Source: a virus
Lineage: Duplodnaviria; Heunggongvirae; Uroviricota; Caudoviricetes
IMG/VR virus record: IMGVR_UViG_2690316068_000002
DNA: 64,000 nucleotides
Reading direction: 5' to 3' (one strand)
Part shown: piece after piece, positions 1 through 64,000 of the stretch
Layout: every line of letters starts with the position of its first letter
How positions within the stretch are numbered: the stretch's first letter is position 1
Notes under the pieces: generated by a model
Database searches by the model: none
What the model was told of the DNA's origin: nothing
What the model saw: the letters and a program-made list of their open reading frames with translations, nothing else
Translations under genes and position numbers: made by a program

Positions 1-243
1 ATTGGTGGTGCTATGAAAACCATCTGAGAACTCGCGTTCCTCACCACGATACTGGAGAACGATACCGTAACCGCCCGGGCCACCCGGATTTTTAAGGCAA
101 GAGCCATCACTAAAGATTTTCACGGTTTTGAGCTGGGGATTGAACTCTACGACAGGCGTTGTGGGATTGGTGCGGGGAGATTTTTTGTTTTTGGCTTTTT
201 TGCGAGTTTTTGCTTGCGATCGGGCTGGTGTCTTCGTCGTCAT
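1..243 (-). CDS. rnhA: RNase H (RnhA-like); N-terminal part only, gene continues past the window edge
   Basis: Minus-strand translation from ATG at 241-243 gives [81 protein letters not shown]; the [19 protein letters not shown] block matches the RNase HI N-terminal signature; AGGAG upstream. Confidence 0.7.
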
Positions 244-825
244 ATAAACTCCTGAATCAAGCGCCGCGCCGATTTTTTCCTCGCGCGTGCGCACACGCGT
301 GCGTGTTAATAATTATTAAAATAAACAAATTACTTCCCAGAACAGGTTTTTATAAACCTGAACTGAACGAACGAAGTGAGTGAAGTTCACCTCGAACGAA
401 GTGAGAGGTTGTCTTTTCAGGTAATACTCTCCCAGGGAGGTGAGTATAAAATTCCTCACCAACCTGGTCGTTTCATAACCTGAAAAGCTATGGTCTAAGT
501 CTACTGCCAGCTTAGACTTGGGAAGTTATGGATGACAGCACCCCAGAACCGAGATCTTCCCACACTTTATGAAGGGGAGTACTGGATTCAACCTCTCGAA
601 ACACCCCAGACTCGACAATCATAAAGTGACCCTTGTCTCTGCTCACTTTGGTTCCCCCTTCCCCGACACCTAAACGGCACCGGTTCTACGCTGGTAGTGA
701 GCTTTTTTAAACCTGACGCCAGTGACGCTTACCCCCACCCATCAGGTCGAGTCTCCAGTCTACGACTGGAAACTATCAGATCTTAGCACTTACAATTCAC
801 TTTATAAATAGTTTGTACTTATCTA

Positions 826-1056
826 TCATTGTGATTGATTATTTTCTCGACCATGTAGTTGAACATTCAAGGCAAACACCTCATTGATCAACTCACCTAA
901 AAGCTGTTCAACAAGTTCGCGATGCTCGCCAAGATGCAAGCACTTAATTGCCCACTCGTACAAGTTGAAAGCCTGCTCACGATCTTTCATCATTTCACGA
1001 GCCTGGGCCAGAAAATCGCTCTCTACGAGCGCAACGACATTAGTCGGGTATGACAT
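826..1056 (-). CDS. hypothetical protein
   Basis: ORF 826..1080; internal ATG at 1056 is preceded by AAGGAA, so preferred start. Confidence 0.45.
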   Translation of the reverse strand: MSYPTNVVALVESDFLAQAREMMKDREQAFNLYEWAIKCLHLGEHRELVEQLLGELINEVFALNVQLHGRENNQSQ

Positions 1057-1162
1057 GTTGGTTTCCTTAAAGTGGTTCATAAAATCGATTTTAAAGCGTC
1101 TGGGAAGGGGTTCTAGTGGATTCTGTAGTGATGTTCAGGTCTGGAGTCTCTGATACAAAACA

Positions 1163-1220
1163 GCCTGCTTCCGTATATTAATAATTAATATGTAGTTATT
1201 TATATATACAGAAGCAGGCT
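1163..1220 (-). terminator. large hairpin (10-15 bp stem, AT-rich loop) downstream of methyltransferase gene
   Basis: agcctgcttc...gaagcaggct inverted repeat followed on minus strand by GTTTTGTAT; near-identical element at 48235-48290. Confidence 0.4.
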
Positions 1221-1241
1221 AATTACAGACGCCAGAACAAA

Positions 1242-1835
1242 CTAAGCAGCCTTCTTTGATGGTCTTTTTTTCCTGATCACATTCGCAGGATCATACCCTC
1301 CCAGACTTTTCATGACGTCCAAAGGGATCTTGCTTATAGAGTGCCCAGCGTCCTGACAGAATCCTCGAAAAACAACGAGCATACTGCCACCGGGGTTGAT
1401 GTTTACTTCTACCTGACCCAAATTGACGTCAGGCTCGACAAACGCTACGCGGCCACCAGACAGAATAATCGTCTCATTCGCATACTCTGTTGCACGCTCA
1501 TACCACTTTGTATCGAGGGATTGAGGAATTAGCATCACTGTTGTAACTCCGCGAGCCTGCTCACGTATAGCAGCATCAATCCAGGGGGAGATTTTGGAGT
1601 AGGGTGGATTGAGGAAGGCAATTGTACCTGGCTGTCCCCATTCAGATTTCAAAGCATCACGCTCAATGCCTATGAAATTAGGCAGCTTTGCGTTGTCCTT
1701 GTTGCAGGCAACGTCAACATCAAATGTCACTCCAAGATAACGTTGAATGGCAGAAAACAGCCAATCAGGTGTTCTCCAGAGGTCACGAAGAGAGTTGTCG
1801 CGCTTTCGCTGTTTGATTTTTTCGGCTGCAATCAT
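1242..1835 (-). CDS. DNA N6-adenine methyltransferase (phage Dam-like)
   Basis: FLNPPYS motif (NPPY/DPPY catalytic motif IV of N6-adenine MTases); 197 aa. Confidence 0.7.
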   Translation of the reverse strand: MIAAEKIKQRKRDNSLRDLWRTPDWLFSAIQRYLGVTFDVDVACNKDNAKLPNFIGIERDALKSEWGQPGTIAFLNPPYSKISPWIDAAIREQARGVTTVMLIPQSLDTKWYERATEYANETIILSGGRVAFVEPDVNLGQVEVNINPGGSMLVVFRGFCQDAGHSISKIPLDVMKSLGGYDPANVIRKKRPSKKAA

Positions 1836-1898
1836 CTTCTTTCTCGATAGGTAAGTGATTACCTATTTTTGCATTTGATTTTATGTCTGGCAATCAAA

Positions 1899-1945
1899 TA
1901 AAACGCGCCAGAAATGCAAACGAGAAGCTCTCTGGCGCGTTTTTG
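1899..1945. terminator. bidirectional rho-independent terminator candidate
   Basis: acgcgccag...ctggcgcgt stem with T-runs on both sides. Confidence 0.45.
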
Positions 1946-2018
1946 TGGTGCTGGATATGTGATTGGCTTACCCAGCACTATAAAGCTCTCTATGGGCTTT
2001 ATTTTCAGTAGGGGGACG

Positions 2019-2828
2019 TCATCCAATAGTGTACTCCGCTACAAACTTCTTAACGATCGGTGATTCTTCGTTCAATGTTAGATTTCCACCGTCTCTAACG
2101 GCAACTCCTGTCGCTGGAAATACAGCCATCATTTGCCCAGCCTGAGTTGACGCAGTGTTAAGCGGATACGGTTTTTCTGGATTGCTCATTAAAGCAATCT
2201 TAATACTATTACTTGTAGCCTTCTTTTCTGTGAGAAGGTGTCTCATGGAAATTACCGTGTAAACACTAATATCTGGACCTCCGCTAAACCAATTAAGAAG
2301 GTTTAATATCTTATCCTTTGCTTTGACAGGCGCGTTTTCGTAAGCGTCTAAGAAAATATCTGTTTCTAATCCTGCTTTATTGAAAAACGAATCATCTTTA
2401 TCACTTAAAGTAAAACGAGGACCTCTTGCAGTACGCGCTTTTTTATTTGTGTTGCTATCATTTGACTGTTGAACTTTTAATTCATCATTAACATCAACAC
2501 ACTCTTCAACCTCAATCAATCCCAATTGTTCTGGCTCGTTTTCGGCAGATTCAACACTTTCAGCGTTAATTACGTTTATAGGCTCATGCGCTAACTCCAA
2601 CTCATTTAAAGCAGAGCTGAAATCACCTGCTTTTTCTTCATTGAACAGTTCTTCGGCAACATCATCAGAACTCATGGCTACGCCAGCATCGAGGCCGAGC
2701 AGCAGATCGTCAATATCATCAGTATTTTCAACCTGTGCGGCTTTTTTTACTGGTTCATCAAGTGATTGCAACATGGCTGTCAGCTCGTCCAGATCATCAT
2801 TTGTCATTACATTTTCAACCGAACTCAT
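2019..2828 (-). CDS. hypothetical protein with strongly acidic N-terminal half
   Basis: 269 aa ORF; N-terminal ~130 aa very rich in D/E. Confidence 0.5.
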   Translation of the reverse strand: MSSVENVMTNDDLDELTAMLQSLDEPVKKAAQVENTDDIDDLLLGLDAGVAMSSDDVAEELFNEEKAGDFSSALNELELAHEPINVINAESVESAENEPEQLGLIEVEECVDVNDELKVQQSNDSNTNKKARTARGPRFTLSDKDDSFFNKAGLETDIFLDAYENAPVKAKDKILNLLNWFSGGPDISVYTVISMRHLLTEKKATSNSIKIALMSNPEKPYPLNTASTQAGQMMAVFPATGVAVRDGGNLTLNEESPIVKKFVAEYTIG

Positions 2829-2942
2829 GTAAGTCTCCTTCTGCTTGGTTACATTTGCGTTTCGATAGCTACATTTTGACTAAACCTATCAGGCGGAAAA
2901 GTATTAAATACAGGCAGGAAATGATTGAAAGGCGGCTGTTCT

Positions 2943-2983
2943 TTAAAAGAAAGCCTGCTTTAAACTCTCTTTAAAGCAGGCTT
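2943..2983 (-). terminator. rho-independent terminator candidate after exonuclease gene
   Basis: aaagcctgctttaaa...tttaaagcaggcttt stem followed by T-rich tract. Confidence 0.45.
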
Positions 2984-2988
2984 TTGTT

Positions 2989-3543
2989 TTACACAATTTC
3001 AGAGGGTAATTTAAAAAATCCGTACTTATTACGTGCCTTAAAGAAGCATTGCATCATTAAGTTTGTGTCATATAAGGCACTATGTGCTTTAGTATGATCG
3101 TACATAAAGCCAAGAGAGAAGGCCAACTCTTCAAGGCGGGGACGTTTACCGTCTTCTGTGGCCCACAGGGAAAATATAGTGTCAATCAATGGGATGTCTG
3201 GAAGCGAAAAACCGTAACTTTTCAGCTCATGCCTAATAAACGGAATATCGAACGCTTCGCCGTTGTGGGCTATCCAAATATCGGAAGAAGAGAGATACGA
3301 AGCGACAGATGAAGCGTGATCGGCTAGTAACGGCTCGGCGGCTAAATCTTCAAGACTGATGCCGTGTACCGCTTGCGCTTTCGGATCGATACTGCGACGC
3401 GGGTTGAACCGCATTACAAAACTATCAACCATTGTCTGTGTCTCCAGTTCATAGCGGGTAATTGCGATTTCAATAATTTTATGACCAGCAAGGAAATCCA
3501 GTCCCGTAGACTCGATATCGATGCCTGCAACAATCGTTGTCAT
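2989..3543 (-). CDS. DnaQ-like 3'-5' exonuclease (DEDDh family, Pol III epsilon-like)
   Basis: Exo I motif VAGIDIESTGL near N-terminus; H-x4-D motif (HSALYD) near C-terminus; 184 aa. Confidence 0.75.
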   Translation of the reverse strand: MTTIVAGIDIESTGLDFLAGHKIIEIAITRYELETQTMVDSFVMRFNPRRSIDPKAQAVHGISLEDLAAEPLLADHASSVASYLSSSDIWIAHNGEAFDIPFIRHELKSYGFSLPDIPLIDTIFSLWATEDGKRPRLEELAFSLGFMYDHTKAHSALYDTNLMMQCFFKARNKYGFFKLPSEIV

Positions 3544-3552
3544 CAGAACTCC

Positions 3553-3972
3553 TTACAACTTCTTAGCGCCCTTAAGTAGTGCGCTACGTACAAATTGAGC
3601 CGCTTTTTTCAAAGTTTCTTCACTGGTTTCACAGACAATCGGATCTTTCCACTTACCTGACGCAGTGTTGAGAATATTGATTTGGTTGCTATCCAGACAA
3701 ACAGAGATATAAAGCACCGTGCCACCAGCCAGCATCAAATGCATAGGAAACAGAGGCTTTTTACTGTCTTCACTGAACTGAGACATGGCGATGTTAATGG
3801 CTTCACCTACTTGTGCGCCAACAAGCCCTTGCGCAATTTCGAATACGGTACGAATAGCCAGACGAGCCTCTCGATCGCTCATAAGCGACCGGGAATGTTC
3901 GTCCGCTACACGAATCAAAGCCTCTGTTGTTTTCCGATCCAGTTCATCTTCAAGTAACATTTCACTAAACAT
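3553..3972 (-). CDS. hypothetical protein
   Basis: 139 aa ORF in operon context. Confidence 0.5.
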   Translation of the reverse strand: MFSEMLLEDELDRKTTEALIRVADEHSRSLMSDREARLAIRTVFEIAQGLVGAQVGEAINIAMSQFSEDSKKPLFPMHLMLAGGTVLYISVCLDSNQINILNTASGKWKDPIVCETSEETLKKAAQFVRSALLKGAKKL

Positions 3973-4033
3973 TTTTTATCCTTAACCCATTTTGAGAGTT
4001 TTATTGTCGCAATGTCGAAGAGGCGAACAATTT

Positions 4034-4678
4034 CTAATGAACGGTTACTCGGCCACAGAACCGGTTTTCTATCTTTTCTACAGCGTTATCTAGCATTCTC
4101 ATCACTGATCTGGCTCTTGCTTCAACCGTGCGATATCGGTTGGAAACGACGAAGGTTTGCAGATCTCCCCTTTGCGGATGCAGGTGAATTTTTGTCAGTT
4201 CCCCGCACATCAACGCATCAATACGAGCGACATACAGACGGTCTAATGATGCTCGTTGTGATCGCAAGTAATCTCGCTCTGAGAGAGCGACCCCCGGGCG
4301 TAGGCCAGCAATGGCGTTAAAGTTTGAAATAGCAGTTTTGTGGCAAAACTTTTCGATATCGAGGGCTAACTCAATACACCGATCTTCATTTGTATGGCCA
4401 ACCAAATCCAACGTGTAGGCCATAACATCAGCAGGTGTGCGATCGATAACAAAGCCTTCAACACCACGTGTAAGTAGCTCTATATGCTTTGCTATTTCCA
4501 TTTGAATCTGAAGCCGCTCATATAGAGGCATAGACTCACCTACTCGAACACCGAGGCGGCTCATCAAACTTCCGACACCAGCATCCACGTAAGGGATTCC
4601 GTAATGTTTGTCGATATATTTAGCCAGGGTTGTTTTCCCACTGCCCTGAGCACCAGTGATCCCAATCCGGTAATCCAT
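4034..4678 (-). CDS. P-loop nucleotide kinase, putative deoxynucleoside monophosphate kinase
   Basis: Walker A GITGAQGSGKTTLAKY at N-terminus; sits in nucleotide-metabolism cluster next to DHFR/ThyA. Confidence 0.55.
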   Translation of the reverse strand: MDYRIGITGAQGSGKTTLAKYIDKHYGIPYVDAGVGSLMSRLGVRVGESMPLYERLQIQMEIAKHIELLTRGVEGFVIDRTPADVMAYTLDLVGHTNEDRCIELALDIEKFCHKTAISNFNAIAGLRPGVALSERDYLRSQRASLDRLYVARIDALMCGELTKIHLHPQRGDLQTFVVSNRYRTVEARARSVMRMLDNAVEKIENRFCGRVTVH

Positions 4679-5154
4679 TACGACCTTCTGTATACGATCT
4701 GCGAAAAGCCAGGCTCTTCCTCGCTGGCTCGTTGGGTATAAGCTGTTTCAACAGGCACAAAGCCTAAGTTACGCATCATGCTTGCCGGGAAGAATGCATC
4801 GGCGTTTGGTACATCAACGCCGATGTGGGAGAGCCAAATCTCTTCAACATGCGGCATGAATAGCGAGTAAATTTGTTCCCCGCCAATCACCCACACAGGC
4901 TCTGGTAATCGCAACACATCATCCACACCAGCAGGGTAGAATCCATTTGGTACAAAGCCATGAGAGCGCGTCAAAACGAGGTTATGACGCTCTGGAAGAG
5001 GGCGTTTGAGACTTTCCATCGTTTTACGCCCCATAACGACAGTGGCGTTTTTGGTGAGTCTCTTAAATAGCTTCAGATCGGTAGAACAACGCCAGGGCAG
5101 TTCGTTCGCTATGCCGATCTCATAGTTACGGCCAACAGCAGCGATCATCTTCAT
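4678..5154 (-). CDS. folA: dihydrofolate reductase
   Basis: N-terminus MIAAVGRNYEIGIANELPW resembles DHFR; GRKTMESL and VIGGEQIY motifs; 158 aa. Confidence 0.8.
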   Translation of the reverse strand: MKMIAAVGRNYEIGIANELPWRCSTDLKLFKRLTKNATVVMGRKTMESLKRPLPERHNLVLTRSHGFVPNGFYPAGVDDVLRLPEPVWVIGGEQIYSLFMPHVEEIWLSHIGVDVPNADAFFPASMMRNLGFVPVETAYTQRASEEEPGFSQIVYRRS

Positions 5155-5552
5155 TTGCTCACCTCATAGATGACCGGTCGATGGTGAGAGTCGGCTAAAG
5201 CGGCACGGAGTCGAGGATCGTGCACCAGCGCAGCGATAAGCAGATCGCCTTTATGCTCCGCTAATGTGCGCTTAATATGCTTCTCATAACTGGTGCCATT
5301 CGGTACGAGATGAAGCCAGTCATAATCAACGCCAAAATCTTTCAGCCATCGTTTAGTTGGCGCTTCAAGAGTTTCAGAGCGGCTACTGATAAGCACCACT
5401 TCAGCCCCTGAGCGAGCAAAACCACGCAACATACGGCTGGTGGGGAAAATGAGTTCATCACCGGCAATGAGCTGGCCTGCATCCGCGTCAGATACTGATT
5501 TACGATGGCTGGCATTTGCCAGCACACCTTCAATTTCGCATAAGACATACAT
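5151..5552 (-). CDS. hypothetical protein, possible HAD-like phosphatase
   Basis: ORF 5151..5612; ATG at 5552 has GAGG RBS and avoids overlap with thyA; degenerate CEIEGVL N-terminal motif. Confidence 0.4.
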   Translation of the reverse strand: MYVLCEIEGVLANASHRKSVSDADAGQLIAGDELIFPTSRMLRGFARSGAEVVLISSRSETLEAPTKRWLKDFGVDYDWLHLVPNGTSYEKHIKRTLAEHKGDLLIAALVHDPRLRAALADSHHRPVIYEVSK

Positions 5553-5565
5553 ACCTCTTGCCATA

Positions 5566-6669
5566 TCACACCGCCACTGGAACCTTGATCCACGGTAGAG
5601 GGTCATAGCCAAGAATTAAAACCTCGTCCCATTTGAAATCATCCAACTCTGACCATTCATGAGGGAAAATAACGACCGGATCTGAATGCTCTGGAGCCTG
5701 TCGTTTCATTAGCTCACACACACCTTCCATGTGGTTGTTGTACAAATGCACGTCAAAGCCAAAATGCACAAATGCACCGGCCATGTGACCCGTAATCTTC
5801 GCGAGAAAATGAGTGAGAATGCCATAGCCAGCAATATTGAATGGCATACCAACAAAAGTGTCTACGCTACGCTGTACGAGGCAGGAGTTGAGGATGCGTT
5901 TGGGGATTCCAAGTTCATCCAGTTCAGCTTCAGTAACACTGCCGTCCATCTCCAGATCGTATAGCATCTTGGTGTAGATAGACTCGTAACCGAGGCGACT
6001 GTGTTGAAGACCAATGTCAGTTGCCATCGTTAAACGGGTTTCAAAATCCAGCTCACGACTCCACAAAGAGAAGACAAAGTGGCAAGGTGGCAGTTTCATA
6101 TCCTCAAGCTCGCCTACGTTCCATGCGTTAAGCATGATGCGACGATCGGTAGGGTTCGTGCGCAGTGTATCGACAATACGCTGTAGCTGATCGATTTCAC
6201 GGGACAGCACTACGCGATCTTCACTGATACCCAGGTATCCCTCGACTTTGTACCCGCGTTCACGGAAAGTAGCGATCTTGCTCAGATATTCACTATGGCT
6301 CACGATGCGGGTATCTTCCCATCGACGCCACTGCTTACCGTAAACCGGCCCCAAATCGCCATTCTCATCGGCCCATGCATCCCAAATCTTAACGCCGTTA
6401 TCCTTGAGAAATTGGATGTTGCCCGTGCCTTTCAGATACCACTCAAGTTCGACAAGTAGTGGCTTAAGATTTACCGCCTTTCCAGAAATAAGCGGCACAG
6501 TCCCACCAGTAAGCATGTAGTAAGAGGGAACGTAGCAGGTGCTTAAAGTGCCAGTGCCTGTGCGATCATCAGCCTGCACGCCGCTTTTAAGCACCGTCTC
6601 AATAACTTTTGCATACGATGCGTTTGTTACCTGACCGTTCGTATGCTCTCGATTCAAAAGGAGTGACAC
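5566..6669 (-). CDS. thyA: thymidylate synthase
   Basis: DRTGTGT motif, catalytic PPCH motif; 367 aa; non-ATG (GTG) start at 6669 with GAGG RBS. Confidence 0.9.
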   Translation of the reverse strand: MSLLLNREHTNGQVTNASYAKVIETVLKSGVQADDRTGTGTLSTCYVPSYYMLTGGTVPLISGKAVNLKPLLVELEWYLKGTGNIQFLKDNGVKIWDAWADENGDLGPVYGKQWRRWEDTRIVSHSEYLSKIATFRERGYKVEGYLGISEDRVVLSREIDQLQRIVDTLRTNPTDRRIMLNAWNVGELEDMKLPPCHFVFSLWSRELDFETRLTMATDIGLQHSRLGYESIYTKMLYDLEMDGSVTEAELDELGIPKRILNSCLVQRSVDTFVGMPFNIAGYGILTHFLAKITGHMAGAFVHFGFDVHLYNNHMEGVCELMKRQAPEHSDPVVIFPHEWSELDDFKWDEVLILGYDPLPWIKVPVAV

Positions 6670-6684
6670 AAAAACCTCACAAAG

Positions 6685-6700
6685 ATAAGTAATTACTTAT
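6685..6700. promoter_or_regulatory. promoter-proximal palindrome ATAAGTAATTACTTAT (member of recurrent operator-like family)
   Basis: Perfect 16-bp palindrome 16 nt upstream of thyA start. Confidence 0.4.
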
Positions 6701-6744
6701 TCATCGTGTGAGTTTACATTCATTGAGAGAACAAGACCAGACAG

Positions 6745-6768
6745 ATAAAAAAATGGTGGCCATAGGCC
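6745..6768 (-). terminator. rho-independent terminator
   Basis: GGTGGCC-ata-GGCCACC stem followed on minus strand by TTTTTTT. Confidence 0.55.
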
Positions 6769-6839
6769 ACCAAAACGAATAGTCATTCCAGAGTTTTATT
6801 ACGCATGTTAAATATACACAGATAGATAACTACCTACAA

Positions 6840-7709
6840 TTATTTTTTGATCATTCCGTACATTGCTGAGGCTTTAGCTTGCTCAACAAAGGAGGATAAA
6901 TCGACATCACTATAGGTTGGAGACTTCAGAATCTTTCCATCGGAAATTCGAAAACCGATCATCTTATCGGTGCCATCAGCATGGCGGAATCCCAGATCTG
7001 AAGAGTCGTATTTGCAGTTGGCCACAGCCTGGCGACGTTCCTCAACATCAGCAGGCCATAATTTTGTCATGTTAGACCGATGAATTTCGCCAACCAGCTC
7101 GACGACATTGATACCGAGGAAATCAGCCAGTCGATAAGTCATCATGCACGCCACATAGATTTTGTTCATTACACGGCGCAGTTCCTGAATCAGCTCAGAA
7201 TCCTTAACAGTCTTCTTCTCAAGTTTATCTGCCAGCTCTTCGAGCATACATGACGCCTCACGAGCTTCCTGAAATGGCATTGCCATATCATCGAAAACAG
7301 TGTTACCGGGCACAAAAATTGTCTGCATAAAGCGATCAATGCTCTGTTCCTGCGTGTAATAGGTCATGCCGGTAGAAATACCACCTTTGATGGAGACCAT
7401 CGTACCAACACCAACGTATAAAAAGTCGGCCATTGCATCCAGCAGTTGCTCAATATCCCCATTCATTGCGGCTGGAATACCTTCCACTACAGCTTCTTCA
7501 TGAATCAGGCTTGCACGGAGACGAAGCAGCTCTGGTGTCGGCATAACGCGTCTCGGATGCTGGAAGAGTTCATGAAACTGATCGACCATCTTGTAAATAC
7601 TTTCAGTGGCTACACCATGGCCTTCATGCAACTCATATGGTTCTGGCTTAAATCCAATGAGTCGATCGGTGGCAAGTTTCAGGTGGTCAGTCAGTTTGGT
7701 AAAGTTCAT
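6840..7709 (-). CDS. hypothetical protein, possible MazG-like all-alpha NTP pyrophosphohydrolase
   Basis: ORF 6840..7907 trimmed to ATG at 7709 (AAGGAAC RBS; avoids overlap with nrdB); EE-x-D-x-LLDA-AD-LY acidic helical motif resembles MazG/HisE. Confidence 0.4.
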   Translation of the reverse strand: MNFTKLTDHLKLATDRLIGFKPEPYELHEGHGVATESIYKMVDQFHELFQHPRRVMPTPELLRLRASLIHEEAVVEGIPAAMNGDIEQLLDAMADFLYVGVGTMVSIKGGISTGMTYYTQEQSIDRFMQTIFVPGNTVFDDMAMPFQEAREASCMLEELADKLEKKTVKDSELIQELRRVMNKIYVACMMTYRLADFLGINVVELVGEIHRSNMTKLWPADVEERRQAVANCKYDSSDLGFRHADGTDKMIGFRISDGKILKSPTYSDVDLSSFVEQAKASAMYGMIKK

Positions 7710-7786
7710 GCTAGTTTTGTTCCTTCTTAATTCTTGTGATCCATTGTGGCCCAGCGTTGCCAGGCCACATAATGCTTTGTATCGGT

Positions 7787-8929
7787 TTACAGGTCTGCAA
7801 ACTGGCTTAGAGAAGCCTTGTCCACGGTAGAATCGATCTGACCTACCAGATATGTGCTTTGCTCTGCCTCTTGTGGTGCAATTTGCAGTGTGTCGGTTAA
7901 CAACCACTTGTTCATCCAGACCAGCGGATCAGTGGTAACTTCTGGAAATAAAGCCTTCAGGCCAAGACGATTCATAGCCAGATTGGTTCGGTATTTTACA
8001 TAGGTCTTCAGAATATCCGCGTTTAAACCAATCATCGAACCGTCTTTGAAGAGATAGTCTGCCCAGTTCATTTCTTGTTCGGCGACTGATTTCATGGTGT
8101 CGTAAATGACGTTTTCTTCATCAGCAGCAATCTCTTTCCACAATAAACCTTCGCGACCGGTACGCATGAAGCGGATCATGCGTTCAGTTCCTTCGCAATG
8201 CAGAGCTTCATCACGGGCAATAAAGCGCATAATTTTGGTGTTACCCTCAAGCAACTTCCGTTCGCCAAAGGCAAACGTACATGCAAAACTTACATAGAAA
8301 CGGATCGCCTCAAGCGCATTAATGGACACTAACGTGCGGAAAAGCTGACGGTGCAAAGGATATGGCTCCCAGCCATATTCATTTACGTACAGACGCTCAA
8401 ATTCCTTCTCGCCTAACGACTGGCGATCGCAGGTCATCCCATAAAGCCTGTCATATTCAGCAGAGATACTGATGGCTCGGTTGATGATTTCTTCATCCGT
8501 AACAATACCGTCAAAAACAATACTCGGATCGTCCACCATGCCACGAATAATGTGGGTGTAGCTGCGGCTATGGATAGTCTCAGAGAAAGACCACGTTTCA
8601 ACCCACGTTTCCAGTTCAGGAATAGAGATAAGCGGCAGCAGAGTTGCGTTTGGGCTACGTCCCTGAACTGAATCGAGCAACGTTTGATAACGGAGATTAC
8701 TCAGGAAAATGTGGCGTTCGTGGTCCCGCAGCTTCGTATTGAAGTCGATGCGATCGCTCGAAATATCAACTTCTTCCGGCCGCCAGAAGAAAGACAATTG
8801 ACGTTCAATCAACTTTTCAAAATCACGGTATTTTTGTTGATCGTAACGAGCCACGTTGACAGATTGTCCGAGGAACATAGGCTCTTTGGTTGCATCATTA
8901 GCACCCAAACGGAACGTTGAATATGACAT
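7787..8929 (-). CDS. nrdB: ribonucleotide reductase class Ia small subunit
   Basis: N-terminus nearly collinear with E. coli NrdB ([41 protein letters not shown]); 380 aa. Confidence 0.92.
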
Positions 8930-9007
8930 GTGTTTTTCCTTTTTTGATGTGTTTAAACAAGTTGTTATCTTATGTGTTTAAACAAGGCTTACAAATCAAA
9001 GATAAGG

Positions 9008-9027
9008 TGGGGATATACCCCACCATA
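9008..9027 (-). terminator. rho-independent terminator after nrdA
   Basis: GGTGGGG-atata-CCCCACC followed on minus strand by TTATCTTTGATTTG. Confidence 0.5.
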
Positions 9028-9029
9028 TG

Positions 9030-11345
9030 TCAGATTTTGCAGGCTCCGTCGCACTCATCTTCTGGCTCGACGGCTACAGCTTGCGTAAGTGGATTCTGCG
9101 CTTCGTCGTCATCACGCTTTCCTGCACCATCTCTGGTGTTGTGGTAGTAAAGCGTTTTAACTCCCATCTTGTAGGCGAGAAGCAAATCTGACAGTAGCGT
9201 CATCATTGGGACTTTATCGCCTTCAAAGCGAGAAGGGTCATAGTTGGTATTAGCTGAAATAGCCTGGTCAAAGAACTTCTGGATGATCGCCACCTTTGTC
9301 AGATAGCCGCGGTTGTCCGGCATATCCCACAGGTATTCATACTGTTCCTTCAGTTTTTCAAACTCAGGCACGACCATCTTAACGATGCCGTCCTTAGAAG
9401 ATTTCACCGACACCGGGCCACGAGGCGGTTCGATGCCGTTGGTGGAATTAGTGATCTGGCTGGAAGTCTCGCATGGCATTTGTGCCGTCAGAGTGGAGTT
9501 GCGAAGGCCGTATTTTGCAATACGTTCACGCAGTTCTTCCCACGGCATCTTTAACTCAAAGTTGGTTTCGCCGCTTTCGTCTAATGAAGAACGGTAATGG
9601 TCGATCGGCAACTGACCAATTGCGTATTTGGTCTGCTCAAACCAGTCACACTCACCTTTTGCTTCAGCAAGTCGGCAGCTGGCGTCAAGAAGGTAATACT
9701 GGATAGCTTCGAACGTTTCATGCACCAGTTTATTGCCAGCGGTATCAGAATAACGAACGCCATTCTTTGCCAGGTAATAAGCAAAGTTGGTTACACCAAT
9801 TCCCAGGCTACGACGAGCTTTGGCAGGCACTTCGGCTGCCTCCATCGGATAGTCTTGATAATCCAGTAACGAATCCAGTGCAGCAACGGCATAGAACGCC
9901 ACCTCTTTAAGAGACTCCAGTGAACGGATGGCTCCGAGGTTAAAAGCGGATAAAGTGCATAGCGCGATCTCACCGTTCGGGTCGTCGGTAAATGCCAGTG
10001 GACGGGTGGGTAGAGTGATCTCCATGCACAGGTTTGACTGGCGAACAGGTGCAAGAGCAGGAATGAAAGCGCCATGCTCGTTAATATGATCGACGTTCGC
10101 AATATAAATTCGGCCCGTGGACGCTCGTTCCTGCATCAGAGATGAGAACAGCTCAATGGCAGGTACTGACTTCTTGCGAATTGAATCATCGGCTTCGTAT
10201 TTATGGTACAGCTTTTCAAACAGATCCTGGTCTGTGAAGAAGGCTTCGTACATATCAGGCACATCATGCGGGCTGAACAGAGTGATGTTCTCGCTTCTGA
10301 CGAGTCGACGGTACATTAGACGGTTACTCATGACGCCGTAATCAAGATGGCGAACGCGGTTTTCATCAATACCACGGTTATTTTTCACCACCAGCAGACT
10401 TTCAACCTCAAGATGCCAAATCGGGTAAAACGCTGTTGCTGCGCCACCACGAACACCACCTTGCGAACAAGATTTAACAGCCGTCTGGAAATGCTTCAGG
10501 AATGGAATAACTCCGGTATGGGTGGCTTCACCATTGCGGATCTCGCTGCCCAGCGCACGGATACGGCCAAAACCAATACCAATTCCAGCACGACGTGAAA
10601 CGTAGTCGATAATTGCGGCTGAAGCTGCACTAATCCCTTTCAGACTATCGCCAGACTCAATCAGCACACAACTGGAGAACTGACGGGTTGGAGTACGGAC
10701 GCCGGCCATGATTGGTGTGGGCAGAGACAGTTTGAACGTACTTGTAACGTCATAGAAACCTTTGACCATCTCCATACGTGTTTTGCCAGCGCAGTCGTCT
10801 TCCCAATTCTGGAACAGACACATGCCTACCAGCATATAGATATGTTGCGGCCCCTCATGAATCTCACCAGTAACACGGTTTTGAACGAGGTATTTGCTTT
10901 GCAACTGCACCGTAGCTGCATAGCCAAAAAGATCGTCACGTTTCGGCTTAATGTAATTGCCGAGTTCTTCGATCTCTTCAAACGAATAATGTGTCAGCAA
11001 ATCCTTGTCATAAACGCCCTTGTTAACGTTCTTGACAATGTGTTGGTAGAAGTTCGGATAGTCGTAACGACCGAAGGCATCTTTGCGGATTTTAAAAATG
11101 TTCAGGCGGGCAGCCACCTGTGAGTAATTTGGTGCTTCTGGTGAGATCAAATCAGCGGCAGATTTAACCAAAGCCTCATGCAACTGGCTGGTGGTAATCC
11201 CATCAAAAATGCTGGCCGCAGCTCCCATTGCTACAGCGGATGCGCTTACACCACGAATGCCTTCTACGCCATACATTACGACGCGGTTGTATTTTTCTTC
11301 GGATAACGGCTCTGTTTGGCCGTTACGTTTTACGATGCTTATCAT
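9030..11345 (-). CDS. nrdA: ribonucleotide reductase class Ia large subunit
   Basis: 771 aa; RNR catalytic-core motifs including C-terminal cysteine pair; adjacent to nrdB. Confidence 0.92.
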   Translation of the reverse strand: MISIVKRNGQTEPLSEEKYNRVVMYGVEGIRGVSASAVAMGAAASIFDGITTSQLHEALVKSAADLISPEAPNYSQVAARLNIFKIRKDAFGRYDYPNFYQHIVKNVNKGVYDKDLLTHYSFEEIEELGNYIKPKRDDLFGYAATVQLQSKYLVQNRVTGEIHEGPQHIYMLVGMCLFQNWEDDCAGKTRMEMVKGFYDVTSTFKLSLPTPIMAGVRTPTRQFSSCVLIESGDSLKGISAASAAIIDYVSRRAGIGIGFGRIRALGSEIRNGEATHTGVIPFLKHFQTAVKSCSQGGVRGGAATAFYPIWHLEVESLLVVKNNRGIDENRVRHLDYGVMSNRLMYRRLVRSENITLFSPHDVPDMYEAFFTDQDLFEKLYHKYEADDSIRKKSVPAIELFSSLMQERASTGRIYIANVDHINEHGAFIPALAPVRQSNLCMEITLPTRPLAFTDDPNGEIALCTLSAFNLGAIRSLESLKEVAFYAVAALDSLLDYQDYPMEAAEVPAKARRSLGIGVTNFAYYLAKNGVRYSDTAGNKLVHETFEAIQYYLLDASCRLAEAKGECDWFEQTKYAIGQLPIDHYRSSLDESGETNFELKMPWEELRERIAKYGLRNSTLTAQMPCETSSQITNSTNGIEPPRGPVSVKSSKDGIVKMVVPEFEKLKEQYEYLWDMPDNRGYLTKVAIIQKFFDQAISANTNYDPSRFEGDKVPMMTLLSDLLLAYKMGVKTLYYHNTRDGAGKRDDDEAQNPLTQAVAVEPEDECDGACKI

Positions 11346-11362
11346 GTATCACCAAATAAAGA

Positions 11363-11384
11363 GGGCCACTAAATATAGTGGCCC
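11363..11384 (-). terminator. rho-independent terminator
   Basis: GGGCCACT...AGTGGCCC stem followed on minus strand by TCTTTATTT. Confidence 0.55.
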
Positions 11385-11418
11385 ATGTTAATAGATAAGC
11401 ACTTACCTATCAATGAAA

Positions 11419-11988
11419 TCAAATGAGAGACTTAAGAACATCGCGCACCTGGCGGAACTGATCTGTTTGCATACCGGTATGGATGGCAGCCACCGCATCA
11501 GCCAAATGTTCGTTTTTGTTCACGAGAACATCCTGTCCAGATTGCTTACGACGCAGCCACGGTGCTTTAGGGTGTTTTTTCGTAGCCCACTGGATAATCT
11601 CTTCTTTCGATGTAGTAAGTTTATTGCCGACAAAATGCTTGATTTCGTTTGGAGTAACCTGGATCAATGGCTTATCCACACACGCAAGTACACCGATACA
11701 AATACCGTAAGACGTCTGCGAACGAGAGTTTTGGCTCCCAACCGGTAGCTCACAAAAAACCATATTTGCCTTATCAATGATTGGCTTCGCAACACGCCAT
11801 ATTTCACTGGCGCGGCGCAGATCGTCACTGTTCACACGAACGGTCTTTTTGTTACTCCCCGCTTTAGTCTCAACAAGAGTAAGGCCGTGAATCTCAAGTT
11901 CGTCCGTCTCAAGGTCTAAAGTGCCCACAGCAAGCCCAAAGTTGCTCATTGAGGGATCAACACCAACTACGCTGATTTTTTTACTCAT
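11419..11988 (-). CDS. RuvC-like Holliday junction resolvase
   Basis: N-terminal VVGVDPSMSNFGLAV and C-terminal EHLADAVAAIHTG resemble RuvC catalytic motifs; 189 aa. Confidence 0.55.
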   Translation of the reverse strand: MSKKISVVGVDPSMSNFGLAVGTLDLETDELEIHGLTLVETKAGSNKKTVRVNSDDLRRASEIWRVAKPIIDKANMVFCELPVGSQNSRSQTSYGICIGVLACVDKPLIQVTPNEIKHFVGNKLTTSKEEIIQWATKKHPKAPWLRRKQSGQDVLVNKNEHLADAVAAIHTGMQTDQFRQVRDVLKSLI

Positions 11989-11997
11989 ATAGTCTCC

Positions 11998-12741
11998 TTA
12001 CCATGTTCCCCATATAGGGTTTTCCAATAATCTCGCCTCCAACGAATTGGCTACTATTGCCGTTTGCAACGTTGGTTGGGGATAGTTTGCAAAGTCTGAA
12101 TACTCATTTTCCTGCGTGACACGTTTATCTGCGGCATGTTTAACACCACTTGCTATGAAATGACGCATGATGCCCAATAGCCTCCGACTGTCTGCACTAT
12201 CGTTTGCTAAAACATGAGGGAGCTGAAGTTCGATTTCTACCATTTCTCCATACTTACCAACAAACTGTAGTTTGTCCGCACTGTACTTTTTATCCCTCCT
12301 TTGGATAAGGAAACCAGTAAAAGCATCACCTGGCGATGCCAAACTATCCACCCGCTTATTGGCAAGTCGAATAAGGTTCGTGAAAGCCATACAGTGATGC
12401 GCACCCATTCCCCCAAAGAACCCTTCGCTATTAATGTTAAGATCTTCAGTTTCATGGGATGCAATAAACCCAGGCCCGACGTTGGGAAGATATCCCCCCT
12501 CAACAAAAGGATTAATCAGGATCGGCGCAATACATCCAGGTGGTAGTGATTTCAAACTTTGCATCAATGGCGTCTCGGATATTAGACCAAGCAACGCGGC
12601 GAATTGTACTCCGTCAATATTGTTGCTGCCCCACAGAATACGTGGAGCCGCACCATTGGAAGTATGCCCATTGATCAGTTTTATCGACTGCATCACTGCA
12701 AATACCTGCAAAAACTGCGAGCGGCTTAATTTAAACGACAT
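11998..12741 (-). CDS. hypothetical protein
   Basis: 247 aa ORF between resolvase and SbcC-like gene. Confidence 0.5.
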   Translation of the reverse strand: MSFKLSRSQFLQVFAVMQSIKLINGHTSNGAAPRILWGSNNIDGVQFAALLGLISETPLMQSLKSLPPGCIAPILINPFVEGGYLPNVGPGFIASHETEDLNINSEGFFGGMGAHHCMAFTNLIRLANKRVDSLASPGDAFTGFLIQRRDKKYSADKLQFVGKYGEMVEIELQLPHVLANDSADSRRLLGIMRHFIASGVKHAADKRVTQENEYSDFANYPQPTLQTAIVANSLEARLLENPIWGTW

Positions 12742-14647
12742 AGCTGCGCCCCTCTTTAACTTCCAGCGTAATAGTTTCCCGGAACCATGACTTCATCTCT
12801 TTATGGGAGATAATCAGCACAGTACCTCGCTCGCGAGCTTTGGACTCCAGAATACCCATGAGACGTTCAAGACCGGCTGTATCGAGTGCATCGTCAATTT
12901 CGTCGCCGATAAACAAATCGATGTTTTTACTCGCCCGGTTACTAACCAGATCCTGCAATGCCAAAGAACACGCAATGCGAACCTTCCGCTTCTCACCACC
13001 AGAGAGGGTTTGGAACGACTTACTTGAACCTTTCTTCTGCACACTAATGTTGAATTTGTCGCGATACTCACCTTTTTTAGTGACATCCATCGTCGACCAC
13101 TCAGCAGTAATATTCCCGTCAGACAACGTATTGAGATACTCGGCAGTGCGTGTATTCAGGAAAGGCGTAACAGACGTCAAAATATGAGAACGCACCCCGG
13201 CAGGAGAGTAGACCTGACGAGCTTTTTCCAATAGCAACGTTTGTTCCTGAATAGCCTTTAACTCATCTTTTAAGGACTTGAAGGTAGACTTACTGGATAC
13301 CAAGTTATCTTCGTGTCTGGCGATAAGAGCAATAAACGGATTAATCTCTTTTGATATACGATCGACCTCAGTACGAGCACGAGTCACAAGAGACTCAATA
13401 GCAACAACCTCCTTCTCACGATGACGCAAAGATGAGAGTTGTTTCGTAAGCTCTTCAATCCGGGCAATGATAGCCGTTACATCAGGTGTCGTTTTAACAA
13501 GGGCAGACTCAATGCTTAACGCTTTCTCAAGATTCGTTTTGTGTTTAGCCATTGCCTCTGCAAGTGTCTTCGCCTGACCAATTTCCTGACGTGCTTGTTC
13601 AATGAAATTCTCCTTCACCGTTGATAGATCTTCTTCGCAGTAGGCTTTGCCACAAGTAGGGCATGGTGATCCCACTTTAGTACCAACCTCTTCTGCTTTG
13701 GTCTTAAAATTACGCGCGCGGTTCATTGCATCAGCCTGACTATTTTCTGTAGCTTTGATGCTTGCCCGAATATCAGTTATCGCACCACGAACTTTGAGCA
13801 ACTTGGCGTCATGTTCTTCTTTTGAGGCTAACTTTTTGCGCTCACTTTCGATTGCCTTCTCGGTATCACGTATCTGTTCGGGAAGAGTGCGGATCTCAAG
13901 TTCAACTTCCGTTAACTCAACTTCGGCACTGGCCAGCCCAGCCAGGGCATCGTCATAACGTTTAGAACGCTCTTGCTCCCATGATTCAGAGGAGGCTTTC
14001 GCTGACTCAATTTCTGACTGTGTTGCCTCAATGGTCGAGATTGTCGACTCCAATTTGGTTTTAACCACATCCATACGTGCGGCAGCTGCATTAGCTCGCT
14101 CACGAGCAATAGCGTAGGCGCGTGTCAGTCTGTCAACGCCAGCGGCTTCTTCTACGATGGTTTTGAGGTTTTTGTCGGACATTCCAGGTAAATCTGGCAT
14201 AGCTTCTTGGCTCGCATAGATGGAAGCCATGAAAACCTCTTTAGATGCACCGATCAGACGCTCGACGAACTCCTGCGTCAGCGCATCTTTGCCTTTCGTC
14301 ATATCGCCATCTTCACCACGAACGATAAGACGATTTTTGAACTCTTTGTGTTTACGGTGACGAATGATTGCGTATCTCTTGCCTTCATCCTCGATGGTTA
14401 CTGCAACACGACAGTTCTTTTCATGGTCGGTAGACAACACATCGTCACCCTTCACACCATGAGCTGTTTCGCCATAAAGACACCACATCAGGCTATTCAT
14501 TAGAGTTGACTTTCCAGAGCCATTACTTGATGCGGAACTATCATCACTATTAACACCCTGAATGAGCACTAAACCACGCTGATCTAACTCGACCTCCGCG
14601 CTGGCGATAGCCATAAAATTCTCAACCTGGAGTTTTAAAAACTTCAT
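12731..14647 (-). CDS. sbcC: SbcC/Rad50-like recombination ATPase
   Basis: Walker A NGSGKST at N-terminus, central coiled coil with CPTCGK zinc hook, C-terminal LSGGEKRK signature and DEIDDALD Walker B. Confidence 0.8.
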   Translation of the reverse strand: MKFLKLQVENFMAIASAEVELDQRGLVLIQGVNSDDSSASSNGSGKSTLMNSLMWCLYGETAHGVKGDDVLSTDHEKNCRVAVTIEDEGKRYAIIRHRKHKEFKNRLIVRGEDGDMTKGKDALTQEFVERLIGASKEVFMASIYASQEAMPDLPGMSDKNLKTIVEEAAGVDRLTRAYAIARERANAAAARMDVVKTKLESTISTIEATQSEIESAKASSESWEQERSKRYDDALAGLASAEVELTEVELEIRTLPEQIRDTEKAIESERKKLASKEEHDAKLLKVRGAITDIRASIKATENSQADAMNRARNFKTKAEEVGTKVGSPCPTCGKAYCEEDLSTVKENFIEQARQEIGQAKTLAEAMAKHKTNLEKALSIESALVKTTPDVTAIIARIEELTKQLSSLRHREKEVVAIESLVTRARTEVDRISKEINPFIALIARHEDNLVSSKSTFKSLKDELKAIQEQTLLLEKARQVYSPAGVRSHILTSVTPFLNTRTAEYLNTLSDGNITAEWSTMDVTKKGEYRDKFNISVQKKGSSKSFQTLSGGEKRKVRIACSLALQDLVSNRASKNIDLFIGDEIDDALDTAGLERLMGILESKARERGTVLIISHKEMKSWFRETITLEVKEGRSYVV

Positions 14648-14876
14648 ATAACACCTCTGATACCGTGTGTTAGTTTTTGGCCTTCTTTCAATCTGAACTC
14701 CGTATGCGCCGGGAAGGATCTGCGCCTCAATACGCCTTTTCTGGTTAACCTTCCAAGATAAAACGCTACGGGATTTCCTTGTGGCGGGTAGGGCTTGTGA
14801 AACATCACCGTCTGGCCTCGTTCAAGTCTTTTCATCGTGATGGCAAAGTCTCGAAAGCTCCCATAACGACTTTGCC

Positions 14877-15962
14877 TCACACAGCCTCCGAACTCTCCGC
14901 TTCGGTGAGGATTTCCTGACACAAAATATCCAACTTGCTCAGATCAAATCCGCCGTCAGTATCGTGGACAATCTTGCAATAAGCAGATACCGACTCTCCC
15001 AGGCTATCGATTTTGCTGGTTTCCGTTGTGCTTGCTGTCCCTTCCATCATTGATGACTTACGGATGAAGTTGCACACAACACCTTTTGCACCCATTGTTT
15101 TGAGGATGTTCTGGTACTTAATGCCTTCTTCGTCGTTCTCGATTACGGCGCGGAAACGCACGTAGTTGCCGCGAATTTGGTCATCAGCAACATAATCTTC
15201 CAGGTTAATGAATTTAGGCGCACTAGTTTCGTAGTGACTAAAACTGCCGTCCGGGTTTACGATCATGTAACCAGCCAGAGAGCCAACATCCCCCCAATTT
15301 TGATGGGTCAGTGCACCGACACTGATAACTCCAGGAATGACCTCTTTGTGGTTGTGGTAATGCCCACTAAGCACGAGACGAAAGCCGATATCCTTTAACT
15401 CCTGCGCATCAATACCGACGTCAGGCATTGTTGGAATGGCTTTGTTGATGGATGTATGGATAACAACGTCATGGTTATCACCTTCTACGCTCTTACGTAA
15501 CGTTTTCAGATCGCTGATAAGCTCCGCATGATTGTTACGCCAGCTAATCAGGTGGACAGTGACATCACCAATTTTTATTGAGTGTGGGCGTTTTCCACAT
15601 ACGATTACCACGCCGATAGAACTCAGCGATGCTGCTGCGTTGGCGCTATATACTGAATCGTTGGTTTCAAGATCGTGATTACCGGCCAGCATTACTACTG
15701 TCAGATCAAGCTCGTTGATAATCCACTTGTACGTTTCAGTTACGTAATGCAGAACAGAAGGGGACACAGTTCCTCGGACGTGAAATGTATCACCGGCAAC
15801 CAACATGTACTTACAACCAGCCTTCTTCATGGCGATGGCGGCTTCTTTCGTTGCTTCCAACTGTATTTCAAGTCTGGAGTTAAGCCCCTCAGCGTTCGTC
15901 GTGGAGAACGCATCCCATTTGTGGTAGTGGCAGTCAGAAATGACGCCGTATGGCAAAGTCAT
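14877..15962 (-). CDS. sbcD: SbcD/Mre11-like metallophosphatase nuclease
   Basis: ORF 14877..16058 trimmed to ATG at 15962 (AAAGGAAAAACAC upstream); DCHYH, GDTFH and GNHD phosphoesterase motifs. Confidence 0.75.
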   Translation of the reverse strand: MTLPYGVISDCHYHKWDAFSTTNAEGLNSRLEIQLEATKEAAIAMKKAGCKYMLVAGDTFHVRGTVSPSVLHYVTETYKWIINELDLTVVMLAGNHDLETNDSVYSANAAASLSSIGVVIVCGKRPHSIKIGDVTVHLISWRNNHAELISDLKTLRKSVEGDNHDVVIHTSINKAIPTMPDVGIDAQELKDIGFRLVLSGHYHNHKEVIPGVISVGALTHQNWGDVGSLAGYMIVNPDGSFSHYETSAPKFINLEDYVADDQIRGNYVRFRAVIENDEEGIKYQNILKTMGAKGVVCNFIRKSSMMEGTASTTETSKIDSLGESVSAYCKIVHDTDGGFDLSKLDILCQEILTEAESSEAV

Positions 15963-16075
15963 GTGTTTTTCCTTTGTGGTTATTTTGATACAGATATTAA
16001 GTGTGTTTGAGAGGCGAACAATCCAGATAACACGGCCATTAAGAATGTTCACAGACACATGATTATGGCAAATTC

Positions 16076-16095
16076 ATAGGTAAGTGAATACCTAT
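16076..16095. promoter_or_regulatory. promoter-proximal palindrome ATAGGTAAGTGAATACCTAT
   Basis: Member of recurrent palindrome family; ~115 nt upstream of sbcD start. Confidence 0.4.
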
Positions 16096-16188
16096 TTTTA
16101 TGGGCAGCAAAGATTTCTAGATGTTACAAGCCACTCTATAATCGCAGTCACTTAATGATGACAACCAAACGAAAAAGGAGAACTGACG

Positions 16189-16692
16189 GTGAAACGCGTA
16201 ATTATAGGGACGATGGCCATTGCTCTGATCGGATGCGTACCAAAACCACCTCAAGATGAAAAGTCAGCTGGCGGGTACGTTGATATTTACTCCACTTCAA
16301 GCGTAGCAATTGCCCAAGACAGAGCCGACAAATTGTGTGGAAGCCATGCCTATTATGTCTCTAACGACAATGATTTAACCAAAGTCATGGGTAGATACGC
16401 GCCTTCATTCCCAAAAATCAGGTTCAACTGTGATCTTGAAATGGCCGCTTATCTGGGCAGCAAAGAGGCAAAGGAGATCAAAATGAAACGCATAGAGGAA
16501 GCCTACAAGGAGATGTACAAGGCCCAATATGAGCTGAAAGAAGTGCGCCGTAAGAACGCTGATCCGAAGAAGCTGGAGTCTTACACAGAACGCGATCCGG
16601 ACGGTACTATTCGCAGCTACAGCTTCTTGAATGGCAAGTCGTGCGAATCAATCGTGTACCCAGACGGCACGGGCAAAACGACTTGTGATTAA
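16189..16692 (+). CDS. putative lipoprotein
   Basis: Signal peptide with lipobox LIGC; plus strand amid minus-strand genes; followed by terminator. Confidence 0.6.
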   Translation: MKRVIIGTMAIALIGCVPKPPQDEKSAGGYVDIYSTSSVAIAQDRADKLCGSHAYYVSNDNDLTKVMGRYAPSFPKIRFNCDLEMAAYLGSKEAKEIKMKRIEEAYKEMYKAQYELKEVRRKNADPKKLESYTERDPDGTIRSYSFLNGKSCESIVYPDGTGKTTCD

Positions 16693-16701
16693 TTCTTCAG
16701 G

Positions 16702-16733
16702 AGCACCTCGTATGGGGTGCTTTTTATTTTGGG
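16702..16733 (+). terminator. rho-independent terminator
   Basis: AGCACC-tcgtatgg-GGTGCT followed by TTTTTATTTT. Confidence 0.6.
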
Positions 16734-16735
16734 TC

Positions 16736-17164
16736 GCGAAACAGCATGTCGGCCATTTGCGAGGATTTGACGTAGCACTTTGCCATCATCGGCTGACTAG
16801 GGTTTGATGCGATCATGTCGGACACCAGCATTGACCCATAGCCTTTTCCGCGAAGCTCTTTGACAATACTGACGGCACGGAGTTCAAGTCAAGGTGCGCC
16901 AGTCGGATCGAGTGCGGCACAGAACCAGATTAGTCCTACTTTTTGTCATCAGAACGATGCAGCAGGATGTAGATAAAATGCCCGGAGTATTGGCCCCGCT
17001 CGTTCGTCTTGATTGCCAGTCTGGTCTGCTGCTCAAAGGTTTTACCCCCCCTTTGATGTGAGGATCTCTTCGTAGAAGTGACCTTTGCGTGCGCCGTCCT
17101 CGAACTCAGCCATGATAAAAGGCATGTCTGTCACAGTTGCTGCCCTTGAATAAAATTCACTCAT
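16736..17164 (-). pseudogene. disrupted GNAT-family N-acetyltransferase
   Basis: Minus-strand fragments in three frames: MSEFYSRAATVTDMPFIMAEFEDGARKGHFYEEILTSKGG*, FEQQTRLAIKTNERGQYSGHFIYILLHRSDDKK*, ELRAVSIVKELRGKGYGSMLVSDMIASNPSQ...; the RGKGYGSML block is GNAT motif A; no intact ORF. Confidence 0.45.
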
Positions 17165-17239
17165 GTATTAATCCTAAAAGCCCTCAGTGTCTTTCTAATG
17201 CACCATATTTTATGCCTCGGTTAAACCCTGAGATTACGT

Positions 17240-17884
17240 TTAAAACGTCTCAGTGGGCTTTTTACGCGCTGCGTTTATGCTTATGACGCCAGCTTTTGGA
17301 CGTGGGTCAACAAGGTTAAGCTCTTCTTCACTGTGGTATTCGAGGTCGAACTCACGTTTTACATGTCTGATGTAGATTGCGGTGAGCAGGCTATCTTTGG
17401 TCAGAAAGTGTCCGTAGGATTTGCGGATCACTTCTTCTACCTTCTCGATTTTCTCACCACCCATACAGAGATGATTAAACCGGCTGTGTTTCCGCAACAT
17501 TTCGTCTACTGGGCCTGAGTAAACCTTGTCTACTTTCCCAAAACGGATGATTTTCCCTGTGTCTGCGGATACGAGGCAAATCAGCTTGTCTGGTGATAAA
17601 CGATCTCGCCACGTCACACCTGAACGGAGTGTGTTGAAGTAGGGAGCATCCAATCCGATGATCGGTTTACGAAATGCGAGTAATGGAACGTACCTGATGC
17701 AACTGTTTAAATGAAAATTCACACCAGCCTTATCAAGTTTAATTCTGGTTTCGTAGATCGGGCACTTCGCCGCTATACCGCAGATGTCACAAAGCAACTT
17801 CTGCTTATTCAGGTTGGAATTCGATTCGATAGTGTAGGAGCCGTCTTCAAGACGACGAACCCAGCGCGTGCGTTTTAGATCCAT
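17240..17884 (-). CDS. hypothetical protein
   Basis: 214 aa ORF divergent from the replicon. Confidence 0.5.
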   Translation of the reverse strand: MDLKRTRWVRRLEDGSYTIESNSNLNKQKLLCDICGIAAKCPIYETRIKLDKAGVNFHLNSCIRYVPLLAFRKPIIGLDAPYFNTLRSGVTWRDRLSPDKLICLVSADTGKIIRFGKVDKVYSGPVDEMLRKHSRFNHLCMGGEKIEKVEEVIRKSYGHFLTKDSLLTAIYIRHVKREFDLEYHSEEELNLVDPRPKAGVISINAARKKPTETF

Positions 17885-17971
17885 ATGTCATTTTTCTGTG
17901 ATTGTTAGCCGAGGCAACGATAACCCACCAGGTGCGCCGAAGGTAGTAAATGCCTGTTTTAATTATTCACA

Positions 17972-18044
17972 TTATCCACAGGATAGATCCTAATAAAGAG
18001 ATCCATAGATAGATCCTTGTATAGATCAAATAAGATCCCCGATC
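17972..18044. promoter_or_regulatory. origin-associated DnaA box plus GATC cluster
   Basis: TTATCCACA (17972-17980) matches DnaA box consensus; six GATC sites at about 17986, 18000, 18012, 18024, 18034, 18041. Confidence 0.6.
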
Positions 18045-18084
18045 GCTGTAAGCCGCGCCACGACTGGTCTGAAGCCATGTTCAT

Positions 18085-18186
18085 GTATGCTGTCAGCGGT
18101 AATTGATAGTCTGTCAGCGGTTCACCGTATGCTGCCAACTGTTTTTGGTATTCTGTCAGCGGCAAATCAAGTATGCTGTCAGCGGT
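18085..18186. repeat. iteron array upstream of repA (5 copies)
   Basis: GTATGCTGTCAGCGGT-like 16-mers at about 18085, 18107, 18127 (degenerate), 18148, 18171. Confidence 0.8.
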
Positions 18187-18206
18187 TGAATGACAAAGGT
18201 GTCCAC

Positions 18207-19301
18207 ATGTCCACAAAAAATAAAAAAGGTAAAAATAACAAAGAAGTAGAAGATAACATCGACAACTTTGAAGAAGGTTCCCTTGAATTGTACACAGGGG
18301 AACTTGTCCCTAATAGCAACAATACAGTCCAACCAATTGCGTTGATGCGACTGGGGTTGTTCGTCCCCACGCTTAAGGGAACAAAATACAGTAAACGTAA
18401 CAAGCCAAATGAGATCGATGCTTCAAAGGAGCTTGTCCAGCTCGAAGTAGCCCGTTCTGAAGGCTATTCCGATATCAAGATAACCGGCCCTCGCCTGGAC
18501 ATGGATCATGATTTCAAAACGTGGGTGGGCGTTGTGCGTTCGCTGGCAGAATACGGCGAACCTAATGGTCGTGTCGAGTTAAGCATCACGAAATTTGCGA
18601 AGTTTTGTGGCTATCCATCGTCACAGATCCGCAAAACACTCCGCGACCGGCTTACAAACAGTCTTTTGAAGATCATGCGTACAACTCTGTCTTTCCAGAG
18701 AACGTATGAAGAAAAGAACGTCGACGGCTCTAACAAGATCTCGCTTCTGATGGTGCACCTCATCAATAGCGTGGACTACAACGAGCAGAAAGATACGGTG
18801 GTGTTCTATGCAGAACCGAAGCTGGCCGAACTATATCGCTTTGACCATAAGGTTCTTTTGCAGTTAAAGGTTATCAATAAGCTACCACGCAAAGAAACAG
18901 CACAGGCTCTGTACACCTTCATCGAAAGTCTTCCAACCAAGCCTGCGCCGGTATCGCTTGCTCGATTGCGTGCGCGACTCAATTTGAGTAGCAGGAATGT
19001 CAGCTCGCAGAATCAGACTATACGTAACGGCTTAAAAGCTCTCCAAGATTTGGGCTATCTCGAATACAGCGAGATTAAGCGTGGGCGGTCGATCTATATC
19101 CAGATTCACAGCCGCAATCCAAAACTCAAAGTCGCACCGCCAAAACCTGAAGACATCGAACCCAAAAAACCAGATGAGAAAGCTGGGGAAATTGATGCCA
19201 AACAGAACATTATCAACAAGATAACCGAACTTTCGCAGAATTTGACGCCTGAAAATATCAAGATGATTGAGATCCTTTCCAATAGTCTCAAACTGCTTTG
19301 A
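18207..19301 (+). CDS. repA: plasmid-type replication initiator (RepA-like)
   Basis: ORF 18087..19301 trimmed to ATG at 18207 (AAAGG RBS; longer ORF would run through the iterons); assignment rests on flanking iterons, DnaA box and GATC cluster, not on recognised protein motifs. Confidence 0.6.
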   Translation: MSTKNKKGKNNKEVEDNIDNFEEGSLELYTGELVPNSNNTVQPIALMRLGLFVPTLKGTKYSKRNKPNEIDASKELVQLEVARSEGYSDIKITGPRLDMDHDFKTWVGVVRSLAEYGEPNGRVELSITKFAKFCGYPSSQIRKTLRDRLTNSLLKIMRTTLSFQRTYEEKNVDGSNKISLLMVHLINSVDYNEQKDTVVFYAEPKLAELYRFDHKVLLQLKVINKLPRKETAQALYTFIESLPTKPAPVSLARLRARLNLSSRNVSSQNQTIRNGLKALQDLGYLEYSEIKRGRSIYIQIHSRNPKLKVAPPKPEDIEPKKPDEKAGEIDAKQNIINKITELSQNLTPENIKMIEILSNSLKLL

Positions 19302-19418
19302 TATGCTGTCAGCGGTGAAATGTATGCTATCAGCGGCTATTTTTCTGAAAAGTATGCTGTGAACGGTTAAAGATATGCTACCAGCGGTATAGTGAGATAA
19401 ACGTATGCTGTGAGCGGT
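19301..19418. repeat. iteron array downstream of repA, cluster 1 (5 copies)
   Basis: 16-mers (G/A)TATGCT(G/A)(T/C)(C/G)A(G/A)CGG(T/C) at about 19301, 19322, 19342, 19373, 19403. Confidence 0.8.
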
Positions 19419-19577
19419 AAATCATCTATCACCACTCAATGCTCTGGCATACCTCCCCAGTGGTTACTAACCTCGAAGAGTGCATTCCATATAGGTTTGC
19501 GCTCACTAACATTCTATTGCCGTTGCGCTGATTGCTTGTAGTGAAAGGCATTTATTGCCTGCTGCTCCCTGATAGAA

Positions 19578-19832
19578 CGTATGCTGTCAGCGGTGTTTTA
19601 TTGAGGAATTTTTGTTTGGATATGCTATCAGCGGTAATTAATGGTATATGTCAGACCTTCGTATGCTGCCAGCGGTAATTTTGTTCTGGTTATACCCATA
19701 CCGGTACACATTATTCATGCAATGTCTTAAGTATGCTGTCAGCGGTAAAAAATCGAGTAAAGTATGCTGTGAGCGGTGAGATAAACTCTCGATATGCTAT
19801 CAGCGGTAATTGATTGTGTATGCTGTCAGCGG
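19578..19832. repeat. iteron array downstream of repA, cluster 2 (7 copies)
   Basis: Same 16-mer family at about 19578, 19619, 19660, 19730, 19761, 19791, 19817. Confidence 0.8.
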
Positions 19833-19845
19833 TGACGACTATGAA

Positions 19846-19867
19846 ATATGACTGCGGCACGTGCCGC
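19846..19867. repeat. perfect 22-bp palindrome GACTGCGGCACGTGCCGCAGTC
   Basis: Seen directly; sits at end of iteron field between convergent units; hairpin or protein-binding site. Confidence 0.6.
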
Positions 19868-19880
19868 AGTCAGTTTGCAT

Positions 19881-20093
19881 TTAGTGTATTTTCTTTAACA
19901 GACCCCAAAGTGTTCCGGCTTTTGTAGTCAGTTTTCCTGTTTCTGGATCGTACATACGCCATTCACGCCGCTGGTGGACGATATACCCATCTTCACGTTC
20001 CAGACGCTCAAGAATGCCAGGCTGCTTGAAACCCTTAGCACGCCAGTAGCCGCTTGTTTTCTCGATTTCCAGACCTGCCAGTGTTAATGCCAT
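19881..20093 (-). CDS. hypothetical protein
   Basis: 70 aa ORF. Confidence 0.4.
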   Translation of the reverse strand: MALTLAGLEIEKTSGYWRAKGFKQPGILERLEREDGYIVHQRREWRMYDPETGKLTTKAGTLWGLLKKIH

Positions 20094-20428
20094 TATCCAA
20101 CCTCCTTGCAGTCATCGAAAAGGTAGCTTTGCTGAGAAGCGTGAACGCCATAGAAGCCCTTGTATTTGTTGTATACGAAGTGGTCTTCTCCTACGCCGGT
20201 TAATTTGCCATTACGGTTTGTGAGATATGGGGATGACAATACTCGATCGTCACGCACTACATAGAACTGGTCGCCGCTGTCTACGACCATCGCGCCATAT
20301 GGTGCTTTTATGACGTCGGTAAAAGCGCCATTCTTAATGTCGGCTACAGACATTTCACACTGATAAACAGTGGTGTCGGCCACAACGATCGAAGAAAGGA
20401 ACAACAGAGCGAATGGGATGGCCTTCAT
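20093..20428 (-). CDS. hypothetical secreted protein
   Basis: N-terminal signal peptide MKAIPFALLFLSSIVVA. Confidence 0.5.
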   Translation of the reverse strand: MKAIPFALLFLSSIVVADTTVYQCEMSVADIKNGAFTDVIKAPYGAMVVDSGDQFYVVRDDRVLSSPYLTNRNGKLTGVGEDHFVYNKYKGFYGVHASQQSYLFDDCKEVG

Positions 20429-20604
20429 GCTGCCACCTCTTTGATTACATCAAATGCTGAATTAAATACGAGCACGATAGCCAAAGCGTTTATGACTACT
20501 TCGTTCACCGGGGAAAAGACTTTACGAATGACACCAGTGAAAATGCAGTCGATGACAAAAGCTATTGACACGATGAGTAACAAGTATTCAATAAAAATCT
20601 TCAT
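20425..20604 (-). CDS. small hydrophobic membrane protein (59 aa)
   Basis: Below the 60-aa ORF cutoff, found by manual translation: MKIFIEYLLLIVSIAFVIDCIFTGVIRKVF...; ATGA overlap with downstream gene. Confidence 0.35.
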   Translation of the reverse strand: MKIFIEYLLLIVSIAFVIDCIFTGVIRKVFSPVNEVVINALAIVLVFNSAFDVIKEVAA

Positions 20605-20643
20605 GATAGGTAGATACTAACTTATATAAATTTTACTGTAAAC

Positions 20644-20919
20644 TCACTCAAAAGTGCTGATGCTTAAAATACGCTCAAGATGTGCGGCATCTTCATCACT
20701 GATTTGTTGAGTCTCTTCTACGTACCAACAGTTGCCGTTATGCCAACAAACACCATCATCATCAACCATCACTGAATCAGCGTCATGACCTGTATATTCA
20801 ACGAGAATGCGCTGGATCAGCGCGTCAGTTTCTTCGTCGTTAAGGCCATCGGCTTTGACCATAAAAAGCGGAAACACGTCATAGACAGTGCTGGTAACGA
20901 TTCGAACTAAAACTCTCAT
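20644..20919 (-). CDS. hypothetical acidic protein
   Basis: 91 aa ORF; conserved TIR AAAGGAAAAACAC before ATG. Confidence 0.5.
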   Translation of the reverse strand: MRVLVRIVTSTVYDVFPLFMVKADGLNDEETDALIQRILVEYTGHDADSVMVDDDGVCWHNGNCWYVEETQQISDEDAAHLERILSISTFE

Positions 20920-20974
20920 GTGTTTTTCCTTTTGTGGTTAGTGTTTACTTATTTTGTTAGTTATGAATAGGCGA

Positions 20975-21400
20975 TCAATCTTCTTGTTTAGGGAAAAACT
21001 GTTCAATAACTCTGTCAACGGCTGTGTCTATATGGAGTAGATGCCACACAACCATATCTTTGCTTCCCATGCCTTGTGTGAATATCACGTCATACTTACG
21101 CCATGCGCAGTGGAACCAATATGCTGAGTCATCAATTGGTAAATCCTCTCCCGCCTCTTTGAAGTATTTCAGCAGCATTGCCTGCTCTGCCGTTGGCGTT
21201 GGACCTATTTCCTGAGCGTACATACGGATGAATCGCTGCCAGTCTGTCTCGTCGGGGGTTGGATCTGGTGGGGTCATTTCTGCGATAGCGTTTCGTAGCT
21301 GATGCGCCCAATCAGGTTCAGGAAAGCCTTTTGCTACTTCATCATCAATAACATCCAGAGCCACGTTTGCGGCATCGTAGAGTTTCTTAATAGCTGTCAT
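20975..21400 (-). CDS. hypothetical protein
   Basis: 141 aa ORF. Confidence 0.5.
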   Translation of the reverse strand: MTAIKKLYDAANVALDVIDDEVAKGFPEPDWAHQLRNAIAEMTPPDPTPDETDWQRFIRMYAQEIGPTPTAEQAMLLKYFKEAGEDLPIDDSAYWFHCAWRKYDVIFTQGMGSKDMVVWHLLHIDTAVDRVIEQFFPKQED

Positions 21401-21450
21401 GTTTTCTTATCCTTTTAAACAAATTGTTTTCTTAATAAGATAATTGCGAT

Positions 21451-21476
21451 AAAAAAGGCGTCCAACTGGACGCCTG
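21451..21476 (-). terminator. rho-independent terminator (AGGCGTCC...GGACGCCT family)
   Basis: Stem AGGCGTCC/GGACGCCT followed on minus strand by TTTTTTAT. Confidence 0.6.
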
Positions 21477-21491
21477 AACTTTTTAGGGGAG

Positions 21492-22322
21492 TTATTTCAC
21501 TGTAATGAAAGGAGTGTTAGCCCCTTGAGTCATGTACTGCGGTAACTGGCCATTCCATTTATTGATGGCTTCCAGTTCCATAACGTTCGGGTTTTGACGC
21601 AGAGCTTCACCGCGCAGACGAATGGCGTCTGCTTCTGCTTGCGCACGAGCACGGATAGCATCAGCTTCACCATTAGCCTGTTCACGTAGCATATTCGCCT
21701 CAGCTTTACGCTGTTCAACTTCCTGCTGACGTTGCAGAGTACGCTGGTTAGCCGTTACTTTGGCGTTAATAGATTCAATGACGGTTTTTGGGTAATCAGG
21801 CTTTCCAACCCATGACAGGCTCAGTACCTCAATACCAACCGGAGACATCTCTTTCTGAATATCTTTCAGTGCGTTGTCCAGCAATTGTGCCTTACCACCG
21901 TCGATAAATGAGTCAGTGGTCATACGGCTGGCCAAACGGTTTAGAGAGTCGGCAATTTTCTGACGCAGATCTGATTCGGTGATATCGTCTACGCCTTTGC
22001 GATAGGTCTGGAACACCGTCGTTACCTTGTCACGATTAACCAGATACGCAACGCCAATTTTGTGACCAATAGCAGTACCGTCACTCATCTGGAATGTGAA
22101 CGGCTCGTCGTAGGTCTTCATTTGTTTGAAGGTCGGGAATACGTAAAGTTCGGTGTTAAGACCTGTCCATTGGCGACCAACGCCAACCACTTCACCAATC
22201 CCTTTGTCTTCACCTAATTTGTTTACTTTGATGCCAACGTATCCAGGCTCCACGCGATCACAGCCAGTAAGACCCATTGTGCAAATAGCCGCCAGAGCAA
22301 CTGCAAGTAAACCTTTCTTCAT
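21492..22322 (-). CDS. SPFH (band-7/stomatin/prohibitin-like) domain lipoprotein
   Basis: Lipobox LTGC after signal peptide; SPFH-like core with C-terminal coiled-coil Ala/Glu/Arg-rich tail. Confidence 0.55.
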   Translation of the reverse strand: MKKGLLAVALAAICTMGLTGCDRVEPGYVGIKVNKLGEDKGIGEVVGVGRQWTGLNTELYVFPTFKQMKTYDEPFTFQMSDGTAIGHKIGVAYLVNRDKVTTVFQTYRKGVDDITESDLRQKIADSLNRLASRMTTDSFIDGGKAQLLDNALKDIQKEMSPVGIEVLSLSWVGKPDYPKTVIESINAKVTANQRTLQRQQEVEQRKAEANMLREQANGEADAIRARAQAEADAIRLRGEALRQNPNVMELEAINKWNGQLPQYMTQGANTPFITVK

Positions 22323-22325
22323 TAC

Positions 22326-22526
22326 TTATTTCCCCTTTGCTTTGATTAATGAGTTGATAAACTTACGACCAGCAATAAGACCGATTACAGGAGCACCAAA
22401 ACCAACGATAACTCCAAACATGACGGCTAAATCACTCTTGGTAGAAATCAGCGACGGAACCAGTAAACCGTAGATGAGAGCCACTGAAAGGCCTGTGGCT
22501 ACTGCCAATAGATAGATTTTGATCAT
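22326..22526 (-). CDS. small two-TM membrane protein
   Basis: 66 aa, two hydrophobic helices; immediately upstream of SPFH gene. Confidence 0.45.
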   Translation of the reverse strand: MIKIYLLAVATGLSVALIYGLLVPSLISTKSDLAVMFGVIVGFGAPVIGLIAGRKFINSLIKAKGK

Positions 22527-22590
22527 GTGTTTTCCTATGTGGTTGTTATGCGAAAATAATAAGTAAGTGCTTATATATTTTCAAGAGATA

Positions 22591-22615
22591 AAAAAGGCGT
22601 CCTGTGGACGCCTTG
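22591..22615 (-). terminator. rho-independent terminator (AGGCGTCC...GGACGCCT family)
   Basis: AAGGCGTCC-acag-GACGCCTTTTTTA on minus strand after recA-like gene. Confidence 0.6.
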
Positions 22616-22618
22616 TGT

Positions 22619-23692
22619 TTACTCTTCTACTGACTCGGTGGGGTTGTCTTTTGCTCTTCGGTCGTCGATTGCCTGCAAAGCCGCAATGATTTCAGCCAGT
22701 GGCTTCTCCCGATACATCTCGACGATCTGCGATTTGGTGTATTTCTTGTCACCAATTTCAACTCGCCCGCTGGCGTTCTTTGGCAGGTATCCTTCTTCCA
22801 GCATGTACTCGACGAGCGATTCGATAACGTCGAGGCCACGAGTAGGATCGAAGTAGAATTTCCAGGTGCATTTGCCATACGGTGGTGCAACTTTGTTTTT
22901 GATGCATTCTGCGCCTACGTCCTGGCCGATCTTCTCTTTACCATCCTTCATCACCGATGCACCAAGACGGATACGTACAGAAGCGTAGAACTTCGGTGAA
23001 TCTCCACCTGGCGACGTAGTAGGGTCGCCAAACATTACACCGATTTTTGTGCGAACCTGATTCAAGAAGATGATGCAGGCGTTGTATTTGCGTGCCCACA
23101 AAGCCAGAGTAGGGAAGTTCGCACTCGTCGCACGAGCCAGTGCCGTATTGTCGTTCATGTTTAGCTGATCTTTGTCTTTGGCAGTGCCTTCAGCCATCTT
23201 TTCGAACTTCTCGGCTTTGGAGTTCGGAACCATAGACGCAAGAGAGTCAGCCACGATACAGATTGGTGCTGATTCGGGGATAAGCTCTTCATCACGAACC
23301 AATTTAAGTATTGTGCCGATCAACTCTACAGAGTCTTCGAAGGTATCTGGCTGCTTGTATACCCACTGACCGTCATCCTCATCTGCGTTCAGGCCATTGG
23401 CGACAGCCAGGCCAACGTCAAAACTGTTTTCATGATCGAGGAATACCGCCAGACCATCTTGTTTTTGAGCGGAGATCATCGCTGCTGTTGCAAGGAACGT
23501 TTTCCCTGCACTTGGAGGACCGAATACTTCGACGATACGACCACATGGGAAGCCGCCATCGTAACGACCAGAAATAGCTTTGTTTAACGGTGGAAAGCCT
23601 GTATCAATCCAATGAGTTACTTTCTGAATTTCGTCGTTGCTACCGATTTTCTTTTTCAGAGCAAGTGCCAGTGCGGATTTTCCTTTTGCCAT
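22619..23692 (-). CDS. recA: RecA-like recombinase
   Basis: Walker A GPPSAGKT; block LIFLNQVRTKIGVMFGDPTTSPGGDSPKFYASVRIRLG nearly collinear with E. coli RecA L2-loop region. Confidence 0.85.
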   Translation of the reverse strand: MAKGKSALALALKKKIGSNDEIQKVTHWIDTGFPPLNKAISGRYDGGFPCGRIVEVFGPPSAGKTFLATAAMISAQKQDGLAVFLDHENSFDVGLAVANGLNADEDDGQWVYKQPDTFEDSVELIGTILKLVRDEELIPESAPICIVADSLASMVPNSKAEKFEKMAEGTAKDKDQLNMNDNTALARATSANFPTLALWARKYNACIIFLNQVRTKIGVMFGDPTTSPGGDSPKFYASVRIRLGASVMKDGKEKIGQDVGAECIKNKVAPPYGKCTWKFYFDPTRGLDVIESLVEYMLEEGYLPKNASGRVEIGDKKYTKSQIVEMYREKPLAEIIAALQAIDDRRAKDNPTESVEE

Positions 23693-23694
23693 GA

Positions 23695-23967
23695 TCAGGC
23701 TCCTTTTGTTTCGTTGATTCGTTTTAAAGCGGCGGATTCATCGAATACAATCGCATCGTGGTTAAGGAGTCTGGATACACGAGCGAGGATTTTTACGACC
23801 TGCTCGCTGACTAATCCAAACTCGCGATCTGTCGCTTTCATTCCGGCAGCGCCTAGAATTGACGGCAGTGCGATGACAGCGTACTCACCGTGATAAAAGA
23901 CAATCTCTTTTGCCAGTTGGGCAGGGGTGGTTGTAGCGCCATTGATAATCGATTTAAGCATTAGCAA
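23695..23967 (-). CDS. hypothetical protein
   Basis: 90 aa ORF. Confidence 0.4.
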   Translation of the reverse strand: MLMLKSIINGATTTPAQLAKEIVFYHGEYAVIALPSILGAAGMKATDREFGLVSEQVVKILARVSRLLNHDAIVFDESAALKRINETKGA

Positions 23968-24905
23968 TACCTTTCGAATGGAAGAACAAACACTTCAAGG
24001 TCTTCAAGGAACGAACGGAAATTCAGCTCGTAGCACAGTTGCTCGAATGCTTTCACGTCACGATTGCCTTTGATTGTTTCGATTTCGGTAGGCGGAAACT
24101 TCGTCTCAATCAGGTTCATTAGCGTGATGTTTCTCTTGAACGCTTCGAGCATTCGACAGCCTGTTTTCTCGTTGAAGGCATTCTTCGCTAGTTTGTTGAA
24201 GGCGGTCTTATGACGCCCTTTATTAACCACGATTGAGCCGTCGTTGATGCCGCGTACCATCGTTGCGACACTTCCCCATTCATGCAGCAGCTCTTTCGCA
24301 CCGCCAGCACCAATGCCACCAACACCGCTAATGTTGTCCGAGTTATCGCCTTGTAATGCTTTTGCTTCCAAAAATGCGCGAGGCGTGGCGAATCCTGTCA
24401 GCTCCGCAAATTGCTCAAAATTAACCTGCTTGTTTTTGGCGTCTTCACGCAGGCTTACCCAGCTTACGTTTTCACGAACTAACTGAAGCCAGTCGCTATC
24501 GCCTGTTAACAGATAGATGTGTTCAACGGTTGGCTGCGGTGCCATGCGGGATACCAGCAGCCCGGCCAGATCATCCGCTTCTGCATCTTTTGCAATGAGT
24601 TGGGTAACTCCAAGCGCGGTCATCATTTTGAGGATGTATGGCTTCTGGATAGCAAAGCCTTCCTTCATCTTTTTCATATCAGGATCGTCGTCGCGATTTG
24701 CTTTGTAGTCCGGGTAAAAGTCGCGACGCTTGTCACTAAATCCATCCCAAAGAATCATAGGTCGGGCATGGAGGATGGAGGCATAACGACGGACGTTCTT
24801 AACAAAGCCGAAAGCAGCCTGTACTTCCATTTCGCCGTTGTGCAATTTGTCAGATTGTTGATGGTAATAACCCAGGCTATTGCCATCTACGAAGAGATAA
24901 TTCAC
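23961..24905 (-). CDS. flap endonuclease / 5'-3' exonuclease (FEN, T5 D15-like)
   Basis: VDGNSLGYY N-terminal motif and GVGGIGAGGAKEL helix-hairpin-helix motif; ORF begins with GTG at 24956, but GTG at 24905 with GGAAGGAA RBS leaves the upstream terminator outside the CDS. Confidence 0.75.
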   Translation of the reverse strand: MNYLFVDGNSLGYYHQQSDKLHNGEMEVQAAFGFVKNVRRYASILHARPMILWDGFSDKRRDFYPDYKANRDDDPDMKKMKEGFAIQKPYILKMMTALGVTQLIAKDAEADDLAGLLVSRMAPQPTVEHIYLLTGDSDWLQLVRENVSWVSLREDAKNKQVNFEQFAELTGFATPRAFLEAKALQGDNSDNISGVGGIGAGGAKELLHEWGSVATMVRGINDGSIVVNKGRHKTAFNKLAKNAFNEKTGCRMLEAFKRNITLMNLIETKFPPTEIETIKGNRDVKAFEQLCYELNFRSFLEDLEVFVLPFERYC

Positions 24906-24924
24906 CGGTACATTCCTTCCAAAA

Positions 24925-24950
24925 AGTAAGGCGTCCGTAGACGCCTTACT
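24925..24950 (-). terminator. rho-independent terminator (AGGCGTC...GACGCCT family)
   Basis: TAAGGCGTC-tacg-GACGCCTTAC followed on minus strand by TTTTTGG. Confidence 0.55.
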
Positions 24951-24965
24951 GGTCACGTAATGGGA

Positions 24966-25994
24966 TTACAGAGAGTCCAGCTCTCTCAGTAGGTCATCCA
25001 GACCTTCATCTTCCGTCGCAGATGCGGTTGCTACAGATGTCGCTGCGACTGCTTCAGACTCTTTGACTGATACGGCAACGGCAGCGGAACTTGCCTCTGG
25101 TTTAAATTCAGTTTCAACGGCACGGAGGATTTCTTCATCAACCAGACTGGTTGGTTCAGAAGCCGGTGTGTGCGCGGTTGCTACAGCCGTCGCTCCTTCT
25201 GTATGACCAGTGACAGAGCCAAATCCAGGTAGTGCCGCAGCCGATGTTTTCGCGGTTGAGGAAATTGCTGGTGCAGATGCTGCGGCAGTTGGTGCAGCGA
25301 TGCCAATCAGACGACCCATAGTGCGAACTGTCGACAGAAGACGAGTTTCATCAGCCTGATTTGCGTATGCGATCAGATCATGCTGGGTGTTCCAGAATTT
25401 ATCTTCGATATCGCCTTTGTAGACTTTACGCTTAGGCGAGACGTCATATTTGGTATCGCGACCAGAGCCAGTACGTTTAATCAGGAATGCGTAGCCTTCC
25501 TCTTTGCTCAGTGGATTGCCGATATCATCAGCGATGTCTTCGGTGATTGCTTTGCAGATATCATCGAATACAGTAGACGGCAGCTCGATTAACTGGCATT
25601 TCTCAGCATCTGCGAAATCCTCACGAGCAGAAAGAATGCCGTTGACCAGGTAGCGAGGAGTGGCACGCATTTGACCGATGCGTTCTTCCATTGCTTTGTT
25701 ACCCTTGTGACGAGCGCGACCTTCCATAACCATTTCGCATAGCTGACAAGCGCGACCGTGAGTATGTTGCTCACAAATATAAGCGTTGGTTGCTTCTTTA
25801 CCTTCCTCGTTCTGATACTTAACGTAGTGCATACCGAAAGTCTGGAAGAACTTACCGTTTGGGTCGTCTTTATTCGGGAAGATGCGGATATAGTTGACGC
25901 CGTCTTTTAAGCGAGTCAGATCAACGTTGTTGCCACGTTTGGCGGCAATGTCTTCACGAGTTTTGTTAAGCAAATCAAGTAATGTCTTAGACAT
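24966..25994 (-). CDS. putative ssDNA-binding protein (gp32-like)
   Basis: Cys/His cluster CEQHTHGRACQLCE, Ala/Ser/Thr-rich linker and acidic C-terminal tail EDEGLDDLLRELDSL typical of SSBs. Confidence 0.5.
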   Translation of the reverse strand: MSKTLLDLLNKTREDIAAKRGNNVDLTRLKDGVNYIRIFPNKDDPNGKFFQTFGMHYVKYQNEEGKEATNAYICEQHTHGRACQLCEMVMEGRARHKGNKAMEERIGQMRATPRYLVNGILSAREDFADAEKCQLIELPSTVFDDICKAITEDIADDIGNPLSKEEGYAFLIKRTGSGRDTKYDVSPKRKVYKGDIEDKFWNTQHDLIAYANQADETRLLSTVRTMGRLIGIAAPTAAASAPAISSTAKTSAAALPGFGSVTGHTEGATAVATAHTPASEPTSLVDEEILRAVETEFKPEASSAAVAVSVKESEAVAATSVATASATEDEGLDDLLRELDSL

Positions 25995-26111
25995 GTGTTT
26001 CTCCTTGTTGTGATTTGGCCGATGGCGCTATGCGCGTTGGGCTTTCGTTCATTCGTGGCTCTTTCGAGCTGTTAAATGATAGATCAGTACTTACTTATTA
26101 TCTATCAAAAA

Positions 26112-26543
26112 TCAACGGGGAGTAATAAAGCGTTCAGAGCCTAATCGCTCTAATTCAACGATGGCCATCTTTGACGCCTGAACGATCATGTCTCGGCGAT
26201 GCGAAAAGGCGGCGACAGCATGTTTGTATATGTCTGCGATGTGCCGTGCTTCATCCAACTTCTGCCGTTTAGACAGATACTGTGGGTTTGTTTTAACCTT
26301 AGCGTCCAGTACAGACTCGTTGAACTTAATGCCGTTCATACTCAAGTTCTTACGCTCTGTGTCGTATAGCTTTGCTTCAACAGCTTCAAGGTTAAGTTTT
26401 GCCTCTGCGACATCTCGATCTGCCTGCGCTAGTTTTGACCCATACTCCATTAAAAGCCGTGGCTGTTTACGCCATACTTCCTCAAGGTTGTCGCGGTCGA
26501 ACTCCAGATCGGCCATGATTTTAGAAAAAATATCAGTGTTCAC
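26112..26543 (-). CDS. hypothetical protein
   Basis: 143 aa ORF. Confidence 0.5.
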   Translation of the reverse strand: MNTDIFSKIMADLEFDRDNLEEVWRKQPRLLMEYGSKLAQADRDVAEAKLNLEAVEAKLYDTERKNLSMNGIKFNESVLDAKVKTNPQYLSKRQKLDEARHIADIYKHAVAAFSHRRDMIVQASKMAIVELERLGSERFITPR

Positions 26544-26797
26544 TCTAATAGGTTCCTACTTATAAAATCTGTATCAATTATATCAAACAGAGAACGGGTT
26601 TATGGCGTCATGTCAACTTTGTTCAGGGGAAAATATTGAGATCACCGAAGATAATTAGTTGTCTTATTTTGGTAAGCTGTGCTGACCATCTTTAGGTCAC
26701 ATACATGAGATGGATGGGGGTGTGGCATGAACGGATGAAATTCAGTCGCCGTTGACAGATGTCAACACTGTGAATAGAATACTATTATCGGAGGCGA

Positions 26798-27022
26798 ATG
26801 AAGCAACATCCGAATAAGCATATTCAAGCAGCCATTGACTATGCATTAAGTAAAGGCTGGATCTGGGTAGCTGCTGGTGGTGCTGCACATTGTTTTTGCA
26901 GACTGCGATGCGGTAATCCAGAAGGTGAACACAAAACTCACCAAATGAGCGTATGGTCGACTCCGGGTAATCCCGAAAACCATGCCAAACAGATCAAACG
27001 AATGGTTGATCGTTGTAAATGA
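26798..27022 (+). CDS. small Cys/His-containing protein, possible HicA-like toxin
   Basis: 74 aa; KGW-x-GG-x-H...H-x-MSVW-x-PG pattern loosely resembles HicA/YcfA fold; followed by hairpin. Confidence 0.4.
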   Translation: MKQHPNKHIQAAIDYALSKGWIWVAAGGAAHCFCRLRCGNPEGEHKTHQMSVWSTPGNPENHAKQIKRMVDRCK

Positions 27023-27028
27023 TTTCAA

Positions 27029-27050
27029 GGCGGCATTAGCCGCCTTTTGC
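27029..27050 (+). terminator. hairpin with T-run between the two plus-strand genes
   Basis: AGGCGGC-atta-GCCGCCT-TTTG. Confidence 0.4.
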
Positions 27051-27082
27051 AGAAACTGTCCAACTATCTTCAAAGGAAAACT

Positions 27083-27646
27083 ATGGCGCTTTATAACTTC
27101 ACTCTGACGCTCTCAGGCGTATCGTATGAGACGGAAGGACTGGAAGACGCGCTGTACCAAAACGGCTGTGACGATGCGCTAATTTGCGCATATGGAAACT
27201 CCGTCTATGTAGAATTTGACCGCGAAGCACAATCACTTGATGCAGCTATCGCATCTGCGGTCGACAATATTGAATCAGCCGGTATCGGTGCAATTGTTGA
27301 ATCCGTCGACTCGGCTCTTGTGGGCTTAAGCGATATCGCGGAACTGACAGACCTGTCTCGCCAGGCAGTGGCGTTGCTCAAAGACGGTAAGCGCGGAAGC
27401 GGCGACTTCCCTTGCCCTGTACAACGCATAAAAGGCCAGTCTCCTCTCTGGGATTGGGCTGATGTGGCTGAATGGCTCATGAATAACGGACGACTTAAAG
27501 AGGGCGATCAAATTGTCCAAAATGCCCGAACTTTGAGTAAATGGAATCTGGCGCTTCGAAACAGCGTCTCGAAAGATTTCAACGAAATAGAGCAAATTGC
27601 GGAGAAACTGATTAAACGCCGCAAAGATATTGCGAAATGCGCATAA
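27083..27646 (+). CDS. hypothetical protein with C-terminal helix-turn-helix, possible HicB-like antitoxin
   Basis: ORF 27047..27646; ATG at 27083 preceded by AAGGAAA; HTH-like IAELTDLSRQAVALLKDG. Confidence 0.4.
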   Translation: MALYNFTLTLSGVSYETEGLEDALYQNGCDDALICAYGNSVYVEFDREAQSLDAAIASAVDNIESAGIGAIVESVDSALVGLSDIAELTDLSRQAVALLKDGKRGSGDFPCPVQRIKGQSPLWDWADVAEWLMNNGRLKEGDQIVQNARTLSKWNLALRNSVSKDFNEIEQIAEKLIKRRKDIAKCA

Positions 27647-27975
27647 TGATGCCCGCCAATTGGCGGGCATCTGTTCTCTGTAAAGGTGTCTGGCATCGTC
27701 TGGTTCGTTAACGTTTACTAAACCAATGGTGACAAAAATTAGTTATCTTTGAAAAATAAAGGTTGCATGAAAAGAAGGGGTATGCGTTAATAGCATCGTT
27801 GGTTTGCAAGACAGACCTTATGTAAGCAGTTTTAGTAAAGCAGTCTCAGTTCAGTGTTATCTTCTGATTTCCCTTCTTCGTGAGTCTCCTCCTTAAGTGC
27901 CTAAGTAAGTCCCAATCTATACAGATCAAATTCTCGCCGCACTATGTGGCTCACAAAATTAAGAAGGTAATATCT

Positions 27976-28191
27976 ATGTCTAATAAAATGACTGGTTTAG
28001 TAAAATGGTTTAACTCTGATAAAGGCTTTGGCTTTATTTCTCCTGCTGATGGCAGTAAAGATGTTTTTGTACATTTTTCGGCAATTCAGAGTAATAATTT
28101 CCGCACTTTGGAAGAAGGCCAGCAGGTCGAATTCTCTATCGAGAATGGGGCTAAAGGCCCAGCAGCAGCAAATGTCGTTGCTCTAAGTTGA
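27976..28191 (+). CDS. cold-shock protein (CspA family)
   Basis: [71 protein letters not shown] is near-identical in pattern to E. coli CspA/B/G; RNP1/RNP2 motifs present; AAGAAGG RBS; long leader. Confidence 0.9.
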
Positions 28192-28461
28192 TTCAACGCT
28201 GATGATCCTCATTTCTACAATAACGAAGACGGTGTAAGCCTGAGTGGATAGATTTGTAGGATTGTACAAGTTGAATAAATTAGCATGGTAAGGCCATGCT
28301 AATTAAATCGACACAACGGCCAGTTTATTCCATAAAAGTGAATTGCCCATTGTGGCGAAATGCGGGGTTGCCGCATGAATAGTCAAAGGCAGAAGCTAAC
28401 TGCCGGCATGGCAAAACAAAGTGCGTAAGAGGAGTGACTTCCTCAACAAGCGCCATAATTC

Positions 28462-28490
28462 TTTATAAACCCGCCAACAGGCGGGTTTTC
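28462..28490. terminator. bidirectional terminator
   Basis: CCCGCC-aaca-GGCGGG with T-rich tracts on both sides. Confidence 0.6.
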
Positions 28491-28494
28491 TTTA

Positions 28495-31400
28495 TTACTT
28501 ATTTATTGTCTCCGCGATATCAGCCAGAATGGCCTCCAGTCGCTCTCCTTCTTCCGGTCGGAAGTACAGGATATTCGGGTTAAATCCGTAGAAGACGGTT
28601 GCATCAAGCTCTGGGAAGTACTCCTTACGACCAATCAGATCTGATGGTTTACTCTTATTGTTAAATAGTGCGGTTGAACGACTACCACACGTCAAAATGT
28701 AGGTCGGACGCACCAGATTGATCTCTTCACGCATAAAGTCGGTGAACTGGCCGATCTCGTCTTTGGTGTAGTCTTTTTCTTTGTCTTTAACCTTCTTGCA
28801 AACGCCTGTGACATAGAGATCGCCCATGCGTAAATCTCCAGCCGTCAATAGCTTGGCCTTAAAGTCGTCGTATCCGTTCTCCATGAAGTAACCGGTTCGA
28901 GCATCATTGCCGTTCGCATTGTCCAGAATGATCATGATTTTCGGCTTAATACCAATGTTGGGGCGGATTAGTTCATCACCTAAGCCCATTTCAGCCGCCA
29001 TCCGTGTCATGAGCACGTTAATCTCAGCCGAACGTTTGGGGTTCATCTCAAACGGACGTGAGGCTTTAACTGCGTCTATGACAAGGTTTCCCATCAATTC
29101 AGCCTGGTCGCGTAGGCGCTCTGGATCAGTTGCTGGCAGACTACCTGGCTCGATGGATGCAAACGCCCCTACTTTTTGCAGCGATTCGCGCACTCGACTA
29201 TTACAGGCACGTTTCTCGACAGCTTCTTCGAATTGCGCCAGTGACTCGAATTTGCCGCCAACTTTTTCTCGCGCTCTCATGATGGCTTGGCAGCCATTCT
29301 CAGAACACCCCTTCACAGCAGAGAAGGGCGCATACAGCACCTGGCTGCCATCTTCAAGCGTGCGGATCTCGATTCGGTTAGATGACACGTTAACGTCTGG
29401 TGGCAATACGCGAATACCATAGGTCAGCGCATCTTTAACCAGCCCCTGGTGTTTATCTTCGCCAAGAATAGTGAGAGCAGCAGCGAAAAACTCTGCGGGA
29501 TAATGAGTTTTCAACCACATAGATTGATAACTGATTAAGGAGTAGGCAACAGAGTGTGATTTATTGAACTGGTAGGCACCATTTTTTTCGAATGCGGTCC
29601 AGATCTCCTTCGCTTTCATCTCTGATAGCCCTGGATGTGACGCTGTAACGCGTACTGCGTTTATAGGTAGTTTTGCGCCGTGCTCAAGTGCCTCTTCGAC
29701 AGTTTTCAGAGTTCCGTCTTCGCATTTAAAATGTTCCGCACGGTGAATGCGCTGTGTAGTGCCATCTTCCAGCTCAACGTCTATCCAGCCAGCTTGAGCC
29801 TGAACGATGAACTTCTCGCCCATGCTCTTCATTTTTTCCATGTTCTTCTTACCGATTGCGGAACGCACACCGTCAGCTTCAGCCATTGTGAAGCCGGCAA
29901 GCAATCGAGTCGCGTTCATCGTCTGTTCCTGATAGAGAATCACGCCATTTGTTTCCGCGGTAAGTTCATCAAGAACGGGGTGTAATGATTCCGGCGTCAT
30001 AAAGCCTTTGGCGACAGAAACATAGTCGTCCAACATGCCGGATTGGATCGGGCCAGGTCGGAAGAGTGCGGTCGTGGCGACAACGGTTTTAAAGCTCATT
30101 GGCTCAATGCCACCGCCTAGATCTTTAAGCAGCTTGCGCATGGGGCCGGACTCCAGCTGGAATACGCCCTGTGTATACCCTGCAGCAAAACCATCCAGCA
30201 CCTTGCGATCTTCAAGAGAAATGGCATCAAGATTGATATCTTCACCTGTGTTCTCTTTTATGTAGCGTTTTGCACTATCGAGCAAATCGAGAGTTGCCAG
30301 GCCAAGCACGTCCAGCTTAATTAGGCCCATAGCCTCGCAGTAACGCTTGTCAAATGCGATACAACGCGCGTCACCACGGCGCTCAACCGGTGTACGTTCT
30401 GTCAGAGGAACACCTGCTACAATCATCCCTGCCGCATGTCTACCAAAGCCACGCATAAGGCTTTGTAACTTGCAGGCTGCATTGAATGCATCAGGATATT
30501 TTGTTGCGTATTTGTCGAGACTTGCCAGTTGTTCGCGCAGCTCTTCCAATGGAAGGCTATCATCCTCGACGTTCTTCAGTTCTTTTGATACCGCCATATC
30601 TGCGGACTCCACACCATAAATACGAGCGGTGTCACGTAGTGCAGAGGCTGCGCCCAGGTAGGTGAAGTTCGGAATGCCTGCAACGTAATCTTCGCCGTAG
30701 CGTTCATTCAGATACTCGATCACCTCATGGCGACGTGCCTGGCTGAAGTCCAAGTCCGCATCCGGCAAGTCGAGACGCTCAGGGTTGATGAAACGCTCAA
30801 ACAGAAGACCGTGACGGATTGGGTCGACGTTGGTTATGCCTATGCACCACGCCACCAGAGAACCGGCAGAGGAACCACGACCAGGCCCGACAGGAATGCC
30901 AGTTTCACGGCTGTGATTCATCAGATCGCGTACCATCAGGAAGTAACCACAAAATCCCAGGCGAGTCAGCGTGTTCATTTCGTACTTTAGCCGCTCAACA
31001 TAAACCCTGTTCTCAGAAGCAGGTGGTGTGTATCCAAACTCTTTTGTGGTAAGACGTTTACGCAGCCCTGCAACAGCCAGTTTCATCAGCGTTGCAGGTT
31101 CGTCGTCTGCCATCTTGGGCAGTGCTGGTGGCAATTCATGCCAGCGCCATGTGCAGGCATCGATAATGGAGTCCTGCGTTGTTGAGGCCATTGCAGCTGT
31201 TACCGGCACATCCATGCGAACGGAGAAGGCTTTAAGCGCCTCAAGGAGATGGCGACGACCATTGATGGCGTTATCTCGCTGGTGGGGGATACGCAGACGA
31301 TGCGGCTGGTCGATTTTTATGTTGTTCGTAACCATGTGCGCAATGTCTTTAATGTCTGCATCGTCGATCGATTCGTAATAAGCGGGATAGAACGCTACTG

Positions 31401-32013
31401 GCTCTATTTTCAGTGCGCTGGCTACTTTCATCGCTCGGACGTTAATCTGGTCGTAGAATGGGGTAGGGTGCGGATAAACCACGCTATAGAAGTTGTCTTT
31501 CCCGCCCGCTGTAATCAGTGAGCTTATGATTTTTGCAAAATCGTTGCGTTGGAACACGCTACCGATGTCGGAAGTGAGCAGGATGATGTTGCCTTTGGCA
31601 TATGTAGAAACCAACTGTTCGAGCGAGAGACGCGGTACAAAGTAGAACTGTTCTCGTGTGTTGGCCACCGTCATTAGTTCGCAGATGTCGCGATATCCTT
31701 GCTCATTTTTAATTAGAGCGGTAAACGAGTAGTTACGTCCCCGCTCTAATGATTCCATACATCTCATAGATTCTTTAGCAAGTTTAGCCCGGTGCTCGTA
31801 TGTGGGATCATCAACGATATTTAGTTTCACACCACAAATAACCGCCATGTCGTCACCAGCGGCACGTTGTAGTGGAATAACGCTCGCAATATTCATGCTA
31901 TCTGCTGAAATTACAGCGGTGTAGCCAGCTTCTCTGGCAATCTTCACCGCGTTTTCTGCTTTTAGAGCCGACTCCCCAAGTGAGAAGTCAGTTCGAACCA
32001 TCAGTGCCTTCAT
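28495..32013 (-). CDS. dnaE: DNA polymerase III alpha-like replicative polymerase (DnaE family)
   Basis: 1172 aa; block GYFLMVRDLMNHSRETGIPVGPGRGSSAGSLVAWCIGITNVDPIRHGLLFERFINPER matches the DnaE palm-domain signature; N-terminal PHP-like region. Confidence 0.85.
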   Translation of the reverse strand: MKALMVRTDFSLGESALKAENAVKIAREAGYTAVISADSMNIASVIPLQRAAGDDMAVICGVKLNIVDDPTYEHRAKLAKESMRCMESLERGRNYSFTALIKNEQGYRDICELMTVANTREQFYFVPRLSLEQLVSTYAKGNIILLTSDIGSVFQRNDFAKIISSLITAGGKDNFYSVVYPHPTPFYDQINVRAMKVASALKIEPVAFYPAYYESIDDADIKDIAHMVTNNIKIDQPHRLRIPHQRDNAINGRRHLLEALKAFSVRMDVPVTAAMASTTQDSIIDACTWRWHELPPALPKMADDEPATLMKLAVAGLRKRLTTKEFGYTPPASENRVYVERLKYEMNTLTRLGFCGYFLMVRDLMNHSRETGIPVGPGRGSSAGSLVAWCIGITNVDPIRHGLLFERFINPERLDLPDADLDFSQARRHEVIEYLNERYGEDYVAGIPNFTYLGAASALRDTARIYGVESADMAVSKELKNVEDDSLPLEELREQLASLDKYATKYPDAFNAACKLQSLMRGFGRHAAGMIVAGVPLTERTPVERRGDARCIAFDKRYCEAMGLIKLDVLGLATLDLLDSAKRYIKENTGEDINLDAISLEDRKVLDGFAAGYTQGVFQLESGPMRKLLKDLGGGIEPMSFKTVVATTALFRPGPIQSGMLDDYVSVAKGFMTPESLHPVLDELTAETNGVILYQEQTMNATRLLAGFTMAEADGVRSAIGKKNMEKMKSMGEKFIVQAQAGWIDVELEDGTTQRIHRAEHFKCEDGTLKTVEEALEHGAKLPINAVRVTASHPGLSEMKAKEIWTAFEKNGAYQFNKSHSVAYSLISYQSMWLKTHYPAEFFAAALTILGEDKHQGLVKDALTYGIRVLPPDVNVSSNRIEIRTLEDGSQVLYAPFSAVKGCSENGCQAIMRAREKVGGKFESLAQFEEAVEKRACNSRVRESLQKVGAFASIEPGSLPATDPERLRDQAELMGNLVIDAVKASRPFEMNPKRSAEINVLMTRMAAEMGLGDELIRPNIGIKPKIMIILDNANGNDARTGYFMENGYDDFKAKLLTAGDLRMGDLYVTGVCKKVKDKEKDYTKDEIGQFTDFMREEINLVRPTYILTCGSRSTALFNNKSKPSDLIGRKEYFPELDATVFYGFNPNILYFRPEEGERLEAILADIAETINK

Positions 32014-32197
32014 GTGTTTTTACCTTTCTGGTTTTTTTGATTTTGTCATTTGGGAAGCCTACGAACTTCCCATGCATCGAAATCGCAACTTCTTTTGCTG
32101 ATTGGTGACAATCGGGCTTGTCTGGACACACCAGACAAGCCTTACCAGTTTCAGAAGCAGCGATAAGAGAGCCGAAACATCCTTTACGCACGATCAA
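31988..32197 (-). CDS. small Cys-rich hypothetical protein
   Basis: 69 aa; CLVCPDKPDC motif; ATGA overlap with upstream AAA ATPase gene. Confidence 0.35.
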   Translation of the reverse strand: MIVRKGCFGSLIAASETGKACLVCPDKPDCHQSAKEVAISMHGKFVGFPNDKIKKTRKVKTHEGTDGSN

Positions 32198-33429
32198 CCA
32201 AATATTTTTTGAACAACTTCACGAGCCGCTTGTGCAGAAGCTGAAGGGAGTTTGTTAATGAAAGAACGCTCAATACCTGTCACAAAGTCGCCTCGCATCA
32301 TTCCAATCTTGGCCGACAACAAAAGTTCACGAGGGCCAATTGGCTGACTGATAAGGTGTTCTTCGTATCCATCGCGAACGATACCGGCAAACTTAACCAT
32401 CTTTTCTGCGTATTCATCCACGATACCGGCATTTATCAACATGTTGATCTCTGCCTCTTTGCTCATGTATTTCACATTCGAAACGATGCCAAAACGCGAA
32501 AAGTTCGCGGCGTTCTGGATGTTTGTACCCTGGTACAAGCCGGTTTCATCACCAGATCCGTTCGTGTTGCCAGTGCCAATGAAAGCAAACCGTTCATGCG
32601 GAGTAATGCGACGCCATTCTGGAGTCGCCTCTTTGATGACCAACGCTTCACCTTCCAGCACTGGCTGATACACGCCAAGAATCTGTGGAAACGCAAAGTC
32701 GTATTCATCCGCGAGGTAAACCCAGCCATGCTTCATTGCGAGCGCAAGCAAGCCAGGCTCGAAATACGTAGAGCCATCACGCGCCAGAATTTGTCCCGTA
32801 ACATGAGCCTCTTCCATTGATGCTGTATGTTGGGCACGGATTAACGGACGATTGAGCAAAGCACATAGTTGTGTAGGCAATGAAGATTTGCCTGTTCCTG
32901 CATGACCCCACAAATAGCCAGGTATGCCAAGTTCAAGCATCATGAAAATGTCTTTGATCAGTTCGAAGTCGCCATATACGTATCCCTTCTTCACTTCTGG
33001 AACGAACTCTGGAAACGGCGTATTGACGTTGACGCTAACCATGAGCGGCGTCCCACGTTTTGTTCCGAGTTCTTTCACCGTTACATTTAGCAGTTCGTGA
33101 GCTGCGACCAGATCTGTCTTGTACTCAACTGTGCCTGTGTAGCCTGGGCTACTGGTCACGCCAGATGATTTGGCCATTTCGCTTTTTTGCTCGGCACGTT
33201 TAGCTTGAATTGCATCAAGTGCCTTTTTCGATAGCGTTGGCTCATCTGGAAACTGTGTTGTGTACATTTTCAGTACGGTGTCAGGATCGGCATCTTTTAC
33301 TGACTCAGGAATGCCCTCGCAATTACCATTGGCAACATGGGACTTAAAATAGTGAAATGATTTTCCGCACCACTTGCAAACAAGGTAATCAGAAGGATTT
33401 TTTTCATTTTGCAGTGCAGTAGTAGTCAT
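32194..33429 (-). CDS. MoxR/CbbQ-type AAA+ ATPase (CobS-like)
   Basis: Walker A GHAGTGKSS and Walker B VYLADEYD in MoxR-like arrangement. Confidence 0.7.
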   Translation of the reverse strand: MTTTALQNEKNPSDYLVCKWCGKSFHYFKSHVANGNCEGIPESVKDADPDTVLKMYTTQFPDEPTLSKKALDAIQAKRAEQKSEMAKSSGVTSSPGYTGTVEYKTDLVAAHELLNVTVKELGTKRGTPLMVSVNVNTPFPEFVPEVKKGYVYGDFELIKDIFMMLELGIPGYLWGHAGTGKSSLPTQLCALLNRPLIRAQHTASMEEAHVTGQILARDGSTYFEPGLLALAMKHGWVYLADEYDFAFPQILGVYQPVLEGEALVIKEATPEWRRITPHERFAFIGTGNTNGSGDETGLYQGTNIQNAANFSRFGIVSNVKYMSKEAEINMLINAGIVDEYAEKMVKFAGIVRDGYEEHLISQPIGPRELLLSAKIGMMRGDFVTGIERSFINKLPSASAQAAREVVQKIFG

Positions 33430-33524
33430 GCGTTTTTCCTTTGTTTTCTAATGAGCGTTCAACTTCTTATATAAATATATCATTATCTATCGTAAGTGGT
33501 TACTTATCATTAAGGCTGTTTTAT

Positions 33525-35633
33525 TCACTTCAAAATGATACGAGATAGTTCAGTAACTACAGATGAACCAAGACTATCAACGCTCGTTACCAGGGCATGA
33601 TTTGAGTAAAATCTCTCCGGTGCGTCAGTCATGATGCCAATTGCCATCAAATCAATGTCAGTCTGCGTTTCAATTTGCTTCGCAACCGAACGCAAATGAG
33701 CGTCAAAACCTCTCCCAACAGCCCACGGCTCGCCATCGCTCAGAACAAGCATGATCTTCCTGTCCTCCATGCGACCGGAAAATAACGATGCAAGGCTGGC
33801 TATGCTTTCACCATCCACGTTATTAAGAAGTGGGAATGTGTAGCCTACGCACCCCATACGTGAGCGAACTTCGCGAGAATTTACCTTTTCATTCCAATTT
33901 TTGATGATAGGTAGCATTAAAGATTCAAAGCGAGAGAACTCATACTTGACAGCCTTAAGTTCTCCTGCCGCCATATGACTACCAAATGTAGTGAAGCCGG
34001 TGATAATGTTGGGAACATTTATTCGATCAAGGGCATCGGCGATGGTATATGCACTTGCAAGAGCCAATTGTATCGTTATACCCCTCATTGAACCTGATAA
34101 ATCAATCACTTGTTGAACACAGGCGTTAACGGCTTTAGATTCTTCTTTTTTACGAAACACGCGATCATCATTCATTGCTAATCTGTAGATACTAGAACCA
34201 TGAATGCGCCCCCGACGCTGGCCCGGTATAAACTGAACTCTGTTTCTGCTTGCTATTGCTCGCTCCAGGTCTTTTGCCAGCGTCGACGAAACACCTGACG
34301 AAAGATGCTTTTCAATATATTTGTCGAAGAGCTGGTTGCCTTCAGGAACGATGCGATAGCGGCTGATTGGACATCCTCCTAAATCAATATCGGAGAATGT
34401 TTTAATAAGCCGTTTGATATGGGCTTCTGCCTGATCAATCGAGCCGATGAAGTCGTATGAGCGATTGTATGGCCTGTATTCGCTTTTCGAGCTTTCTGTT
34501 AACTCGCTTTTAATCGTTTCGGATAGAGCATCTTCTGTCATGCCTCCGACTTCATCTTCTATGCTATCCAGCTCCTCTAAAGCCTCTTCCAGACTCATTT
34601 TTGACGGAGTTGGAATATCTGAAGAGCCGTCTTCTGTCGTTTTTCTTTTTTCGTGGTCAGCGGTTAATGATTCTGACGCCGCGTTATCAGAAGCATCAGA
34701 ATCTGATACCTCTTTATCATTTTCTGTATCATCGAATATTGTTTCTGATGATTCAGAATTATCTGAATCATCACTGTCGTTATTATCATGTTTGTGCTTA
34801 CTGTGTGATTCTGATTTGATAGATTTGTGATTATCTAACGATGAGGGTGTCTCATGATCTTCGTTGTCTTCATTGTTTTCTCCAGAGGCATCCGTCTGGT
34901 CAGCGTCTGAAGGATCGGAAGTTTTTCCCGGAGCTGACTCCTTACCTTTGCTTTCACTTTCAGTGTCTTTGAGGATCTTAGCTATGGTCGCAGCCACCTT
35001 TACACAATCCTCGGTGCAAGACATGTTACGCACGGCCACATCGATACCATGTTCTTTTAATAATGAAATTGGTTTCTCAATGACAGGCCAGTATTCATCC
35101 ATGAAATCTACGAACGGTGCTTGGCCATCCCAGGCTCTTACAACCGGACAGAGAAAGAAGTTTAGAAAAAGCGCGCGCTGATCTTTGCCACAATAAGCAA
35201 TAGCCTCTGAAGCCTTTGGTTTAAAGACTTTTTCGATTATAAGGCGCTGAGTTGCCATCAGATTACGTCTTGTTCCGTTAAAGACCTGACCCATTTTTCG
35301 CTCGATGAACACGTCTTCTAAGGCATTCCATAGCGACCAGGAAGGAACGCGTCCTTTTTCTCTCATTTTGTTGGACACACGAATATCGGTAAACAAAATG
35401 TGAGCAACCTCATGATCGAGAAATCCGCGCACAGCATTCATCAATGCCGGTGTTGCGTTATCCGGGATTGATGGGATGTTTACGAGAATTGGCTCTCCAT
35501 CATCGTTATAGCGTACATAAGCGTCGTCCCCTCGTTCTGCAACAGGGATGTTTTTACCTGAAAGGAGAGCGACTACTCGTTTTACACTGTCACGGAAGTC
35601 CTGAACCTCTTTGATGGAACGTTTTTTAGACAT
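33525..35633 (-). CDS. von Willebrand factor A domain protein (CobT-like)
   Basis: C-terminal vWA with VIDLSGSMRG motif; central Ser/Asp/Glu-rich low-complexity acidic region. Confidence 0.65.
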   Translation of the reverse strand: MSKKRSIKEVQDFRDSVKRVVALLSGKNIPVAERGDDAYVRYNDDGEPILVNIPSIPDNATPALMNAVRGFLDHEVAHILFTDIRVSNKMREKGRVPSWSLWNALEDVFIERKMGQVFNGTRRNLMATQRLIIEKVFKPKASEAIAYCGKDQRALFLNFFLCPVVRAWDGQAPFVDFMDEYWPVIEKPISLLKEHGIDVAVRNMSCTEDCVKVAATIAKILKDTESESKGKESAPGKTSDPSDADQTDASGENNEDNEDHETPSSLDNHKSIKSESHSKHKHDNNDSDDSDNSESSETIFDDTENDKEVSDSDASDNAASESLTADHEKRKTTEDGSSDIPTPSKMSLEEALEELDSIEDEVGGMTEDALSETIKSELTESSKSEYRPYNRSYDFIGSIDQAEAHIKRLIKTFSDIDLGGCPISRYRIVPEGNQLFDKYIEKHLSSGVSSTLAKDLERAIASRNRVQFIPGQRRGRIHGSSIYRLAMNDDRVFRKKEESKAVNACVQQVIDLSGSMRGITIQLALASAYTIADALDRINVPNIITGFTTFGSHMAAGELKAVKYEFSRFESLMLPIIKNWNEKVNSREVRSRMGCVGYTFPLLNNVDGESIASLASLFSGRMEDRKIMLVLSDGEPWAVGRGFDAHLRSVAKQIETQTDIDLMAIGIMTDAPERFYSNHALVTSVDSLGSSVVTELSRIILK

Positions 35634-35731
35634 GGCTAATCCTTTGTTATGAAAACAAATTATTTACTAGTGTGTTTAATGTAGCACTGCGCGAACAGGG
35701 AACTAAGCCATTCGCGCAGGGAGAAGAGGGG

Positions 35732-35944
35732 TTAACAGATTCTGACGGCTAAAGACCAGGAGCCGGTATTGAGAAGCGTGAAGCGTTTGTTGTTAAGTTC
35801 GAATATAAAGCCAGTTGTGTCATTCACACCAACCTGAATCTGCTCATTCGGTAGATCGGTGAGGATGTCAGCTACACACTCATCAGCTAATTTCTGTACG
35901 TGTCCGATCTCAAGAGCGATTAGGCTGGAAATAGTGGTGTTCAT
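35732..35944 (-). CDS. hypothetical protein
   Basis: 70 aa ORF. Confidence 0.4.
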   Translation of the reverse strand: MNTTISSLIALEIGHVQKLADECVADILTDLPNEQIQVGVNDTTGFIFELNNKRFTLLNTGSWSLAVRIC

Positions 35945-36122
35945 TCAATCAATCCATTCTAACTTATACTATGGTAAGGAATACTACTAAAATTTGTATC
36001 AATACTGAATACATTCATATCATATGCAAGTTGATTTTCTTACCTGTTTTGGGCTAATTTTTCTCCGTGCAATGGCCTTTAACCGGTCTTTTAAGTGCCT
36101 ATCGAAAAAAATGATAATAGCT

Positions 36123-36164
36123 TTACAACCCTAACCTTTGATGTAATATCGGTAAGCACTTACC
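36123..36164 (+). promoter_or_regulatory. sigma70-like promoter with operator-like palindrome at the predicted start site
   Basis: TTTACA-16 nt-TAATAT followed directly by GGTAAGCACTTACC (36151-36164), upstream of the HTH regulator. Confidence 0.5.
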
Positions 36165-36195
36165 AGAGAGAATTGAACGCGCAAAGGTTGTAACC

Positions 36196-36582
36196 ATGTC
36201 TGATAACAAGATTGAATTTATAGAAAGTCGCTACGCTGCTTTTATCGCAGGGTTGATTGAATCCTCACCTATGAGCCAGGCCCAGATAGCCAAAACAATT
36301 GGGTATAAAAACGCCAACAACCTTTCTTTAATTAAAAGCGGCAAAATTCCTTTGCCTATCGATAAGGTTCGTCCGCTGGCGCTGGCACTGGGCATTGAGC
36401 CAAGTCGTCTTATGATGATGGTGCTGGAAGAACGCCAACCCGAACTCGCAGCATTTTTATACAAAGAAGGCACTGCTCCTCTTAACGAGGACGAAAAACA
36501 GGTTCTTGCTGCATATAACGAGCGATTCGGTAAAGAGAAAGGCGCATCACAAAAGGTTGTTGAGGCCATAAAGTCTCTATGA
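36196..36582 (+). CDS. helix-turn-helix (XRE-like) transcriptional regulator
   Basis: HTH-like segment SQAQIAKTIGYKNANNLSLIKSGK; 128 aa; convergent with recombinase gene. Confidence 0.6.
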   Translation: MSDNKIEFIESRYAAFIAGLIESSPMSQAQIAKTIGYKNANNLSLIKSGKIPLPIDKVRPLALALGIEPSRLMMMVLEERQPELAAFLYKEGTAPLNEDEKQVLAAYNERFGKEKGASQKVVEAIKSL

Positions 36583-37680
36583 AAAATTTACACGAATAAG
36601 CTCTGTTGATAGACGATCTCCCTTAAATTTGTGGTCAATTTCGTCTAAATCCGGTTGCTCTACGATTGATGCGATGTACGTCGAGAAACTTTCTAAGGCG
36701 TCTCGCATCTCGTCCATATAATCGTGCCGGTCGTAGACCCGATCTATCCCCTCAAGACTGTGGTTCATGATTTTACGTGATACCTCCTGGCTTATGCCTA
36801 ATGCTGGGAAGTAACTACGCGCAGTACGGCGCAAATCTCGGGGTGTAAATGGCTCAAGCTCCATCAGTTCTGGTCGTTCCAGAATACGACGTAATGCCTG
36901 GGCTATTGCCACTTTAGACATAGGAAGGTCTTTCCCGATTTTTTTATTCGAAGGCACGAGCCACTGGCTGTCTTTACCATATTCGAACAACTCTTCAATA
37001 CAAGTGCGCATTAATGAGCTTAAAGGCAGAGAATGCTCACGGGCAGATTTGTTCCTCTTGCCTTGATTCCAAACCCCACGCTTAAGATTGAACTCACTTT
37101 TTTTAGCCCGCAGTACTTCGTCAGGTCGTCTTGCGGATACAAGACATAGCCTGGCCGCCCATTTTGTACCAGCACACACATTGAAGTAGTCCCATATATT
37201 CCAGAACACCCATACCTCTGCGTCGGTCAGCTTCCGCTCGCGAGGTGTGGGCTTTGCGCCACCGGCAACTTTGTTAAGTGACATATCGTTTAACGGTGAC
37301 ACGTCTATCATCCCCTGGAAGGCGCACCAGCTAAGGAACTGCTTCATCAGAGAGAAAACGCGGCGGCCCATAACAATTTTGCCATCCAGTATTAGTGGGT
37401 TGACCAGTTGGTTCACCATGAACCTATTAATGTCACTTACTTTTACATCGGCAATGTGCGGCAAAACATGTATCAAAATACAATGAACAGCGATCTCTGG
37501 CCGACGTCTGGTTATCAGCAGAGATAAGCGAGTGAATAACATGAATGCGTCCGAGAATCTCATGTCATTGCTGACCTGGGAGATCATAACGGCCTGCATT
37601 TGAGATGCTCTTTCGAGATACTCTATCGCCTCTTTTGAGGTGTTCTCCGCAGCGCGTGCTCTGTCAAAGCTATTTTTCAT
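36577..37680 (-). CDS. tyrosine site-specific recombinase (phage integrase family)
   Basis: C-terminal catalytic domain with RPDEVL (Arg I), box II variant FTPRDLRRTA, and HSLEGIDRVYDRHDY containing candidate Tyr nucleophile. Confidence 0.8.
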   Translation of the reverse strand: MKNSFDRARAAENTSKEAIEYLERASQMQAVMISQVSNDMRFSDAFMLFTRLSLLITRRRPEIAVHCILIHVLPHIADVKVSDINRFMVNQLVNPLILDGKIVMGRRVFSLMKQFLSWCAFQGMIDVSPLNDMSLNKVAGGAKPTPRERKLTDAEVWVFWNIWDYFNVCAGTKWAARLCLVSARRPDEVLRAKKSEFNLKRGVWNQGKRNKSAREHSLPLSSLMRTCIEELFEYGKDSQWLVPSNKKIGKDLPMSKVAIAQALRRILERPELMELEPFTPRDLRRTARSYFPALGISQEVSRKIMNHSLEGIDRVYDRHDYMDEMRDALESFSTYIASIVEQPDLDEIDHKFKGDRLSTELIRVNFS

Positions 37681-37778
37681 ATGACAATCACCGAGTTACG
37701 CCGATGCACTGTATAAGTAAACAGTATATTAGGCATAGATTCTTATAGGATCAAGAGTAAAAGTAACTCATTTTCAGC

Positions 37779-37811
37779 AATGATTCCATACATAGTAGGT
37801 ATGGAATCATT
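37779..37811. other. candidate recombination site: perfect 13-7-13 inverted repeat
   Basis: AATGATTCCATAC-atagtag-GTATGGAATCATT, ~100 bp upstream of the recombinase gene; architecture like loxP/dif/FRT. Confidence 0.55.
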
Positions 37812-37892
37812 TAGACGTCGTTTTTTAAATTTTAAGGTAAACAGGAGTGAGTTTGGTGGGGAATAAAAAACGGCTCCTGTGAGCCGTTAAAA

Positions 37893-38141
37893 TCAGAGGG
37901 TGCTGACGTATGCAGCCAGTTCTGTGTATCCGCCAATCGGCTGGCCATCGATCAGCACCTGGGGGATAGTCTCTACCGGTTTATCAACAATTTCACTTAG
38001 TTTTTCCTTGTCGATACCGGCAGTGGTGATGTCGATGTACTCATAATCACCGTAGCCATGTCCCTTTAGTTGCTTCGCCAGCTCAACCGCACGTTTGCAG
38101 TATGAGCAGTTATCTCGTCCGTAGATAACGACTTTCATCAC
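37893..38141 (-). CDS. glutaredoxin-like protein (NrdH/Grx)
   Basis: CSYC redox motif after VVIYGRDN beta strand; 82 aa. Confidence 0.75.
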   Translation of the reverse strand: MMKVVIYGRDNCSYCKRAVELAKQLKGHGYGDYEYIDITTAGIDKEKLSEIVDKPVETIPQVLIDGQPIGGYTELAAYVSTL

Positions 38142-38263
38142 TTCACCTCGTGCAACTGCTGTTCATTAACGATGATTGTGTCAATTTCGTAGCCGTGGAT
38201 GCGTGGCTTTGGCTTCACTGCCTGACGAGCTGCGCGACGCGCCTGTTTACGTTTGTTTCCCAT
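38138..38263 (-). CDS. small basic protein (41 aa)
   Basis: ORF 38138..38323 trimmed to ATG at 38263 (AAAGGA RBS); the longer ORF would start inside the upstream palindrome; ATGA overlap with grx. Confidence 0.35.
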   Translation of the reverse strand: MGNKRKQARRAARQAVKPKPRIHGYEIDTIIVNEQQLHEVK

Positions 38264-38310
38264 ATAGAGTCCTTTCAAGTGAGTAAGTGTCGTGACTATA
38301 GCTAAAATGA

Positions 38311-38330
38311 ATAGGTGAGTCATTACCTAT
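38311..38330. promoter_or_regulatory. promoter-proximal palindrome ATAGGTGAGTCATTACCTAT
   Basis: Member of recurrent palindrome family. Confidence 0.4.
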
Positions 38331-38469
38331 TTAATGTGTTTGGTTACTAAGCAGAAATGGCTTTGTGAGGTTGACACATTAGAAACGGCAAGACAGCTTT
38401 AAACTAGCTGAAATGGTATGGTCGATTAGGTATCATTCAGTTTCAAAATTAACCAAAGACACTGATAAA

Positions 38470-39702
38470 ATGCCTGTTTTGTTAATCCTCATACTTGGGA
38501 CAGTGATGATTATTTTCTGGGATACCGTCAAGGAAAACGTAGAGGTCATAGGTACACTTGCCACTTCACTTGCATTTTTCGCCACAGCATGGGCCGCTTA
38601 CGAGGCAAGGCATAGTGCAAAGGCAGCAATGAGGGCCACTAGGCTGACGGCAGCTTCACTCCTTGAAATGAAAAAAGCCTCTTTTAAGGAATGGTACGGC
38701 ATATTACTTGAACAGCATAATAGATTACTTGAGGATGTTAACAAGACCTTGCAGGATGATAGGGAACTTAATGCAAAACTGGGAACGAATCTCATCAAGG
38801 CTATTTATTACCATGTAACCAAAAACTCCGTTTACATTAAATATATTAACCACATAGTTTTAATTCTTGATTATTTAGATAAAGACTTCTATTCGCCGTC
38901 ATCAGCCGATTATGAAAAGAGAGCTTACATAGAACAGCTGCGCAACAGCATTAGTCCTAATGTAAGCCTGCTGATAGCTACATTCGGCCTTAATATTGAC
39001 ACTAATAAAACCTATGACGCAAAGAGGCTTTACAGCCTGCTAAGCAAGTATAACTTCTTCGAAGGCCAACTTTTTTTTGAAGAAGCAATATCGAAAGTTC
39101 ATTATTTGGACTCTTATGCTGCTGTGATATTTGATAACGAATACCGAAAAGATGTAGAGTTTTATGTTGAAGAAATGGTTCGAGGTCGTGAGACCCCTAA
39201 AATCGATTCAAGATATCGTCATTTAAGGGCTACGTTCGCAATTCTGTGGTCTTACAACAACCCCTGCCGACAACATTTGCTTCAAAGATTTAATGACCTA
39301 CCTATGCATATGCGAAACAGCATTGAGCTGAGGATGGAAAATGCAGCCGATAAAGTAGCTGAGTTCAACTCTTTGTTACTTGGTTTTATAGGCTGGGAGC
39401 TTAGAATCGCAGGTAATAAAGTGAGGGTGATCAAGGATGAAAAACATTTAAAGAGGCTAATAAAACTCAACGATAAGTATCCAATTCCCCCCCGAGAGAA
39501 AGGTATTCTGTTAACCAATGGTTTCACCAATAGATTCGCTGATGAGATTAAAAATAGTCTGTCTATGTATAAGTTAGAAAATGCCTATTTAGCACTCAAC
39601 TCTAATCAACACAAAGAAAAGGTGATTGATGAAATTGTTGTTGAAGTTGAGAAAATTGTCGATAAATTTAAAGCAGAACTTGATTCTTTGGATTTCAACT
39701 AA
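38470..39702 (+). CDS. low-GC membrane-anchored protein of unknown function
   Basis: ORF 38413..39702; two N-terminal TM helices; K/N/I/Y-rich composition unlike neighbours; plus strand; followed by terminator. Confidence 0.55.
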   Translation: MPVLLILILGTVMIIFWDTVKENVEVIGTLATSLAFFATAWAAYEARHSAKAAMRATRLTAASLLEMKKASFKEWYGILLEQHNRLLEDVNKTLQDDRELNAKLGTNLIKAIYYHVTKNSVYIKYINHIVLILDYLDKDFYSPSSADYEKRAYIEQLRNSISPNVSLLIATFGLNIDTNKTYDAKRLYSLLSKYNFFEGQLFFEEAISKVHYLDSYAAVIFDNEYRKDVEFYVEEMVRGRETPKIDSRYRHLRATFAILWSYNNPCRQHLLQRFNDLPMHMRNSIELRMENAADKVAEFNSLLLGFIGWELRIAGNKVRVIKDEKHLKRLIKLNDKYPIPPREKGILLTNGFTNRFADEIKNSLSMYKLENAYLALNSNQHKEKVIDEIVVEVEKIVDKFKAELDSLDFN

Positions 39703-39707
39703 GCAAA

Positions 39708-39737
39708 AAGGGGCCGAAGCCCCTTTAATTATTTGCG
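39708..39737 (+). terminator. rho-independent terminator
   Basis: AAAGGGGC-cgaa-GCCCCTTT followed by AATTATTT. Confidence 0.6.
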
Positions 39738-39881
39738 CTGAAAAAAGTGTTGCTAGGATGTTAGCAAGCTATGGTTAAGAACGTCTGCCGCAATTGTCTA
39801 TCACAGCGTTGAGCGGTCTGGTTTATGTTAGCGGAGTCTTAATCTGGGTGATTAAAAGGCCAAACCGCTCAACGCTGTGTC

Positions 39882-39968
39882 TGGCGGAGAGTAATGGAAT
39901 CGAACCATCATCGCTTGCGCAATGGGACGGTTTTCAAGACCGCTTGAGCACCATGCTCCCTACTCTCC
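39882..39968 (-). tRNA. tRNA-Ser (anticodon UGA), type II with long variable arm
   Basis: Minus-strand GGAGAGT...CTTGAAA...GGTTCGATTCC...ACTCTCCGCCA; 7-bp acceptor stem, T-loop TTCGATT, anticodon loop CUUGAAA; D-arm atypical. Confidence 0.6.
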
Positions 39969-40181
39969 AGTTGTTGTGGTGCCGGGGGCTTCCCGGTGTC
40001 CTTTGGCTGGTTATCCACCGTGGACGGAGCCAATAGTCATCACAAAGGATCAATATAACCATTTCCCCGCGTGCGCTTAGCCGCATTCACCACAACGAAA
40101 AGAGCACTGTATGACGTTTGCACGGACTTACGCTTAAAACAGGGCAGTCTCGGCGGTTCTCAATGCTCTTTCCTGTTGTGT

Positions 40182-40257
40182 TGGTGCCGGTTAACGGATT
40201 CGAACCGCCGACCATTCGCTTACAAGGCGACTGCTCTACCAACTGAGCTAAACCGGC
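40182..40257 (-). tRNA. tRNA-Thr (anticodon UGU)
   Basis: GCCGGTTTAGCTCAGTTGGTAGAGCAGTCGCCTTGTAAGCGAATGGTCGGCGGTTCGAATCCGTTAACCGGCACCA; perfect acceptor stem; canonical D and T loops. Confidence 0.8.
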
Positions 40258-40261
40258 AATT

Positions 40262-40348
40262 TGGTGGGGAGTGATGGAGTCGAACCACCCGAGTCGCAAT
40301 GACAGTAGATTTACAGTCTACACCGCTACCTCTACGGACTAACTCCCC
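40262..40348 (-). tRNA. tRNA-Tyr (anticodon GUA), long variable arm
   Basis: GGGGAGT...GTAGACTGTAAATCTAC...GGTTCGACTCC...ACTCCCCACCA; anticodon loop CUGUAAA. Confidence 0.7.
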
Positions 40349-40353
40349 TAAAT

Positions 40354-40428
40354 TGGCGATGGTGGGTGGATTCGAACCACCGACCAGTTGGTTAACAGCC
40401 AACTGCTCTACCGCTGAGCTACACCATC
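40354..40428 (-). tRNA. tRNA-Asn (anticodon GUU)
   Basis: GATGGTGTAGCTCAGCGGTAGAGCAGTTGGCTGTTAACCAACTGGTCGGTGGTTCGAATCCACCCACCATCGCCA; perfect 7-bp acceptor stem. Confidence 0.8.
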
Positions 40429-41206
40429 AATTCGGCACTGCCAGTATTTATTACTCAACAGTGCCAATCGCGACGGTTTAGTTTCTGCCAGGAAACGCAC
40501 CGCTACTTGCACTTTTCGTTAGTGCCAGACGCTTTCGACTTCGCTCAATAGTAGAAGGCAAAATCTTTAAGTAGATGATGTTTCTGAGGACAGCACCTAC
40601 TTTGTAATTTATACAATGTGATGTATGGAATCATTTGTTGTGAAAACAGGCACCAATGGCAACAGTGGTTAAACCTACACAACAATCCTGTCTTCACAAC
40701 GTTGAGGCCACTACTCCGATTGAATGTTTGCCCAACATGTTACATATCAACGCTCGCCGGTATCTCTGTGAATAGAACCTTAGAATTGATAAAAATGTAA
40801 TGGCCTCAACGTTGTGTGCTGGCTAACCATACCAGCCGGGCTACGTCGCCGCTTTTTAACCCAGTATAAACGACATAATTGAACAAAATGACGTAACAGG
40901 ATGGGCGGTCAGTGGCTAAGAATCCGGGAGTCATATGGAGTTGAAAATATACCAACCGCCCATTCTGTTACTTCATCGGAGGGAACATGAATGTTCCCTC
41001 CTGCGTTCTGCAATCACACTCGCTCAGTGTGTCCCATTTCGGTAACGAGGCTGGAAACTGACCTCGCTGGTGTTTGGCTTATTAGGCTACTGCCAGATAG
41101 ACTTCTTCGTTTGCACTTGTATTTAAGTTCAAACAGTCGCGTCTCAACGAAAACAAAGTCATCTTATACATAAAAGATAAGTAAGTAAATACTTATTATT
41201 GTATTT

Positions 41207-41497
41207 TTATTCGGTTGTGACTTTTTTGATCAAGGCCACTCTACGACTAGGTGTTCTTGTGATGGTGGCAGTGAATCGTTTCGCTTGGATAGTAATGGTT
41301 TCGTTCTCCTTAAGTTGCCCGTAGCGAGTTTCCACCAGGGTGCCAAGACGCCACAGACCATCATCGATACGTTTATGACTAGCAAATTTAATCAGCAACA
41401 GTTTTACGACTAACTGACCTACGTAAAAGGCGAATGCGACTCCGGCCGCTAAGCAATAGGTGGCCAACCACCAGTCCCAAGAAGTTAAATTGCTCAT
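41207..41497 (-). CDS. hypothetical membrane protein
   Basis: 96 aa; N-terminal TM helix WWLATYCLAAGVAFAFYVGQLVV. Confidence 0.5.
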   Translation of the reverse strand: MSNLTSWDWWLATYCLAAGVAFAFYVGQLVVKLLLIKFASHKRIDDGLWRLGTLVETRYGQLKENETITIQAKRFTATITRTPSRRVALIKKVTTE

Positions 41498-41646
41498 TTT
41501 CTAACCTTTGTTTCATGAACTACCCGATACACACGCTTTCCGATGCACAGTGTTTTGGTTTTAAGTTCCTGCTTAATTAAATCACGACAGATGCCGAAGC
41601 CGATAAGGAAGCCACTCATAAAAGCTAATGAGATGTATGGAATCAT
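41494..41646 (-). CDS. small membrane protein (50 aa)
   Basis: Below ORF cutoff, found manually: MIPYISLAFMSGFLIGFGICRDLIKQELK...; AGGAG RBS; ATGA overlap with downstream gene. Confidence 0.35.
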   Translation of the reverse strand: MIPYISLAFMSGFLIGFGICRDLIKQELKTKTLCIGKRVYRVVHETKVRK

Positions 41647-41858
41647 TTTAACACTCCTGATTCTACTAATTGCTGTAGCAATACTTTCCCTTTATCAGTT
41701 AACTGGTAGTTGGCCGAACACTTCGTTTCAGAAACGTTTGCAACCAACCCTAACCGCTCTAACTTAGCCCGCGTTTTAGGCTTCCAGTACTCAGGGAACT
41801 CTGACCACTTACTGATTTCATGAAGCGTTTCCTTCTCCCGCTTACTTAATACGATCAT
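41643..41858 (-). CDS. hypothetical protein
   Basis: 71 aa ORF. Confidence 0.4.
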   Translation of the reverse strand: MIVLSKREKETLHEISKWSEFPEYWKPKTRAKLERLGLVANVSETKCSANYQLTDKGKVLLQQLVESGVLK

Positions 41859-42017
41859 CCTTAATCTCCTTCACTGTGTGGGTTATTTCTACAATGCGAT
41901 AAATACGACCGCGTCGTTCTATAACACCGCTTTTAATGTAGTCATTGATGCAACTGGACATCACCACAATACCGATTAAAAAACCAACCGCTAAAAATGC
42001 AATCATCCAGCCGAGCA

Positions 42018-43340
42018 TCATTCTTTATCTCCGATTCGATCTTCTGTATCGCGTAAGCAACGCGGCCATTTCAGTCGTGGGTGGCGTAAGCTGCCGTCCG
42101 GTGTTTTCTCGTGACAATGAACCTCGACAATACGACCACGGTACTTCTCTTTGTTGTTCCAGATCTCGTCCAGATATTTATGCTTAATGCCGCTCGCACG
42201 AACGATGACGCCGTTTTCAAGACGAATAACAATTTTTCCAAGTGTGTTGGCAAAACCAGAGTCCGGGTCGCCCGGCTCAAAGTCGATAATTTCACCATCT
42301 TCTGAATCTTCGTCTTTTAACTTCCACCAGCTGCGGGTACGTTTAAACTCGTAAACAGAGTTCGGATCTTTGCCCATCTCCCCTTCTTCGTTATCGTCCA
42401 GGCGTTTCATGAAGCGTTCGATGAAGTCTTCGTGGCTATGGATGATGTAGAACGGATGTAGGTGAATGTCTTGCGCGTAGTCTTCACTGCGATCGTTTTT
42501 GAACAACGCCACGAGAATAGCCAGGCGCTCTTTCAGCTTCATACCTGTCTTTGCATACTCTTTGGATTTAGCCTGTGCCCGCCATTCCGGTAGGAAGAAG
42601 TCGAAAACATGATAAATAGCGCCAATTGCCTGCACGTTCTTTTTGCGCAATGCAGATACGGACTGGTTAAATGAACCGGCTGTTCCTTCACCATCGAAGA
42701 AGATGTGTTTGTGGCCTGAAAGTTTGCCTAATTCGAGCATGGCTGGCTTTAGGTGATCGAGAGACGTGATTGGATTACCAGTACGAGAAAGGAAGTTCAC
42801 CTCTTCCTCGTCAACAATAACCTCACAAATTACTCGCAAACCATCGAGCTTAAGGCTGCCAATCATCGGCCATTTGGCTTTAGGATTTGGCTTGAAGGGG
42901 TATTTGTCGCCTTTTTCTTTATACGGTGACGCCAGCTGCACCTCAAATTTCGGAATGGGATTTTCAAAAACCTTGTTGCATAGGCTAATCCCAACGCCAG
43001 CTTTCGGATCTTTTAAGAGGAAACGACGGAACACGTCCTGCCCATCGGCGCACATTGACGCCACGATAGACTCAACAGCAGCTATTGCTGCGTTCCCCGT
43101 CAGCTCGCGAGAGGCCAGCTTATTCAGTATATCAATGGCTTTTTCGTCACTTGGGACGGACTCACTAAGCGGCTCTGCCACTTTGTATTTCTTTACCCCA
43201 AAACGGATGAAAGGGTTGAGCATCAATGAAACCATGCTTTGCTCGAAGTCATCCATGTTGGCCAATGCCTCTTTTTTTGCATTGGTTCCCATAGCTTTCA
43301 TTTCGTCCAGCTTATGCTTAAGTGCGATCAACTTTTTCAT
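42018..43340 (-). CDS. ATP-dependent DNA ligase
   Basis: Nucleotidyltransferase motif I SLKLDGLRV (KxDGxR) with active-site lysine; 440 aa. Confidence 0.7.
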   Translation of the reverse strand: MKKLIALKHKLDEMKAMGTNAKKEALANMDDFEQSMVSLMLNPFIRFGVKKYKVAEPLSESVPSDEKAIDILNKLASRELTGNAAIAAVESIVASMCADGQDVFRRFLLKDPKAGVGISLCNKVFENPIPKFEVQLASPYKEKGDKYPFKPNPKAKWPMIGSLKLDGLRVICEVIVDEEEVNFLSRTGNPITSLDHLKPAMLELGKLSGHKHIFFDGEGTAGSFNQSVSALRKKNVQAIGAIYHVFDFFLPEWRAQAKSKEYAKTGMKLKERLAILVALFKNDRSEDYAQDIHLHPFYIIHSHEDFIERFMKRLDDNEEGEMGKDPNSVYEFKRTRSWWKLKDEDSEDGEIIDFEPGDPDSGFANTLGKIVIRLENGVIVRASGIKHKYLDEIWNNKEKYRGRIVEVHCHEKTPDGSLRHPRLKWPRCLRDTEDRIGDKE

Positions 43341-43819
43341 TGTTGTTTTGCCTCCATATGTTGATCGATTTGCTCATGTGTTTCTTTTGTTGTTTCTTCA
43401 AGCAACGCCGCATACACGTCAGTGATCGCTGTTTGTGATGTGGTGCTCTTCTTAACCATGCCATTAATCGTTACACTGTCACGTTTTCGTTTTATAGTTC
43501 TGGCTTGTTTATTCCGTTCTTCAACCTCCTTAATGAGCGCGGTCATATCTTCGAAATACAGAGATTCTCCTTTACGAATCTCTTCAACCATCATTTTTAA
43601 CGCCTTGCATTTGCCTGCTTTGATAGCGGTTGCGCACGACTGGAATGAAGTTCGAGGAAGACGGTTTTCTTTGAAGGCAAGAATGGTGTGCTGGCAAACG
43701 GAGTAGCTGCAATATGCCGACTCACCGTTTATCTTTACTTCCTCACAACGAAGTGAATAACCATTATTTCCTGAAATAGAGGGGATTTTTGACAAATCAG
43801 CTTTCACAACTACCGCCAT
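43337..43819 (-). CDS. hypothetical protein
   Basis: 160 aa ORF. Confidence 0.5.
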   Translation of the reverse strand: MAVVVKADLSKIPSISGNNGYSLRCEEVKINGESAYCSYSVCQHTILAFKENRLPRTSFQSCATAIKAGKCKALKMMVEEIRKGESLYFEDMTALIKEVEERNKQARTIKRKRDSVTINGMVKKSTTSQTAITDVYAALLEETTKETHEQIDQHMEAKQQ

Positions 43820-43873
43820 AAATAATCTTGTACTTACCTATCGTTATTTGCGTAAAAACGACGCACGGAGAGA

Positions 43874-44656
43874 TTACCAACTTCCCCAGCTAACCATCTT
43901 GCGCTGATTGCTTTCTAAGCGATAGGGGACAAGAAGCTCTGTGACATGATTGGTGGCGTATGATTTAGCCTCTTGCTCTATCATCGGTAATTCGTTAGCA
44001 ATCCTGACCATCTTCCCAGCAAATTCCGCCATTACGCCATCACATGCCTTCCCAGCATCAATAACGATATGCACCAGATCCAACTGGCTTTTGCACATGT
44101 CGCAAAGAGACGCATACTCACTCTCTCTGATTACATTTACGGCATCATTAGCCCCTTTATTAAGCAAGACTTCCAACAGGTTTGTCGGGGTAACGAAATC
44201 GGCTTTAAGTGACAATGTTCTCTCACCTTTTATCGACCGTAAGTACTCTTCGTAGTTTTGCTTGTCTTCCAGCAAAACTAAGCTATGCATAGTTAGAAGT
44301 GATTCCTGAATAGCCTCTTCAATAATACTGTCGTTTGGCGCACAAAAAACGGTATTTGTGTAGATCACTTTGCCATCCATCCATGCACCAACCTGCACTT
44401 TAAGACTGAGCGGGTTTTCTTTGCTAATAAAAACAACTAATGCAGAACGCCGTGCACAAGAAGGTTCACCCCATACGTGTAACTCAACTTTCAGATAAGG
44501 TAGCCCTGGTAGCGGGATCTCAACCAAACGAGTGGCGATATGATCCATTGCTGTTTTTACCGCTTTTTCAATGATGTCTAGTCGATTGCTCTCGCTGATT
44601 TCTAAACCAGTTTTATCAATGATGTCGCAGGCTAATTTCTGAATTTCGTCTTTCAT
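43874..44656 (-). CDS. hypothetical protein
   Basis: 260 aa ORF. Confidence 0.5.
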   Translation of the reverse strand: MKDEIQKLACDIIDKTGLEISESNRLDIIEKAVKTAMDHIATRLVEIPLPGLPYLKVELHVWGEPSCARRSALVVFISKENPLSLKVQVGAWMDGKVIYTNTVFCAPNDSIIEEAIQESLLTMHSLVLLEDKQNYEEYLRSIKGERTLSLKADFVTPTNLLEVLLNKGANDAVNVIRESEYASLCDMCKSQLDLVHIVIDAGKACDGVMAEFAGKMVRIANELPMIEQEAKSYATNHVTELLVPYRLESNQRKMVSWGSW

Positions 44657-44731
44657 ACCAACTCCTAGCTAACAGATGAAAGTATTCTCACAGAAAGATA
44701 AGTAATCATCTACTTATTTTAAAGGTGATTG

Positions 44732-45913
44732 TTATGATAGAGCCTTAATGCCCAAAACCTTGCTTTGCAACTCCAACTGTTTGGTATACGGTTTTGCCCG
44801 ATAATAGGCTTTGATAATTTGTTCTGGCGTTGCACCGCCCGGGTCGAGTCCTTCCTCACCCAAACACGCAACTTTGACATTAAGACCGATACTGGTCAGT
44901 CGCCTGGCTGCGGCCATAGTGTTGCGTATAGCTTGCTTTTCACTATCCCACATCATGATCACATTACGTAACCCACGCGCCTTGAGCGTCAGGAACGCGC
45001 CTAACTGATCTTCTGCATCCTGAGTGGTGTTACCAGATAGATGCATCCCGAACGTTCCTATTGGTTCCACGTAATCACGTAATGTTTCTTCGTCAAAAAT
45101 AGCTCGTTTAACCCCCATAACATCGAACGCCCCCTCACAGACAACTACAGTCTGTTTGCCGACTGCATTATGGCCGTTGTAGAGAAACTTACCTGAAGCT
45201 GGAAGTTGCATAGGAAAGAGGTAGCGGCGTTCTGCTGTACCGGTAATGTCTCGTCCCTGAAATGTCTTCATTACCCCATCCAGATCGTAAACCGGTATCA
45301 GTATTCGCATATCGAATATCTGTCCTTTAACCTGATCTGTATACGGATCTACATAAGCGTGCTTGCCTTCGACGCAGTATCGTAGGTCAAAATACTTTGC
45401 CATTTCAGGTGATATGTTTCGTTCAACCAGATAGTCTGGAAGACGGCCATCTATAGGAAGTTCGTAATGACGAGGGAGTGCAAGTGGTCCCTCTAACTCG
45501 ACTGTGCTTGCAAGCACTATCTCTTCTTTCTTTGGTGCCCACCCCTGGGAAAGAAGGGCGTTCTGCACATATTCCTCGAACTGTCGTCGTGATTTGCCGC
45601 TGTAGTGCTTGAGGAAGACCAGCTTATTGAACTGAATCTCTTCGGGATGATCACCAGCAAAGCATTTGCCGACGCCACTGGTCAGATTGAAATATACCTT
45701 CCAGTTGGAGCTGCCGCATACCGGACATTCCTTGATATTCACTTCACGACCGCGAGCACTCACGCCTCCACGTCGATAAACGATACCTTCAGTATCCAAC
45801 CATTGTTCAAAATCTAATTCGGCAATTAGCTCTTTCAGCTCGCTCACGATAATTCCACTTTTAACAGGCAATATTGTGACCAACCTAAATGTTGATATAA
45901 CATAAAGGCTCAT
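44732..45913 (-). CDS. DNA primase (zinc finger plus TOPRIM)
   Basis: ORF 44732..45985 trimmed to ATG at 45913 preceded by conserved AACCACAAAAGAAAAACAC leader; CPVCGSS...C zinc ribbon; TOPRIM VVVCEGAFD. Confidence 0.7.
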   Translation of the reverse strand: MSLYVISTFRLVTILPVKSGIIVSELKELIAELDFEQWLDTEGIVYRRGGVSARGREVNIKECPVCGSSNWKVYFNLTSGVGKCFAGDHPEEIQFNKLVFLKHYSGKSRRQFEEYVQNALLSQGWAPKKEEIVLASTVELEGPLALPRHYELPIDGRLPDYLVERNISPEMAKYFDLRYCVEGKHAYVDPYTDQVKGQIFDMRILIPVYDLDGVMKTFQGRDITGTAERRYLFPMQLPASGKFLYNGHNAVGKQTVVVCEGAFDVMGVKRAIFDEETLRDYVEPIGTFGMHLSGNTTQDAEDQLGAFLTLKARGLRNVIMMWDSEKQAIRNTMAAARRLTSIGLNVKVACLGEEGLDPGGATPEQIIKAYYRAKPYTKQLELQSKVLGIKALS

Positions 45914-45961
45914 GTGTTTTTCTTTTGTGGTTTGGCAAAAGAAAAGTTGTTTCACAAATGA

Positions 45962-45994
45962 ATCAAGCGTGGAGGTGTTCTCCACGCTTATTTT
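45962..45994. terminator. hairpin terminator candidate
   Basis: AAGCGTGGAG-gtgtt-CTCCACGCTT followed by ATTTTTT on plus strand. Confidence 0.45.
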
Positions 45995-47335
45995 TTAGGT
46001 AACGTCTAAGATTCGCTCAATGAAACGCATTTGTTCGAGGTTTTGTTTAACGCGAATGCTGATCCCACCCTGCTGGTTACGTGAACCAGCAAAGTAGAGA
46101 CGAGCCTCTCCTTTCGCTTCTTCTTCTTCGGTTTTGTTGATCGTTATTACCAGGTCAGCAATACGTACTTTTTCGATGTTATCGGCGGCGTGCATCATTG
46201 TGGCAACTTCTGACGCGCCACCTTCACGGTTTGTCTGCGATGCCGTGATCCCAGCAACGTTATGCTTGTCATAAAGAGCACGTAAATCGGTGTAGATACT
46301 ACGAATGTTGGCGCGATCATCACGAAGGTCATAACTGGCACGCATCAAATCTGCGTAGTCGACAACAACCATGTCAGGCACCATGCCGTTGGCTTTCATG
46401 CTGTTAAGCATACGGTCCAGATCTGCCGGTGACATACTTCCTGACGGACGCTCAACAACCCACAAACTACCAATCCCCTTAGAGGCTCCCAACTCTGCCA
46501 ACTTACGATGAACTTCATCGCGCCGTTCCACCAACTTGGACATTTCCGTCTCCGACAATCTTGCATCAAAACGGTCGGACAAAATGTTGGTGTGAACCTC
46601 CAGCGAGAGATACAGAACATTGTAGCCAGCAAGCGTTGCGTTTATGGAAAACTCACCCATTGCGGTCGATTTACCGGATTTAGCGAACCCCATGAAGAGC
46701 ACCATTTCACGCTTCGCCCAGCCTTTTTGGTACAGCAACCTATCGAGCAGAGGGAGTCCAGTTGTAATGCTGTTTGGCACATACTCCTCTGAGGCCTCAT
46801 ATTCACGCGCTTTCAGTCGCTCACTTGCTGAGGTGTAGTAGTCATAGATTCCGGTTGCTTCGTTCGAGCCTATCTGCTGAACCTTGGCCATGATTGCCAT
46901 CGCCCCCTGAAAGTCGCCCTTCTCTTTCAGTTCAGCAGCCTTAATCAGAGCATCATCAAACGCTACGCTTTTTGCGAAGGTTGATACCTGGTCAACCATG
47001 TACGAGGTATCGGACAATTTTTCTGCAAGGATGCGCTTAAACGCAGCAACAACATCGGCGAATAGTTCCTCACGGATAGTCTTATCGCGTTTCGCACGCT
47101 TAAGCATATCCAGAATTGCAGATGAAGAGGGCGCGCTCTTGTACATACGGTAATAGCCCGAAACCATATTAACCAATATGGCATTGGCCGCATTGGCAAA
47201 TTGGTTAGGCACAACCAGATCTCCCGCACGAGTAAGAAACTCGTGATCACGACAAAAATATGCCGTCAGTCTGTTCTGGAAATCTTCATCAAACTCTTCG
47301 GACAGCCCGCGTCCTGTATGGCAAAGTTCGGTCAT
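45995..47335 (-). CDS. DnaB-like replicative helicase
   Basis: Walker A GFAKSGKST in RecA-like C-terminal domain; 446 aa; adjacent to primase. Confidence 0.75.
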   Translation of the reverse strand: MTELCHTGRGLSEEFDEDFQNRLTAYFCRDHEFLTRAGDLVVPNQFANAANAILVNMVSGYYRMYKSAPSSSAILDMLKRAKRDKTIREELFADVVAAFKRILAEKLSDTSYMVDQVSTFAKSVAFDDALIKAAELKEKGDFQGAMAIMAKVQQIGSNEATGIYDYYTSASERLKAREYEASEEYVPNSITTGLPLLDRLLYQKGWAKREMVLFMGFAKSGKSTAMGEFSINATLAGYNVLYLSLEVHTNILSDRFDARLSETEMSKLVERRDEVHRKLAELGASKGIGSLWVVERPSGSMSPADLDRMLNSMKANGMVPDMVVVDYADLMRASYDLRDDRANIRSIYTDLRALYDKHNVAGITASQTNREGGASEVATMMHAADNIEKVRIADLVITINKTEEEEAKGEARLYFAGSRNQQGGISIRVKQNLEQMRFIERILDVT

Positions 47336-47378
47336 GTGCTTTCCTTTGTTTTTTAAACAAATTGTTTTCTAGTATTAG

Positions 47379-48128
47379 TTAATTAGATAGGGGATCAATA
47401 AACCGCCGTGCTTCTTCCAGTTCTTCTGGAAAGTGGGCGGAAATAAGGCGTTCTGGAACGATTTCCATTAGCCAGATAGCGGAGAAAATTGCGCGTATGC
47501 GCTTGCTGCGAGGGATGGTGCGCAAACGCTCCAGAATCCACTCAAAATAGCTTTCCTGAATCGGGTTGAACTGCATGTCTCCCATATGCTTAAAGCTAAC
47601 CAGAGAGTCATCCAGACGGGTTGTTGCGCGTCTGGCTAATTTCTCTTCAAATATCTCAATCAGTTCTGGCTGCCACAAATGCTGTGGGCGCGGCAGCTTG
47701 TCCCACAGCCGTCGTGCAGCTGCGGAAAGAACGGTGGAGATAAAGTAGTCGTATGAGCAGCAATAGCGATCCGCAAACTGGCGTGCTTTCCATAGCGACG
47801 TTTTATTGGCAGTCGACAACTCCTGATAAGGCAGGCGTTTTAACCCGGTGGTGAACGGAGCTGTTTCAAAGTGTTCGCGACCGTGCGTCAGCATGATATT
47901 TGAGTACTGACGTTTGTATGCCTCCGTAAAAAGACAGGTGGCCATGAGAGGATGCATGTCGCGGTAATCAAACCACTTCGTCTCGAAGAGTTCAGCCTCG
48001 TCTTTACAGCGCGACAAACCAATGTTTTCAGCGACCCACTTGTCCATAACAGCGGTATTCCACTCTGTCATGAAGTCGTACTGGTCGTTGTCGATGGTAT
48101 CGAAAAAGATTTGGCTCATGTGGCTCAC
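47379..48128 (-). CDS. hypothetical protein
   Basis: 249 aa ORF. Confidence 0.5.
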   Translation of the reverse strand: MSHMSQIFFDTIDNDQYDFMTEWNTAVMDKWVAENIGLSRCKDEAELFETKWFDYRDMHPLMATCLFTEAYKRQYSNIMLTHGREHFETAPFTTGLKRLPYQELSTANKTSLWKARQFADRYCCSYDYFISTVLSAAARRLWDKLPRPQHLWQPELIEIFEEKLARRATTRLDDSLVSFKHMGDMQFNPIQESYFEWILERLRTIPRSKRIRAIFSAIWLMEIVPERLISAHFPEELEEARRFIDPLSN

Positions 48129-48234
48129 CTGGTAGGTAGTTACTTACTTATCACAATGAGCGGATGATAGCGACTGGTGGCAGTTTTTGGAAGTGGAAAC
48201 GGAAGGGACTTGTTCTGGTGGGTGTCTTTAAAAG

Positions 48235-48290
48235 ACCTGCTTCTGTATATATATAAATACTAATTTACTTATTATATACAGAAGCAGGTC
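48235..48290 (-). terminator. large hairpin with AT-rich loop, paralogous to element at 1163-1220
   Basis: GACCTGCTTC...GAAGCAGGTC followed on minus strand by TCTTTTAAAG. Confidence 0.45.
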
Positions 48291-48312
48291 ATAATTGTTG
48301 ATACTACCAATA

Positions 48313-49116
48313 CTAGTATCCAAGAAAATCAGTATCTTTCTCTAATCTTATTTTTTCCAGCTTATACGATCCTGGAGGGCACTTCATTTTGTAGATTTCG
48401 ATACCTGAATCAAATAGTTGATGAACATAATTTTGAAGTTGACTGCTAGCCTTACAACCTATTGTTATTTCCTTAATTAAGGATTTATCAAATAATTTCA
48501 CGCCACAATTCTCGGTTACGATTCTAACCTCCTCTTCATATTCCCAGACATCGCTTTTATTTAGGCAAAGAGCCGCTGCAATCTCTTTATCTGAGTCGGT
48601 AAAAAAATTTACAACCGGAACATCAGAGGAATATTTGACCTCACCGCGAACAAAAAAACCATCATCAAACGCATTTATAAAACCATCATCAAATCCGATG
48701 CAAAAACCAGAGTGAGAATGCGCATAATGCGACCACATAAGATAATTATCTGGTCTTTTTGTCAAACAAATAACTCCCCGACACTGCAGAAAAGTTGTTC
48801 TAATCATATAGTTATCAAAACTGCGACTATGTTCTGTTTGACTCAATAACCAGCGTTCAAATTCATCATTGTGATGATTAGGCCAAAGCTCAAAAAATCT
48901 TTTCTTAATGGCGTCTATATCAGCATCATAATCAAAATTAACTTTAAACTCGGCAGGATCGTTGAAATCATTCGGACGAGTTGCTCGAATTTTCCCATCT
49001 TCTAAGTAATACTTTAAATACTTTATTGTGTCTTCCGGGACGCTACTTCCAACATATTTGTAAAGCATAAATATACCTTTTAAGAGAAGGCGTCTAATCA
49101 CGCCTTCTCTTATCAA
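48313..49116 (-). CDS. hypothetical protein, DUF2971-like pattern, low GC
   Basis: 267 aa; YLKYYL...NDFNDPAEF...W-HYA-H-G-C-GF resembles DUF2971 as I recall it; AT-rich codon usage. Confidence 0.45.
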   Translation of the reverse strand: MIREGVIRRLLLKGIFMLYKYVGSSVPEDTIKYLKYYLEDGKIRATRPNDFNDPAEFKVNFDYDADIDAIKKRFFELWPNHHNDEFERWLLSQTEHSRSFDNYMIRTTFLQCRGVICLTKRPDNYLMWSHYAHSHSGFCIGFDDGFINAFDDGFFVRGEVKYSSDVPVVNFFTDSDKEIAAALCLNKSDVWEYEEEVRIVTENCGVKLFDKSLIKEITIGCKASSQLQNYVHQLFDSGIEIYKMKCPPGSYKLEKIRLEKDTDFLGY

Positions 49117-49472
49117 CCTTTCTTCATCAACTCGCGTTTGATTTCATCGGTACGCATCGTTACGTCGGCAGCTGTGATCGCCTCGTTAAGTTTCACGATG
49201 TCCTCGATTTCCTGCGGTGACTTCTCTGCCAGATGGAAAATGGCTGCTCGAATCACGTCAGAACGAGTGAACTTCTCGAAGCGAGGGATGAACTTCATCA
49301 TCTCCAGCAGTTCGAAGTATTCGTCCTCCAGTGACATTGTGCGGCTTTTAATTTTCTCTTTGCCACGAGTCGGGCGTCCCTGTGGTCTGACTGGTTGGCG
49401 CAAAGGAGTTGTGTTCTTAGCCGGTGCATCAGGCTCTTTGCGCTTTGCTAGGTCACCCATTTTCATGGACAT
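49113..49472 (-). CDS. putative partition protein (ParA partner, ParG/ParB-like)
   Basis: 119 aa basic N-terminus; translationally coupled downstream of ParA-like gene. Confidence 0.45.
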   Translation of the reverse strand: MSMKMGDLAKRKEPDAPAKNTTPLRQPVRPQGRPTRGKEKIKSRTMSLEDEYFELLEMMKFIPRFEKFTRSDVIRAAIFHLAEKSPQEIEDIVKLNEAITAADVTMRTDEIKRELMKKG

Positions 49473-50140
49473 TATTCTTCTTCCTCCAGACTCAACAGAT
49501 AATCTACAAATTCTTCAAACTCGGCTTCCGCCTTTTTGTCGCGCTCGCTACCGGTCATTTCAAAGATAGAACGACCAGACTCTTCCGCATCATCATAGAC
49601 GTTGCGGTTATATAGATTGACTGGCGCAGACTCGATTCCAAACGTCTCAACAATCTCTTTAGCCGCCAGAATGCGAGACACTTGTGATGGCAAAGCCGGG
49701 CACTGGTTCATGACCGCGCGGACCTTCACTTTATCGTTTACATTGCGAACATTGTCGATAATAGGATCGATGTCACGTAAAGATTTCAAATCACGACGCT
49801 TAGGACGCAGCGGGATAATGATAACGTCAGCCATCAGCATCGCTTGTCGCTGAATTTCGGAGTCGAAGCCACCAGCATCTACCACTACAAACTCAGCTCT
49901 ACCCTGAAGCGATTTTAGGTGCTTAATGATGTCATCCTGAACGTATGCAAAAGGAATCAGCTCAAGGTCTTCGTTCTGTCGACGGTCTTCACACCAGCTC
50001 GTTGTCGTGCGCTGAATATCTATATCGGTAATATAAACCTTCTTCTTCTTTTTGACTTTCAGGCAAACGGCAATTTGCTGGGCAACGGTGGATTTGCCAG
50101 GCCCGCCCTTTGTGCCGCCAACCACAAAGATCTTGGTCAT
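49472..50140 (-). CDS. parA: ParA/ParF-type partition ATPase
   Basis: Deviant Walker A TKGGPGKST (KGGxGK[ST]T with signature lysine); VVVDAGGFD; 222 aa. Confidence 0.7.
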   Translation of the reverse strand: MTKIFVVGGTKGGPGKSTVAQQIAVCLKVKKKKKVYITDIDIQRTTTSWCEDRRQNEDLELIPFAYVQDDIIKHLKSLQGRAEFVVVDAGGFDSEIQRQAMLMADVIIIPLRPKRRDLKSLRDIDPIIDNVRNVNDKVKVRAVMNQCPALPSQVSRILAAKEIVETFGIESAPVNLYNRNVYDDAEESGRSIFEMTGSERDKKAEAEFEEFVDYLLSLEEEE

Positions 50141-50321
50141 TGGAGAGTTCCCTTTGCGTATATAATTATCGTCTGAAACAACTTGTTTTCTTATATGTGA
50201 TATAGCCTAAATGCCTACGGCTGCGGTGTAAAGGTTAAATGGTAGGTTGTGATTAACAATTGGCAATCATAGCTTGTATTTGTCTGTTGAAAAAAGTAAC
50301 AATGACCTCTATATTACAAGT

Positions 50322-50340
50322 ACGGTGATATGCCGTACAC
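50322..50340. promoter_or_regulatory. palindrome GTACGG-tgatatg-CCGTAC upstream of toxin-antitoxin operon
   Basis: Inverted repeat in the promoter region, candidate antitoxin operator. Confidence 0.35.
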
Positions 50341-50458
50341 AATTTGATAATGCACACGTAATGGGCTATAGCCTTTTAAAGTAATTTTTGAGTCGAAAAC
50401 TCAGTTTGAACAGAGGAGATTGATGGCCTTCCTACATCACGGCCATCAGGAGGAATAC

Positions 50459-50728
50459 ATGTCAGCACTAAAAAAGCAGCGCATCGATTTGAGATTAACC
50501 GATGACGATAAAAGCATCATCGAGGAAGCTGCCGCAATGTCTAACCAGAGCATTACTCAGTTTATGGTTAGCAGTGCATCTGAACGTGCCGTGAAAGTTA
50601 TAGAGCAACACCGTAGACTAGTTCTGAATGAAGAATCCTGGAATCTGGTTATGGACGCTATAAGCAATCCTCCGGCACCGAACGACAAGCTGAAACGAGC
50701 TGCTGATCGTCTGAAAAGCATGGAGTAG
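50459..50728 (+). CDS. DUF1778-family antitoxin (TacA/KacA-like, RHH)
   Basis: ORF 50420..50728 trimmed to ATG for MSALKKQRIDLRLTDDDKSIIEEAA (AGGAGG RBS), a typical DUF1778 antitoxin N-terminus. Confidence 0.75.
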   Translation: MSALKKQRIDLRLTDDDKSIIEEAAAMSNQSITQFMVSSASERAVKVIEQHRRLVLNEESWNLVMDAISNPPAPNDKLKRAADRLKSME

Positions 50729-50735
50729 TTTACTC

Positions 50736-51257
50736 GTGAGCAATACAACGATAGAGATTTTCTCTGGAGAGAAAGATTATGATCTAAACGGTTTTGATTG
50801 CGGCGAAGAGTCACTAAACGCCTTTTTAGCCAACCACTTAAAAAGGCAGCATGAGGGAAAAATTCTTCGTGCTTATGTGCTTTGCACTCAAGAAGAAAGG
50901 CCAAAAGTGTTAGGATATTACACTTTGTCAGGTAGTTGTTTTGAAAAGGAGTCCTTACCTTCAAGAAGCAAACAAAAGAAGGTTCCTTATCGGAATGTTC
51001 CAAGTGTTACTTTGGGTAGGCTGGCTTTGGACAAGTCCCTTCAAGGTCAAGGATTTGGCTCAATGCTTGTAACACATGCAATGCGCGTTGTGTACAATGC
51101 ATCTCTTGCTGTAGGCATTCATGGACTTTTCGTTGAGGCGTTAAATGACAAAGCCAAGGCGTTTTATAAAAGTTTAGGCTTTATCCAGCTGGTTGGTAAC
51201 AACGAGCGTTCTTTGTTCTATCCTACAAAATCTATCGAAAAATTGTTCGAAGAATAA
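50736..51257 (+). CDS. GNAT-family acetyltransferase toxin (TacT/KacT/AtaT-like)
   Basis: 173 aa, 8 nt downstream of antitoxin; GNAT motif A LQGQGFGSMLV; C-terminal AFYKSLGF; non-ATG start. Confidence 0.75.
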   Translation: MSNTTIEIFSGEKDYDLNGFDCGEESLNAFLANHLKRQHEGKILRAYVLCTQEERPKVLGYYTLSGSCFEKESLPSRSKQKKVPYRNVPSVTLGRLALDKSLQGQGFGSMLVTHAMRVVYNASLAVGIHGLFVEALNDKAKAFYKSLGFIQLVGNNERSLFYPTKSIEKLFEE

Positions 51258-51258
51258 T

Positions 51259-51281
51259 GTGTTCCCCTCATTTGAGGGGAA
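51259..51281. terminator. hairpin terminator between convergent toxin and spanin genes
   Basis: GTTCCCCTCA-ttt-GAGGGGAAC. Confidence 0.5.
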
Positions 51282-51289
51282 CTTCGACA

Positions 51290-51475
51290 TCACCAACCAC
51301 AAACCCTCTCTCCCATCGTATTGTGAAAAAGGATTTGGCGTTCGGTTTCTTCAGTCATTACATCATTATTGCTGATATAGATAGGCTCAGCCCCATCGCA
51401 GAACAACACGCTGGCTGTTTGTGGTTTAATGACGCACCCACTTATCATACAACTCACGATGAACGGCAGAAGCAT
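51290..51475 (-). CDS. putative o-spanin (Rz1-like lipoprotein)
   Basis: Lipobox ISGC after hydrophobic N-terminus; starts inside the 3' end of the upstream gene in another frame. Confidence 0.35.
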   Translation of the reverse strand: MLLPFIVSCMISGCVIKPQTASVLFCDGAEPIYISNNDVMTEETERQILFHNTMGERVCGW

Positions 51476-51677
51476 CTTTCTGACGTATTTTACTGCTCGT
51501 CTCATTCACCACTTTCACTGTGTTTTGAAGTCGTTTTCTGTCTTCCTGTTTTGCCTTCTCTTCCATTGCTCGTCGCGCCGCATTCCCGCCCATCGTGTAA
51601 GCGCCGACAAGAACGAAAAGAACGGCAGCCAGCGTAATCAAAGCAACTTTTAGCTTTGTCATCAGGCTGCCTAGCAT
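51426..51677 (-). CDS. putative i-spanin (Rz-like)
   Basis: N-terminal TM anchor followed by charged coiled-coil segment; downstream of endolysin candidate. Confidence 0.4.
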   Translation of the reverse strand: MLGSLMTKLKVALITLAAVLFVLVGAYTMGGNAARRAMEEKAKQEDRKRLQNTVKVVNETSSKIRQKDASAVHRELYDKWVRH

Positions 51678-51678
51678 A

Positions 51679-52371
51679 TTAGACCATCCCTTTCTGGTGT
51701 TTTCTTACCTGCGACCAGGCAATGAATCCTGCCACAACAATAGTGGCAATACCGAAGATGATGCGTACTGTATCCCCGCTAGAGATATGACCTTGTGCTT
51801 TATCCATAGCAGCGGAAACCTGCGGCATAACATCGGCCAGCTGCGCCAGACCAATACCTGCTGTAACAGTTGCGCCTGCGGTTTCTTTAGTTACAGGAAC
51901 AGCCTTCACGGTTTTCACCGGCTTAACAACGCCAGCTCGACGCAGACCTTCCTCAATAACTTCTGCCGCATACCAGGTGTTCAGCGTTTTTAGCGGGCCT
52001 CGGCCATTCTCGTGGCGAATGATTGCCTCAACCAAAGGTCGAAGGATGTCGTAATCATGCAGATCGATGATCATGTCTGCGGTTACACCAACGGCTTTAG
52101 ACACCTCATTAATGTAGGCGTCAGTATTGTTTTCATTCGGCGGTGCCCAGCGTTCAATAACTTCACGAATGGTATCGATACTTGTGCCGTCTTTTGCGCG
52201 ACGTTTATCGTGGTAGGTAATTAGAGTCACCGCCAGCGCACGAATCCCCCAAACAGGGTCTTTAAACGTGCAAAAGCGCGGTTCGTCTGGATTCGCAACC
52301 AGACCTTGCCACGGTGATCCTTTATCAAGATTACCGGGGTTATTATTACGAATGCCTCTCGGAGTCTTCAT
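51679..52371 (-). CDS. putative peptidoglycan hydrolase (endolysin candidate) with C-terminal hydrophobic segment
   Basis: ORF 51679..52398 trimmed to ATG at 52371 (AGGAG RBS); N-terminal RGIRNNNPGN motif; position between holin-like and spanin genes. Confidence 0.4.
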   Translation of the reverse strand: MKTPRGIRNNNPGNLDKGSPWQGLVANPDEPRFCTFKDPVWGIRALAVTLITYHDKRRAKDGTSIDTIREVIERWAPPNENNTDAYINEVSKAVGVTADMIIDLHDYDILRPLVEAIIRHENGRGPLKTLNTWYAAEVIEEGLRRAGVVKPVKTVKAVPVTKETAGATVTAGIGLAQLADVMPQVSAAMDKAQGHISSGDTVRIIFGIATIVVAGFIAWSQVRKHQKGMV

Positions 52372-52384
52372 CCTTGATCTCCTG

Positions 52385-52720
52385 TTATTGCAGTCCACTT
52401 TTTACGCCATACGCGGCTAACCCCAAAAGCAGTGCGGTAATAATGAACGACGTTATTTTAGAAACAATGCCGCCAAAGAACCCACTTGAGATGGAATCTA
52501 ACCGGTTAAGGAGTTTGTCCAGATTGGAGTGTTGAATACTATGTTGCGCCGGGGTCATATCACCAAAGTAGGTTTTCAGCTGATCATTGACCTCCTGGCC
52601 AATTTCTTCACGTAGCTCTTTACCTAATTTGCCAACAACCTCCCGAGCAACGATCGCGGCAATACGCTCAACTTGCTCTGTTGTAACGCCCGCCATCTCG
52701 TTCGACATGTTTTCCTCCAT
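52385..52720 (-). CDS. putative holin or lysis membrane protein
   Basis: 111 aa with single C-terminal TM helix; first gene of lysis cluster. Confidence 0.35.
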   Translation of the reverse strand: MEENMSNEMAGVTTEQVERIAAIVAREVVGKLGKELREEIGQEVNDQLKTYFGDMTPAQHSIQHSNLDKLLNRLDSISSGFFGGIVSKITSFIITALLLGLAAYGVKSGLQ

Positions 52721-52910
52721 GAAAAGTCAAATCGGGATGGCGGATTTATATCACACTTCTCCTTTCAATTATAGGTATATACTTACCTACCTATGCATAT
52801 ACCGTTTAACGGCTGTTCAAATTCGTATCTAGTAACTCACTAATATATCCCTATGATTGCGGCTGTGAGATCGCATTTTAAACCTCACAGCCATATAAAT
52901 AATGTCTAAA

Positions 52911-55900
52911 TCAGTTACTTGTTGCCCCAACAGTACCTGCAAATTTCAGCCATTGACCTGACGGACTTCTATTACTACGGTAGTGATAAACGAGGATTGC
53001 GTTTGTAACTCCACCGTAGTCAGCTTTATGTGACGTTGTTAAACGAATTGTATAATCACCGTTAGGTAGATTAAAAACTTCGATTATAGATTCTGCTAAT
53101 TCTACAGCACCAAATCCCGTTATATTGTTGATACTGCCAGCATTGAATCCCATAGCATCGCCAAAGCCAATCCAATAACTTTTGCTAAACGCCCCATTTG
53201 ATTTTAGGTGGCTAATGAATGTGGACAAACTCATGCCCATATCCCCACCTGAAACAGAGGAAGTTCGCACAGTCATACTTGGAAGAGCACTGCTCTTCAC
53301 ATAGGAACTTAGAAGGTTTGTTACCTCTGTTTTCGTATAGGCATTAAGGTTAGCCGCAGTCAAAGTAATATCGGCAGAGCCATCAAACGCCACACCAGCA
53401 ATTTTCCTTGCTGTCTGCAATTTTGTGGCGGTGGCAGCATTACCAGTAGTGTTCTGATTACCGGTTGTATTCACACCAGGTATTGAATCCTTAGCGGTAT
53501 ATACCTGCGCCCACGCTGACCATGCCGCATCAGTGGTATCTCTTCGGGAGCGAATGAAAACCGGCGCATGTGCACCGCTCGTACCACTCCAGCCAATAAG
53601 CAACTCGCCCTCACCAGCAGCACTCGCACCTTTCATGTGCAATACGTTGCCATACGTGGTCGGGTAGCTATTGCTGTACGCCTCGTACATTTGAATGCCA
53701 GCAGTACCTTGAGCAGAACCGCTTAACGCCGTAACTCGGCCACGAGATACCAATGTATTAATGTTGATATCGCCTGAGCCATCAAACTTAACACCATTGA
53801 TGTTTCTCGCTGTTTGCAACTTCGTAGCTGTTGAAGCATTACCGTTCAAACTACCATTTACGCCACCAGTCACATTTAGTCCATTACCAATTGATACAGC
53901 ACCGCTGGTATTATTAATTGTAATAGGTCGCAAACCGTTCCATGAACCTAATGTGTCTCCTGATGCTGTTAGCATGAAATATGTGTTCGATCCATCATTA
54001 CGGATAAAGAACCCAAAGCTACCGTAAGCAATGCGGAAACCATTTGCATATTTTGAAATGATCTCGCCAGAAGATGTCAAACCTCCAGATAATGTACCAC
54101 CGGTAAGAGGTAATGCACCGACATCAGAGGCTGTTGGTTTGTTTTTCGTGTTATATACTCTTCGCCATCCTGGAGAATAATCTGTGCCATTAAATACATA
54201 GATAAACTCCGCATTAGTGAGAGCACCAGAGACACTCGTCGTTGTGGCCGTTGTTATACGGATCGTATAATTGTTTGAGCTACTACCGTTATTAAATACC
54301 TCTATAACAGCTCCTGCCAATGGAATAACGCCACAACCAGTTTCACTATTTGGTATGGTTGCACTATTGGCATAGGCCCACGCACATCGAGCAATCCATG
54401 ACTTTGTGTTAAATGCTCCATTATTTTGCAATAACGTCACTAACTGTGCTGTTGTTATTGCTCCGCCATTACTTCCTGTAGTTAACCAACCAGTAGGAGA
54501 TGCCGGGCAACCTATATTTGCTGGCGACAAGGAAATATTTGCCGAGCCGTCAAACGACACCCCATTAATAGTACGCGCAGTCTGCAACTTCGTAGCAGTA
54601 GCCGCGTTGCCCGTTGTATTCTGATTACCAGTCGTATTAACACCTGGCAAATTAATATTCGCAGTACCATCAAAGCTCACGCCGCCGATAGTTCTTGCCG
54701 TCTGAAGTTTTGTAGCAGTTGCAGCATTACCAGTGGTGTTCTGATTACCCGTAGTATTTACACCTGGAAGGTTGATATTTGCAGAACCGTCGAAACCAAC
54801 TCCACCGATAGATCTTGCCGTCTGCAATTTCGTTGCTGTACTTGCATTACCATTTAATGTTCCGGTGATCCCACCAGTAACAGACAACGGACCTGAAACT
54901 GTTCCTCCGGTTGTTGGCAGTGCACCAATATCTAACGGCGTCGGTTTCTGATGTGTGCTATACATCGTATAAACAACACCATCGGTAACGCTGGAAGGCT
55001 TACTCGCTGAATATGTTGGCGATGTATAAATAGAAACTGTCGCATTTGCAGTACAATCCCAATGGATATTTACACTCGTCGCATAATTGCCAATCTCAAC
55101 GTAAATATCATATGTATCGCCGGATGTGTTGATCCAGGCGAAATTCGTTAATCCGACAGCTGTACGCTTCCACAAAGCACCTGTAATCCCTTTGGGGTTT
55201 CCATTGCCTGCTCGTAGAACCAGTTCTGAAATGCCTGCCTGATGTGGGGAGCCGACGTTGTAACCAGCGCCACCAATCAATGCGATGTAAACGATGGAAC
55301 TCGCTTGTGGCATGGTAACCGTAGCCAGTTTGAACCACCCAGCCCCGCCAGAGAAAGACATCGTTACTGAATTTAAAGTACCAATATCTTTCGGCGTTAA
55401 TGTGATATCCGCAGTCAGTGCTTTACCGTTAACTTTTCGGTTAGATGGCACCCTGCTATTCGCATTGTCATTGGCTGCTTTAACTGCTTTTGGCGTTGCG
55501 GCCAGCGATTCACTGGTGCTGTCGACAGCACTGCTAAGTTTCACAACACCTTTAGTTGTAAGGCTTGCGTCTTCCATCGCAACTGCACCGGCAATCTCTT
55601 CAGCACGATCAGCAGCAGCTTCCGCACGGGTCGCAGCGGATTCAGCAGCAGTTTTGCTCTGAGATGCTGCCGTCGCACTGCCTGCCGCCTCTGTTGCTTT
55701 CGTGGATGCCGTCGTGGCACTGCCCTTCGCTGCTGACGCCTGTCTGGTCGCCTCATCTTTTGAAGCAGACGCAGATGATGCCGATGACGCTGCCGAACTG
55801 GCGGACGATGCGGCTGCCGTTTTTGAGGATTCTGCACGGGTTTCCGACGCTTTCGCGTTCGTTTCGGATGTCTTCGCTGCGGAAGCAGACCTCGCTGCTG

Positions 55901-56939
55901 CGCTGGCCTGTTCAGTGGCTTCGCCAGCCTTCGTTGTGGCTGTTGAAGCAGACGATGCGGCACTTTCTGCCGATTTTCCGGCGGCGGTGGCACTGGCTGA
56001 GGCCTGCCCGGCACTTGTTGACGCGGCACTGGCAGACGACGCAGCCGCTGTTTTTGAGCCTGCCGCAGCTGAGGCGCTCTGTCCCGCTGCCGTCTCAGAA
56101 GACCTGGCGTTCGTCTCGGACGTTTTTGCCGCCTTCGCGGAATTTCCTGCCGCCGTTGCCGAGGAAGCTGCGCTACTGGCGCTCAAGGATGCGTTCGTTT
56201 CTGATGATTTCGCTGCCTCTTTTGAGGCCGCCGCATCCCGGGCTGAGGTGGCAGCTTCTGACGCTTTCGTGGTCGCGGTGGATGCAGAAGTGGCTGCTGA
56301 TTGTTGTGACGCTGCGGCATTCGTTTCAGATTTTTTCGCAGCAGTTGCACTCGCACTTGCGGCACTTTGTGAGGATGCCGCAGCGGATGCACTTTGAGAC
56401 GCTTGAGAGGCTTTTTCTCCAGCGGTATTGGCGCTTTCTGCTGCTGCGGCAGCACTGGCCGCCGCCTCACGAGCTTTGTCGCCAGCAGCATCAATCGCGT
56501 CAGTGTTATTTTTATACCACTCAACGTTTTCGTTGTGCTCGTTGACGATCTGCATTAGCGGCTTAACGGTTACTTCTGTACCGTCTTCACGCTCGATTGT
56601 CACCTCATCCAGAGCAGTCAACCAACTGCGCATAGACTTGGAATCAGCCGACATACGCGACATTAGTGCTGTAAAGCGCGCGCTAAACTGTGTTAAGTCG
56701 CCTTCATAGGTCGTAATGATTCGGCACGGAACTTCAGACTGAGTTTCGCCGGTATAAGGTTCTGAGAGAACAATGTTCGTATCACTGGTTACGCGCTTGA
56801 TCTCATACAGCTTATTGTCGGGGCCAATGACGATCATCCCCGGCAACACACCATTAGCTGTTACGTTCCAGGCTGTCCCTGCCCCAACCAGAGTATTGCT
56901 ACCCTGTGTAAATGTGATAGTACCTTCCCTGTACCACAT
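52911..56939 (-). CDS. side tail fiber protein
   Basis: 1342 aa; long Ala/Ser/Thr-rich SETNA-type heptad low-complexity region; C-terminal tandem tail-fiber repeats GVNTTGNQNTTGNAATATKLQTAR-x-GVSFDGSANI. Confidence 0.8.
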   Translation of the reverse strand: MWYREGTITFTQGSNTLVGAGTAWNVTANGVLPGMIVIGPDNKLYEIKRVTSDTNIVLSEPYTGETQSEVPCRIITTYEGDLTQFSARFTALMSRMSADSKSMRSWLTALDEVTIEREDGTEVTVKPLMQIVNEHNENVEWYKNNTDAIDAAGDKAREAAASAAAAAESANTAGEKASQASQSASAAASSQSAASASATAAKKSETNAAASQQSAATSASTATTKASEAATSARDAAASKEAAKSSETNASLSASSAASSATAAGNSAKAAKTSETNARSSETAAGQSASAAAGSKTAAASSASAASTSAGQASASATAAGKSAESAASSASTATTKAGEATEQASAAARSASAAKTSETNAKASETRAESSKTAAASSASSAASSASSASASKDEATRQASAAKGSATTASTKATEAAGSATAASQSKTAAESAATRAEAAADRAEEIAGAVAMEDASLTTKGVVKLSSAVDSTSESLAATPKAVKAANDNANSRVPSNRKVNGKALTADITLTPKDIGTLNSVTMSFSGGAGWFKLATVTMPQASSIVYIALIGGAGYNVGSPHQAGISELVLRAGNGNPKGITGALWKRTAVGLTNFAWINTSGDTYDIYVEIGNYATSVNIHWDCTANATVSIYTSPTYSASKPSSVTDGVVYTMYSTHQKPTPLDIGALPTTGGTVSGPLSVTGGITGTLNGNASTATKLQTARSIGGVGFDGSANINLPGVNTTGNQNTTGNAATATKLQTARTIGGVSFDGTANINLPGVNTTGNQNTTGNAATATKLQTARTINGVSFDGSANISLSPANIGCPASPTGWLTTGSNGGAITTAQLVTLLQNNGAFNTKSWIARCAWAYANSATIPNSETGCGVIPLAGAVIEVFNNGSSSNNYTIRITTATTTSVSGALTNAEFIYVFNGTDYSPGWRRVYNTKNKPTASDVGALPLTGGTLSGGLTSSGEIISKYANGFRIAYGSFGFFIRNDGSNTYFMLTASGDTLGSWNGLRPITINNTSGAVSIGNGLNVTGGVNGSLNGNASTATKLQTARNINGVKFDGSGDININTLVSRGRVTALSGSAQGTAGIQMYEAYSNSYPTTYGNVLHMKGASAAGEGELLIGWSGTSGAHAPVFIRSRRDTTDAAWSAWAQVYTAKDSIPGVNTTGNQNTTGNAATATKLQTARKIAGVAFDGSADITLTAANLNAYTKTEVTNLLSSYVKSSALPSMTVRTSSVSGGDMGMSLSTFISHLKSNGAFSKSYWIGFGDAMGFNAGSINNITGFGAVELAESIIEVFNLPNGDYTIRLTTSHKADYGGVTNAILVYHYRSNRSPSGQWLKFAGTVGATSN
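53340..54900 (-). repeat. tandem ~123-bp repeats inside side tail fiber gene
   Basis: Four or five copies of the ~41-aa tail fiber repeat visible at DNA level. Confidence 0.6.
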
Positions 56940-56983
56940 GTTGAATATGCTCCTTGATTTGGCGGGCTATCCTTGCCCGCCAT

Positions 56984-57002
56984 TAGGTAAATACTTACCT
57001 AT
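56984..57002. promoter_or_regulatory. promoter-proximal palindrome TAGGTAA-atac-TTACCTA
   Basis: Perfect inverted repeat between J-like and side tail fiber genes. Confidence 0.4.
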
Positions 57003-57032
57003 TTTTACCGATATAAAAATTTTTTTCCACCA

Positions 57033-60000
57033 TCACAGACGGCCAATTCTTACTCGTAGGACGTTGTTATCGTCATAAACGTCAATCCGCTGACCATTTA
57101 TAACCAATCGCCCATTGCCGCCGCTATTACCGTTGATCTCAAGCGTTCCATTTTTGCCGAACCGCCATCCAGATCTACCGCTAACAAAATTGGTAGATTG
57201 CAGATCGCCTACTTTTGCATTGGTGATTGTGCCATCCTTGATATACGCTCCATTCATATAGGCGATACTGTTTTCGATAACAAATGGCGTTGTGATCTTC
57301 CCGTTAACAGAGTTGACCAAACCAAACCTGTCCGCCTGAACCAAAAACTGAGATAGCCCAGTGGTGTCAATACCAAGCGCAATACCGGCAACATACTTCT
57401 GCCCTCCGCTCGTTGAAGTCTCCATTTTCAACGTCCACGCGGTTGATACTTTTTTGTTGGTATCAGCAATAGCTGTTGCCTGCTGTTGAATTATCGCGGT
57501 ATTTCCATCCACCTCTGCTTTCAGAGTATCGATTCGCCCACTCAGAGCATTATCTGCCTGCGTTCTCGCTGTCGTTTCAGTTGTTACCGCCGCGGAAATG
57601 TTGGCTGCCGTTTGAGACTCTAAGTTTGTGATTTGAGTCGCCAATGCAGCATCTTGCTCTGTACGCGTTTTCGTTTCGGTTGCTACAGCCGCTTTAATAT
57701 CCTCTTTGTATTGAGAGGTCAGCTTGGTGATCTGAGATGACAACGCCGAGTCAGCATCAGTTCGAGCCTGCGTTTCAACTGCAACGGCCGCACTAATATC
57801 TTTCGCAGTCTGTGCTTTTAAACTTGAAACCTCTTTTGTTAAAGCGGTATCACCATCTGCACGAGCCGTTGTTTCTCTGGCAAGAGATGCCTCGAGATCA
57901 TTAGCTTTTGCTGTAAGAGACGTAATCTGAGTGGACAATGCACTATCGGCATCAGTCCTTGCCTTTGTCTCTACAGCAACCGCTGCGGCAATATCAGTTC
58001 CGGTCTGTGCTCGCAGGCTGTTAATTTCTCGTGAGAGCGCCTGGTCAGCACTTGCCCTGGCCTCCTGCTCCTGAGTGATGGCGGCGGATATATCACCGTC
58101 AACCTTTGCTTGAAGCTGGTTTATTTGTTTGGCTAAGGCAGAGTCCCCGCTTGCTCGAGCCTCCTGCTCACTACGTATTGCAGCAGAAATATCATCATCA
58201 ACCTTTGCCTGAAGTTGGGTGATCTGGCTTGCCAGAGCCGAATCTTCCGTTGCTCGGGCTTCTTGCTCCTCCTTAATAGCTGCGACGATATCGTTGCTTA
58301 CTTTCGACTCAAGCTGAGTGATCTGTGTCGTCAGAGCTTCATCGGCAGATGTACGAGCCTCCTGCTCTGTACTAATCGCCGCGCTGATATCTCCTTCAAA
58401 CTTAGATTGCAGCTGAGTGACACGCTTTGCCAACGCTTCATCGCCATCGGCACGAGCGGTGGACTCTTCCAGAATACTGGCCTTAATGTCTTCGCCAATT
58501 TCTACGCGAATTTCCTCAACCTTCGTGGCCATTGCAGACATATCATCAGCAAAGGTTTTCTGTGTTGTTGCGATCTTCGCGTTATTGACCATCTGCTTGT
58601 GCTGGTCTTCATCTTGACGAAGAGCCAGGTCAATATTTGTTTTGGCTAACGCCTCAATGTTCGTAGTCAGTTCTGCACTGGCACGATCGACCTCTGCAAC
58701 CGTCTTTTTCATTTCTTCAACGGCAGCGGAGCTTTCCTCTACCGTTGACTGCAACACTTCCAGTTGTTTAGCGTTTGCAGCATCGCCTTCAACACGAGCC
58801 TCGCTTTCCTTAGCAATAAGAGCCGCCGCTTCATCTCTTGCAGCCTTTATTGCCTCGACTGTATTAGCGAGAGCTTTATCGTGTTCAGATACGGTGTTTT
58901 CGATTTCAACAATTGCAGCATCAGTAGCATCAATTTTTTCAAACGCTTCATTGACCTTGTCGATCGTTGCCGAAACCTCACCTTTAAGCTCGGTTTGTGC
59001 GTTCTCCAAAGCATCGCTACGCTCGTTGAATTTTATTTCAAAATCCGCGAGGTTATCGCTGAACTGCTTATCTAATTCAGCTATATCTTCCTTAACGTCG
59101 TTTACCGCCCCCTCCAAAGATTCGACGCTCTGGTTGATATGCTCATTTAACTCGTCAACTGCCTCTTGAGAGGCTTTGCTGTTGATGTCCTCAAGCAGAG
59201 CCTGACCAAGCTCGGAAGATGTAATTTTGCCAGTCAGGAACGACAGTACATCGCGAGTTGTCGCCTCTGTACCCAAGTTTGAGTTCGGAGGACTTAACAT
59301 GCCGCGCTTGTTCGATGCTCGAACCCAGTAATACCACGTTTCACTATCCCCAAGACCAGCATGTGTAAAGGTGGTGCTTGCAGACTCTGCGATCAGTTTC
59401 GCCGTATCCAGATTGTTGGTCTGGGATGCGTAAACATTAATGTGATCAAGGTCTACCGAATCTGGATTAACCCAATTCAGTATCACATTACGATAGTCTC
59501 CAACGGCCGTTAATGACGTTGGTGCATCCGGCGGTGTCATTGTGCCCAGCACCTGATAAACGGTACTGATAATCTCTGTTTTTTTACCGTTGAATGAAAC
59601 CGCATACAGTTGGAAGTCGTAGCGTCCATTCTCCGCGACATTAACGATTTCGTATTGCTCTTCGGTTACACGCGCCGATTGCCAGTTCGATACATTGTTT
59701 TCATCAGAACGTCGCCAACTGATCCAATACTCTGGAGATTTCCCTTCCCATGTTGCAGTCAGTTTTACTGACAGGTTGCCCGGGCTTGAGAGATAAGTCC
59801 CTTCAGTGATTTGCAGATTAGATGGCTTGGAGTAAGTTGGGTCCAATACCGTCGTATTCTGCGGGATCAGCGTTGCACCATTGTCGATTGCCTCATATTT
59901 AGACGGATTGTTCTCAACAGCGGTGATGTCAAAGCTACCCGGCGTTTCCCCCTGCGCGATGTTAACGATGCGAACGCGCATAGGTTCGAGGTCTGGTTCT

Positions 60001-61766
60001 GTAATAGTCCAGACGCCGTTCAAAACAGGCGTTTCCGCTGACGACAGAGCTTTTGAAAACGTAACCTTTGTTATGCTTTCGCCAGTTTCAAGAACATCGC
60101 GTTCAACGATTTTGCCTTCCTGATTCAATATCCGAATAAAGCTGCCGCTTTTAGCTAACGACACAGGCGCATCGAGAGTGATGCTGTTTTTGGTAAACTC
60201 CACAATTCGACCGGAGTTACGTTTACCTGCACGATATTTGTTCTGAATCAGAACGGTTTCACCGGGCATCAGAAATGAGGCGTCTAAACCGGCAGTAAAT
60301 GTAATTACATCCGACTCCATTCTGGCGGTATACAAAAGCCACAAACCAACTCGGTGAGCTTGGCCTCGACTTGTACATCCAAATGCTACGACTTCTGTTT
60401 TACGCTCACCATAACGGCGCATTGCGTCCTGATCTTCAACGTACTCAATGTTTTGCTTATAACCGTCCTCCTTGTTGTTGTAGGTTACGAGCGCAACGGA
60501 TGGGCGATCTTTACGCGCAGAACCTTTATAGGTAAACAATCCATCTTTGACGTTCGAGTTGGTAAACATCATTACCGGATCTGATGGGCTATCCTGCATG
60601 ATGTTAACCATGCCACCAGCCCAAAACACCATACCGCGGAATGCACCGGCAATATCCTGAATTAATCGGTATGCGTCCTGTCGACTGGTGATCTGCGTAT
60701 TGATTGCAAAGCGTTTCTCTTTACTACCAAAGCCATCATCAACCTCTTCGTCACAATATCGACCGATCTGGTATAGCTGGCCGAGGTCAATCATAGATTC
60801 CGACACATACTGACCAAGGCCATATCGAGCATTGGTAAGCAAATCAAAGAGAATCCACGCGGGGTTTGAAGAAGACAACAGCTTAAAAGTGCCATCCCAT
60901 ACACCATCATAAGTGTTGCTGGCCTCGTTGTAGTTTGACGGCACGCGAATTTTTAATCCACGTACCAAATACGAACGAGATGGCATGGTGCTACCAAACT
61001 GCTCAGAATTAACCTTCAGACCCACCAGCACAGAGTTTGGGTAGTTCATCGGTGTATCTACAATCTCACCTATTGAGTCCACCCATGTATCGTTATAGAG
61101 ATACTGGCTGCTGTTATCATCGGTAATACGGACTACACGAACCTTGTACGCGCGTCCAGGCTTAGGCAGCTTCAGCTCATAGCTACGGTAATAAACACCT
61201 GTCTTCTTTGCTGTTAGCTTAATGCCAACGCTTTTTTCACCTTCCGCGACCACATCTACAAATGTTGAGTCGCCATTTGCTATCTGGAACTTGTACTCAA
61301 CAGTCGTACCGTTCGTGTCACCAGTTTTTTTATCTATGCTTCGCAAAGAAGGAAACTTCATGATGACACGAACCCGATCAGCTTCATCGTTATCGATTGA
61401 AACCGTTACATAATGTGTTTTTTTTAACTGGATATTGACGGATTTAGGCGTTTCAACGAAATCAAAGCCAGACATTGGAGTCTGGTCTTGTGAACCGTCG
61501 CGAAAATCCCATGTGATTCCGCTGAAGTTGGAGGAACCGTCTTCATTTACAATCGGCAGATCGTCGATAAAAATAGATCTTGCGCCATTTACTAAGCCGC
61601 CAATTACCCCTTCCCCAAGAAGATCGAGGATAGCGGCCATTGCACGAGAATTTACGGTATCGTCGGCTTCAACCGGTGTACGGCTGGAGCTTTTGCTGCT
61701 TTTTTTACCACCCGCACCGGCAATAAACAGCGGTAGCTTTTTCTTCTTGAACTGTTCCATGTTCAA
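57033..61766 (-). CDS. lambda gpJ-like central tail fiber / host specificity protein with long coiled-coil insertion
   Basis: 1577 aa; FGCTSRGQAHRVGLWLLYT and N-terminal region collinear with lambda J; C-terminal SQFLVQADRFGLVN resembles lambda J. Confidence 0.85.
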   Translation of the reverse strand: MNMEQFKKKKLPLFIAGAGGKKSSKSSSRTPVEADDTVNSRAMAAILDLLGEGVIGGLVNGARSIFIDDLPIVNEDGSSNFSGITWDFRDGSQDQTPMSGFDFVETPKSVNIQLKKTHYVTVSIDNDEADRVRVIMKFPSLRSIDKKTGDTNGTTVEYKFQIANGDSTFVDVVAEGEKSVGIKLTAKKTGVYYRSYELKLPKPGRAYKVRVVRITDDNSSQYLYNDTWVDSIGEIVDTPMNYPNSVLVGLKVNSEQFGSTMPSRSYLVRGLKIRVPSNYNEASNTYDGVWDGTFKLLSSSNPAWILFDLLTNARYGLGQYVSESMIDLGQLYQIGRYCDEEVDDGFGSKEKRFAINTQITSRQDAYRLIQDIAGAFRGMVFWAGGMVNIMQDSPSDPVMMFTNSNVKDGLFTYKGSARKDRPSVALVTYNNKEDGYKQNIEYVEDQDAMRRYGERKTEVVAFGCTSRGQAHRVGLWLLYTARMESDVITFTAGLDASFLMPGETVLIQNKYRAGKRNSGRIVEFTKNSITLDAPVSLAKSGSFIRILNQEGKIVERDVLETGESITKVTFSKALSSAETPVLNGVWTITEPDLEPMRVRIVNIAQGETPGSFDITAVENNPSKYEAIDNGATLIPQNTTVLDPTYSKPSNLQITEGTYLSSPGNLSVKLTATWEGKSPEYWISWRRSDENNVSNWQSARVTEEQYEIVNVAENGRYDFQLYAVSFNGKKTEIISTVYQVLGTMTPPDAPTSLTAVGDYRNVILNWVNPDSVDLDHINVYASQTNNLDTAKLIAESASTTFTHAGLGDSETWYYWVRASNKRGMLSPPNSNLGTEATTRDVLSFLTGKITSSELGQALLEDINSKASQEAVDELNEHINQSVESLEGAVNDVKEDIAELDKQFSDNLADFEIKFNERSDALENAQTELKGEVSATIDKVNEAFEKIDATDAAIVEIENTVSEHDKALANTVEAIKAARDEAAALIAKESEARVEGDAANAKQLEVLQSTVEESSAAVEEMKKTVAEVDRASAELTTNIEALAKTNIDLALRQDEDQHKQMVNNAKIATTQKTFADDMSAMATKVEEIRVEIGEDIKASILEESTARADGDEALAKRVTQLQSKFEGDISAAISTEQEARTSADEALTTQITQLESKVSNDIVAAIKEEQEARATEDSALASQITQLQAKVDDDISAAIRSEQEARASGDSALAKQINQLQAKVDGDISAAITQEQEARASADQALSREINSLRAQTGTDIAAAVAVETKARTDADSALSTQITSLTAKANDLEASLARETTARADGDTALTKEVSSLKAQTAKDISAAVAVETQARTDADSALSSQITKLTSQYKEDIKAAVATETKTRTEQDAALATQITNLESQTAANISAAVTTETTARTQADNALSGRIDTLKAEVDGNTAIIQQQATAIADTNKKVSTAWTLKMETSTSGGQKYVAGIALGIDTTGLSQFLVQADRFGLVNSVNGKITTPFVIENSIAYMNGAYIKDGTITNAKVGDLQSTNFVSGRSGWRFGKNGTLEINGNSGGNGRLVINGQRIDVYDDNNVLRVRIGRL
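57450..59200 (-). repeat. tandem ~84-87 bp repeats encoding ~28-aa coiled-coil units within J-like gene
   Basis: Repeating units D-x-ALA-x-QITQLQAKVD-x-DISAAI-x-EQEARA, more than 12 copies; boundaries approximate. Confidence 0.6.
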
Positions 61767-61777
61767 AAAATCCTTGT

Positions 61778-62371
61778 TTACATTAGCTGGTCAATCGTGA
61801 TTGAAGAACTCACAACCTGTGAGCCAACCAGAATTTCCTCGCCATAGATAAGTTGTACTGGGTTGCCCTGGTTTTCTGTATTTTGAGGGCCGTCGAAATA
61901 ATAAGAGTTCGAGTTATCTGCCTGTCTCACACTTTCGTTAGTGGCTTGCGGCGATATGATTTGTGATATGCCGCCCATCATCAGTGACAAACCGAGAGGT
62001 GCTAAAGCAGGCATCACTACCGCCGATACAACCAACAAAGCGGCCCCTACTACCGTCTGAAACCACCCAAAAGCAGATCCACCGCTTCCTCGCGGAACAG
62101 GTGTAATGCGGATTTTGGCAATGTTGTCAGACTGCCCCATCATCTGATATTCACTTTCGTCAACAGACCACTTGTGGCCCTGTTTATTGGTGATCTGGAT
62201 GTGGTAACGGTCATAGGTTTTGATATTGCGCTTCATCCATGCTTTAAACCCAGGCTTGTTGGCCTCAATTAAATCCAGAGCCTGTTTTGTATTGCGCACC
62301 TTTAGATGCCAGTGGCGGCCAAAATGTTTGGCCATAGGGCCGCCAAGCTGCACATGAACTAACTCAGACAC
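61778..62371 (-). CDS. lambda gpI-like tail assembly protein
   Basis: 197 aa; hydrophobic Gly/Ala-rich segment VVGAALLVVSAVVMPALAPLGLSLMMGG and C-terminal LIYGEEILVGSQVV resemble lambda I. Confidence 0.7.
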   Translation of the reverse strand: MSELVHVQLGGPMAKHFGRHWHLKVRNTKQALDLIEANKPGFKAWMKRNIKTYDRYHIQITNKQGHKWSVDESEYQMMGQSDNIAKIRITPVPRGSGGSAFGWFQTVVGAALLVVSAVVMPALAPLGLSLMMGGISQIISPQATNESVRQADNSNSYYFDGPQNTENQGNPVQLIYGEEILVGSQVVSSSITIDQLM

Positions 62372-63117
62372 GTCTCATCTCCCTTGAGCAAGTCTCTGTG
62401 ACGCAAGTGATGCGTCGTATGTTTCTGATACATTCCGCCGTAATAAGCACGACAACTAAGGCGGTCGATCTGGTGATGAAGAATCATTCCATCGCCGATA
62501 TAAACCGCGCAGTGGTCGGGCATTTTCCCGTATTGGATAAAGAAGATGTCCCCACGTTGAGGCTCTGTTCCGGGCGCAAGACGCACCAATCCTTCGTTAC
62601 GGTAGTTCTGATCGAGAATGTCGTTATCGCCGGTGTACCACGATGGAATATGCAGGTGTGCGTTCGGGTTTAGTTCGACGTTAAACTCACGCTTCAAATA
62701 GTCCCGACACAACATCCAGCAATCGAATACGCCAAATACATACGGTCTGCCCAGGTATGGCATTTCGAAACCATCAGGTGTGATCACATTCATCTCGCTA
62801 AAATGGAAAGGGGCATCTCCCTCAACATTCTTGCGAATAGCCAGAATCATCCACGGAACTTCCGTCGCTTCGCAGCCTGCACGATCGGCATCAGATGCTT
62901 CTGCTGATTCATCAGTATGTGAATGCCAGATTGCGATAACATCACCCGCATCCTCTGCCGCCATAATGTCGTCAACGTGCATTACAAAAGTGTTCTGCGG
63001 GTTCTCCGAAACATTCCGCGCTTCCATAAAGCGATATTTGTCGCCATTAGTTCTAACCAGAAAGCCACACGCTTCATTAGGGTAGCGATTTATGGCGCAG
63101 AGATAGATTTGCTGCAT
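62359..63117 (-). CDS. lambda gpK-like tail assembly protein (MPN/JAMM plus NlpC/P60 domains)
   Basis: ORF 62359..63183 trimmed to ATG at 63117 by alignment to lambda K N-terminus; JAMM-like HSHTDES motif. Confidence 0.7.
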   Translation of the reverse strand: MQQIYLCAINRYPNEACGFLVRTNGDKYRFMEARNVSENPQNTFVMHVDDIMAAEDAGDVIAIWHSHTDESAEASDADRAGCEATEVPWMILAIRKNVEGDAPFHFSEMNVITPDGFEMPYLGRPYVFGVFDCWMLCRDYLKREFNVELNPNAHLHIPSWYTGDNDILDQNYRNEGLVRLAPGTEPQRGDIFFIQYGKMPDHCAVYIGDGMILHHQIDRLSCRAYYGGMYQKHTTHHLRHRDLLKGDETCLS

Positions 63118-63148
63118 AACGTCAGAGCCAAGCTCAGGGATTGCTTTA

Positions 63149-63847
63149 TTACCCATACCGCGTAGCTCCAATAAATCCGCCAAAATGGATCACACCGTCG
63201 GCAAAATAATTCCGACGCGCATTACAGGCGTCATAACGTTTTGTGCAGTAATCCGCACCAGACATAGACGTCTGCTGGTTATTTTTGTCGAAATATGGAC
63301 CGGTATAGCCGCATTCTGGCCCTCGGTATTTCCACGGGCAGGTGTTTTTAATGATCTGACGATACGGCAGTTGCACCCCCATCAAATCGAACACACTGGA
63401 CAATTCAAACTCGACAACCTTATGAGTTTCGAGAGTTTTCTGTTCGATAAACCACATTTCATCCGGGAAATGTTGGTTTGGATCTGCTGTTGGGTTGCCG
63501 TCTTTAAAATTAACGGCATCGAGGAAGCGAGCCAGCGTCATCTTGCGAATAATGCGGCAGCCAACAAGATCGTCGTTCGCCTGAACTTCCGCAGAGACGG
63601 TTCCGGCAAAGTTCGATACCTGAATTTTTGGACGTGGCAACGTTCCCTGGCCCGTTTTGTCAAAACCTGATGCTTTGATTGGCCACGGCTCGTATGTCAC
63701 TCCTTGCCAGACGACCGGTTGCATCAGTTCGTTTGTTCCGGCGTGGAAGAATAGCTTCCCCCCTGAAGTTGTGTTCGACATATCCAGTACGAACAACTCA
63801 ATGAGTGCAGAGGGAGATAAGCTCTGAATATCAGCTTTAATTCCCAT
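63149..63847 (-). CDS. lambda gpL-like minor tail protein
   Basis: ORF 63149..63880 trimmed to ATG at 63847 (AAGGA RBS); ARFLDAVNF and C-W-YRG-ECGY-GP cysteine motif as in lambda L. Confidence 0.75.
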   Translation of the reverse strand: MGIKADIQSLSPSALIELFVLDMSNTTSGGKLFFHAGTNELMQPVVWQGVTYEPWPIKASGFDKTGQGTLPRPKIQVSNFAGTVSAEVQANDDLVGCRIIRKMTLARFLDAVNFKDGNPTADPNQHFPDEMWFIEQKTLETHKVVEFELSSVFDLMGVQLPYRQIIKNTCPWKYRGPECGYTGPYFDKNNQQTSMSGADYCTKRYDACNARRNYFADGVIHFGGFIGATRYG

Positions 63848-64000
63848 TGTTTCATCCTTGAAATAAGTAGGCGCTAACATCCTGTCAGCGCCACAATGAT
63901 AGTAAATTAGTACTTACTTATCCAGATACTTAAGCCTCAAATACTTGTCTGAATGTAGCAGTTAAGACACAGTACCCCTGATATCGCTTGACCGTATGAC

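Follow-up and report, generated by a model that had tools for sequence, protein, structure and literature searches.

Introduction

The plasmid replicon of bacteriophage P1 has its initiator gene, repA, between the iterons of the origin and a downstream iteron array, incA. RepFIB replicons are of similar design, i.e., repA is flanked by iteron arrays. Phage-plasmids of the SSU5 group have been typed as IncFIB (PMC7969092; bioRxiv 10.1101/2025.09.12.675607), and in Klebsiella IncpKPHS1 relatives four iterons were noted downstream of repA (PMC6735626). Plasmids of the IncFIB(H89-PhagePlasmid) type coexist with IncFIB(AP001918) plasmids within single strains (PMC12838234). We found no base-level dissection of the origin of the H89-type replicon in published descriptions, the nearest being that of the Klebsiella relatives (PMC6735626). 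A preprint on heteroresistance, which deals with copy-number mutants of a phage-plasmid RepA (10.64898/2026.08.19.745698), concerns an unrelated, CopA-controlled family.

Here we describe a replicon in a 64-kb stretch of tailed-phage DNA (64,000 nucleotides, below called the window). An earlier note on this DNA, made from the sequence alone, had proposed a P1-like plasmid replicon inside a phage genome. We conclude, with a probability of about 90%, that the unit is the replicon by which an SSU5-like E. coli phage-plasmid is maintained as a plasmid, i.e., an iteron-controlled theta replicon homologous to P1 oriR-repA-incA and to RepFIB. We infer this function from homology and distribution.

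Results

The origin region

Upstream of repA we find the following features.

17963–17980, plus strand: two tandem DnaA boxes, TTATTCACA (8/9) then TTATCCACA (9/9), at the outer end of the origin
17982–18044, no strand assigned: AT-rich segment with six GATC (Dam) sites, in AGATCC-type heptamers and CGATCG
18045–18084, no strand assigned: GC-rich spacer GCCGCGCCACGACTGG (58% GC), separating the GATC segment from the iterons
18085–18186, plus strand: five origin iterons (incC equivalent), spaced by 21, 21, 21 and 23 bp, the third degenerate
18199–18215, plus strand: two overlapping DnaA-box-like sequences, GTGTCCACA and ATGTCCACA, each 7/9, spanning the repA start codon

A lone DnaA box is unremarkable in this DNA, as the window has 20 matches with at most one mismatch where 15 are expected. 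The two boxes at the origin match the tandem boxes of P1 oriR column for column, judged by the alignment and by the DnaA protein_bind feature of the P1 record, and tandem boxes are also present in related loci with RepA above 85% identity. The earlier note had described a single consensus box; this box is present at 17972–17980, but TTATTCACA, directly upstream at 17963–17971, had been overlooked. Its six GATC sites within about 60 bp were in turn all recovered, at 17986, 18000, 18012, 18024, 18034 and 18041. All of them fall within 59 bp, the second-best 60-bp stretch of the window has three sites, and none of 300 shuffles reached six. The segment has 32–33% GC, and its counterpart in the aligned P1 oriR carries five annotated Dam sites; relatives have six or seven GATC sites there. 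The segment is presumed to be the site of strand opening, methylation and SeqA control.

The GC-rich spacer is kept in the alignment with P1, Klebsiella, Cronobacter and plasmid pCFSAN004176P_01. Taken together, the left half of the origin, i.e., the DnaA boxes, the AGATCC heptamers, CGATCG and the GCCGCGCCACG spacer, is 67% identical to P1 oriR (NC_005856); the iteron half has 34–40% identity. At the place of the DnaA-box-like pair a Klebsiella relative has GTATCCACA (8/9), and P1 has CTATCCACA just 5' of repA. The pair may be the counterpart of the right-hand DnaA boxes of P1.

A consensus scan of 17850–20000 found no plus-strand sigma-70 promoter, also not among the origin iterons; inspected by eye, the spacers between these iterons offer weak −10 candidates only. 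An Rfam scan of 17700–20100 gave no match.

The initiator RepA

18207–19301, plus strand: repA, predicted to encode a 364-aa iteron-binding initiator of the P1/RepFIB family, with homology to P1 RepA and Rep3_N

The 364-aa reading frame stands as it had been given, and AAGG lies 7 nt 5' of its ATG. In RefSeq records repA is called from an ATG within iteron 1, which gives a product of 404 aa. In many public assemblies the sequence has been rotated to start exactly at the repA ATG of 18207.

Comparison of the product with the initiators of P1 and SSU5, for which homology had been anticipated, found both to be homologues. BLASTP aligned it with P1 RepA at 46% identity over 278 aa (P1 residues 20–284 of 286, E 3e-86), and its identity to SSU5 RepA is 49%. 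RepFIB initiators from at least 5,000 plasmids of E. coli and Klebsiella match residues 24–309 at about 50% identity. Pfam Rep3_N (PF01051) was found at residues 118–239 with 37.5 bits (cut-off 22.4, E 3.9e-9). Rep3_C (PF21205), the WH2 domain, was marginal (residues 251–296, E 0.13, below cut-off); P1 RepA itself also stays just under this cut-off, with E 5.7e-4. A sequence search of the PDB gave no match, and NCBIfam no family.

RepA is 78 aa longer than P1 RepA and has a basic stretch at the N terminus as well as a tail of about 55 aa at the C terminus. This tail is present in SSU5 RepA and absent from P1 RepA; RepFIB matches end near query residue 309, so that RepFIB initiators apparently lack it as well. 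It is conceivable, though unlikely, that the tail connects RepA with the helicase, primase or polymerase of the phage.

Iterons upstream and downstream of repA

We searched the whole window for GTATGCTGTCAGCGGT, allowing at most three mismatches, with shuffled sequences as controls. All 17 matches are on the plus strand and lie within 18085–19833, compared with 0.35 ± 0.63 matches (maximum 2) in the shuffled controls. Five of them are the origin iterons; the others follow repA in two clusters.

19301–19418, plus strand: downstream iteron cluster 1, five direct iterons spaced by 21, 30, 21 and 30 bp
19579–19833, plus strand: downstream iteron cluster 2, seven direct iterons spaced by 41, 41, 70, 31, 30 and 26 bp

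Both counts of the earlier note, five iterons ahead of the reading frame and 12 in two clusters behind its stop codon, are thereby borne out. Spacings are mostly near whole numbers of helical turns. The spacing pattern of the origin iterons is kept in relatives with 78–100% RepA identity, and the two-cluster downstream layout is kept as well, with a total of iterons there that varies from 8 to 12. Cluster 1 overlaps the repA stop codon by one base, the final one of the codon.

The claim that the layout matches that of P1 holds for the order of the elements, for RepA and for the origin; it fails for the iteron sequence, for the downstream array with its exclusively direct repeats and for the distant par genes. 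P1 shares the homologous full-length RepA, the tandem DnaA boxes, the GATC heptamer cluster (five sites there, six here) and the GC-rich spacer. It also has five origin iterons, spaced by 21, 21, 21 and 22 bp, and a downstream array that starts with the final base of the stop codon of repA. The 46% identity of RepA and the 67% identity of the left origin half hence support a P1-like plasmid replicon in this phage genome. In contrast, the iterons here have the core TATGCTGTCAGCGG and those of P1 have TGTGCTGGAGGG, and the 19-bp IncY iteron GATGTGTGCTGGAGGGAAA is not matched by the iterons of the window, as its core differs. A different incompatibility specificity is therefore expected. Whereas the 12 downstream iterons are all direct and form two clusters, the nine of P1 incA comprise three direct and six inverted copies. 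Furthermore, parAB abuts incA in P1; no P1-type parABS follows the downstream array here, and the sole ParA-type gene of the window, at 49472–50140, lies about 29 kb off and is small (222 aa). The carrier is an SSU5-like phage-plasmid rather than a P1-like one. Judged by its sequence, the replicon is of P1-like design without IncY specificity.

In phage-plasmids of the SSU5, pLF82 (Cyrano) and pHCM2 type, the replicon occupies the same slot in the gene order, between genes of 214 and 70 aa. The left half of the SSU5 origin is 67% identical to the one described here, and SSU5 has a second copy of this half and of its iteron set. Its iterons, AACCACTGTAGAGAG, are in practice unrelated to those of the window, its downstream iterons are inverted, and no SSU5-type iterons occur at the origin here. 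Given the 49% identity of RepA and this origin, we do not assign the replicon to the SSU5/pLF82 type.

A conserved element in the downstream array and a terminal palindrome

Two further features accompany the downstream iterons.

19452–19512, no strand assigned: conserved element CCTCCCCAGTGGTTACTAACC ... AGGTTTGCGCTCACTAAC, not of the replicon's own iteron type, an inverted look-alike of an SSU5-type iteron
19849–19872, no strand assigned: 24-bp palindrome/hairpin with a 10-bp stem, between the replicon and a converging minus-strand gene that ends at 19881

Of 80 related loci, 72 contain the exact 14-mer AGTGGTYACWAACC of the conserved element. So does SSU5, whose downstream array also holds a AGTGGTTAC(A/T)AACC element; the 14-mer is missing from P1. 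On the minus strand, and with a gap of 2 bp, the element agrees in 22 of 25 positions with an origin iteron of the SSU5 type. The best match in the window to a profile built from 22 SSU5 iterons is at 19458–19473, weak (E 0.7) and inverted. Ungapped SSU5-type iterons with at most four mismatches were found nowhere in the replicon, except for a chance overlap with a DnaA box. It seems doubtful that the element is more than a relic and has a regulatory function. If it works, the initiators of competing SSU5/pLF82-type phage-plasmids might use it as a decoy or pairing site; alternatively, a protein of the host or of the phage might bind it and so tie the control of plasmid copy number to the phage cycle.

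Other candidates for this element were rejected. A Tus/Ter site at 19459–19472 was considered since GTGGTTACTAA agrees at 9 of 11 positions with the Ter core, which we take to be GTTGTAACTAA. Both mismatches are in the conserved core, however, and the copy of the element in SSU5 diverges further from Ter. RNAalifold on four sequences of the conserved block predicted 10 pairs with one compensatory change at −6.7 kcal/mol, which is too slight to claim an RNA structure. The P1 par operator shows no resemblance to the block.

The palindrome that had been proposed to end the replicon is perfect over 22 bp (19850–19871), but the end that had been set for the replicon, 19867, cuts through it. It was flagged as terminator-like on both strands, and its folding energy is −20.5 kcal/mol (z = −3.9). 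Klebsiella and Cronobacter relatives lack it. In most close relatives it differs at the central base pair only, so that the 9-bp outer stem is kept. It is probably a two-way terminator hairpin rather than an element of the replicon.

Distribution and phage context

More than 100 public plasmids carry the replicon with an identity of at least 98%, and about 120 plasmid records encode a RepA that is 100% identical. Essentially the same sequence is typed as IncFIB(H89-PhagePlasmid)/rep_cluster_488, in pECOH89-like plasmids and also in the phages PhiR41_1 and CMS-2020a; the former name is the one under which PlasmidFinder users know it. Two plasmids of type rep_cluster_488, pG749_2 and pB20, are 99.8% and 99.3% identical to it, respectively. 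Identity to CP124485.1, a sequence named as highly similar to IncFIB(H89-PhagePlasmid)-typed plasmids and to pECOH89 (PMC12838234), is 98.9%. The replicon is thus already known, catalogued and common in E. coli.

Among 5,426 complete E. coli genomes, 120 contain the replicon, in 184 places that are all on plasmids and never chromosomal. This agrees with the view of the earlier note that the phage is maintained as a plasmid. PLSDB lists plasmids of 100–115 kb that are typed by rep_cluster_488 alone. In a decayed, IS-interrupted 63.8-kb derivative from E. albertii, with a shortened dnaE, it is the sole typed replicon. A related copy is found in the 34.7-kb plasmid pCFSAN004176P_01, with no phage genes in the region examined. 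Relatives in E. coli, Klebsiella and Cronobacter keep the whole architecture at 78–100% RepA identity.

The window itself is from an SSU5-group phage-plasmid, with tail genes, dnaE, nrdAB, a RecA-like gene, a DnaB-like helicase, a primase and a gp32-like gene. The downstream array is followed by minus-strand genes without family matches. Three accessory loci bear on plasmid maintenance or on methylation.

1242–1835, minus strand: Dam-family N6-adenine methyltransferase (PF05869, 5.4e-38; TIGR01712 of NCBIfam, 6e-33, over cut-off)
49113–50140, minus strand: 222-aa ParA-type ATPase (49472–50140), then a 119-aa partner gene
50459–51257, plus strand: toxin-antitoxin pair, with a TacA-like antitoxin at 50459–50728 (PF08681 TacA1, 5.7e-26) and a GNAT toxin at 50736–51257

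The methyltransferase is present where it had been claimed, on the minus strand, and belongs to the Dam family; P1 likewise encodes a Dam-family enzyme. The phage Dam is an accessory gene that could, as had been proposed, methylate the GATC cluster; it would not be required for the origin because the E. coli host has Dam. The ParA-type gene matches ParA_partition (1.9e-33, under the curated cut-off) and PHROG 164, ParA-like (4e-51), its 119-aa partner matches only an uncharacterised PHROG, and the two are likely a partition pair. GNAT domains were found in the acetyltransferase toxin gene. Partition and toxin-antitoxin pairs are hence both present as described, although not nearby, since they lie about 29–31 kb from the replicon.

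Discussion

The unit sits in the DNA-metabolism block of the phage, with dnaE, the DnaB-like helicase, the primase, nrdAB and the RecA-like and gp32-like genes, and its RepA has a tail that P1 RepA lacks and before which RepFIB matches stop, near residue 309. One could therefore argue that RepA and its iterons form mainly, or additionally, a lytic replication origin used together with the phage helicase, primase and polymerase. We consider this quite unlikely, as homologous replicons maintain ordinary plasmids (at least 5,000 with RepFIB, and pCFSAN004176P_01) and as the decayed derivative, in spite of its shortened dnaE and IS insertions, is still a plasmid with this replicon. Moreover, a downstream array that binds the initiator limits copy number in P1, the opposite of what lytic replication needs, and P1 uses a separate lytic replicon. 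A further question is whether the downstream clusters are a copy-control locus at all, or rather a second origin, a centromere-like site or functionless repeats. Their number, spacing and layout vary among relatives (4+4, 7+5, 5+7), and all repeats are direct, unlike in P1 incA, with a foreign conserved element among them. These alternatives nevertheless appear very unlikely, because downstream and origin iterons have one core and hence must bind the same predicted protein, and because the array begins on the stop codon as in P1 incA and was found in every relative examined. For a second origin, the clusters also lack the hallmarks, i.e., DnaA boxes and a GATC cluster.

In the GenBank record of Klebsiella phage pJN2-26, two equivalent 20-bp repeats are labeled attR and attL. 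That the repeats flanking the reading frame are attachment or recombination sites is yet hardly credible: there are 17 copies and not two, they are phased like the P1 iterons beside a P1 RepA homologue, and none of the 184 E. coli places is chromosomal. We judge the idea that the whole unit is an inactive relic no differently, in view of its strong conservation across genera.

For the plasmid-maintenance replicon, the steps of initiation and control can be drawn from P1 biology. By analogy, host DnaA would bind the tandem boxes at 17963–17980 and RepA monomers the five phased iterons at 18085–18186. Together they would open the AT-rich GATC segment, onto which the replisome, assumed to be that of the host, would be loaded; the presence of genes for a helicase, a primase and Pol III alpha on the element itself counts against this assumed dependence. 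As in P1, opening would need Dam methylation of the six GATC sites, and after firing their hemimethylation would lead to sequestration by SeqA and thus to fewer re-initiations. RepA on the origin iterons would also repress its own promoter. The 12 downstream iterons would titrate RepA and handcuff the origin iterons, which would keep the plasmid at about one to two copies per chromosome. The downstream array differs from P1 incA (12 iterons instead of nine, all direct, with a foreign element between them), so that the control logic may differ as well. P1 and SSU5 have iterons other than the TATGCTGTCAGCGGT found here, and the replicon is therefore expected to be compatible with both.

What we add to a known replicon is modest, i.e., a base-level origin map for the H89-type subtype. 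On this map the host-factor half of the origin is shared with P1 and SSU5, and divergence of the iterons has gone along with that of RepA. Two conserved but uncharacterised features also stand out, namely the RepA tail and the element in the downstream array. Typing of this replicon, as is already common practice, helps to track pECOH89-like phage-plasmids, some of which carry blaCTX-M-15. For the phage itself, the replicon explains its persistence as a plasmid and defines its incompatibility type.

RepA and the organization of the origin

Reading of window positions 17700-20200, combined with a search of the whole window, recovered every sequence element that an earlier note had listed for this replicon. 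Its finding was accurate and its interpretation right. The features discussed below are as follows.

Features of the replicon and of associated genes (window coordinates)
17963-17971, second DnaA box, 8/9 matches, directly before the consensus box
17972-17980, consensus DnaA box
18207-19301, + strand, repA open reading frame, 364 aa
19301-19418, + strand, downstream iteron cluster 1, five copies, directly after the open reading frame
19579-19833, + strand, downstream iteron cluster 2, seven copies, after a 160-bp gap
19850-19871, palindrome (24 bp at 19849-19872)
49472-50140, ParA-type gene, 222 aa
50459-51257, TacA/GNAT toxin-antitoxin pair

The repA product matches Pfam Rep3_N. Homology to the P1 and SSU5 initiators, named in the earlier note as a check, was found at 46% identity for P1 RepA (E 3e-86, the alignment spanning the whole of P1 RepA) and at 49% for RepA of Salmonella phage SSU5. 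A second comparison gave 47.9% for SSU5 and Cyrano, in agreement with the 48% similarity described for pECOH89 and pLF82 RepA (PMC3999498). RepFIB initiators, present in at least 5,000 plasmids, are about 50% identical, and their matches end at about residue 309. The C-terminal tail of about 55 aa (residues ~307-364, window 19126-19298) consists of a proline- and acid-rich linker and a conserved terminal helix, LTPENIKMIEILSNSLKLL; it is found in RepA of the SSU5 group with both iteron types, whereas P1 RepA is without it. RefSeq records place the RepA start farther upstream, at an ATG within the first of the origin iterons, which gives 404 aa (window 18087-18206). The 364-aa form is more plausible, because the start at 18207 is preceded by a ribosome-binding sequence, relatives keep this ATG, and a large number of public assemblies have been rotated so that exactly this base comes first. 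Both PHROG 775 and the RefSeq record of P1 (NC_005856.1) tag the P1 RepA family as 'replication helicase'. This tag is misleading, since RepA is an origin-binding initiator without a helicase domain match; the only Pfam matches of P1 RepA were Rep3_N and Rep3_C.

The 16-mer GTATGCTGTCAGCGGT was matched 17 times (up to 3 mismatches) in the whole window, compared with 0.35 matches expected by chance, and all 17 iterons lie on the + strand, confined to 18085-19833. As had been proposed, 5 + 12 iterons flank the open reading frame: five upstream, spaced by 21, 21, 21 and 23 bp, and 5 + 7 after it. Most of the spacings, those of 21, 30-31 and 41 bp, come near whole helical turns. An ATG is present in each iteron. 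The cluster of six GATC sites, likewise described before, occupies 59 bp (17986-18044); elsewhere in the window a 60-bp stretch holds at most 3, and 6 were reached in none of 300 shuffles. GC content is 32-33% in the GATC segment and 58% in the spacer that comes after it. The earlier note had recognized the consensus DnaA box but overlooked the box adjoining it.

Comparison with related origins

The likeness to P1 (annotated oriR-repA-incA, NC_005856) goes beyond the layout already remarked on, for RepA and the host-factor half of the origin are homologous to those of P1. This half, with DnaA boxes, AGATCC heptamers, CGATCG site and GC-rich spacer, shows 67% nucleotide identity to both P1 and SSU5, whereas identity falls to 34-40% in the iteron half. 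This makes the origin modular: its host-factor part is conserved and its initiator-binding part has diverged together with RepA. P1 shares the number (five) and phasing of origin iterons, and in both replicons the first downstream iteron overlaps the stop codon by a single base, its own first and the codon's last. In contrast, the incA iterons of P1 are 3 direct and 6 inverted, whereas the downstream iterons here are all direct. Moreover, parAB abuts incA in P1; the ParA-type and toxin-antitoxin genes that had been called nearby in the window are real, but lie ~29-31 kb off. SSU5 has its replicon in the same gene order and uses a different iteron. Its origin left half and iteron set are duplicated in tandem upstream of repA (2250-2500 and 2600-2900 of the SSU5 locus), and the GATC cluster of the second copy is decayed.

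Viral contigs supplied 80 related loci, in which RepA identity ranged from 52% to 100%. All relatives examined with 78-100% RepA identity kept the iteron core, the 21/21/21/23 origin spacing, 6 or 7 GATC sites and DnaA boxes, the latter in tandem above 85% identity, and downstream of repA they carried two clusters with 8-12 direct iterons in total. Among the 80 loci, the window-type iteron was absent from members with 52-58% RepA identity. In Klebsiella phage pJN2-26 (MZ779062.1), GenBank labels two repA-flanking iterons attR and attL (2378-2397 and 3648-3667 of the locus); these are almost certainly misannotated replicon iterons.

A conserved block and a palindrome

Downstream clusters 1 and 2 are separated by a gap that contains a block (window 19452-19512, CCTCCCCAGTGGTTACTAACC ... 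AGGTTTGCGCTCACTAAC) other than the window-type iteron. Its 14-mer core, AGTGGTTACTAACC, occurs once in each of 72 of these 80 loci; SSU5 has it at the corresponding position, and P1 lacks it. A second, degenerate copy of the core follows 36 bp downstream. Read on the minus strand, the block agrees with the first origin iteron of SSU5 at 22/25 positions given a 2-bp gap, and it was the best window-wide match of an SSU5-iteron profile, at an E of 0.7 only. Its sequence is similar to that of an SSU5-type iteron in inverted orientation, with a gap of 2 bp. In Cronobacter pGK1025B_1, SSU5-type iterons form a clearer inverted pair (4384-4429 of the locus), just after the downstream array of its H89-type replicon, i.e., the IncFIB(H89-PhagePlasmid) replicon of pECOH89-like phage-plasmids. 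This pair hints that the two replicon types underwent exchange in the past or engage in cross-talk. We considered and rejected three candidates for the block: a Tus site, an RNA structure and a par operator.

The palindrome said to close the replicon exists, although the end coordinate given for it fell short. Its behavior is that of a terminator hairpin rather than of a replicon component, because in most close relatives it changes only at the central base pair and because it is missing from the Klebsiella and Cronobacter relatives. A converging minus-strand gene has its stop 9 bp away from the palindrome, the folding energy of which is -20.5 kcal/mol.

Distribution of the replicon

The window is an SSU5-group phage-plasmid, encoding tail genes, dnaE, a DnaB-like helicase, primase, nrdAB, thymidylate synthase, and RecA-like and gp32-like proteins. 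The replicon region shares 99% identity with Escherichia phages PhiR41_1 and CMS-2020a, and the replicon 99.8% with E. coli plasmid pG749_2; at least 95% identity was found in 122 plasmid records. It occurs in 120 of 5,426 complete E. coli genomes, where 184 of 184 places are on plasmids and none on chromosomes, which agrees with the plasmid maintenance proposed for the phage. PLSDB types these plasmids as rep_cluster_488 by this replicon alone. SSU5-group elements have been typed IncFIB (PMC7969092; bioRxiv 10.1101/2025.09.12.675607). CP124485.1, which matches the replicon at 98.9%, was named highly similar to pECOH89 and to IncFIB(H89-PhagePlasmid)-typed plasmids, and H89-type and classical IncFIB plasmids were found together in single strains (PMC12838234).

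Next to the plasmid replicon, the phage has genes for much of its own DNA replication and recombination machinery: a RecA-like protein, a 5'-3' exonuclease, a single-strand binding protein of gp32 type, and Pol III alpha (window 22619-25994 and 28495-32013). Genes for a helicase and a primase are found at ~44.7-47.3 kb. Four tRNA genes (Ser-tga, Thr-tgt, Tyr-gta, Asn-gtt) cluster on the minus strand at 39882-40428; the pECOH89 announcement reported Thr and Asn only.

E. albertii p2014C-4015-1 (63.8 kb) is a decayed phage-plasmid derivative: IS911 and ISEc20 have inserted, dnaE is shortened and hdeAB has been acquired. It persists with the H89-type replicon as its sole typed replicon. E. coli pCFSAN004176P_01 (34.7 kb), also typed IncFIA, has a relative of this replicon with 81% nucleotide identity, the same iterons and a truncated downstream array. 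This relative adjoins parA (401 aa), parB and ccdAB, and the 13-kb region examined has no annotated phage genes.

Proposed mechanism

Initiator and origin homology, the presence and phasing of binding sites and the plasmid-only location are shown here; we infer the other steps from P1, drawing on its replication literature. DnaA on the tandem boxes and RepA monomers on the five iterons would jointly open the AT-rich GATC segment. Opening would require Dam methylation, and hemimethylation would permit sequestration after firing. The N6-adenine methyltransferase noticed earlier at 1242-1835 is a Dam-family enzyme with putative GATC specificity; host Dam would be sufficient without it. RepA on the origin iterons may repress its own promoter, the least supported step because a promoter scan found no consensus promoter among the iterons. 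The downstream array would titrate RepA and pair with the origin, leading to low copy number. The iterons are distinct from those of P1 and of SSU5, so compatibility of the replicon with either one is expected.

This replicon is already catalogued and widespread. The present analysis adds two small, unexplained conserved features and maps the origin of the subtype in detail.

Follow-up and report, generated by a model that had tools for sequence, protein, structure and literature searches.

A conserved SPFH lipoprotein gene and its small membrane-hairpin partner in an SSU5-like phage-plasmid

A lipobox-bearing SPFH protein of 276 aa and a helical-hairpin membrane protein of 66 aa are encoded side by side in an E. 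coli SSU5-like phage-plasmid, and their genes form a pair that is conserved, and at times fused, across many phages. The window is the whole 64,000-nucleotide stretch of DNA analysed here; a first-pass annotation had taken it for phage DNA, as it proves to be. The pair in it is an ordinary member of a conserved family and no one-off. Our favored reading, which we hold about as strongly as we doubt it, is that the phage builds its own SPFH cage from the two proteins, located at the periplasmic side of the inner membrane, in which the hairpins are the membrane part.

The two protein clusters are already known as PHROG 200 and PHROG 1130, whereas the pairing, the turn motif, the fusions and the function are not recorded there. 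The searchable literature yielded annotations and speculation only, and no study of what an SPFH lipoprotein does in a phage. The papers on CRISPRi-ART and on the phiKZ interactome turned out to be false leads in this respect. A 2026 paper states that why a phage genome holds an SPFH lipoprotein 'remains unclear'.

Cassette architecture and expression

Both genes lie on the minus strand, the 66-aa hairpin gene at 22326–22526 and the SPFH gene at 21492–22322. Neither is a chance ORF. Only 3 nt separate the upstream 66-aa gene from the downstream SPFH gene, and a Shine-Dalgarno-like AAGGGG motif lies inside the 3′ end of the former. Direct reading of the sequence places the Shine-Dalgarno AGGA of the 66-aa gene at 22533–22536 (minus strand), 6 nt 5′ of its ATG. 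This AGGA is kept in the close relative Cyrano, and SSU5 has AAGGAAAC there.

The pair is bracketed by two intrinsic terminators, both found by a terminator scan on the minus strand. The upstream one, 3′ of a recA/uvsX-like gene, is at 22594–22614 (AAGGCGTCC-aca-GGACGCCTT and a T-run), and the downstream one, 3′ of the SPFH gene, is at 21456–21475 (AGGCGTCC-agtt-GGACGCCT and TTTTTT). They are nearly identical to each other. The hairpin AGGCGTCC-N3-5-GGACGCCT has only two copies in the window, one per cassette end, where 0 are expected by chance, and both terminators are kept in Cyrano and SSU5.

The cassette also has a predicted promoter of its own, a sigma-70-like TTGAAA-17 nt-TATTAT at 22556–22584 (minus strand) that scores 10/12 in a consensus scan. 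Across the window, Cyrano and SSU5, its −35 element is invariant and its −10 element is TATYAT, while the surrounding region is only ~80% identical. The site probably functions as a promoter. This own-promoter arrangement is unlike that of P88 and phiP27, where the pair sits within early operons. Phages TL and PVP-SE1 have host-type promoters annotated 5′ of their pair.

Expression was read from published RNA-seq of Cyrano, in log2(fpkm+5), in LB and in macrophages at 6 h (PMC9928086 S1 Table). CYRAN_56 rises from 2.32/2.32 in LB to 7.61/7.70 in macrophages and CYRAN_57 from 4.3/3.02 to 7.25/7.42, with the flanking CYRAN_55 and CYRAN_58 at or below ~4.2 (PMC9928086). The pair goes up ~10- to 40-fold in macrophages and its neighbours, including the upstream recA gene, do not; this signal rests on two replicates from a single published data set, where some structural genes rise too. 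The first-pass annotation had staked its reading on an SPFH fold and on the small ORF being expressed; the fold is detected, and the orthologue of that ORF is transcribed in Cyrano.

In the LB-grown LF82/Cyrano lysogen, the pair is essentially silent, being under the 5-fold moron threshold of those authors and not scored as a moron. A constitutive moron in lysogens is not supported by this LB transcriptome.

The SPFH lipoprotein and its hairpin partner

The 276-aa protein is a clear member of Pfam Band_7/SPFH (PF01145), at 106.2 bits against a gathering threshold of 23.6 (E=2.6e-30, model positions 2–176 of 176), and matches PHROG 200 'lipoprotein' with E=3e-108. Its N-terminus, MKKGLLAVALAAICTMGLTG|C, has a basic n-region (KK), a hydrophobic core and the lipobox L-T-G-C. 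The signal peptide and lipobox make up residues 1–21, with Cys21 encoded at 22260–22262 and Asp22 at the +2 position. As L-T-G-C21 fits the signal peptidase II pattern [LVI][ASTVI][GAS]C, lipidation is predicted. Both the SPFH domain and the lipobox had been called at first pass, and correctly so.

The SPFH domain covers approximately residues 23–176/209, and is followed by coiled-coil helices at 179–255 and the C-terminal motif K-W256-N-G258-x-L-P261. In an alignment of 12 phages (A2), C21, Y107, R108, G143, W256, G258 and P261 are invariant. Of 56 divergent SPFH clusters, 54 have the lipobox, as do 117 of 146 representatives, and the SPFH domain begins 2–3 residues past the Cys in the divergent clusters.

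The residue after the Cys matters for sorting. In Enterobacteriaceae, Asp at +2 is an inner-membrane retention signal, and in E. coli Ser at +2 sends the lipoprotein to the outer membrane. Asp occupies +2 in ~94 of 102 lipobox-bearing enterobacterial homologues, the window reading C-D-R. Homologues outside the enterobacteria mostly carry Ser there, in hosts with different sorting rules, and this runs counter to an inner-membrane location.

The AlphaFold2 model (pLDDT 75.8) consists of an SPFH core followed by helices 179–217, 220–243 and 245–255, so that the C-terminal coiled-coil helices expected of a cage wall are present in it. Residues 245–276, which include the conserved motif, have low pLDDT in this monomer model; that is compatible with a segment folding only in an oligomer but proves nothing. 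A Flotillin-repeat match at residues 208–266 is weak (E=8e-4) and under the Pfam cut-off.

Foldseek with this model finds 65 PDB chains at E≤0.001, and all 50 listed have the SPFH fold, including vault. The best are HflC/HflK (7vhq, E=3e-14), prohibitin (8rrh) and erlin (9vvj), at ~1e-13 to 1e-14, and QmcA-YbbJ ranks 37. Its modelled fold thus places the protein nearest to HflK/C, prohibitin and erlin, cage formers that are oriented away from the cytoplasm.

The 66-aa protein matches PHROG 1130 'membrane protein' (E=2e-25), as do 31 of 40 homologues, and this cluster is filed under 'moron, auxiliary metabolic gene and host takeover'. No Pfam family was found for it, and every source says 'hypothetical protein'. 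It had been described as a two-TM protein preceding the SPFH gene, and it does have two hydrophobic segments, modelled by AlphaFold2 as a bare hairpin (pLDDT 86) of helix 2–28, turn 29–31 and helix 32–65.

The turn motif reads Y-G-x-x-V-P24-x-L-I-S28-x-K-S-D in the window and G-x-V-x-P-x-L-I-S in the family, and the C-terminal tail is basic. P24 is invariant or nearly so and S28 is kept in at least 88% in alignments A1, A9 and A11. On average, a partner protein has 1.3 Lys and Arg residues in the N-tail, 0.3 in the loop and 3.5 in the C-tail. The predicted topology is N-in/C-in with a periplasmic turn. It is fixed by the order of elements in the fusions, TM1-turn-TM2-basic linker-signal peptide/lipobox-SPFH, and the positive-inside rule agrees.

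Pairing, fusion and spread of the family

An iterated HMM search finds a homologous small ORF directly upstream on the same strand in 47 of 56 divergent SPFH clusters, and most of the other nine still have an adjacent small two-TM ORF. The small ORF mostly overlaps the SPFH start by 4–20 nt, compared with the 3-nt gap in the window. The same arrangement, small ORF then SPFH gene, recurs in bacterial genomes. Natural partner-SPFH fusions occur in P0021 and in 17 of 150 representatives (~11%, clustering at 50% identity). Because of the conserved adjacency, the overlapping starts and these fusions, the two genes are a functional pair, and the first-pass view of them as a unit holds up.

The family occurs in 413 of 50,697 phage records, lytic and temperate, with most carriers strictly lytic, and comprises 195 clusters (50% identity) at E≤1e-30. 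The invariant residues are kept from enterobacterial phages to those of Leptospira, Bacteroidota and Caulobacter. The pair is also in 291 of 5,426 complete E. coli genomes (~5%). In Dyella (>25 species), there is a syntenic, vertically inherited chromosomal copy beside a divergent BlaI/BlaR1-like envelope sensor pair.

Window and Cyrano differ at 41 of 201 nt in the partner gene and at 3 of 831 nt in the SPFH gene. The partner does not track the SPFH gene in its evolution and recombination, and this disparity argues against tight allele-specific co-adaptation. In 13 annotated phage loci, the pair sits among early or DNA-replication/recombination genes, and no gene annotated as lysin, holin, endolysin or spanin lies beside it.

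A candidate periplasmic cage and its alternatives

In the proposed mechanism, the 66-aa product of the first gene would cross the inner membrane twice as a helical hairpin, with cytoplasmic ends and a periplasmic P-x-L-I-S-x-K-S/D turn. The second gene would be translationally coupled to the first, and its product exported by Sec and lipidated on Cys21. In enterobacteria, Asp at +2 would retain this product at the inner membrane, in its outer leaflet. Since the SPFH domain starts two residues past the lipid, it would lie flat against this membrane on the periplasmic side.

The C-terminal coiled-coil helices of the SPFH protein most likely drive its assembly into a closed ring or dome, as in HflK/C, prohibitin and erlin. 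The hairpins may contact the SPFH protein directly and supply in trans what HflK/C subunits have in cis, namely the ring of TM helices and the short basic tails in the cytoplasm. The outcome would be a fenced, phage-built patch of inner membrane. The most likely pay-off is an inner membrane kept intact and control over the membrane proteins within the patch, presumably at an early stage of lytic infection, and also in SSU5-like lysogens whose envelope is stressed, as it is inside macrophages. That the pair modulates the host envelope, as was suggested at first pass, is plausible.

Prohibitin and erlin (8rrh, 9o9z, 9vvj) score only slightly worse against the model than HflK/C (E ~4e-13). They are cage-forming SPFH proteins on a non-cytoplasmic membrane face and are linked to membrane-protein quality control. 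They differ in being eukaryotic hetero-oligomers with TM-segment anchors and in lacking a hairpin partner.

HflK/HflC of E. coli (7vhq, 7wi3, 9cz2) share with the phage protein the SPFH domain, the long coiled-coil helices and the short C-terminal segment. They sit in the inner membrane with the soluble part on the periplasmic side, as the phage protein would according to its signal peptide and lipobox and to the topology of the fusions. They consist of two paralogous subunits with N-terminal TM anchors, whereas the phage-borne system has one SPFH gene, a lipid anchor and a two-TM hairpin partner.

This likeness raises the alternative of an HflK/C mimic, a periplasmic SPFH cage that would sequester the periplasmic domain of the host protease FtsH, or compete for it, and so alter the turnover of FtsH substrates (CII-like regulators, phage membrane proteins, LpxC, sigma-32). 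We consider it unlikely, though it has several points for it. HflC and HflK lead the structural matches and share the periplasmic orientation, HflK (7vhq) is the sole PDB match by sequence (E=0.007) and HflC (2e-7) and HflK are the best NCBIfam matches. The conservation of FtsH across bacteria would accord with the great breadth of hosts in which the family is found, and a similar HflK/C-FtsH idea is voiced, as speculation, in a published annotation for Burkholderia phage CSP3.

The scores nonetheless stay far under the equivalog cut-offs, at 30.2 versus 134.4 bits for HflC (TIGR01932) and 18.7 versus 159.4 for HflK (TIGR01933). An identity of 16–20% to HflK/C is too low for asking about retained FtsH-contact residues. 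The lone SPFH gene without a K/C pair and the lipid anchor in place of a TM helix also tell against mimicry, and prohibitin and erlin fit almost as well. Moreover, the mostly strictly lytic carriers have no lysogeny decision to tune.

Superinfection exclusion, to which we give a low probability, would have the pair alter the periplasmic face of the inner membrane and block the DNA of later phages, analogously to T4 Imm with the periplasmic Sp, being made early or in stressed lysogens. Its early-gene position with host-type promoters in lytic phages suits this role, as do the autonomous cassette within a temperate element and the PHROG 1130 category. The T4 and present pairs are both early phage genes for a small two-TM inner-membrane protein and a periplasmic protein, a composition that resembles known exclusion pairs. 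They differ in that there is no detectable homology, Sp is not an SPFH protein and sp lies ~6 kb from imm, so is non-adjacent.

One of 40 partners matches phrog_1039 'immunity to superinfection' weakly (E=6e-4), but T4 Imm reaches an hhalign probability of only 8% against the partner-family profile, and the partner belongs neither to phrog_1039 nor to an Imm type. The local likeness of LPWFIA...SKST to LPxLIS.KS was considered as a trace of Imm homology and rejected on that hhalign result. A known defence system is likewise ruled out, as neither protein matches the PADLOC-DB 2.0 defence models at E≤1.

Exclusion proteins are usually diverse and specific to one phage type, contrary to the invariant residues kept here across distant phage hosts. 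The vertically inherited chromosomal locus of Dyella and the silence of the pair in LB-grown Cyrano lysogens also argue against exclusion.

Lysogenic conversion, in which the lipoprotein chiefly benefits the bacterial host, for example through serum resistance, adhesion or as vesicle cargo, and less the phage cycle, appears improbable. It draws on a possible homologue, the Pasteurella prophage SPFH protein PM0222, which is made in the lysogen and whose deletion changes capsule, adhesion, serum sensitivity and virulence. This protein is found in outer-membrane vesicles, which would also be a counter-point to the inner-membrane siting of our cage if the possible kinship is real. The induction of the Cyrano orthologues in macrophages and the E. 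coli genomes that carry the pair (291 of 5,426) are in keeping with a benefit to the host. However, most carriers are strictly lytic and host conversion makes no sense there, and the pair is absent from the genes expressed above background in LB-grown LF82.

The first-pass annotation had likened the pair to bacterial SPFH/NfeD operons and linked it to lysis timing. The former holds only as a loose analogy. Such operons (QmcA-YbbJ, 8z5g; YqiK-YqiJ; the Pyrococcus stomatin PH1511 with the NfeD protease PH1510) share with the phage pair an SPFH gene and a co-transcribed membrane partner in a presumed complex, and the phage partner is indeed adjacent (47 of 56 clusters) and co-induced in Cyrano. 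In operons of the yqiJ-yqiK type, the small membrane protein also comes before the SPFH protein, an order that resembles that of the pair.

The NfeD part fails, since the NfeD domain (PF01957) is in 0 of 40 partner homologues at E≤10, no NfeD/YbbJ chain in the PDB is matched by the partner-family profile at E≤10 and 66 aa leave no room for an OB-fold. With the domain absent and the model a helical hairpin only, NfeD membership of the partner is ruled out. The phage partner thus differs in having no NfeD/OB-fold or protease domain, and the phage SPFH protein in being a predicted periplasmic lipoprotein. QmcA faces the cytoplasm.

A classical SPFH/NfeD operon or a lysis-timing device, in which the small protein would act as a minimal NfeD or as a holin/antiholin-like protein with its triggering under control of the SPFH protein, is therefore very improbable, even though the size of the partner, its two TM helices, its N-in/C-in topology and its charged C-tail are as in class II holins. 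Topology alone is holin-like; Phage_holin_3_6 is matched weakly in only 2 of 40 partners (E=0.049), the partner belongs to no class II holin family and the pair does not sit in a lysis cassette. The absence of lysin or holin neighbours in the 13 annotated loci leaves lysis timing with no contextual support and rules out a holin or lysis-cassette role. A spanin-like role is ruled out by the Asp at +2, the missing periplasmic tether or linker and a hairpin partner without a periplasmic domain.

We return to the proposed cage. A broader extension of it, tentative and in our view rather doubtful, is a distinct phage-disseminated SPFH class, in which a homo-oligomeric lipid-anchored nanocage on the periplasmic side of the inner membrane gets its TM 'fence' in trans from the hairpin through the P-x-L-I-S turn. 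Hundreds of unrelated phages might thereby take control of some universal client in the inner membrane, such as FtsH or the route by which the DNA of rival phages enters, and the chromosomal copies, as in Dyella, might be domesticated for defence against envelope stress.

The SPFH cages of HflK/C, flotillin, prohibitin, erlin and stomatin have been solved recently (2022–2026 PDB entries), and what they hold and what they serve is debated. The phage family is a minimal version of such SPFH systems, probably homo-oligomeric. It is lipid-anchored, has its 66-aa membrane partner as a separable protein and is carried by >400 sequenced phages of many types. The pair is small, looks dispensable and resides in easily handled lytic and temperate phages. 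Hence, it would make two questions directly testable: what a virus gains from a membrane microdomain of its own and how an SPFH cage recruits transmembrane helices.

The hairpin–SPFH pair in phages and bacteria

The main result is the pairing of a hairpin gene with an SPFH gene. In the window, an SSU5-like phage-plasmid of E. coli, the 66-aa partner gene (22326–22526, minus strand) is followed by the 276-aa SPFH gene (21492–22322, minus), which begins 3 bases past the partner stop codon; these are exactly the coordinates in the first-pass annotation. Over 20000–24000, the window is 98.8%, 96.6% and 78% identical to Escherichia phage CMS-2020a, Cyrano (the pLF82 phage-plasmid) and Salmonella phage SSU5, respectively. 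The two genes are adjacent also in SSU5, Cyrano and the unrelated P2-like phage P88, where they overlap by ATGA and the SPFH protein is 77% identical to that of the window but the partner only 25% (E=2e-5).

By tblastn, the SPFH protein was found in 413 of 50,697 phage records. Its carriers are either temperate (phiP27, Stx2a phages, P88 and SSU5-like elements) or strictly lytic (N4-like, rV5-like PVP-SE1, LUZ24-like TL, FelixO1-like phiEa104, phiCbK, T7-like ProddE, Lak megaphages and crAss-like phages). The SPFH proteins of 293 loci, gathered from annotated phages and by scanning viral contigs four times, were grouped at 70% identity into 56 clusters, and an HMM from ten partners, iterated three times, was run on all ORFs. 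A homologous small ORF lies directly upstream on the same strand in 47 clusters, mostly overlapping the SPFH start by 4–20 nt. In most of the other nine, a small two-TM ORF still adjoins the SPFH gene, three with the partner motif, and two have the small ORF downstream. The window copy is a typical, well-conserved family member.

The bacterial genomes show the same arrangement. Among 5,426 complete E. coli genomes, 291 carry the pair, with 206 plasmid and 101 chromosomal locations. In Dyella and related Rhodanobacteraceae (>25 species), it is a syntenic chromosomal locus (L310–L335 in our collection, e.g. L332, 848–8712) flanked on one side by a divergently transcribed BlaI-like repressor with a BlaR1/peptidase-M56 sensor and on the other by nrdAB, which encode ribonucleotide reductase. 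This copy looks like a vertically inherited cellular locus and is possibly under envelope-stress control. The family size is moderate: a search of 1.84 billion representatives gives 195 clusters (50% identity) at E<=1e-30.

Natural partner–SPFH fusions occur in the database protein P0021 and in 17 of 150 representatives of this family clustered at 50% identity. All are ordered TM1–turn–TM2–basic linker–signal peptide with lipobox–SPFH, and P0021, P0183, P0193, P0194, P0202, P0204, P0210, P0212 and others keep the internal lipobox in a single chain. Such fusions are Rosetta-stone evidence for a joint function, and their domain order fixes the topology independently. If signal peptidase II still cleaves them, both proteins would come from one precursor. 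In one representative, P0188, the partner-like domain is C-terminal instead.

The SPFH lipoprotein and its partner

The large protein is a member of the SPFH superfamily, matching the Pfam Band_7/SPFH model along its full length (E=2.6e-30) and the known family PHROG 200 ‘lipoprotein’ (E=3e-108). Its N-terminus, MKKGLLAVALAAICTMGLTG-C21-DR, is a textbook predicted signal peptidase II signal, and the lipobox-bearing SPFH protein of the first-pass annotation is thus confirmed in both fold and anchor signal. The lipobox Cys is invariant in an alignment of 12 very different phages, and a lipobox is found in 54 of the 56 divergent clusters. In every cluster with it, the SPFH domain begins 2–3 residues past the Cys (C-x-[KR]-V-[PE]-[AP]-G), so the folded domain must rest directly on the lipid-holding leaflet.

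The +2 residue is Asp in ~94 of 102 enterobacterial lipobox-bearing sequences. In E. coli, an Asp at this position lets a lipoprotein avoid the Lol system and stay in the inner membrane. Outside the enterobacteria, the +2 residue is mostly Ser and the hosts' sorting rules differ, so the inner-membrane location is one that we infer.

Structurally, the AlphaFold2 model (pLDDT 75.8) has an SPFH core followed by helices 179–217, 220–243 and 245–255, and its low-confidence C-terminus carries an invariant W256-x-G258-x-x-P261 motif. Foldseek against the PDB ranks HflC and HflK at the top (E=3e-14 and 7.5e-14), with prohibitin and erlin following, stomatin, flotillin and vault later, and the SPFH–NfeD complex QmcA–YbbJ only at rank 37. 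By sequence, HflK is the only PDB match (E=0.007), and the scores against the NCBIfam HflC and HflK models are far below their cut-offs. Therefore, the phage protein represents a separate, distant SPFH family. It belongs to none of the HflK, HflC and QmcA families, and in fold it comes closest to the cage formers oriented away from the cytoplasm.

The partner matches the known family PHROG 1130 (E=2e-25) and no Pfam family, and is labelled ‘hypothetical protein’ in every database source. AlphaFold2 gives helix 2–28, a three-residue turn and helix 32–65 (pLDDT 86), in keeping with the two-TM protein noted earlier ahead of the SPFH gene. Over 40 homologues, the N-tail has a mean of 1.3 Lys+Arg, the turn 0.3 and the C-tail 3.5, so by the positive-inside rule both ends are predicted to be cytoplasmic and the turn periplasmic. 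Helix 1 ends in the motif G-x-V-x-P-x-L-I-S-A-x-[SD]-[DT], with the P in 38 and the S in 35 of the 40.

The likeness to SPFH/NfeD operons proposed at first is no more than a loose one. Even at E<=10, the NfeD domain is matched by none of the 40 homologues and a PDB search with the partner-family profile yields no NfeD chain, and 66 residues leave no room for an OB-fold. As the NfeD domain is a defining feature, the pair is not such an operon.

In PMC open access and bioRxiv, the phage SPFH lipoprotein is met only in annotations and speculation, and no account was found of the hairpin partner and its conservation, of the turn motif or of the fusions. A 2026 paper states that the reason for an SPFH lipoprotein in a phage genome ‘remains unclear’. 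SPFH scaffolds with a small membrane partner are a kind already known, of which this pair is a variant.

Cassette boundaries, neighbours and expression

A terminator scan found two near-identical intrinsic terminators on the minus strand, bounding the cassette upstream (22614–22594) and downstream (21475–21456). They share an 8-bp stem, AGGCGTCC...GGACGCCT, and this hairpin is absent elsewhere in the 64-kb window and, among all fetched loci, brackets the cassette only in SSU5-like relatives. They might be a boundary duplicated at cassette acquisition or sites of module exchange. Between the first terminator and the partner gene lie a putative sigma-70-like promoter (TTGAAA-17-TATTAT, 22584–22556, minus) and a ribosome-binding site, AGGA, on the same strand. 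All of these are kept in Cyrano and SSU5.

Against Cyrano (locus L001, 4493–5527), the window pair (21492–22526) has a sharp mosaic breakpoint exactly at the partner/SPFH junction. The SPFH genes differ at 3 of 831 nt with 100% amino-acid identity, whereas the partners differ at 41 of 201 nt with 72.7% identity (of the codon changes, 18 are non-synonymous and 16 synonymous), and the divergence extends through the promoter region into the 3′ end of recA. Hence, exchange of the partner allele seems not to involve the SPFH gene.

The first gene past the downstream end of the cassette encodes a 141-aa DUF7238 protein (20975–21400, minus; Pfam E=5e-38; phrog_1451), and SSU5 has a NinX-like gene inserted between it and the SPFH gene. 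On the other side is a 357-aa RecA/UvsX-like recombinase gene (22619–23692, minus). Its ~779-aa orthologue in Cyrano, PhiR41_1 and many E. coli plasmids is annotated with a LAGLIDADG homing endonuclease and matches phrog_9666 at positions 487–779 of 779; the window gene is without that ~1.27 kb intein or homing-endonuclease insertion. About 1.6 kb from the cassette, ~15 iterons of consensus (G/A)TATGCTGTCAGCGGT (18085–18190 and 19301–19837) flank repA (ORF 18087–19301, true start probably further downstream), forming the plasmid replication origin and copy-control region.

The same leftward block as the pair holds two overlapping minus-strand genes (20093–20604), one for a 59-aa hydrophobic protein (20425–20604; phrog_2535) and one for a 111-aa protein with a signal-peptide-like N-terminus (20093–20428; phrog_2077), whose products may target the envelope. 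Their Cyrano orthologues, CYRAN_60 and CYRAN_61, are silent in LB and reach log2 ~8.3–8.8 in macrophages at 6 h.

Published RNA-seq of LF82 with Cyrano gives log2(fpkm+5) in two replicates each (PMC9928086, S1 Table). The partner orthologue CYRAN_56 is at 2.32/2.32 in LB, 4.98/4.89 and 3.48/3.09 in DMEM at 1 and 6 h, and 3.48/5.06 and 7.61/7.70 in macrophages at 1 and 6 h (PMC9928086). The SPFH orthologue CYRAN_57 is at 4.30/3.02, 5.01/5.24, 5.00/4.76, 5.60/5.32 and 7.25/7.42 in the same order, and the neighbours CYRAN_55 (recA) and CYRAN_58 stay at 2.3 to 4.2 in every condition (PMC9928086). Because the two rise while their flanks stay low, they are transcribed together and independently of the neighbours. 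In this single data set, the Cyrano pair is induced inside macrophages, where some structural genes are likewise higher at 6 h (PMC9928086). Constitutive moron status is not supported, as the LB values are below the authors' 5-fold threshold (PMC9928086). In lytic phages, early or replication genes surround the pair, and the annotations of TL and PVP-SE1 place host-type promoters upstream of it.

Proposed assembly and role

The solved relatives listed from the PDB comparison are all large closed assemblies on a membrane, and the phage protein keeps their domain order with a lipid in place of their N-terminal TM helix. On this basis, we propose that the SPFH lipoprotein would assemble into a ring or dome on the periplasmic side of the inner membrane. 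The hairpins would match it in number, by translational coupling of the genes or by outright fusion, and would supply a transmembrane fence and short basic cytoplasmic tails, docking via their conserved periplasmic turn. The fold, anchor signal, hairpin, pairing, fusions and transcription are established, and from them we infer the location, the oligomer, the contact between the proteins and the physiological role. This structure, scaffolding membrane integrity or membrane-protein control, is the reading we favour, at about an even chance.

Next comes a mimic of HflK/C directed at FtsH, an unlikely role, with HflC and HflK heading the Foldseek ranking and their family models scoring poorly. 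Superinfection exclusion is slightly less likely again. Conversion to the benefit of the host is improbable, the macrophage induction standing beside carriage by strictly lytic phages. Lysis timing, suggested earlier, or an NfeD-type operon has very little chance; in none of the annotated loci is a neighbour of the pair labelled as an endolysin, holin or spanin gene.

Three observations bear on the target. Phages whose hosts differ widely share the invariant residues, lytic phages carry the pair too, and the Dyella copy is apparently vertically inherited, in synteny in >25 species. They speak against a phage-specific target and in favour of a universal one, or of an autonomous structural role.

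What the first reader, a model, noticed from the sequence alone, without database searches (positions are those of the whole stretch)
26798..27646. Plus-strand two-gene module: small Cys/His protein plus HTH protein, possible HicAB-like pair
A 74-aa protein (KGWIWVAAGGAAHCF...HQMSVWSTPG) is followed, after a hairpin, by a 188-aa protein with a C-terminal helix-turn-helix (IAELTDLSRQAVALL). The small-protein-then-DNA-binding-partner order and loose pattern similarity fit HicA/HicB, but the resemblance is weak and the module could be something else.
Basis: inference. Interest (0 to 1): 0.5.

Follow-up and report, generated by a model that had tools for sequence, protein, structure and literature searches.

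The report
HicA-like toxin pair, non-HicB partner
A phage-plasmid carries a strictly conserved, probably self-regulated two-gene cassette that looks like a toxin-antitoxin pair: the small protein is predicted to have a HicA-type RNase fold braced by a likely zinc site, and its DNA-binding partner is not a HicB, so this is a likely new, untested variant of a familiar kind of system.

Summary
Two real genes sit on the + strand: A (26798-27022, 74 aa) and B (27083-27646, 187 aa), with an 8-bp hairpin between them.

The HicAB reading is half right.
- A has a near-invariant His in the beta1-beta2 turn, where HicA has its catalytic His, and a compensating Cys/His pattern that suggests a zinc site.
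- B is not HicB. It has a ferredoxin-like N-domain, a weakly AlpA-like winged HTH and C-terminal helices.

A and B are adjacent in all 81 loci compared and in 7 further distant loci; B's N-domain is the constant part. A palindrome, GTTGAC-N4-GTCAAC, overlaps the -35 box and is conserved across genera.

PADLOC lists the pair as the untested candidate PDC-M06. The Cyrano/pLF82 record calls it HicA/HicB, and both genes are expressed in the lysogen.

Best reading: a type II toxin-antitoxin-like cassette with a HicA-like toxin and a new partner. Toxicity, RNase activity, zinc binding and operator binding are all untested.

The parts
26751..26766 (+). Putative operator: perfect palindrome GTTGACA-GA-TGTCAAC overlapping the -35 box
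   Evidence: it is the only match in the 64-kb window (0.14 expected by chance); a perfect GTTGAC-N4-GTCAAC or GTTTAC-N4-GTAAAC palindrome lies within 150 nt upstream of A in 65 of 81 loci. Most of the others have near-perfect versions. None occurs elsewhere in the +-10 kb flanks. Binding by B is inferred.
26752..26780 (+). Sigma-70-type promoter: TTGACA, 17 nt, TAGAAT (11 of 12 matches to consensus)
   Evidence: The equivalent -35/-10 spacing is visible in the homologous loci. Transcription in the lysogen is reported for the identical Cyrano genes (PMC9928086).
26798..27022 (+). Gene A: 74-aa HicA-fold protein with a putative zinc site; proposed toxin/effector. SD GGAGG at 26790-26794.
27027..27046 (+). 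Intergenic GC-rich hairpin AAGGCGGC-ATTA-GCCGCCTT followed by TTG; a weak terminator, attenuator or mRNA-stabilising element
   Evidence: 34 of 81 loci have a hairpin of -10 kcal/mol or better directly after the A stop codon, with unrelated stem sequences. In 21 loci the genes overlap or lie within 3 nt of each other. The terminator scan did not call this one.
27083..27646 (+). Gene B: 187-aa DNA-binding partner; proposed antitoxin and autorepressor. SD AAGGA at 27073-27077.
   Evidence: phrog_2620, 2.4e-105; PDC-M06B, 1.3e-32.
27083..27313 (+). B residues 1-77: ferredoxin-like b-a-b-b-a-b domain with near-invariant GCDDA and F-D-R-E-A motifs; the part of B always found next to A; proposed A-binding domain
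27314..27487 (+). B residues 78-135: helix-turn-helix (82-100) plus a conserved FPxPxxRxxGxSPLWxW wing and helix 125-134; AlpA/excisionase-like winged HTH
   Evidence: helices 82-89 and 93-100; residues 105-121 have low confidence. (invariant F109 P110 P112 R115 G118 S120 P121 W123 W125). (excisionase/regulator PHROGs, 2e-4 to 1e-3). (Phage_AlpA weak in 11 of 40 members, best E 0.025). The assignment is weak.
27509..27640 (+). B residues 143-186: two long C-terminal helices; possible dimerisation element
   Evidence: H143-162 and H166-186, pLDDT 84-93. The dimerisation role is inferred. This region is absent or different in distant partners.
27648..27671 (+). Intrinsic-terminator-like hairpin ending the operon (GATGCCCGCCAA/TTGGCGGGCATC, then a T-rich tail)

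Best explanation
The module is a self-contained, probably autoregulated, type II toxin-antitoxin-like cassette. It is carried as cargo by an SSU5-like phage-plasmid.

Gene A encodes a 74-aa protein with a predicted HicA-type (dsRBD-like) fold. A four-ligand Cys/His site, probably zinc, appears to tie the beta2-beta3 loop to the C-terminus. A near-invariant His31 sits in the beta1-beta2 turn, where HicA RNases carry their single catalytic histidine. A is therefore most likely an RNA-cleaving or RNA-binding toxin.

Gene B encodes the partner. Its N-terminal ferredoxin-like domain is the only part always found next to A and is proposed to bind and neutralise A. Its winged HTH, probably as a dimer, is proposed to bind the GTTGAC-N4-GTCAAC palindrome over the -35 box and repress the operon. 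The hairpin between the genes would modulate the A:B transcript ratio.

In the phage-plasmid the cassette would stabilise inheritance, exclude other phages, or both.

Shown here:
- gene reality;
- strict pairing of A and B;
- predicted folds;
- the conserved palindrome;
- expression in the lysogen (from the literature).

Inferred:
- toxicity and RNase activity;
- zinc binding;
- A-B contact;
- B-operator binding;
- biological role.
For: Pairing:
- B lies directly downstream of A on the same strand in 81 of 81 loci (gap 3-195 nt by tblastn). These span Enterobacterales, Pasteurellaceae, Moraxellaceae, Neisseriaceae and others.
- In 7 of 7 additional distant metagenomic or genomic members the next gene matches B's N-domain.

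Fold of A:
- The AF2 model has pLDDT 88 and topology a1-b1-b2-b3-a2.

Active-site analogy:
- H31 is conserved in 199 of 205 family members, with Gly/Ser just before it.
- HicA has one conserved catalytic His in the b1-b2 turn with Gly and Ser nearby (PMC6159526).

Zinc site:
- C38 and C73 are near-invariant.
- The other two ligands come from loop His-His (58 members), or one loop Cys plus a C-terminal CxH (55), or two or three loop Cys (25).

Operator:
- The palindrome over the -35 box is conserved across genera and is unique in each locus and in the window.

Cassette behaviour:
- Contexts are varied and mostly housekeeping.
- It occurs on 313 plasmids.
- It is absent from the same site in the relative PhiR41_1, and a divergent allele sits at that site in SSU5.

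Expression:
- The identical Cyrano genes are listed as morons, at 30x (A) and 14x (B) over the local prophage background (PMC9928086).

PADLOC:
- Both proteins match the two components of candidate system PDC-M06.
Against: - There is no sequence-level link to HicA. Pfam HicA_toxin is not hit at E<=1 by A or by 91 relatives.
- A PDB sequence-profile search finds nothing.
- hhalign against an E. coli-type HicA profile gives only an 18-column, non-colinear match at 77% probability. That HicA profile is narrow, however, and does not find the other PDB HicAs either.
- Foldseek against the PDB gives no significant hit and no HicA.
- Residue-level equivalence of H31 with the HicA catalytic His rests on topology, not on a superposition I could inspect.
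- Nothing here shows toxicity, neutralisation, RNA cleavage, metal binding or DNA binding.
- A terminator-like hairpin that could lower B relative to A is unusual for a module whose antitoxin must be in excess.
- B's strongly conserved acidic and Cys motifs (GCDDA, FDREA) might indicate a function beyond simple binding.
Confidence: 0.5

Rival explanations
1. It is a canonical HicA/HicB system, as the first reader suggested and as the Cyrano GenBank record annotates it (CYRAN_51 'HicA toxin protein', CYRAN_50 'putative antitoxin HicB').
For: The Cyrano annotation and the moron table in PMC9928086. Gene order is toxin first, as in hicAB. A has a HicA-like predicted fold. There is a palindromic operator.
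Against: B's N-domain is b-a-b-b-a-b (ferredoxin-like), not the b-b-b-a-b partial RNase H fold that defines HicB (definition in PMC10865869). There are no Pfam HicA or HicB hits for the proteins or their relatives. RefSeq/PGAP names the pair only 'hypothetical protein' and 'helix-turn-helix transcriptional regulator'. None of the 14 published HicA contexts has such a partner.
Confidence: 0.08
2. It is an anti-phage defence system (PADLOC candidate PDC-M06). B would hold A inactive and sense infection, for example through its ferredoxin-like, ACT/RAM-like domain. Release of A would then abort infection or exclude superinfecting phages from the phage-plasmid's host. This overlaps with the best explanation and differs mainly in the biological role and in giving B a sensing function.
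For: Both proteins match the PDC-M06A and PDC-M06B models. PDCs were derived from cassettes embedded in BREX, DISARM or type I RM loci (bioRxiv 10.1101/2024.01.29.577857). The genes are expressed as morons in the lysogen. HicA-domain modules in general have been proposed to act in defence (PMC10865869). B's N-domain fold resembles ligand-binding ACT/RAM domains.
Against: All 145 PDCs are explicitly untested. In the 75 or so loci whose immediate neighbours were scanned, those neighbours are mostly housekeeping genes: GNAT, ABC transporter ATPases, epimerase, Mur ligase, LysR. Only one locus has an adjacent Cas3. The many PADLOC ATPase-model hits have the same counts as the ABC-transporter and epimerase neighbours and look like cross-hits.
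Confidence: 0.3
3. It is a non-toxic regulatory pair. B would be an AlpA-like transcription factor, and A a small zinc-binding co-regulator, anti-repressor or nucleic-acid-binding protein that modulates B or a host process.
For: B carries a DNA-binding domain, and some sources name it an AlpA-family or excisionase-like regulator. A has no proven enzymatic motif. Small Cys/His proteins are often regulators. [quoted passage not shown]
Against: The operator occurs only at the module's own promoter in the window and in every locus examined. B therefore appears to regulate only itself and A. Some partners lack any DNA-binding domain yet keep the N-domain next to A. That points to a protein-protein neutralisation core rather than a transcription-factor core. 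The cassette sits in unrelated chromosomal contexts, plasmids and phages, as selfish TA modules do. The His at the HicA catalytic position is conserved in 97% of members.
Confidence: 0.15

Closest known systems
HicA toxins (Pfam PF07927; e.g. E. coli HicA 6HPB, S. pneumoniae 5YRZ, Y. pestis HicA3 4P78, B. pseudomallei 6G26)
   Different: There is no detectable sequence similarity. A has an 11-residue beta2-beta3 insertion and a C-terminal Cys that form a putative four-ligand zinc site, which I do not know to be described for HicA. A also has an extra near-invariant N-terminal H-P-x-K motif. Foldseek gives no significant match.
HicB antitoxins (Pfam PF15919/PF05534; partial RNase H fold plus Xre-HTH or RHH)
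   Same: B is likewise encoded downstream of the small protein. It is likewise modular, with an N-terminal partner-associated domain and a C-terminal-half DNA-binding domain. As in classical hicAB, a palindromic operator lies in the promoter (PMC10865869). DBD-less short versions exist, as in Gerdes classes 1 and 2.
   Different: The N-domain is ferredoxin-like (b-a-b-b-a-b), not b-b-b-a-b. The DNA-binding domain is a weakly AlpA/excisionase-like winged HTH, not Xre-HTH or RHH. B has an added C-terminal helical hairpin. There are no Pfam HicB hits.
PADLOC phage defence candidate PDC-M06 (Payne et al., bioRxiv 2024)
   Same: Both proteins match its two component models (PDC-M06A at 1.2e-19, PDC-M06B at 1.3e-32). 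On those matches, this module is an instance of that candidate.
   Different: PDC-M06 is only a computational candidate from guilt-by-embedding, with no assigned fold, mechanism or phenotype. In the genomes sampled here the cassette is mostly solitary among housekeeping genes.
Addiction modules of phage-plasmids (e.g. P1 phd-doc); from general knowledge
   Same: It is a small autoregulated two-gene cassette on a low-copy, non-mobilizable plasmid prophage and is expressed in the carrier state.
   Different: The protein families are unrelated, and a stabilisation phenotype has not been tested for this module.

Membership tests
HicA toxin family (PF07927) | Significant sequence match to the HicA_toxin profile | tested here: not met
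   No hit at E<=1 for A or for any of 91 diverse relatives. The PDB profile search found no HicA. hhalign against an E. coli-type HicA alignment gave 18 non-colinear columns at 77% probability; that HicA profile is narrow.
HicA toxin family (PF07927) | alpha-beta-beta-beta-alpha dsRBD-like fold | tested here: met
   AF2 model with pLDDT 88: H7-18, E22-25, E32-37, (H43-47), E49-53, H59-72. This is a predicted structure, not an experimental one.
HicA toxin family (PF07927) | Structure search retrieves HicA structures as the closest solved folds | tested here: inconclusive
HicA toxin family (PF07927) | Single conserved catalytic His in the beta1-beta2 turn with Gly/Ser nearby | tested here: met
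   H31 is present in 199 of 205 members and lies just before beta2 (32-37). The consensus is G-x-S-x-H. The feature is defined in PMC6159526. Equivalence is judged by topology; no superposition was inspected.
HicA toxin family (PF07927) | Ribosome-independent RNase activity and growth arrest on expression | not testable with these tools
   Needs expression and toxicity assays and in vitro RNA-cleavage assays.
HicB antitoxin family | N-terminal partial RNase H fold (beta-beta-beta-alpha-beta) | tested here: not met
HicB antitoxin family | Sequence match to the HicB / HicB_lk_antitox profiles | tested here: not met
   No hit at E<=1 for B or for 40 relatives.
HicB antitoxin family | C-terminal Xre-HTH or RHH DNA-binding domain that autorepresses through a palindromic operator | tested here: inconclusive
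   A DNA-binding domain is present but looks AlpA/excisionase-like. A conserved palindrome overlaps the -35 box. Binding was not tested.
Type II toxin-antitoxin module (generic) | Two small adjacent co-oriented genes that strictly co-occur | tested here: met
   81 of 81 loci and 7 of 7 additional distant members.
Type II toxin-antitoxin module (generic) | Autoregulatory operator at its own promoter | tested here: met
   The sequence feature is conserved and locus-specific: a perfect palindrome in 65 of 81 loci, near-perfect in most others, none elsewhere in the flanks, and a single site in the window. Occupancy by B is inferred.
Type II toxin-antitoxin module (generic) | Mobile cassette behaviour (varied genomic contexts; plasmids and phages) | tested here: met
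   259 neighbour clusters among 479 flanking genes, mostly housekeeping. 313 plasmids carry it. It is absent from the same site in PhiR41_1, and a divergent allele is present there in SSU5.
Type II toxin-antitoxin module (generic) | Toxin inhibits growth; antitoxin neutralises it by direct binding | not testable with these tools
   Needs expression, rescue and pull-down experiments.
PADLOC PDC-M06 candidate defence system | Adjacent genes matching the PDC-M06A and PDC-M06B HMMs | tested here: met
   A matches six PDC-M06A models (best 1.2e-19). B matches PDC-M06B at 1.3e-32 over 159 of 174 profile positions.
PADLOC PDC-M06 candidate defence system | Association with other defence genes | tested here: not met
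   Among 150 immediate neighbours in about 75 loci, only one is an unambiguous defence gene (Cas3). The other PADLOC hits have the same counts as the ABC-ATPase and epimerase housekeeping neighbours. Only the first gene on each side was scanned.
PADLOC PDC-M06 candidate defence system | Anti-phage phenotype | not testable with these tools
   The source paper states that the 145 PDCs are untested.

The most novel reading that the evidence does not exclude
A and B found a distinct, previously undescribed toxin-antitoxin/defence family of about 700 clusters at 50% identity, spread across Proteobacteria and beyond. It would be a zinc-braced, HicA-fold RNase neutralised by a ferredoxin-like domain instead of HicB, in effect a fifteenth HicA context. 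It would supply both plasmid addiction and superinfection exclusion for SSU5/pHCM2/pMT1-type phage-plasmids, including one on a Yersinia pestis contig.
Probability: 0.3. Interest if true: 0.6.

Novelty: new variant of a known kind. Interest (0 to 1): 0.45.

Why it matters
If confirmed, this would show that the HicA RNase fold has been recruited with an unrelated antitoxin scaffold and a structural metal site. That would extend the catalogue of HicA contexts beyond the 14 described from sequence searches.

It would give a mechanism and a testable active site (H31; C38, H45, H48, C73) to an untested PADLOC candidate, PDC-M06.

It would also correct an over-specific database annotation ('HicB') on a module found in 134 of 5,426 complete E. 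coli genomes, always on plasmids. Related plasmids occur in Enterobacter, Yersinia, Citrobacter and Klebsiella.

The module may contribute to the stable carriage of SSU5-like phage-plasmids, such as pLF82/Cyrano of the Crohn's-associated strain LF82.

Tried and rejected
- Sequence-profile routes to a known family gave nothing significant for either protein: Pfam, NCBIfam and PDB sequence profiles.
- Sixteen of 91 relatives of A give weak RuBisCO_small hits (best 1.2e-4, all far below the 27-bit cut-off). I treat these as spurious. They probably explain one NCBI record that names a homologue 'ribulose bisphosphate carboxylase small subunit'.
- hhalign of the A family against an E. coli-type HicA alignment gave a short, non-colinear match. 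I reject it as evidence either way, because that HicA profile cannot find the other solved HicAs.
- Foldseek against the PDB gave no significant hits for A.
- B as a global phage regulator: rejected because the operator occurs only once in the 64-kb window.
- Defence-island context: not seen among immediate neighbours.
- Literature: searching for 'PDC-M06' found nothing. One broad search was uninformative.
- The TTG start at 27047 for B: rejected in favour of ATG 27083, on the homologue N-termini and the SD site.

Full report
**1. What is there**

The window is an SSU5-like phage-plasmid of E. coli. The 2.5 kb around the finding is 99.8% identical to Escherichia phage Cyrano (OV696614), the plasmid prophage of strain LF82. 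The central 1 kb is 100% identical to many 95-155 kb E. coli plasmids, mostly 100-115 kb.

On the + strand the layout is as follows.
- A sigma-70-type promoter: TTGACA, 17 nt, TAGAAT, at 26752-26780 (11 of 12 matches).
- Gene A at 26798-27022 (74 aa), with SD GGAGG.
- A perfect 8-bp hairpin at 27027-27046.
- Gene B at 27083-27646 (187 aa from the ATG that matches the homologue N-termini).
- A terminator-like hairpin at 27648-27671.

One correction: the helix-turn-helix sits at residues 82-100, in the middle of B, not at its C-terminus.

**2. The genes are real and always paired**

A has 55 clusters at 90% identity. An exhaustive HMM search finds 688 clusters at 50% identity (E<=1e-3), all 55-183 aa and usually 70-100 aa. 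B has 273 clusters.

In 80 species-representative genomes found with the A profile, plus Cyrano, B lies immediately downstream on the same strand in 81 of 81 loci. I also looked up seven more distant A relatives (P0055, P0217, P0302, P0254, P0223, P0285; two places for P0055). Each is followed, often with overlapping stop and start codons, by a gene that matches the B profile.

The match always covers B's N-terminal 70-77 residues. Three partners (85-91 aa) consist of that domain alone, and another (121 aa) carries a different C-terminus. The conserved core of the system is therefore A plus B's N-domain. The DNA-binding half of B is an accessory.

**3. Protein A**

No Pfam, NCBIfam or PDB sequence-profile match is significant. 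None of 91 diverse relatives hits Pfam HicA_toxin even at E<=1.

The AF2 model is confident (pLDDT 88). Its order of elements is helix 7-18, strands 22-25 and 32-37, a short helix 43-47, strand 49-53 and helix 59-72. That is the alpha-beta-beta-beta-alpha topology described for the HicA dsRBD-like fold (PMC10865869).

Supporting it, His31 is conserved in 199 of 205 family members. It sits at the end of the beta1-beta2 turn and is preceded by a G-x-S motif. HicA toxins have a single conserved catalytic His in the beta1-beta2 turn with Gly and Ser nearby.

**4. A putative zinc site in A**

Cys38, at the end of beta2, is present in 201 of 205 members. Cys73, at the C-terminus, is present in 183 of 205. 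The remaining two candidate ligands are supplied in mutually exclusive ways:
- two His in the beta2-beta3 loop (H45 and H48, as in this window), with no Cys there and no C-terminal His: 58 members;
- one loop Cys plus a C-terminal C-x-H: 55 members;
- two or three loop Cys: 25 members.

This compensating pattern is what a tetrahedral structural metal site would produce. It is inference from sequence. I could not inspect model coordinates, and no metal was modelled. I am not aware of such a site in described HicA proteins (own knowledge).

**5. Protein B**

B's AF2 model has pLDDT 82. Residues 1-77 form a beta-alpha-beta-beta-alpha-beta domain (pLDDT 86-97). After it come the helix-turn-helix at 82-100, a low-confidence but sequence-invariant stretch (FPxPxxRxxGxSPLWxW, 105-125), a helix at 125-134 and two long helices at 143-186.

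The DNA-binding part looks like an AlpA/excisionase-type winged HTH, but only weakly. The evidence is PHROG excisionase/regulator families at 2e-4 to 1e-3, sub-threshold Phage_AlpA hits in 11 of 40 relatives, and source names such as 'AlpA family transcriptional regulator'.

The N-domain carries near-invariant acidic and Cys motifs, GCDDA and F-D-R-E-A. I propose that this surface contacts A. That is inference.

**6. Regulatory anatomy**

The -35 hexamer is embedded in the perfect palindrome GTTGACA-GA-TGTCAAC at 26751-26766. The motif occurs once in the 64-kb window, against 0.14 expected by chance.

Across the 81 loci, a perfect GTTGAC-N4-GTCAAC palindrome lies within 150 nt upstream of A in 65 (41-71 nt upstream, most often 47). 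In several Pasteurellaceae and Moraxella loci the half-sites are GTTTAC and GTAAAC. Most of the remaining loci have one- or two-mismatch versions. No copy occurs anywhere else in the +-10 kb flanks.

This is a conserved, module-specific operator that overlaps the promoter, as in autoregulated type II TA operons including classical hicAB. The loci with the variant half-site also have a different predicted recognition helix in B (RQA[IV]ALL versus R[ASM]A[LIV]xxY). That is suggestive, but it is confounded by phylogeny.

Between the genes, 34 loci have a hairpin of -10 kcal/mol or better directly after the A stop codon, with unrelated stem sequences. In 21 loci the two genes overlap or lie within 3 nt of each other. 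So the hairpin is a recurrent but not universal feature.

In the LF82 transcriptome the identical genes are listed as morons, at 30x (A) and 14x (B) over the local prophage background (PMC9928086). This is compatible with partial termination or stabilisation at the hairpin, but that paper did not test it.

**7. Context and distribution**

- In E. coli the module is on plasmids only: 134 of 5,426 complete genomes and no chromosomal copy.
- In PLSDB it occurs on 313 plasmids of Escherichia, Enterobacter, Yersinia, Citrobacter, Klebsiella and others. Of these, 295 are non-mobilizable; the best-matching records listed are mostly 100-115 kb.
- A Yersinia pestis 108-kb contig carries it in the same uvsY/PolIII-alpha context.
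- SSU5 itself has a divergent allele (57% identity for A) at the same site, SSU5_055/054.
- The relative PhiR41_1 has uvsY and PolIII-alpha only 125 nt apart. The module plus the adjacent csp gene is therefore a roughly 1.95-kb cargo insert at 26544-28494.
- In 77 of the 81 loci the context is not SSU5-like. The module is a solitary cassette among housekeeping genes: opp/dpp ABC transporter, folB, epimerase, GNAT, GST, cardiolipin synthase, cheB, Mur ligase.
- Only one immediate neighbour is an unambiguous defence gene (Cas3). The other PADLOC hits have the same counts as the ABC-ATPase and epimerase neighbours.

**8. What is already known**

The Cyrano record names the genes 'HicA toxin protein' and 'putative antitoxin HicB'. 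The LF82 prophage paper repeats those names without any experiment on them. RefSeq calls them 'hypothetical protein' and 'helix-turn-helix transcriptional regulator'.

PADLOC-DB lists the pair as PDC-M06. This is one of 145 explicitly untested candidates, derived from cassettes embedded in BREX, DISARM or type I RM loci. Gerdes's survey of HicA contexts, built from sequence searches with verified HicAs, describes 14 classes. Their partners are HicB (partial RNase H fold), viperins or an SMC fusion, and none resembles B.

**9. Verdict**

The most likely reading (confidence about 0.5) is a type II toxin-antitoxin-like cassette. A would be a HicA-fold, zinc-braced, His-dependent RNase-type toxin. 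B would neutralise A through its ferredoxin-like N-domain and autorepress the operon through its winged HTH at the palindrome. The cassette would serve plasmid-prophage stabilisation, phage exclusion, or both.

It works like HicAB, but it fails the membership tests for HicB outright and for HicA at the sequence level. I therefore classify it as a new variant of a known kind, not as a HicAB member.

The main uncertainties are these.
- Every functional step is inferred: toxicity, RNA cleavage, zinc binding, A-B contact and operator binding.

Noticed in passing
window 27798-28215 (+); CDS about 27973-28191: A CspA-family cold-shock protein gene follows the module. It has a full-length cspA 5'-UTR thermoregulator (Rfam RF01766, 187 bits against a gathering score of 78). 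It belongs to the same roughly 1.95-kb insert, which is absent from the relative PhiR41_1. Similar csp genes occur in other coliphages.
   Followed up: partly
window 26544-28494 compared with L091 (PhiR41_1) 5544-5670: In PhiR41_1 the uvsY-like gene and PolIII-alpha are 125 nt apart. In this window about 1.95 kb of cargo (the A-B module plus csp) lies between them. SSU5 carries a divergent A-B allele and an extra small ORF at the same site. This looks like a cargo hotspot in SSU5-like phage-plasmids.
   Followed up: partly
window 28495-32013 (-) compared with L001: The PolIII-alpha gene next to the module is only about 93% identical at protein level to Cyrano's, although the module region is 99.8% identical at DNA level. 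The window is therefore a mosaic relative of Cyrano, not Cyrano itself.
   Followed up: no
Proteins P0010, P0190, P0208, P0229, P0240, P0244, P0258 (relatives of A): Several database members of the A family are truncated or frameshifted after about residue 47-59. Some may be contig-end artefacts. Others (for example P0190, P0208, P0244) continue with unrelated residues, as expected for inactivated toxin genes.
   Followed up: no
P0039 (Shewanella homologue of A): One NCBI record names an A homologue 'ribulose bisphosphate carboxylase small subunit'. This probably comes from the weak, sub-threshold RuBisCO_small similarity seen in 16 of 91 members, and it looks like a misannotation.
   Followed up: partly
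L058 and L076 (Cardiobacteriaceae MAGs) 10213-10488; L086 915-1172: Here the partner of A is only 85-91 aa, consisting of the ferredoxin-like domain without any DNA-binding domain. No palindrome was found upstream of A in L058 or L076. How these versions are regulated is unknown.
   Followed up: partly
L022 (Yersinia pestis NCTC5923, 108-kb contig) about 9950-10885: The Y. pestis copy sits in the same uvsY/PolIII-alpha context. Its palindrome is degenerate (GTTGACACGCGCTCAC), and its A ORF is nine codons longer at the 3' end. This may be decay of regulation in that lineage.
   Followed up: no
window 23961-26543 (-): The module is flanked upstream by a T4-like recombination and replication set on the opposite strand: a 5'-3' exonuclease, a gp32-like SSB and a UvsY-like mediator. 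In the Cyrano record a 780-aa RecA-like protein lies further on.
   Followed up: no
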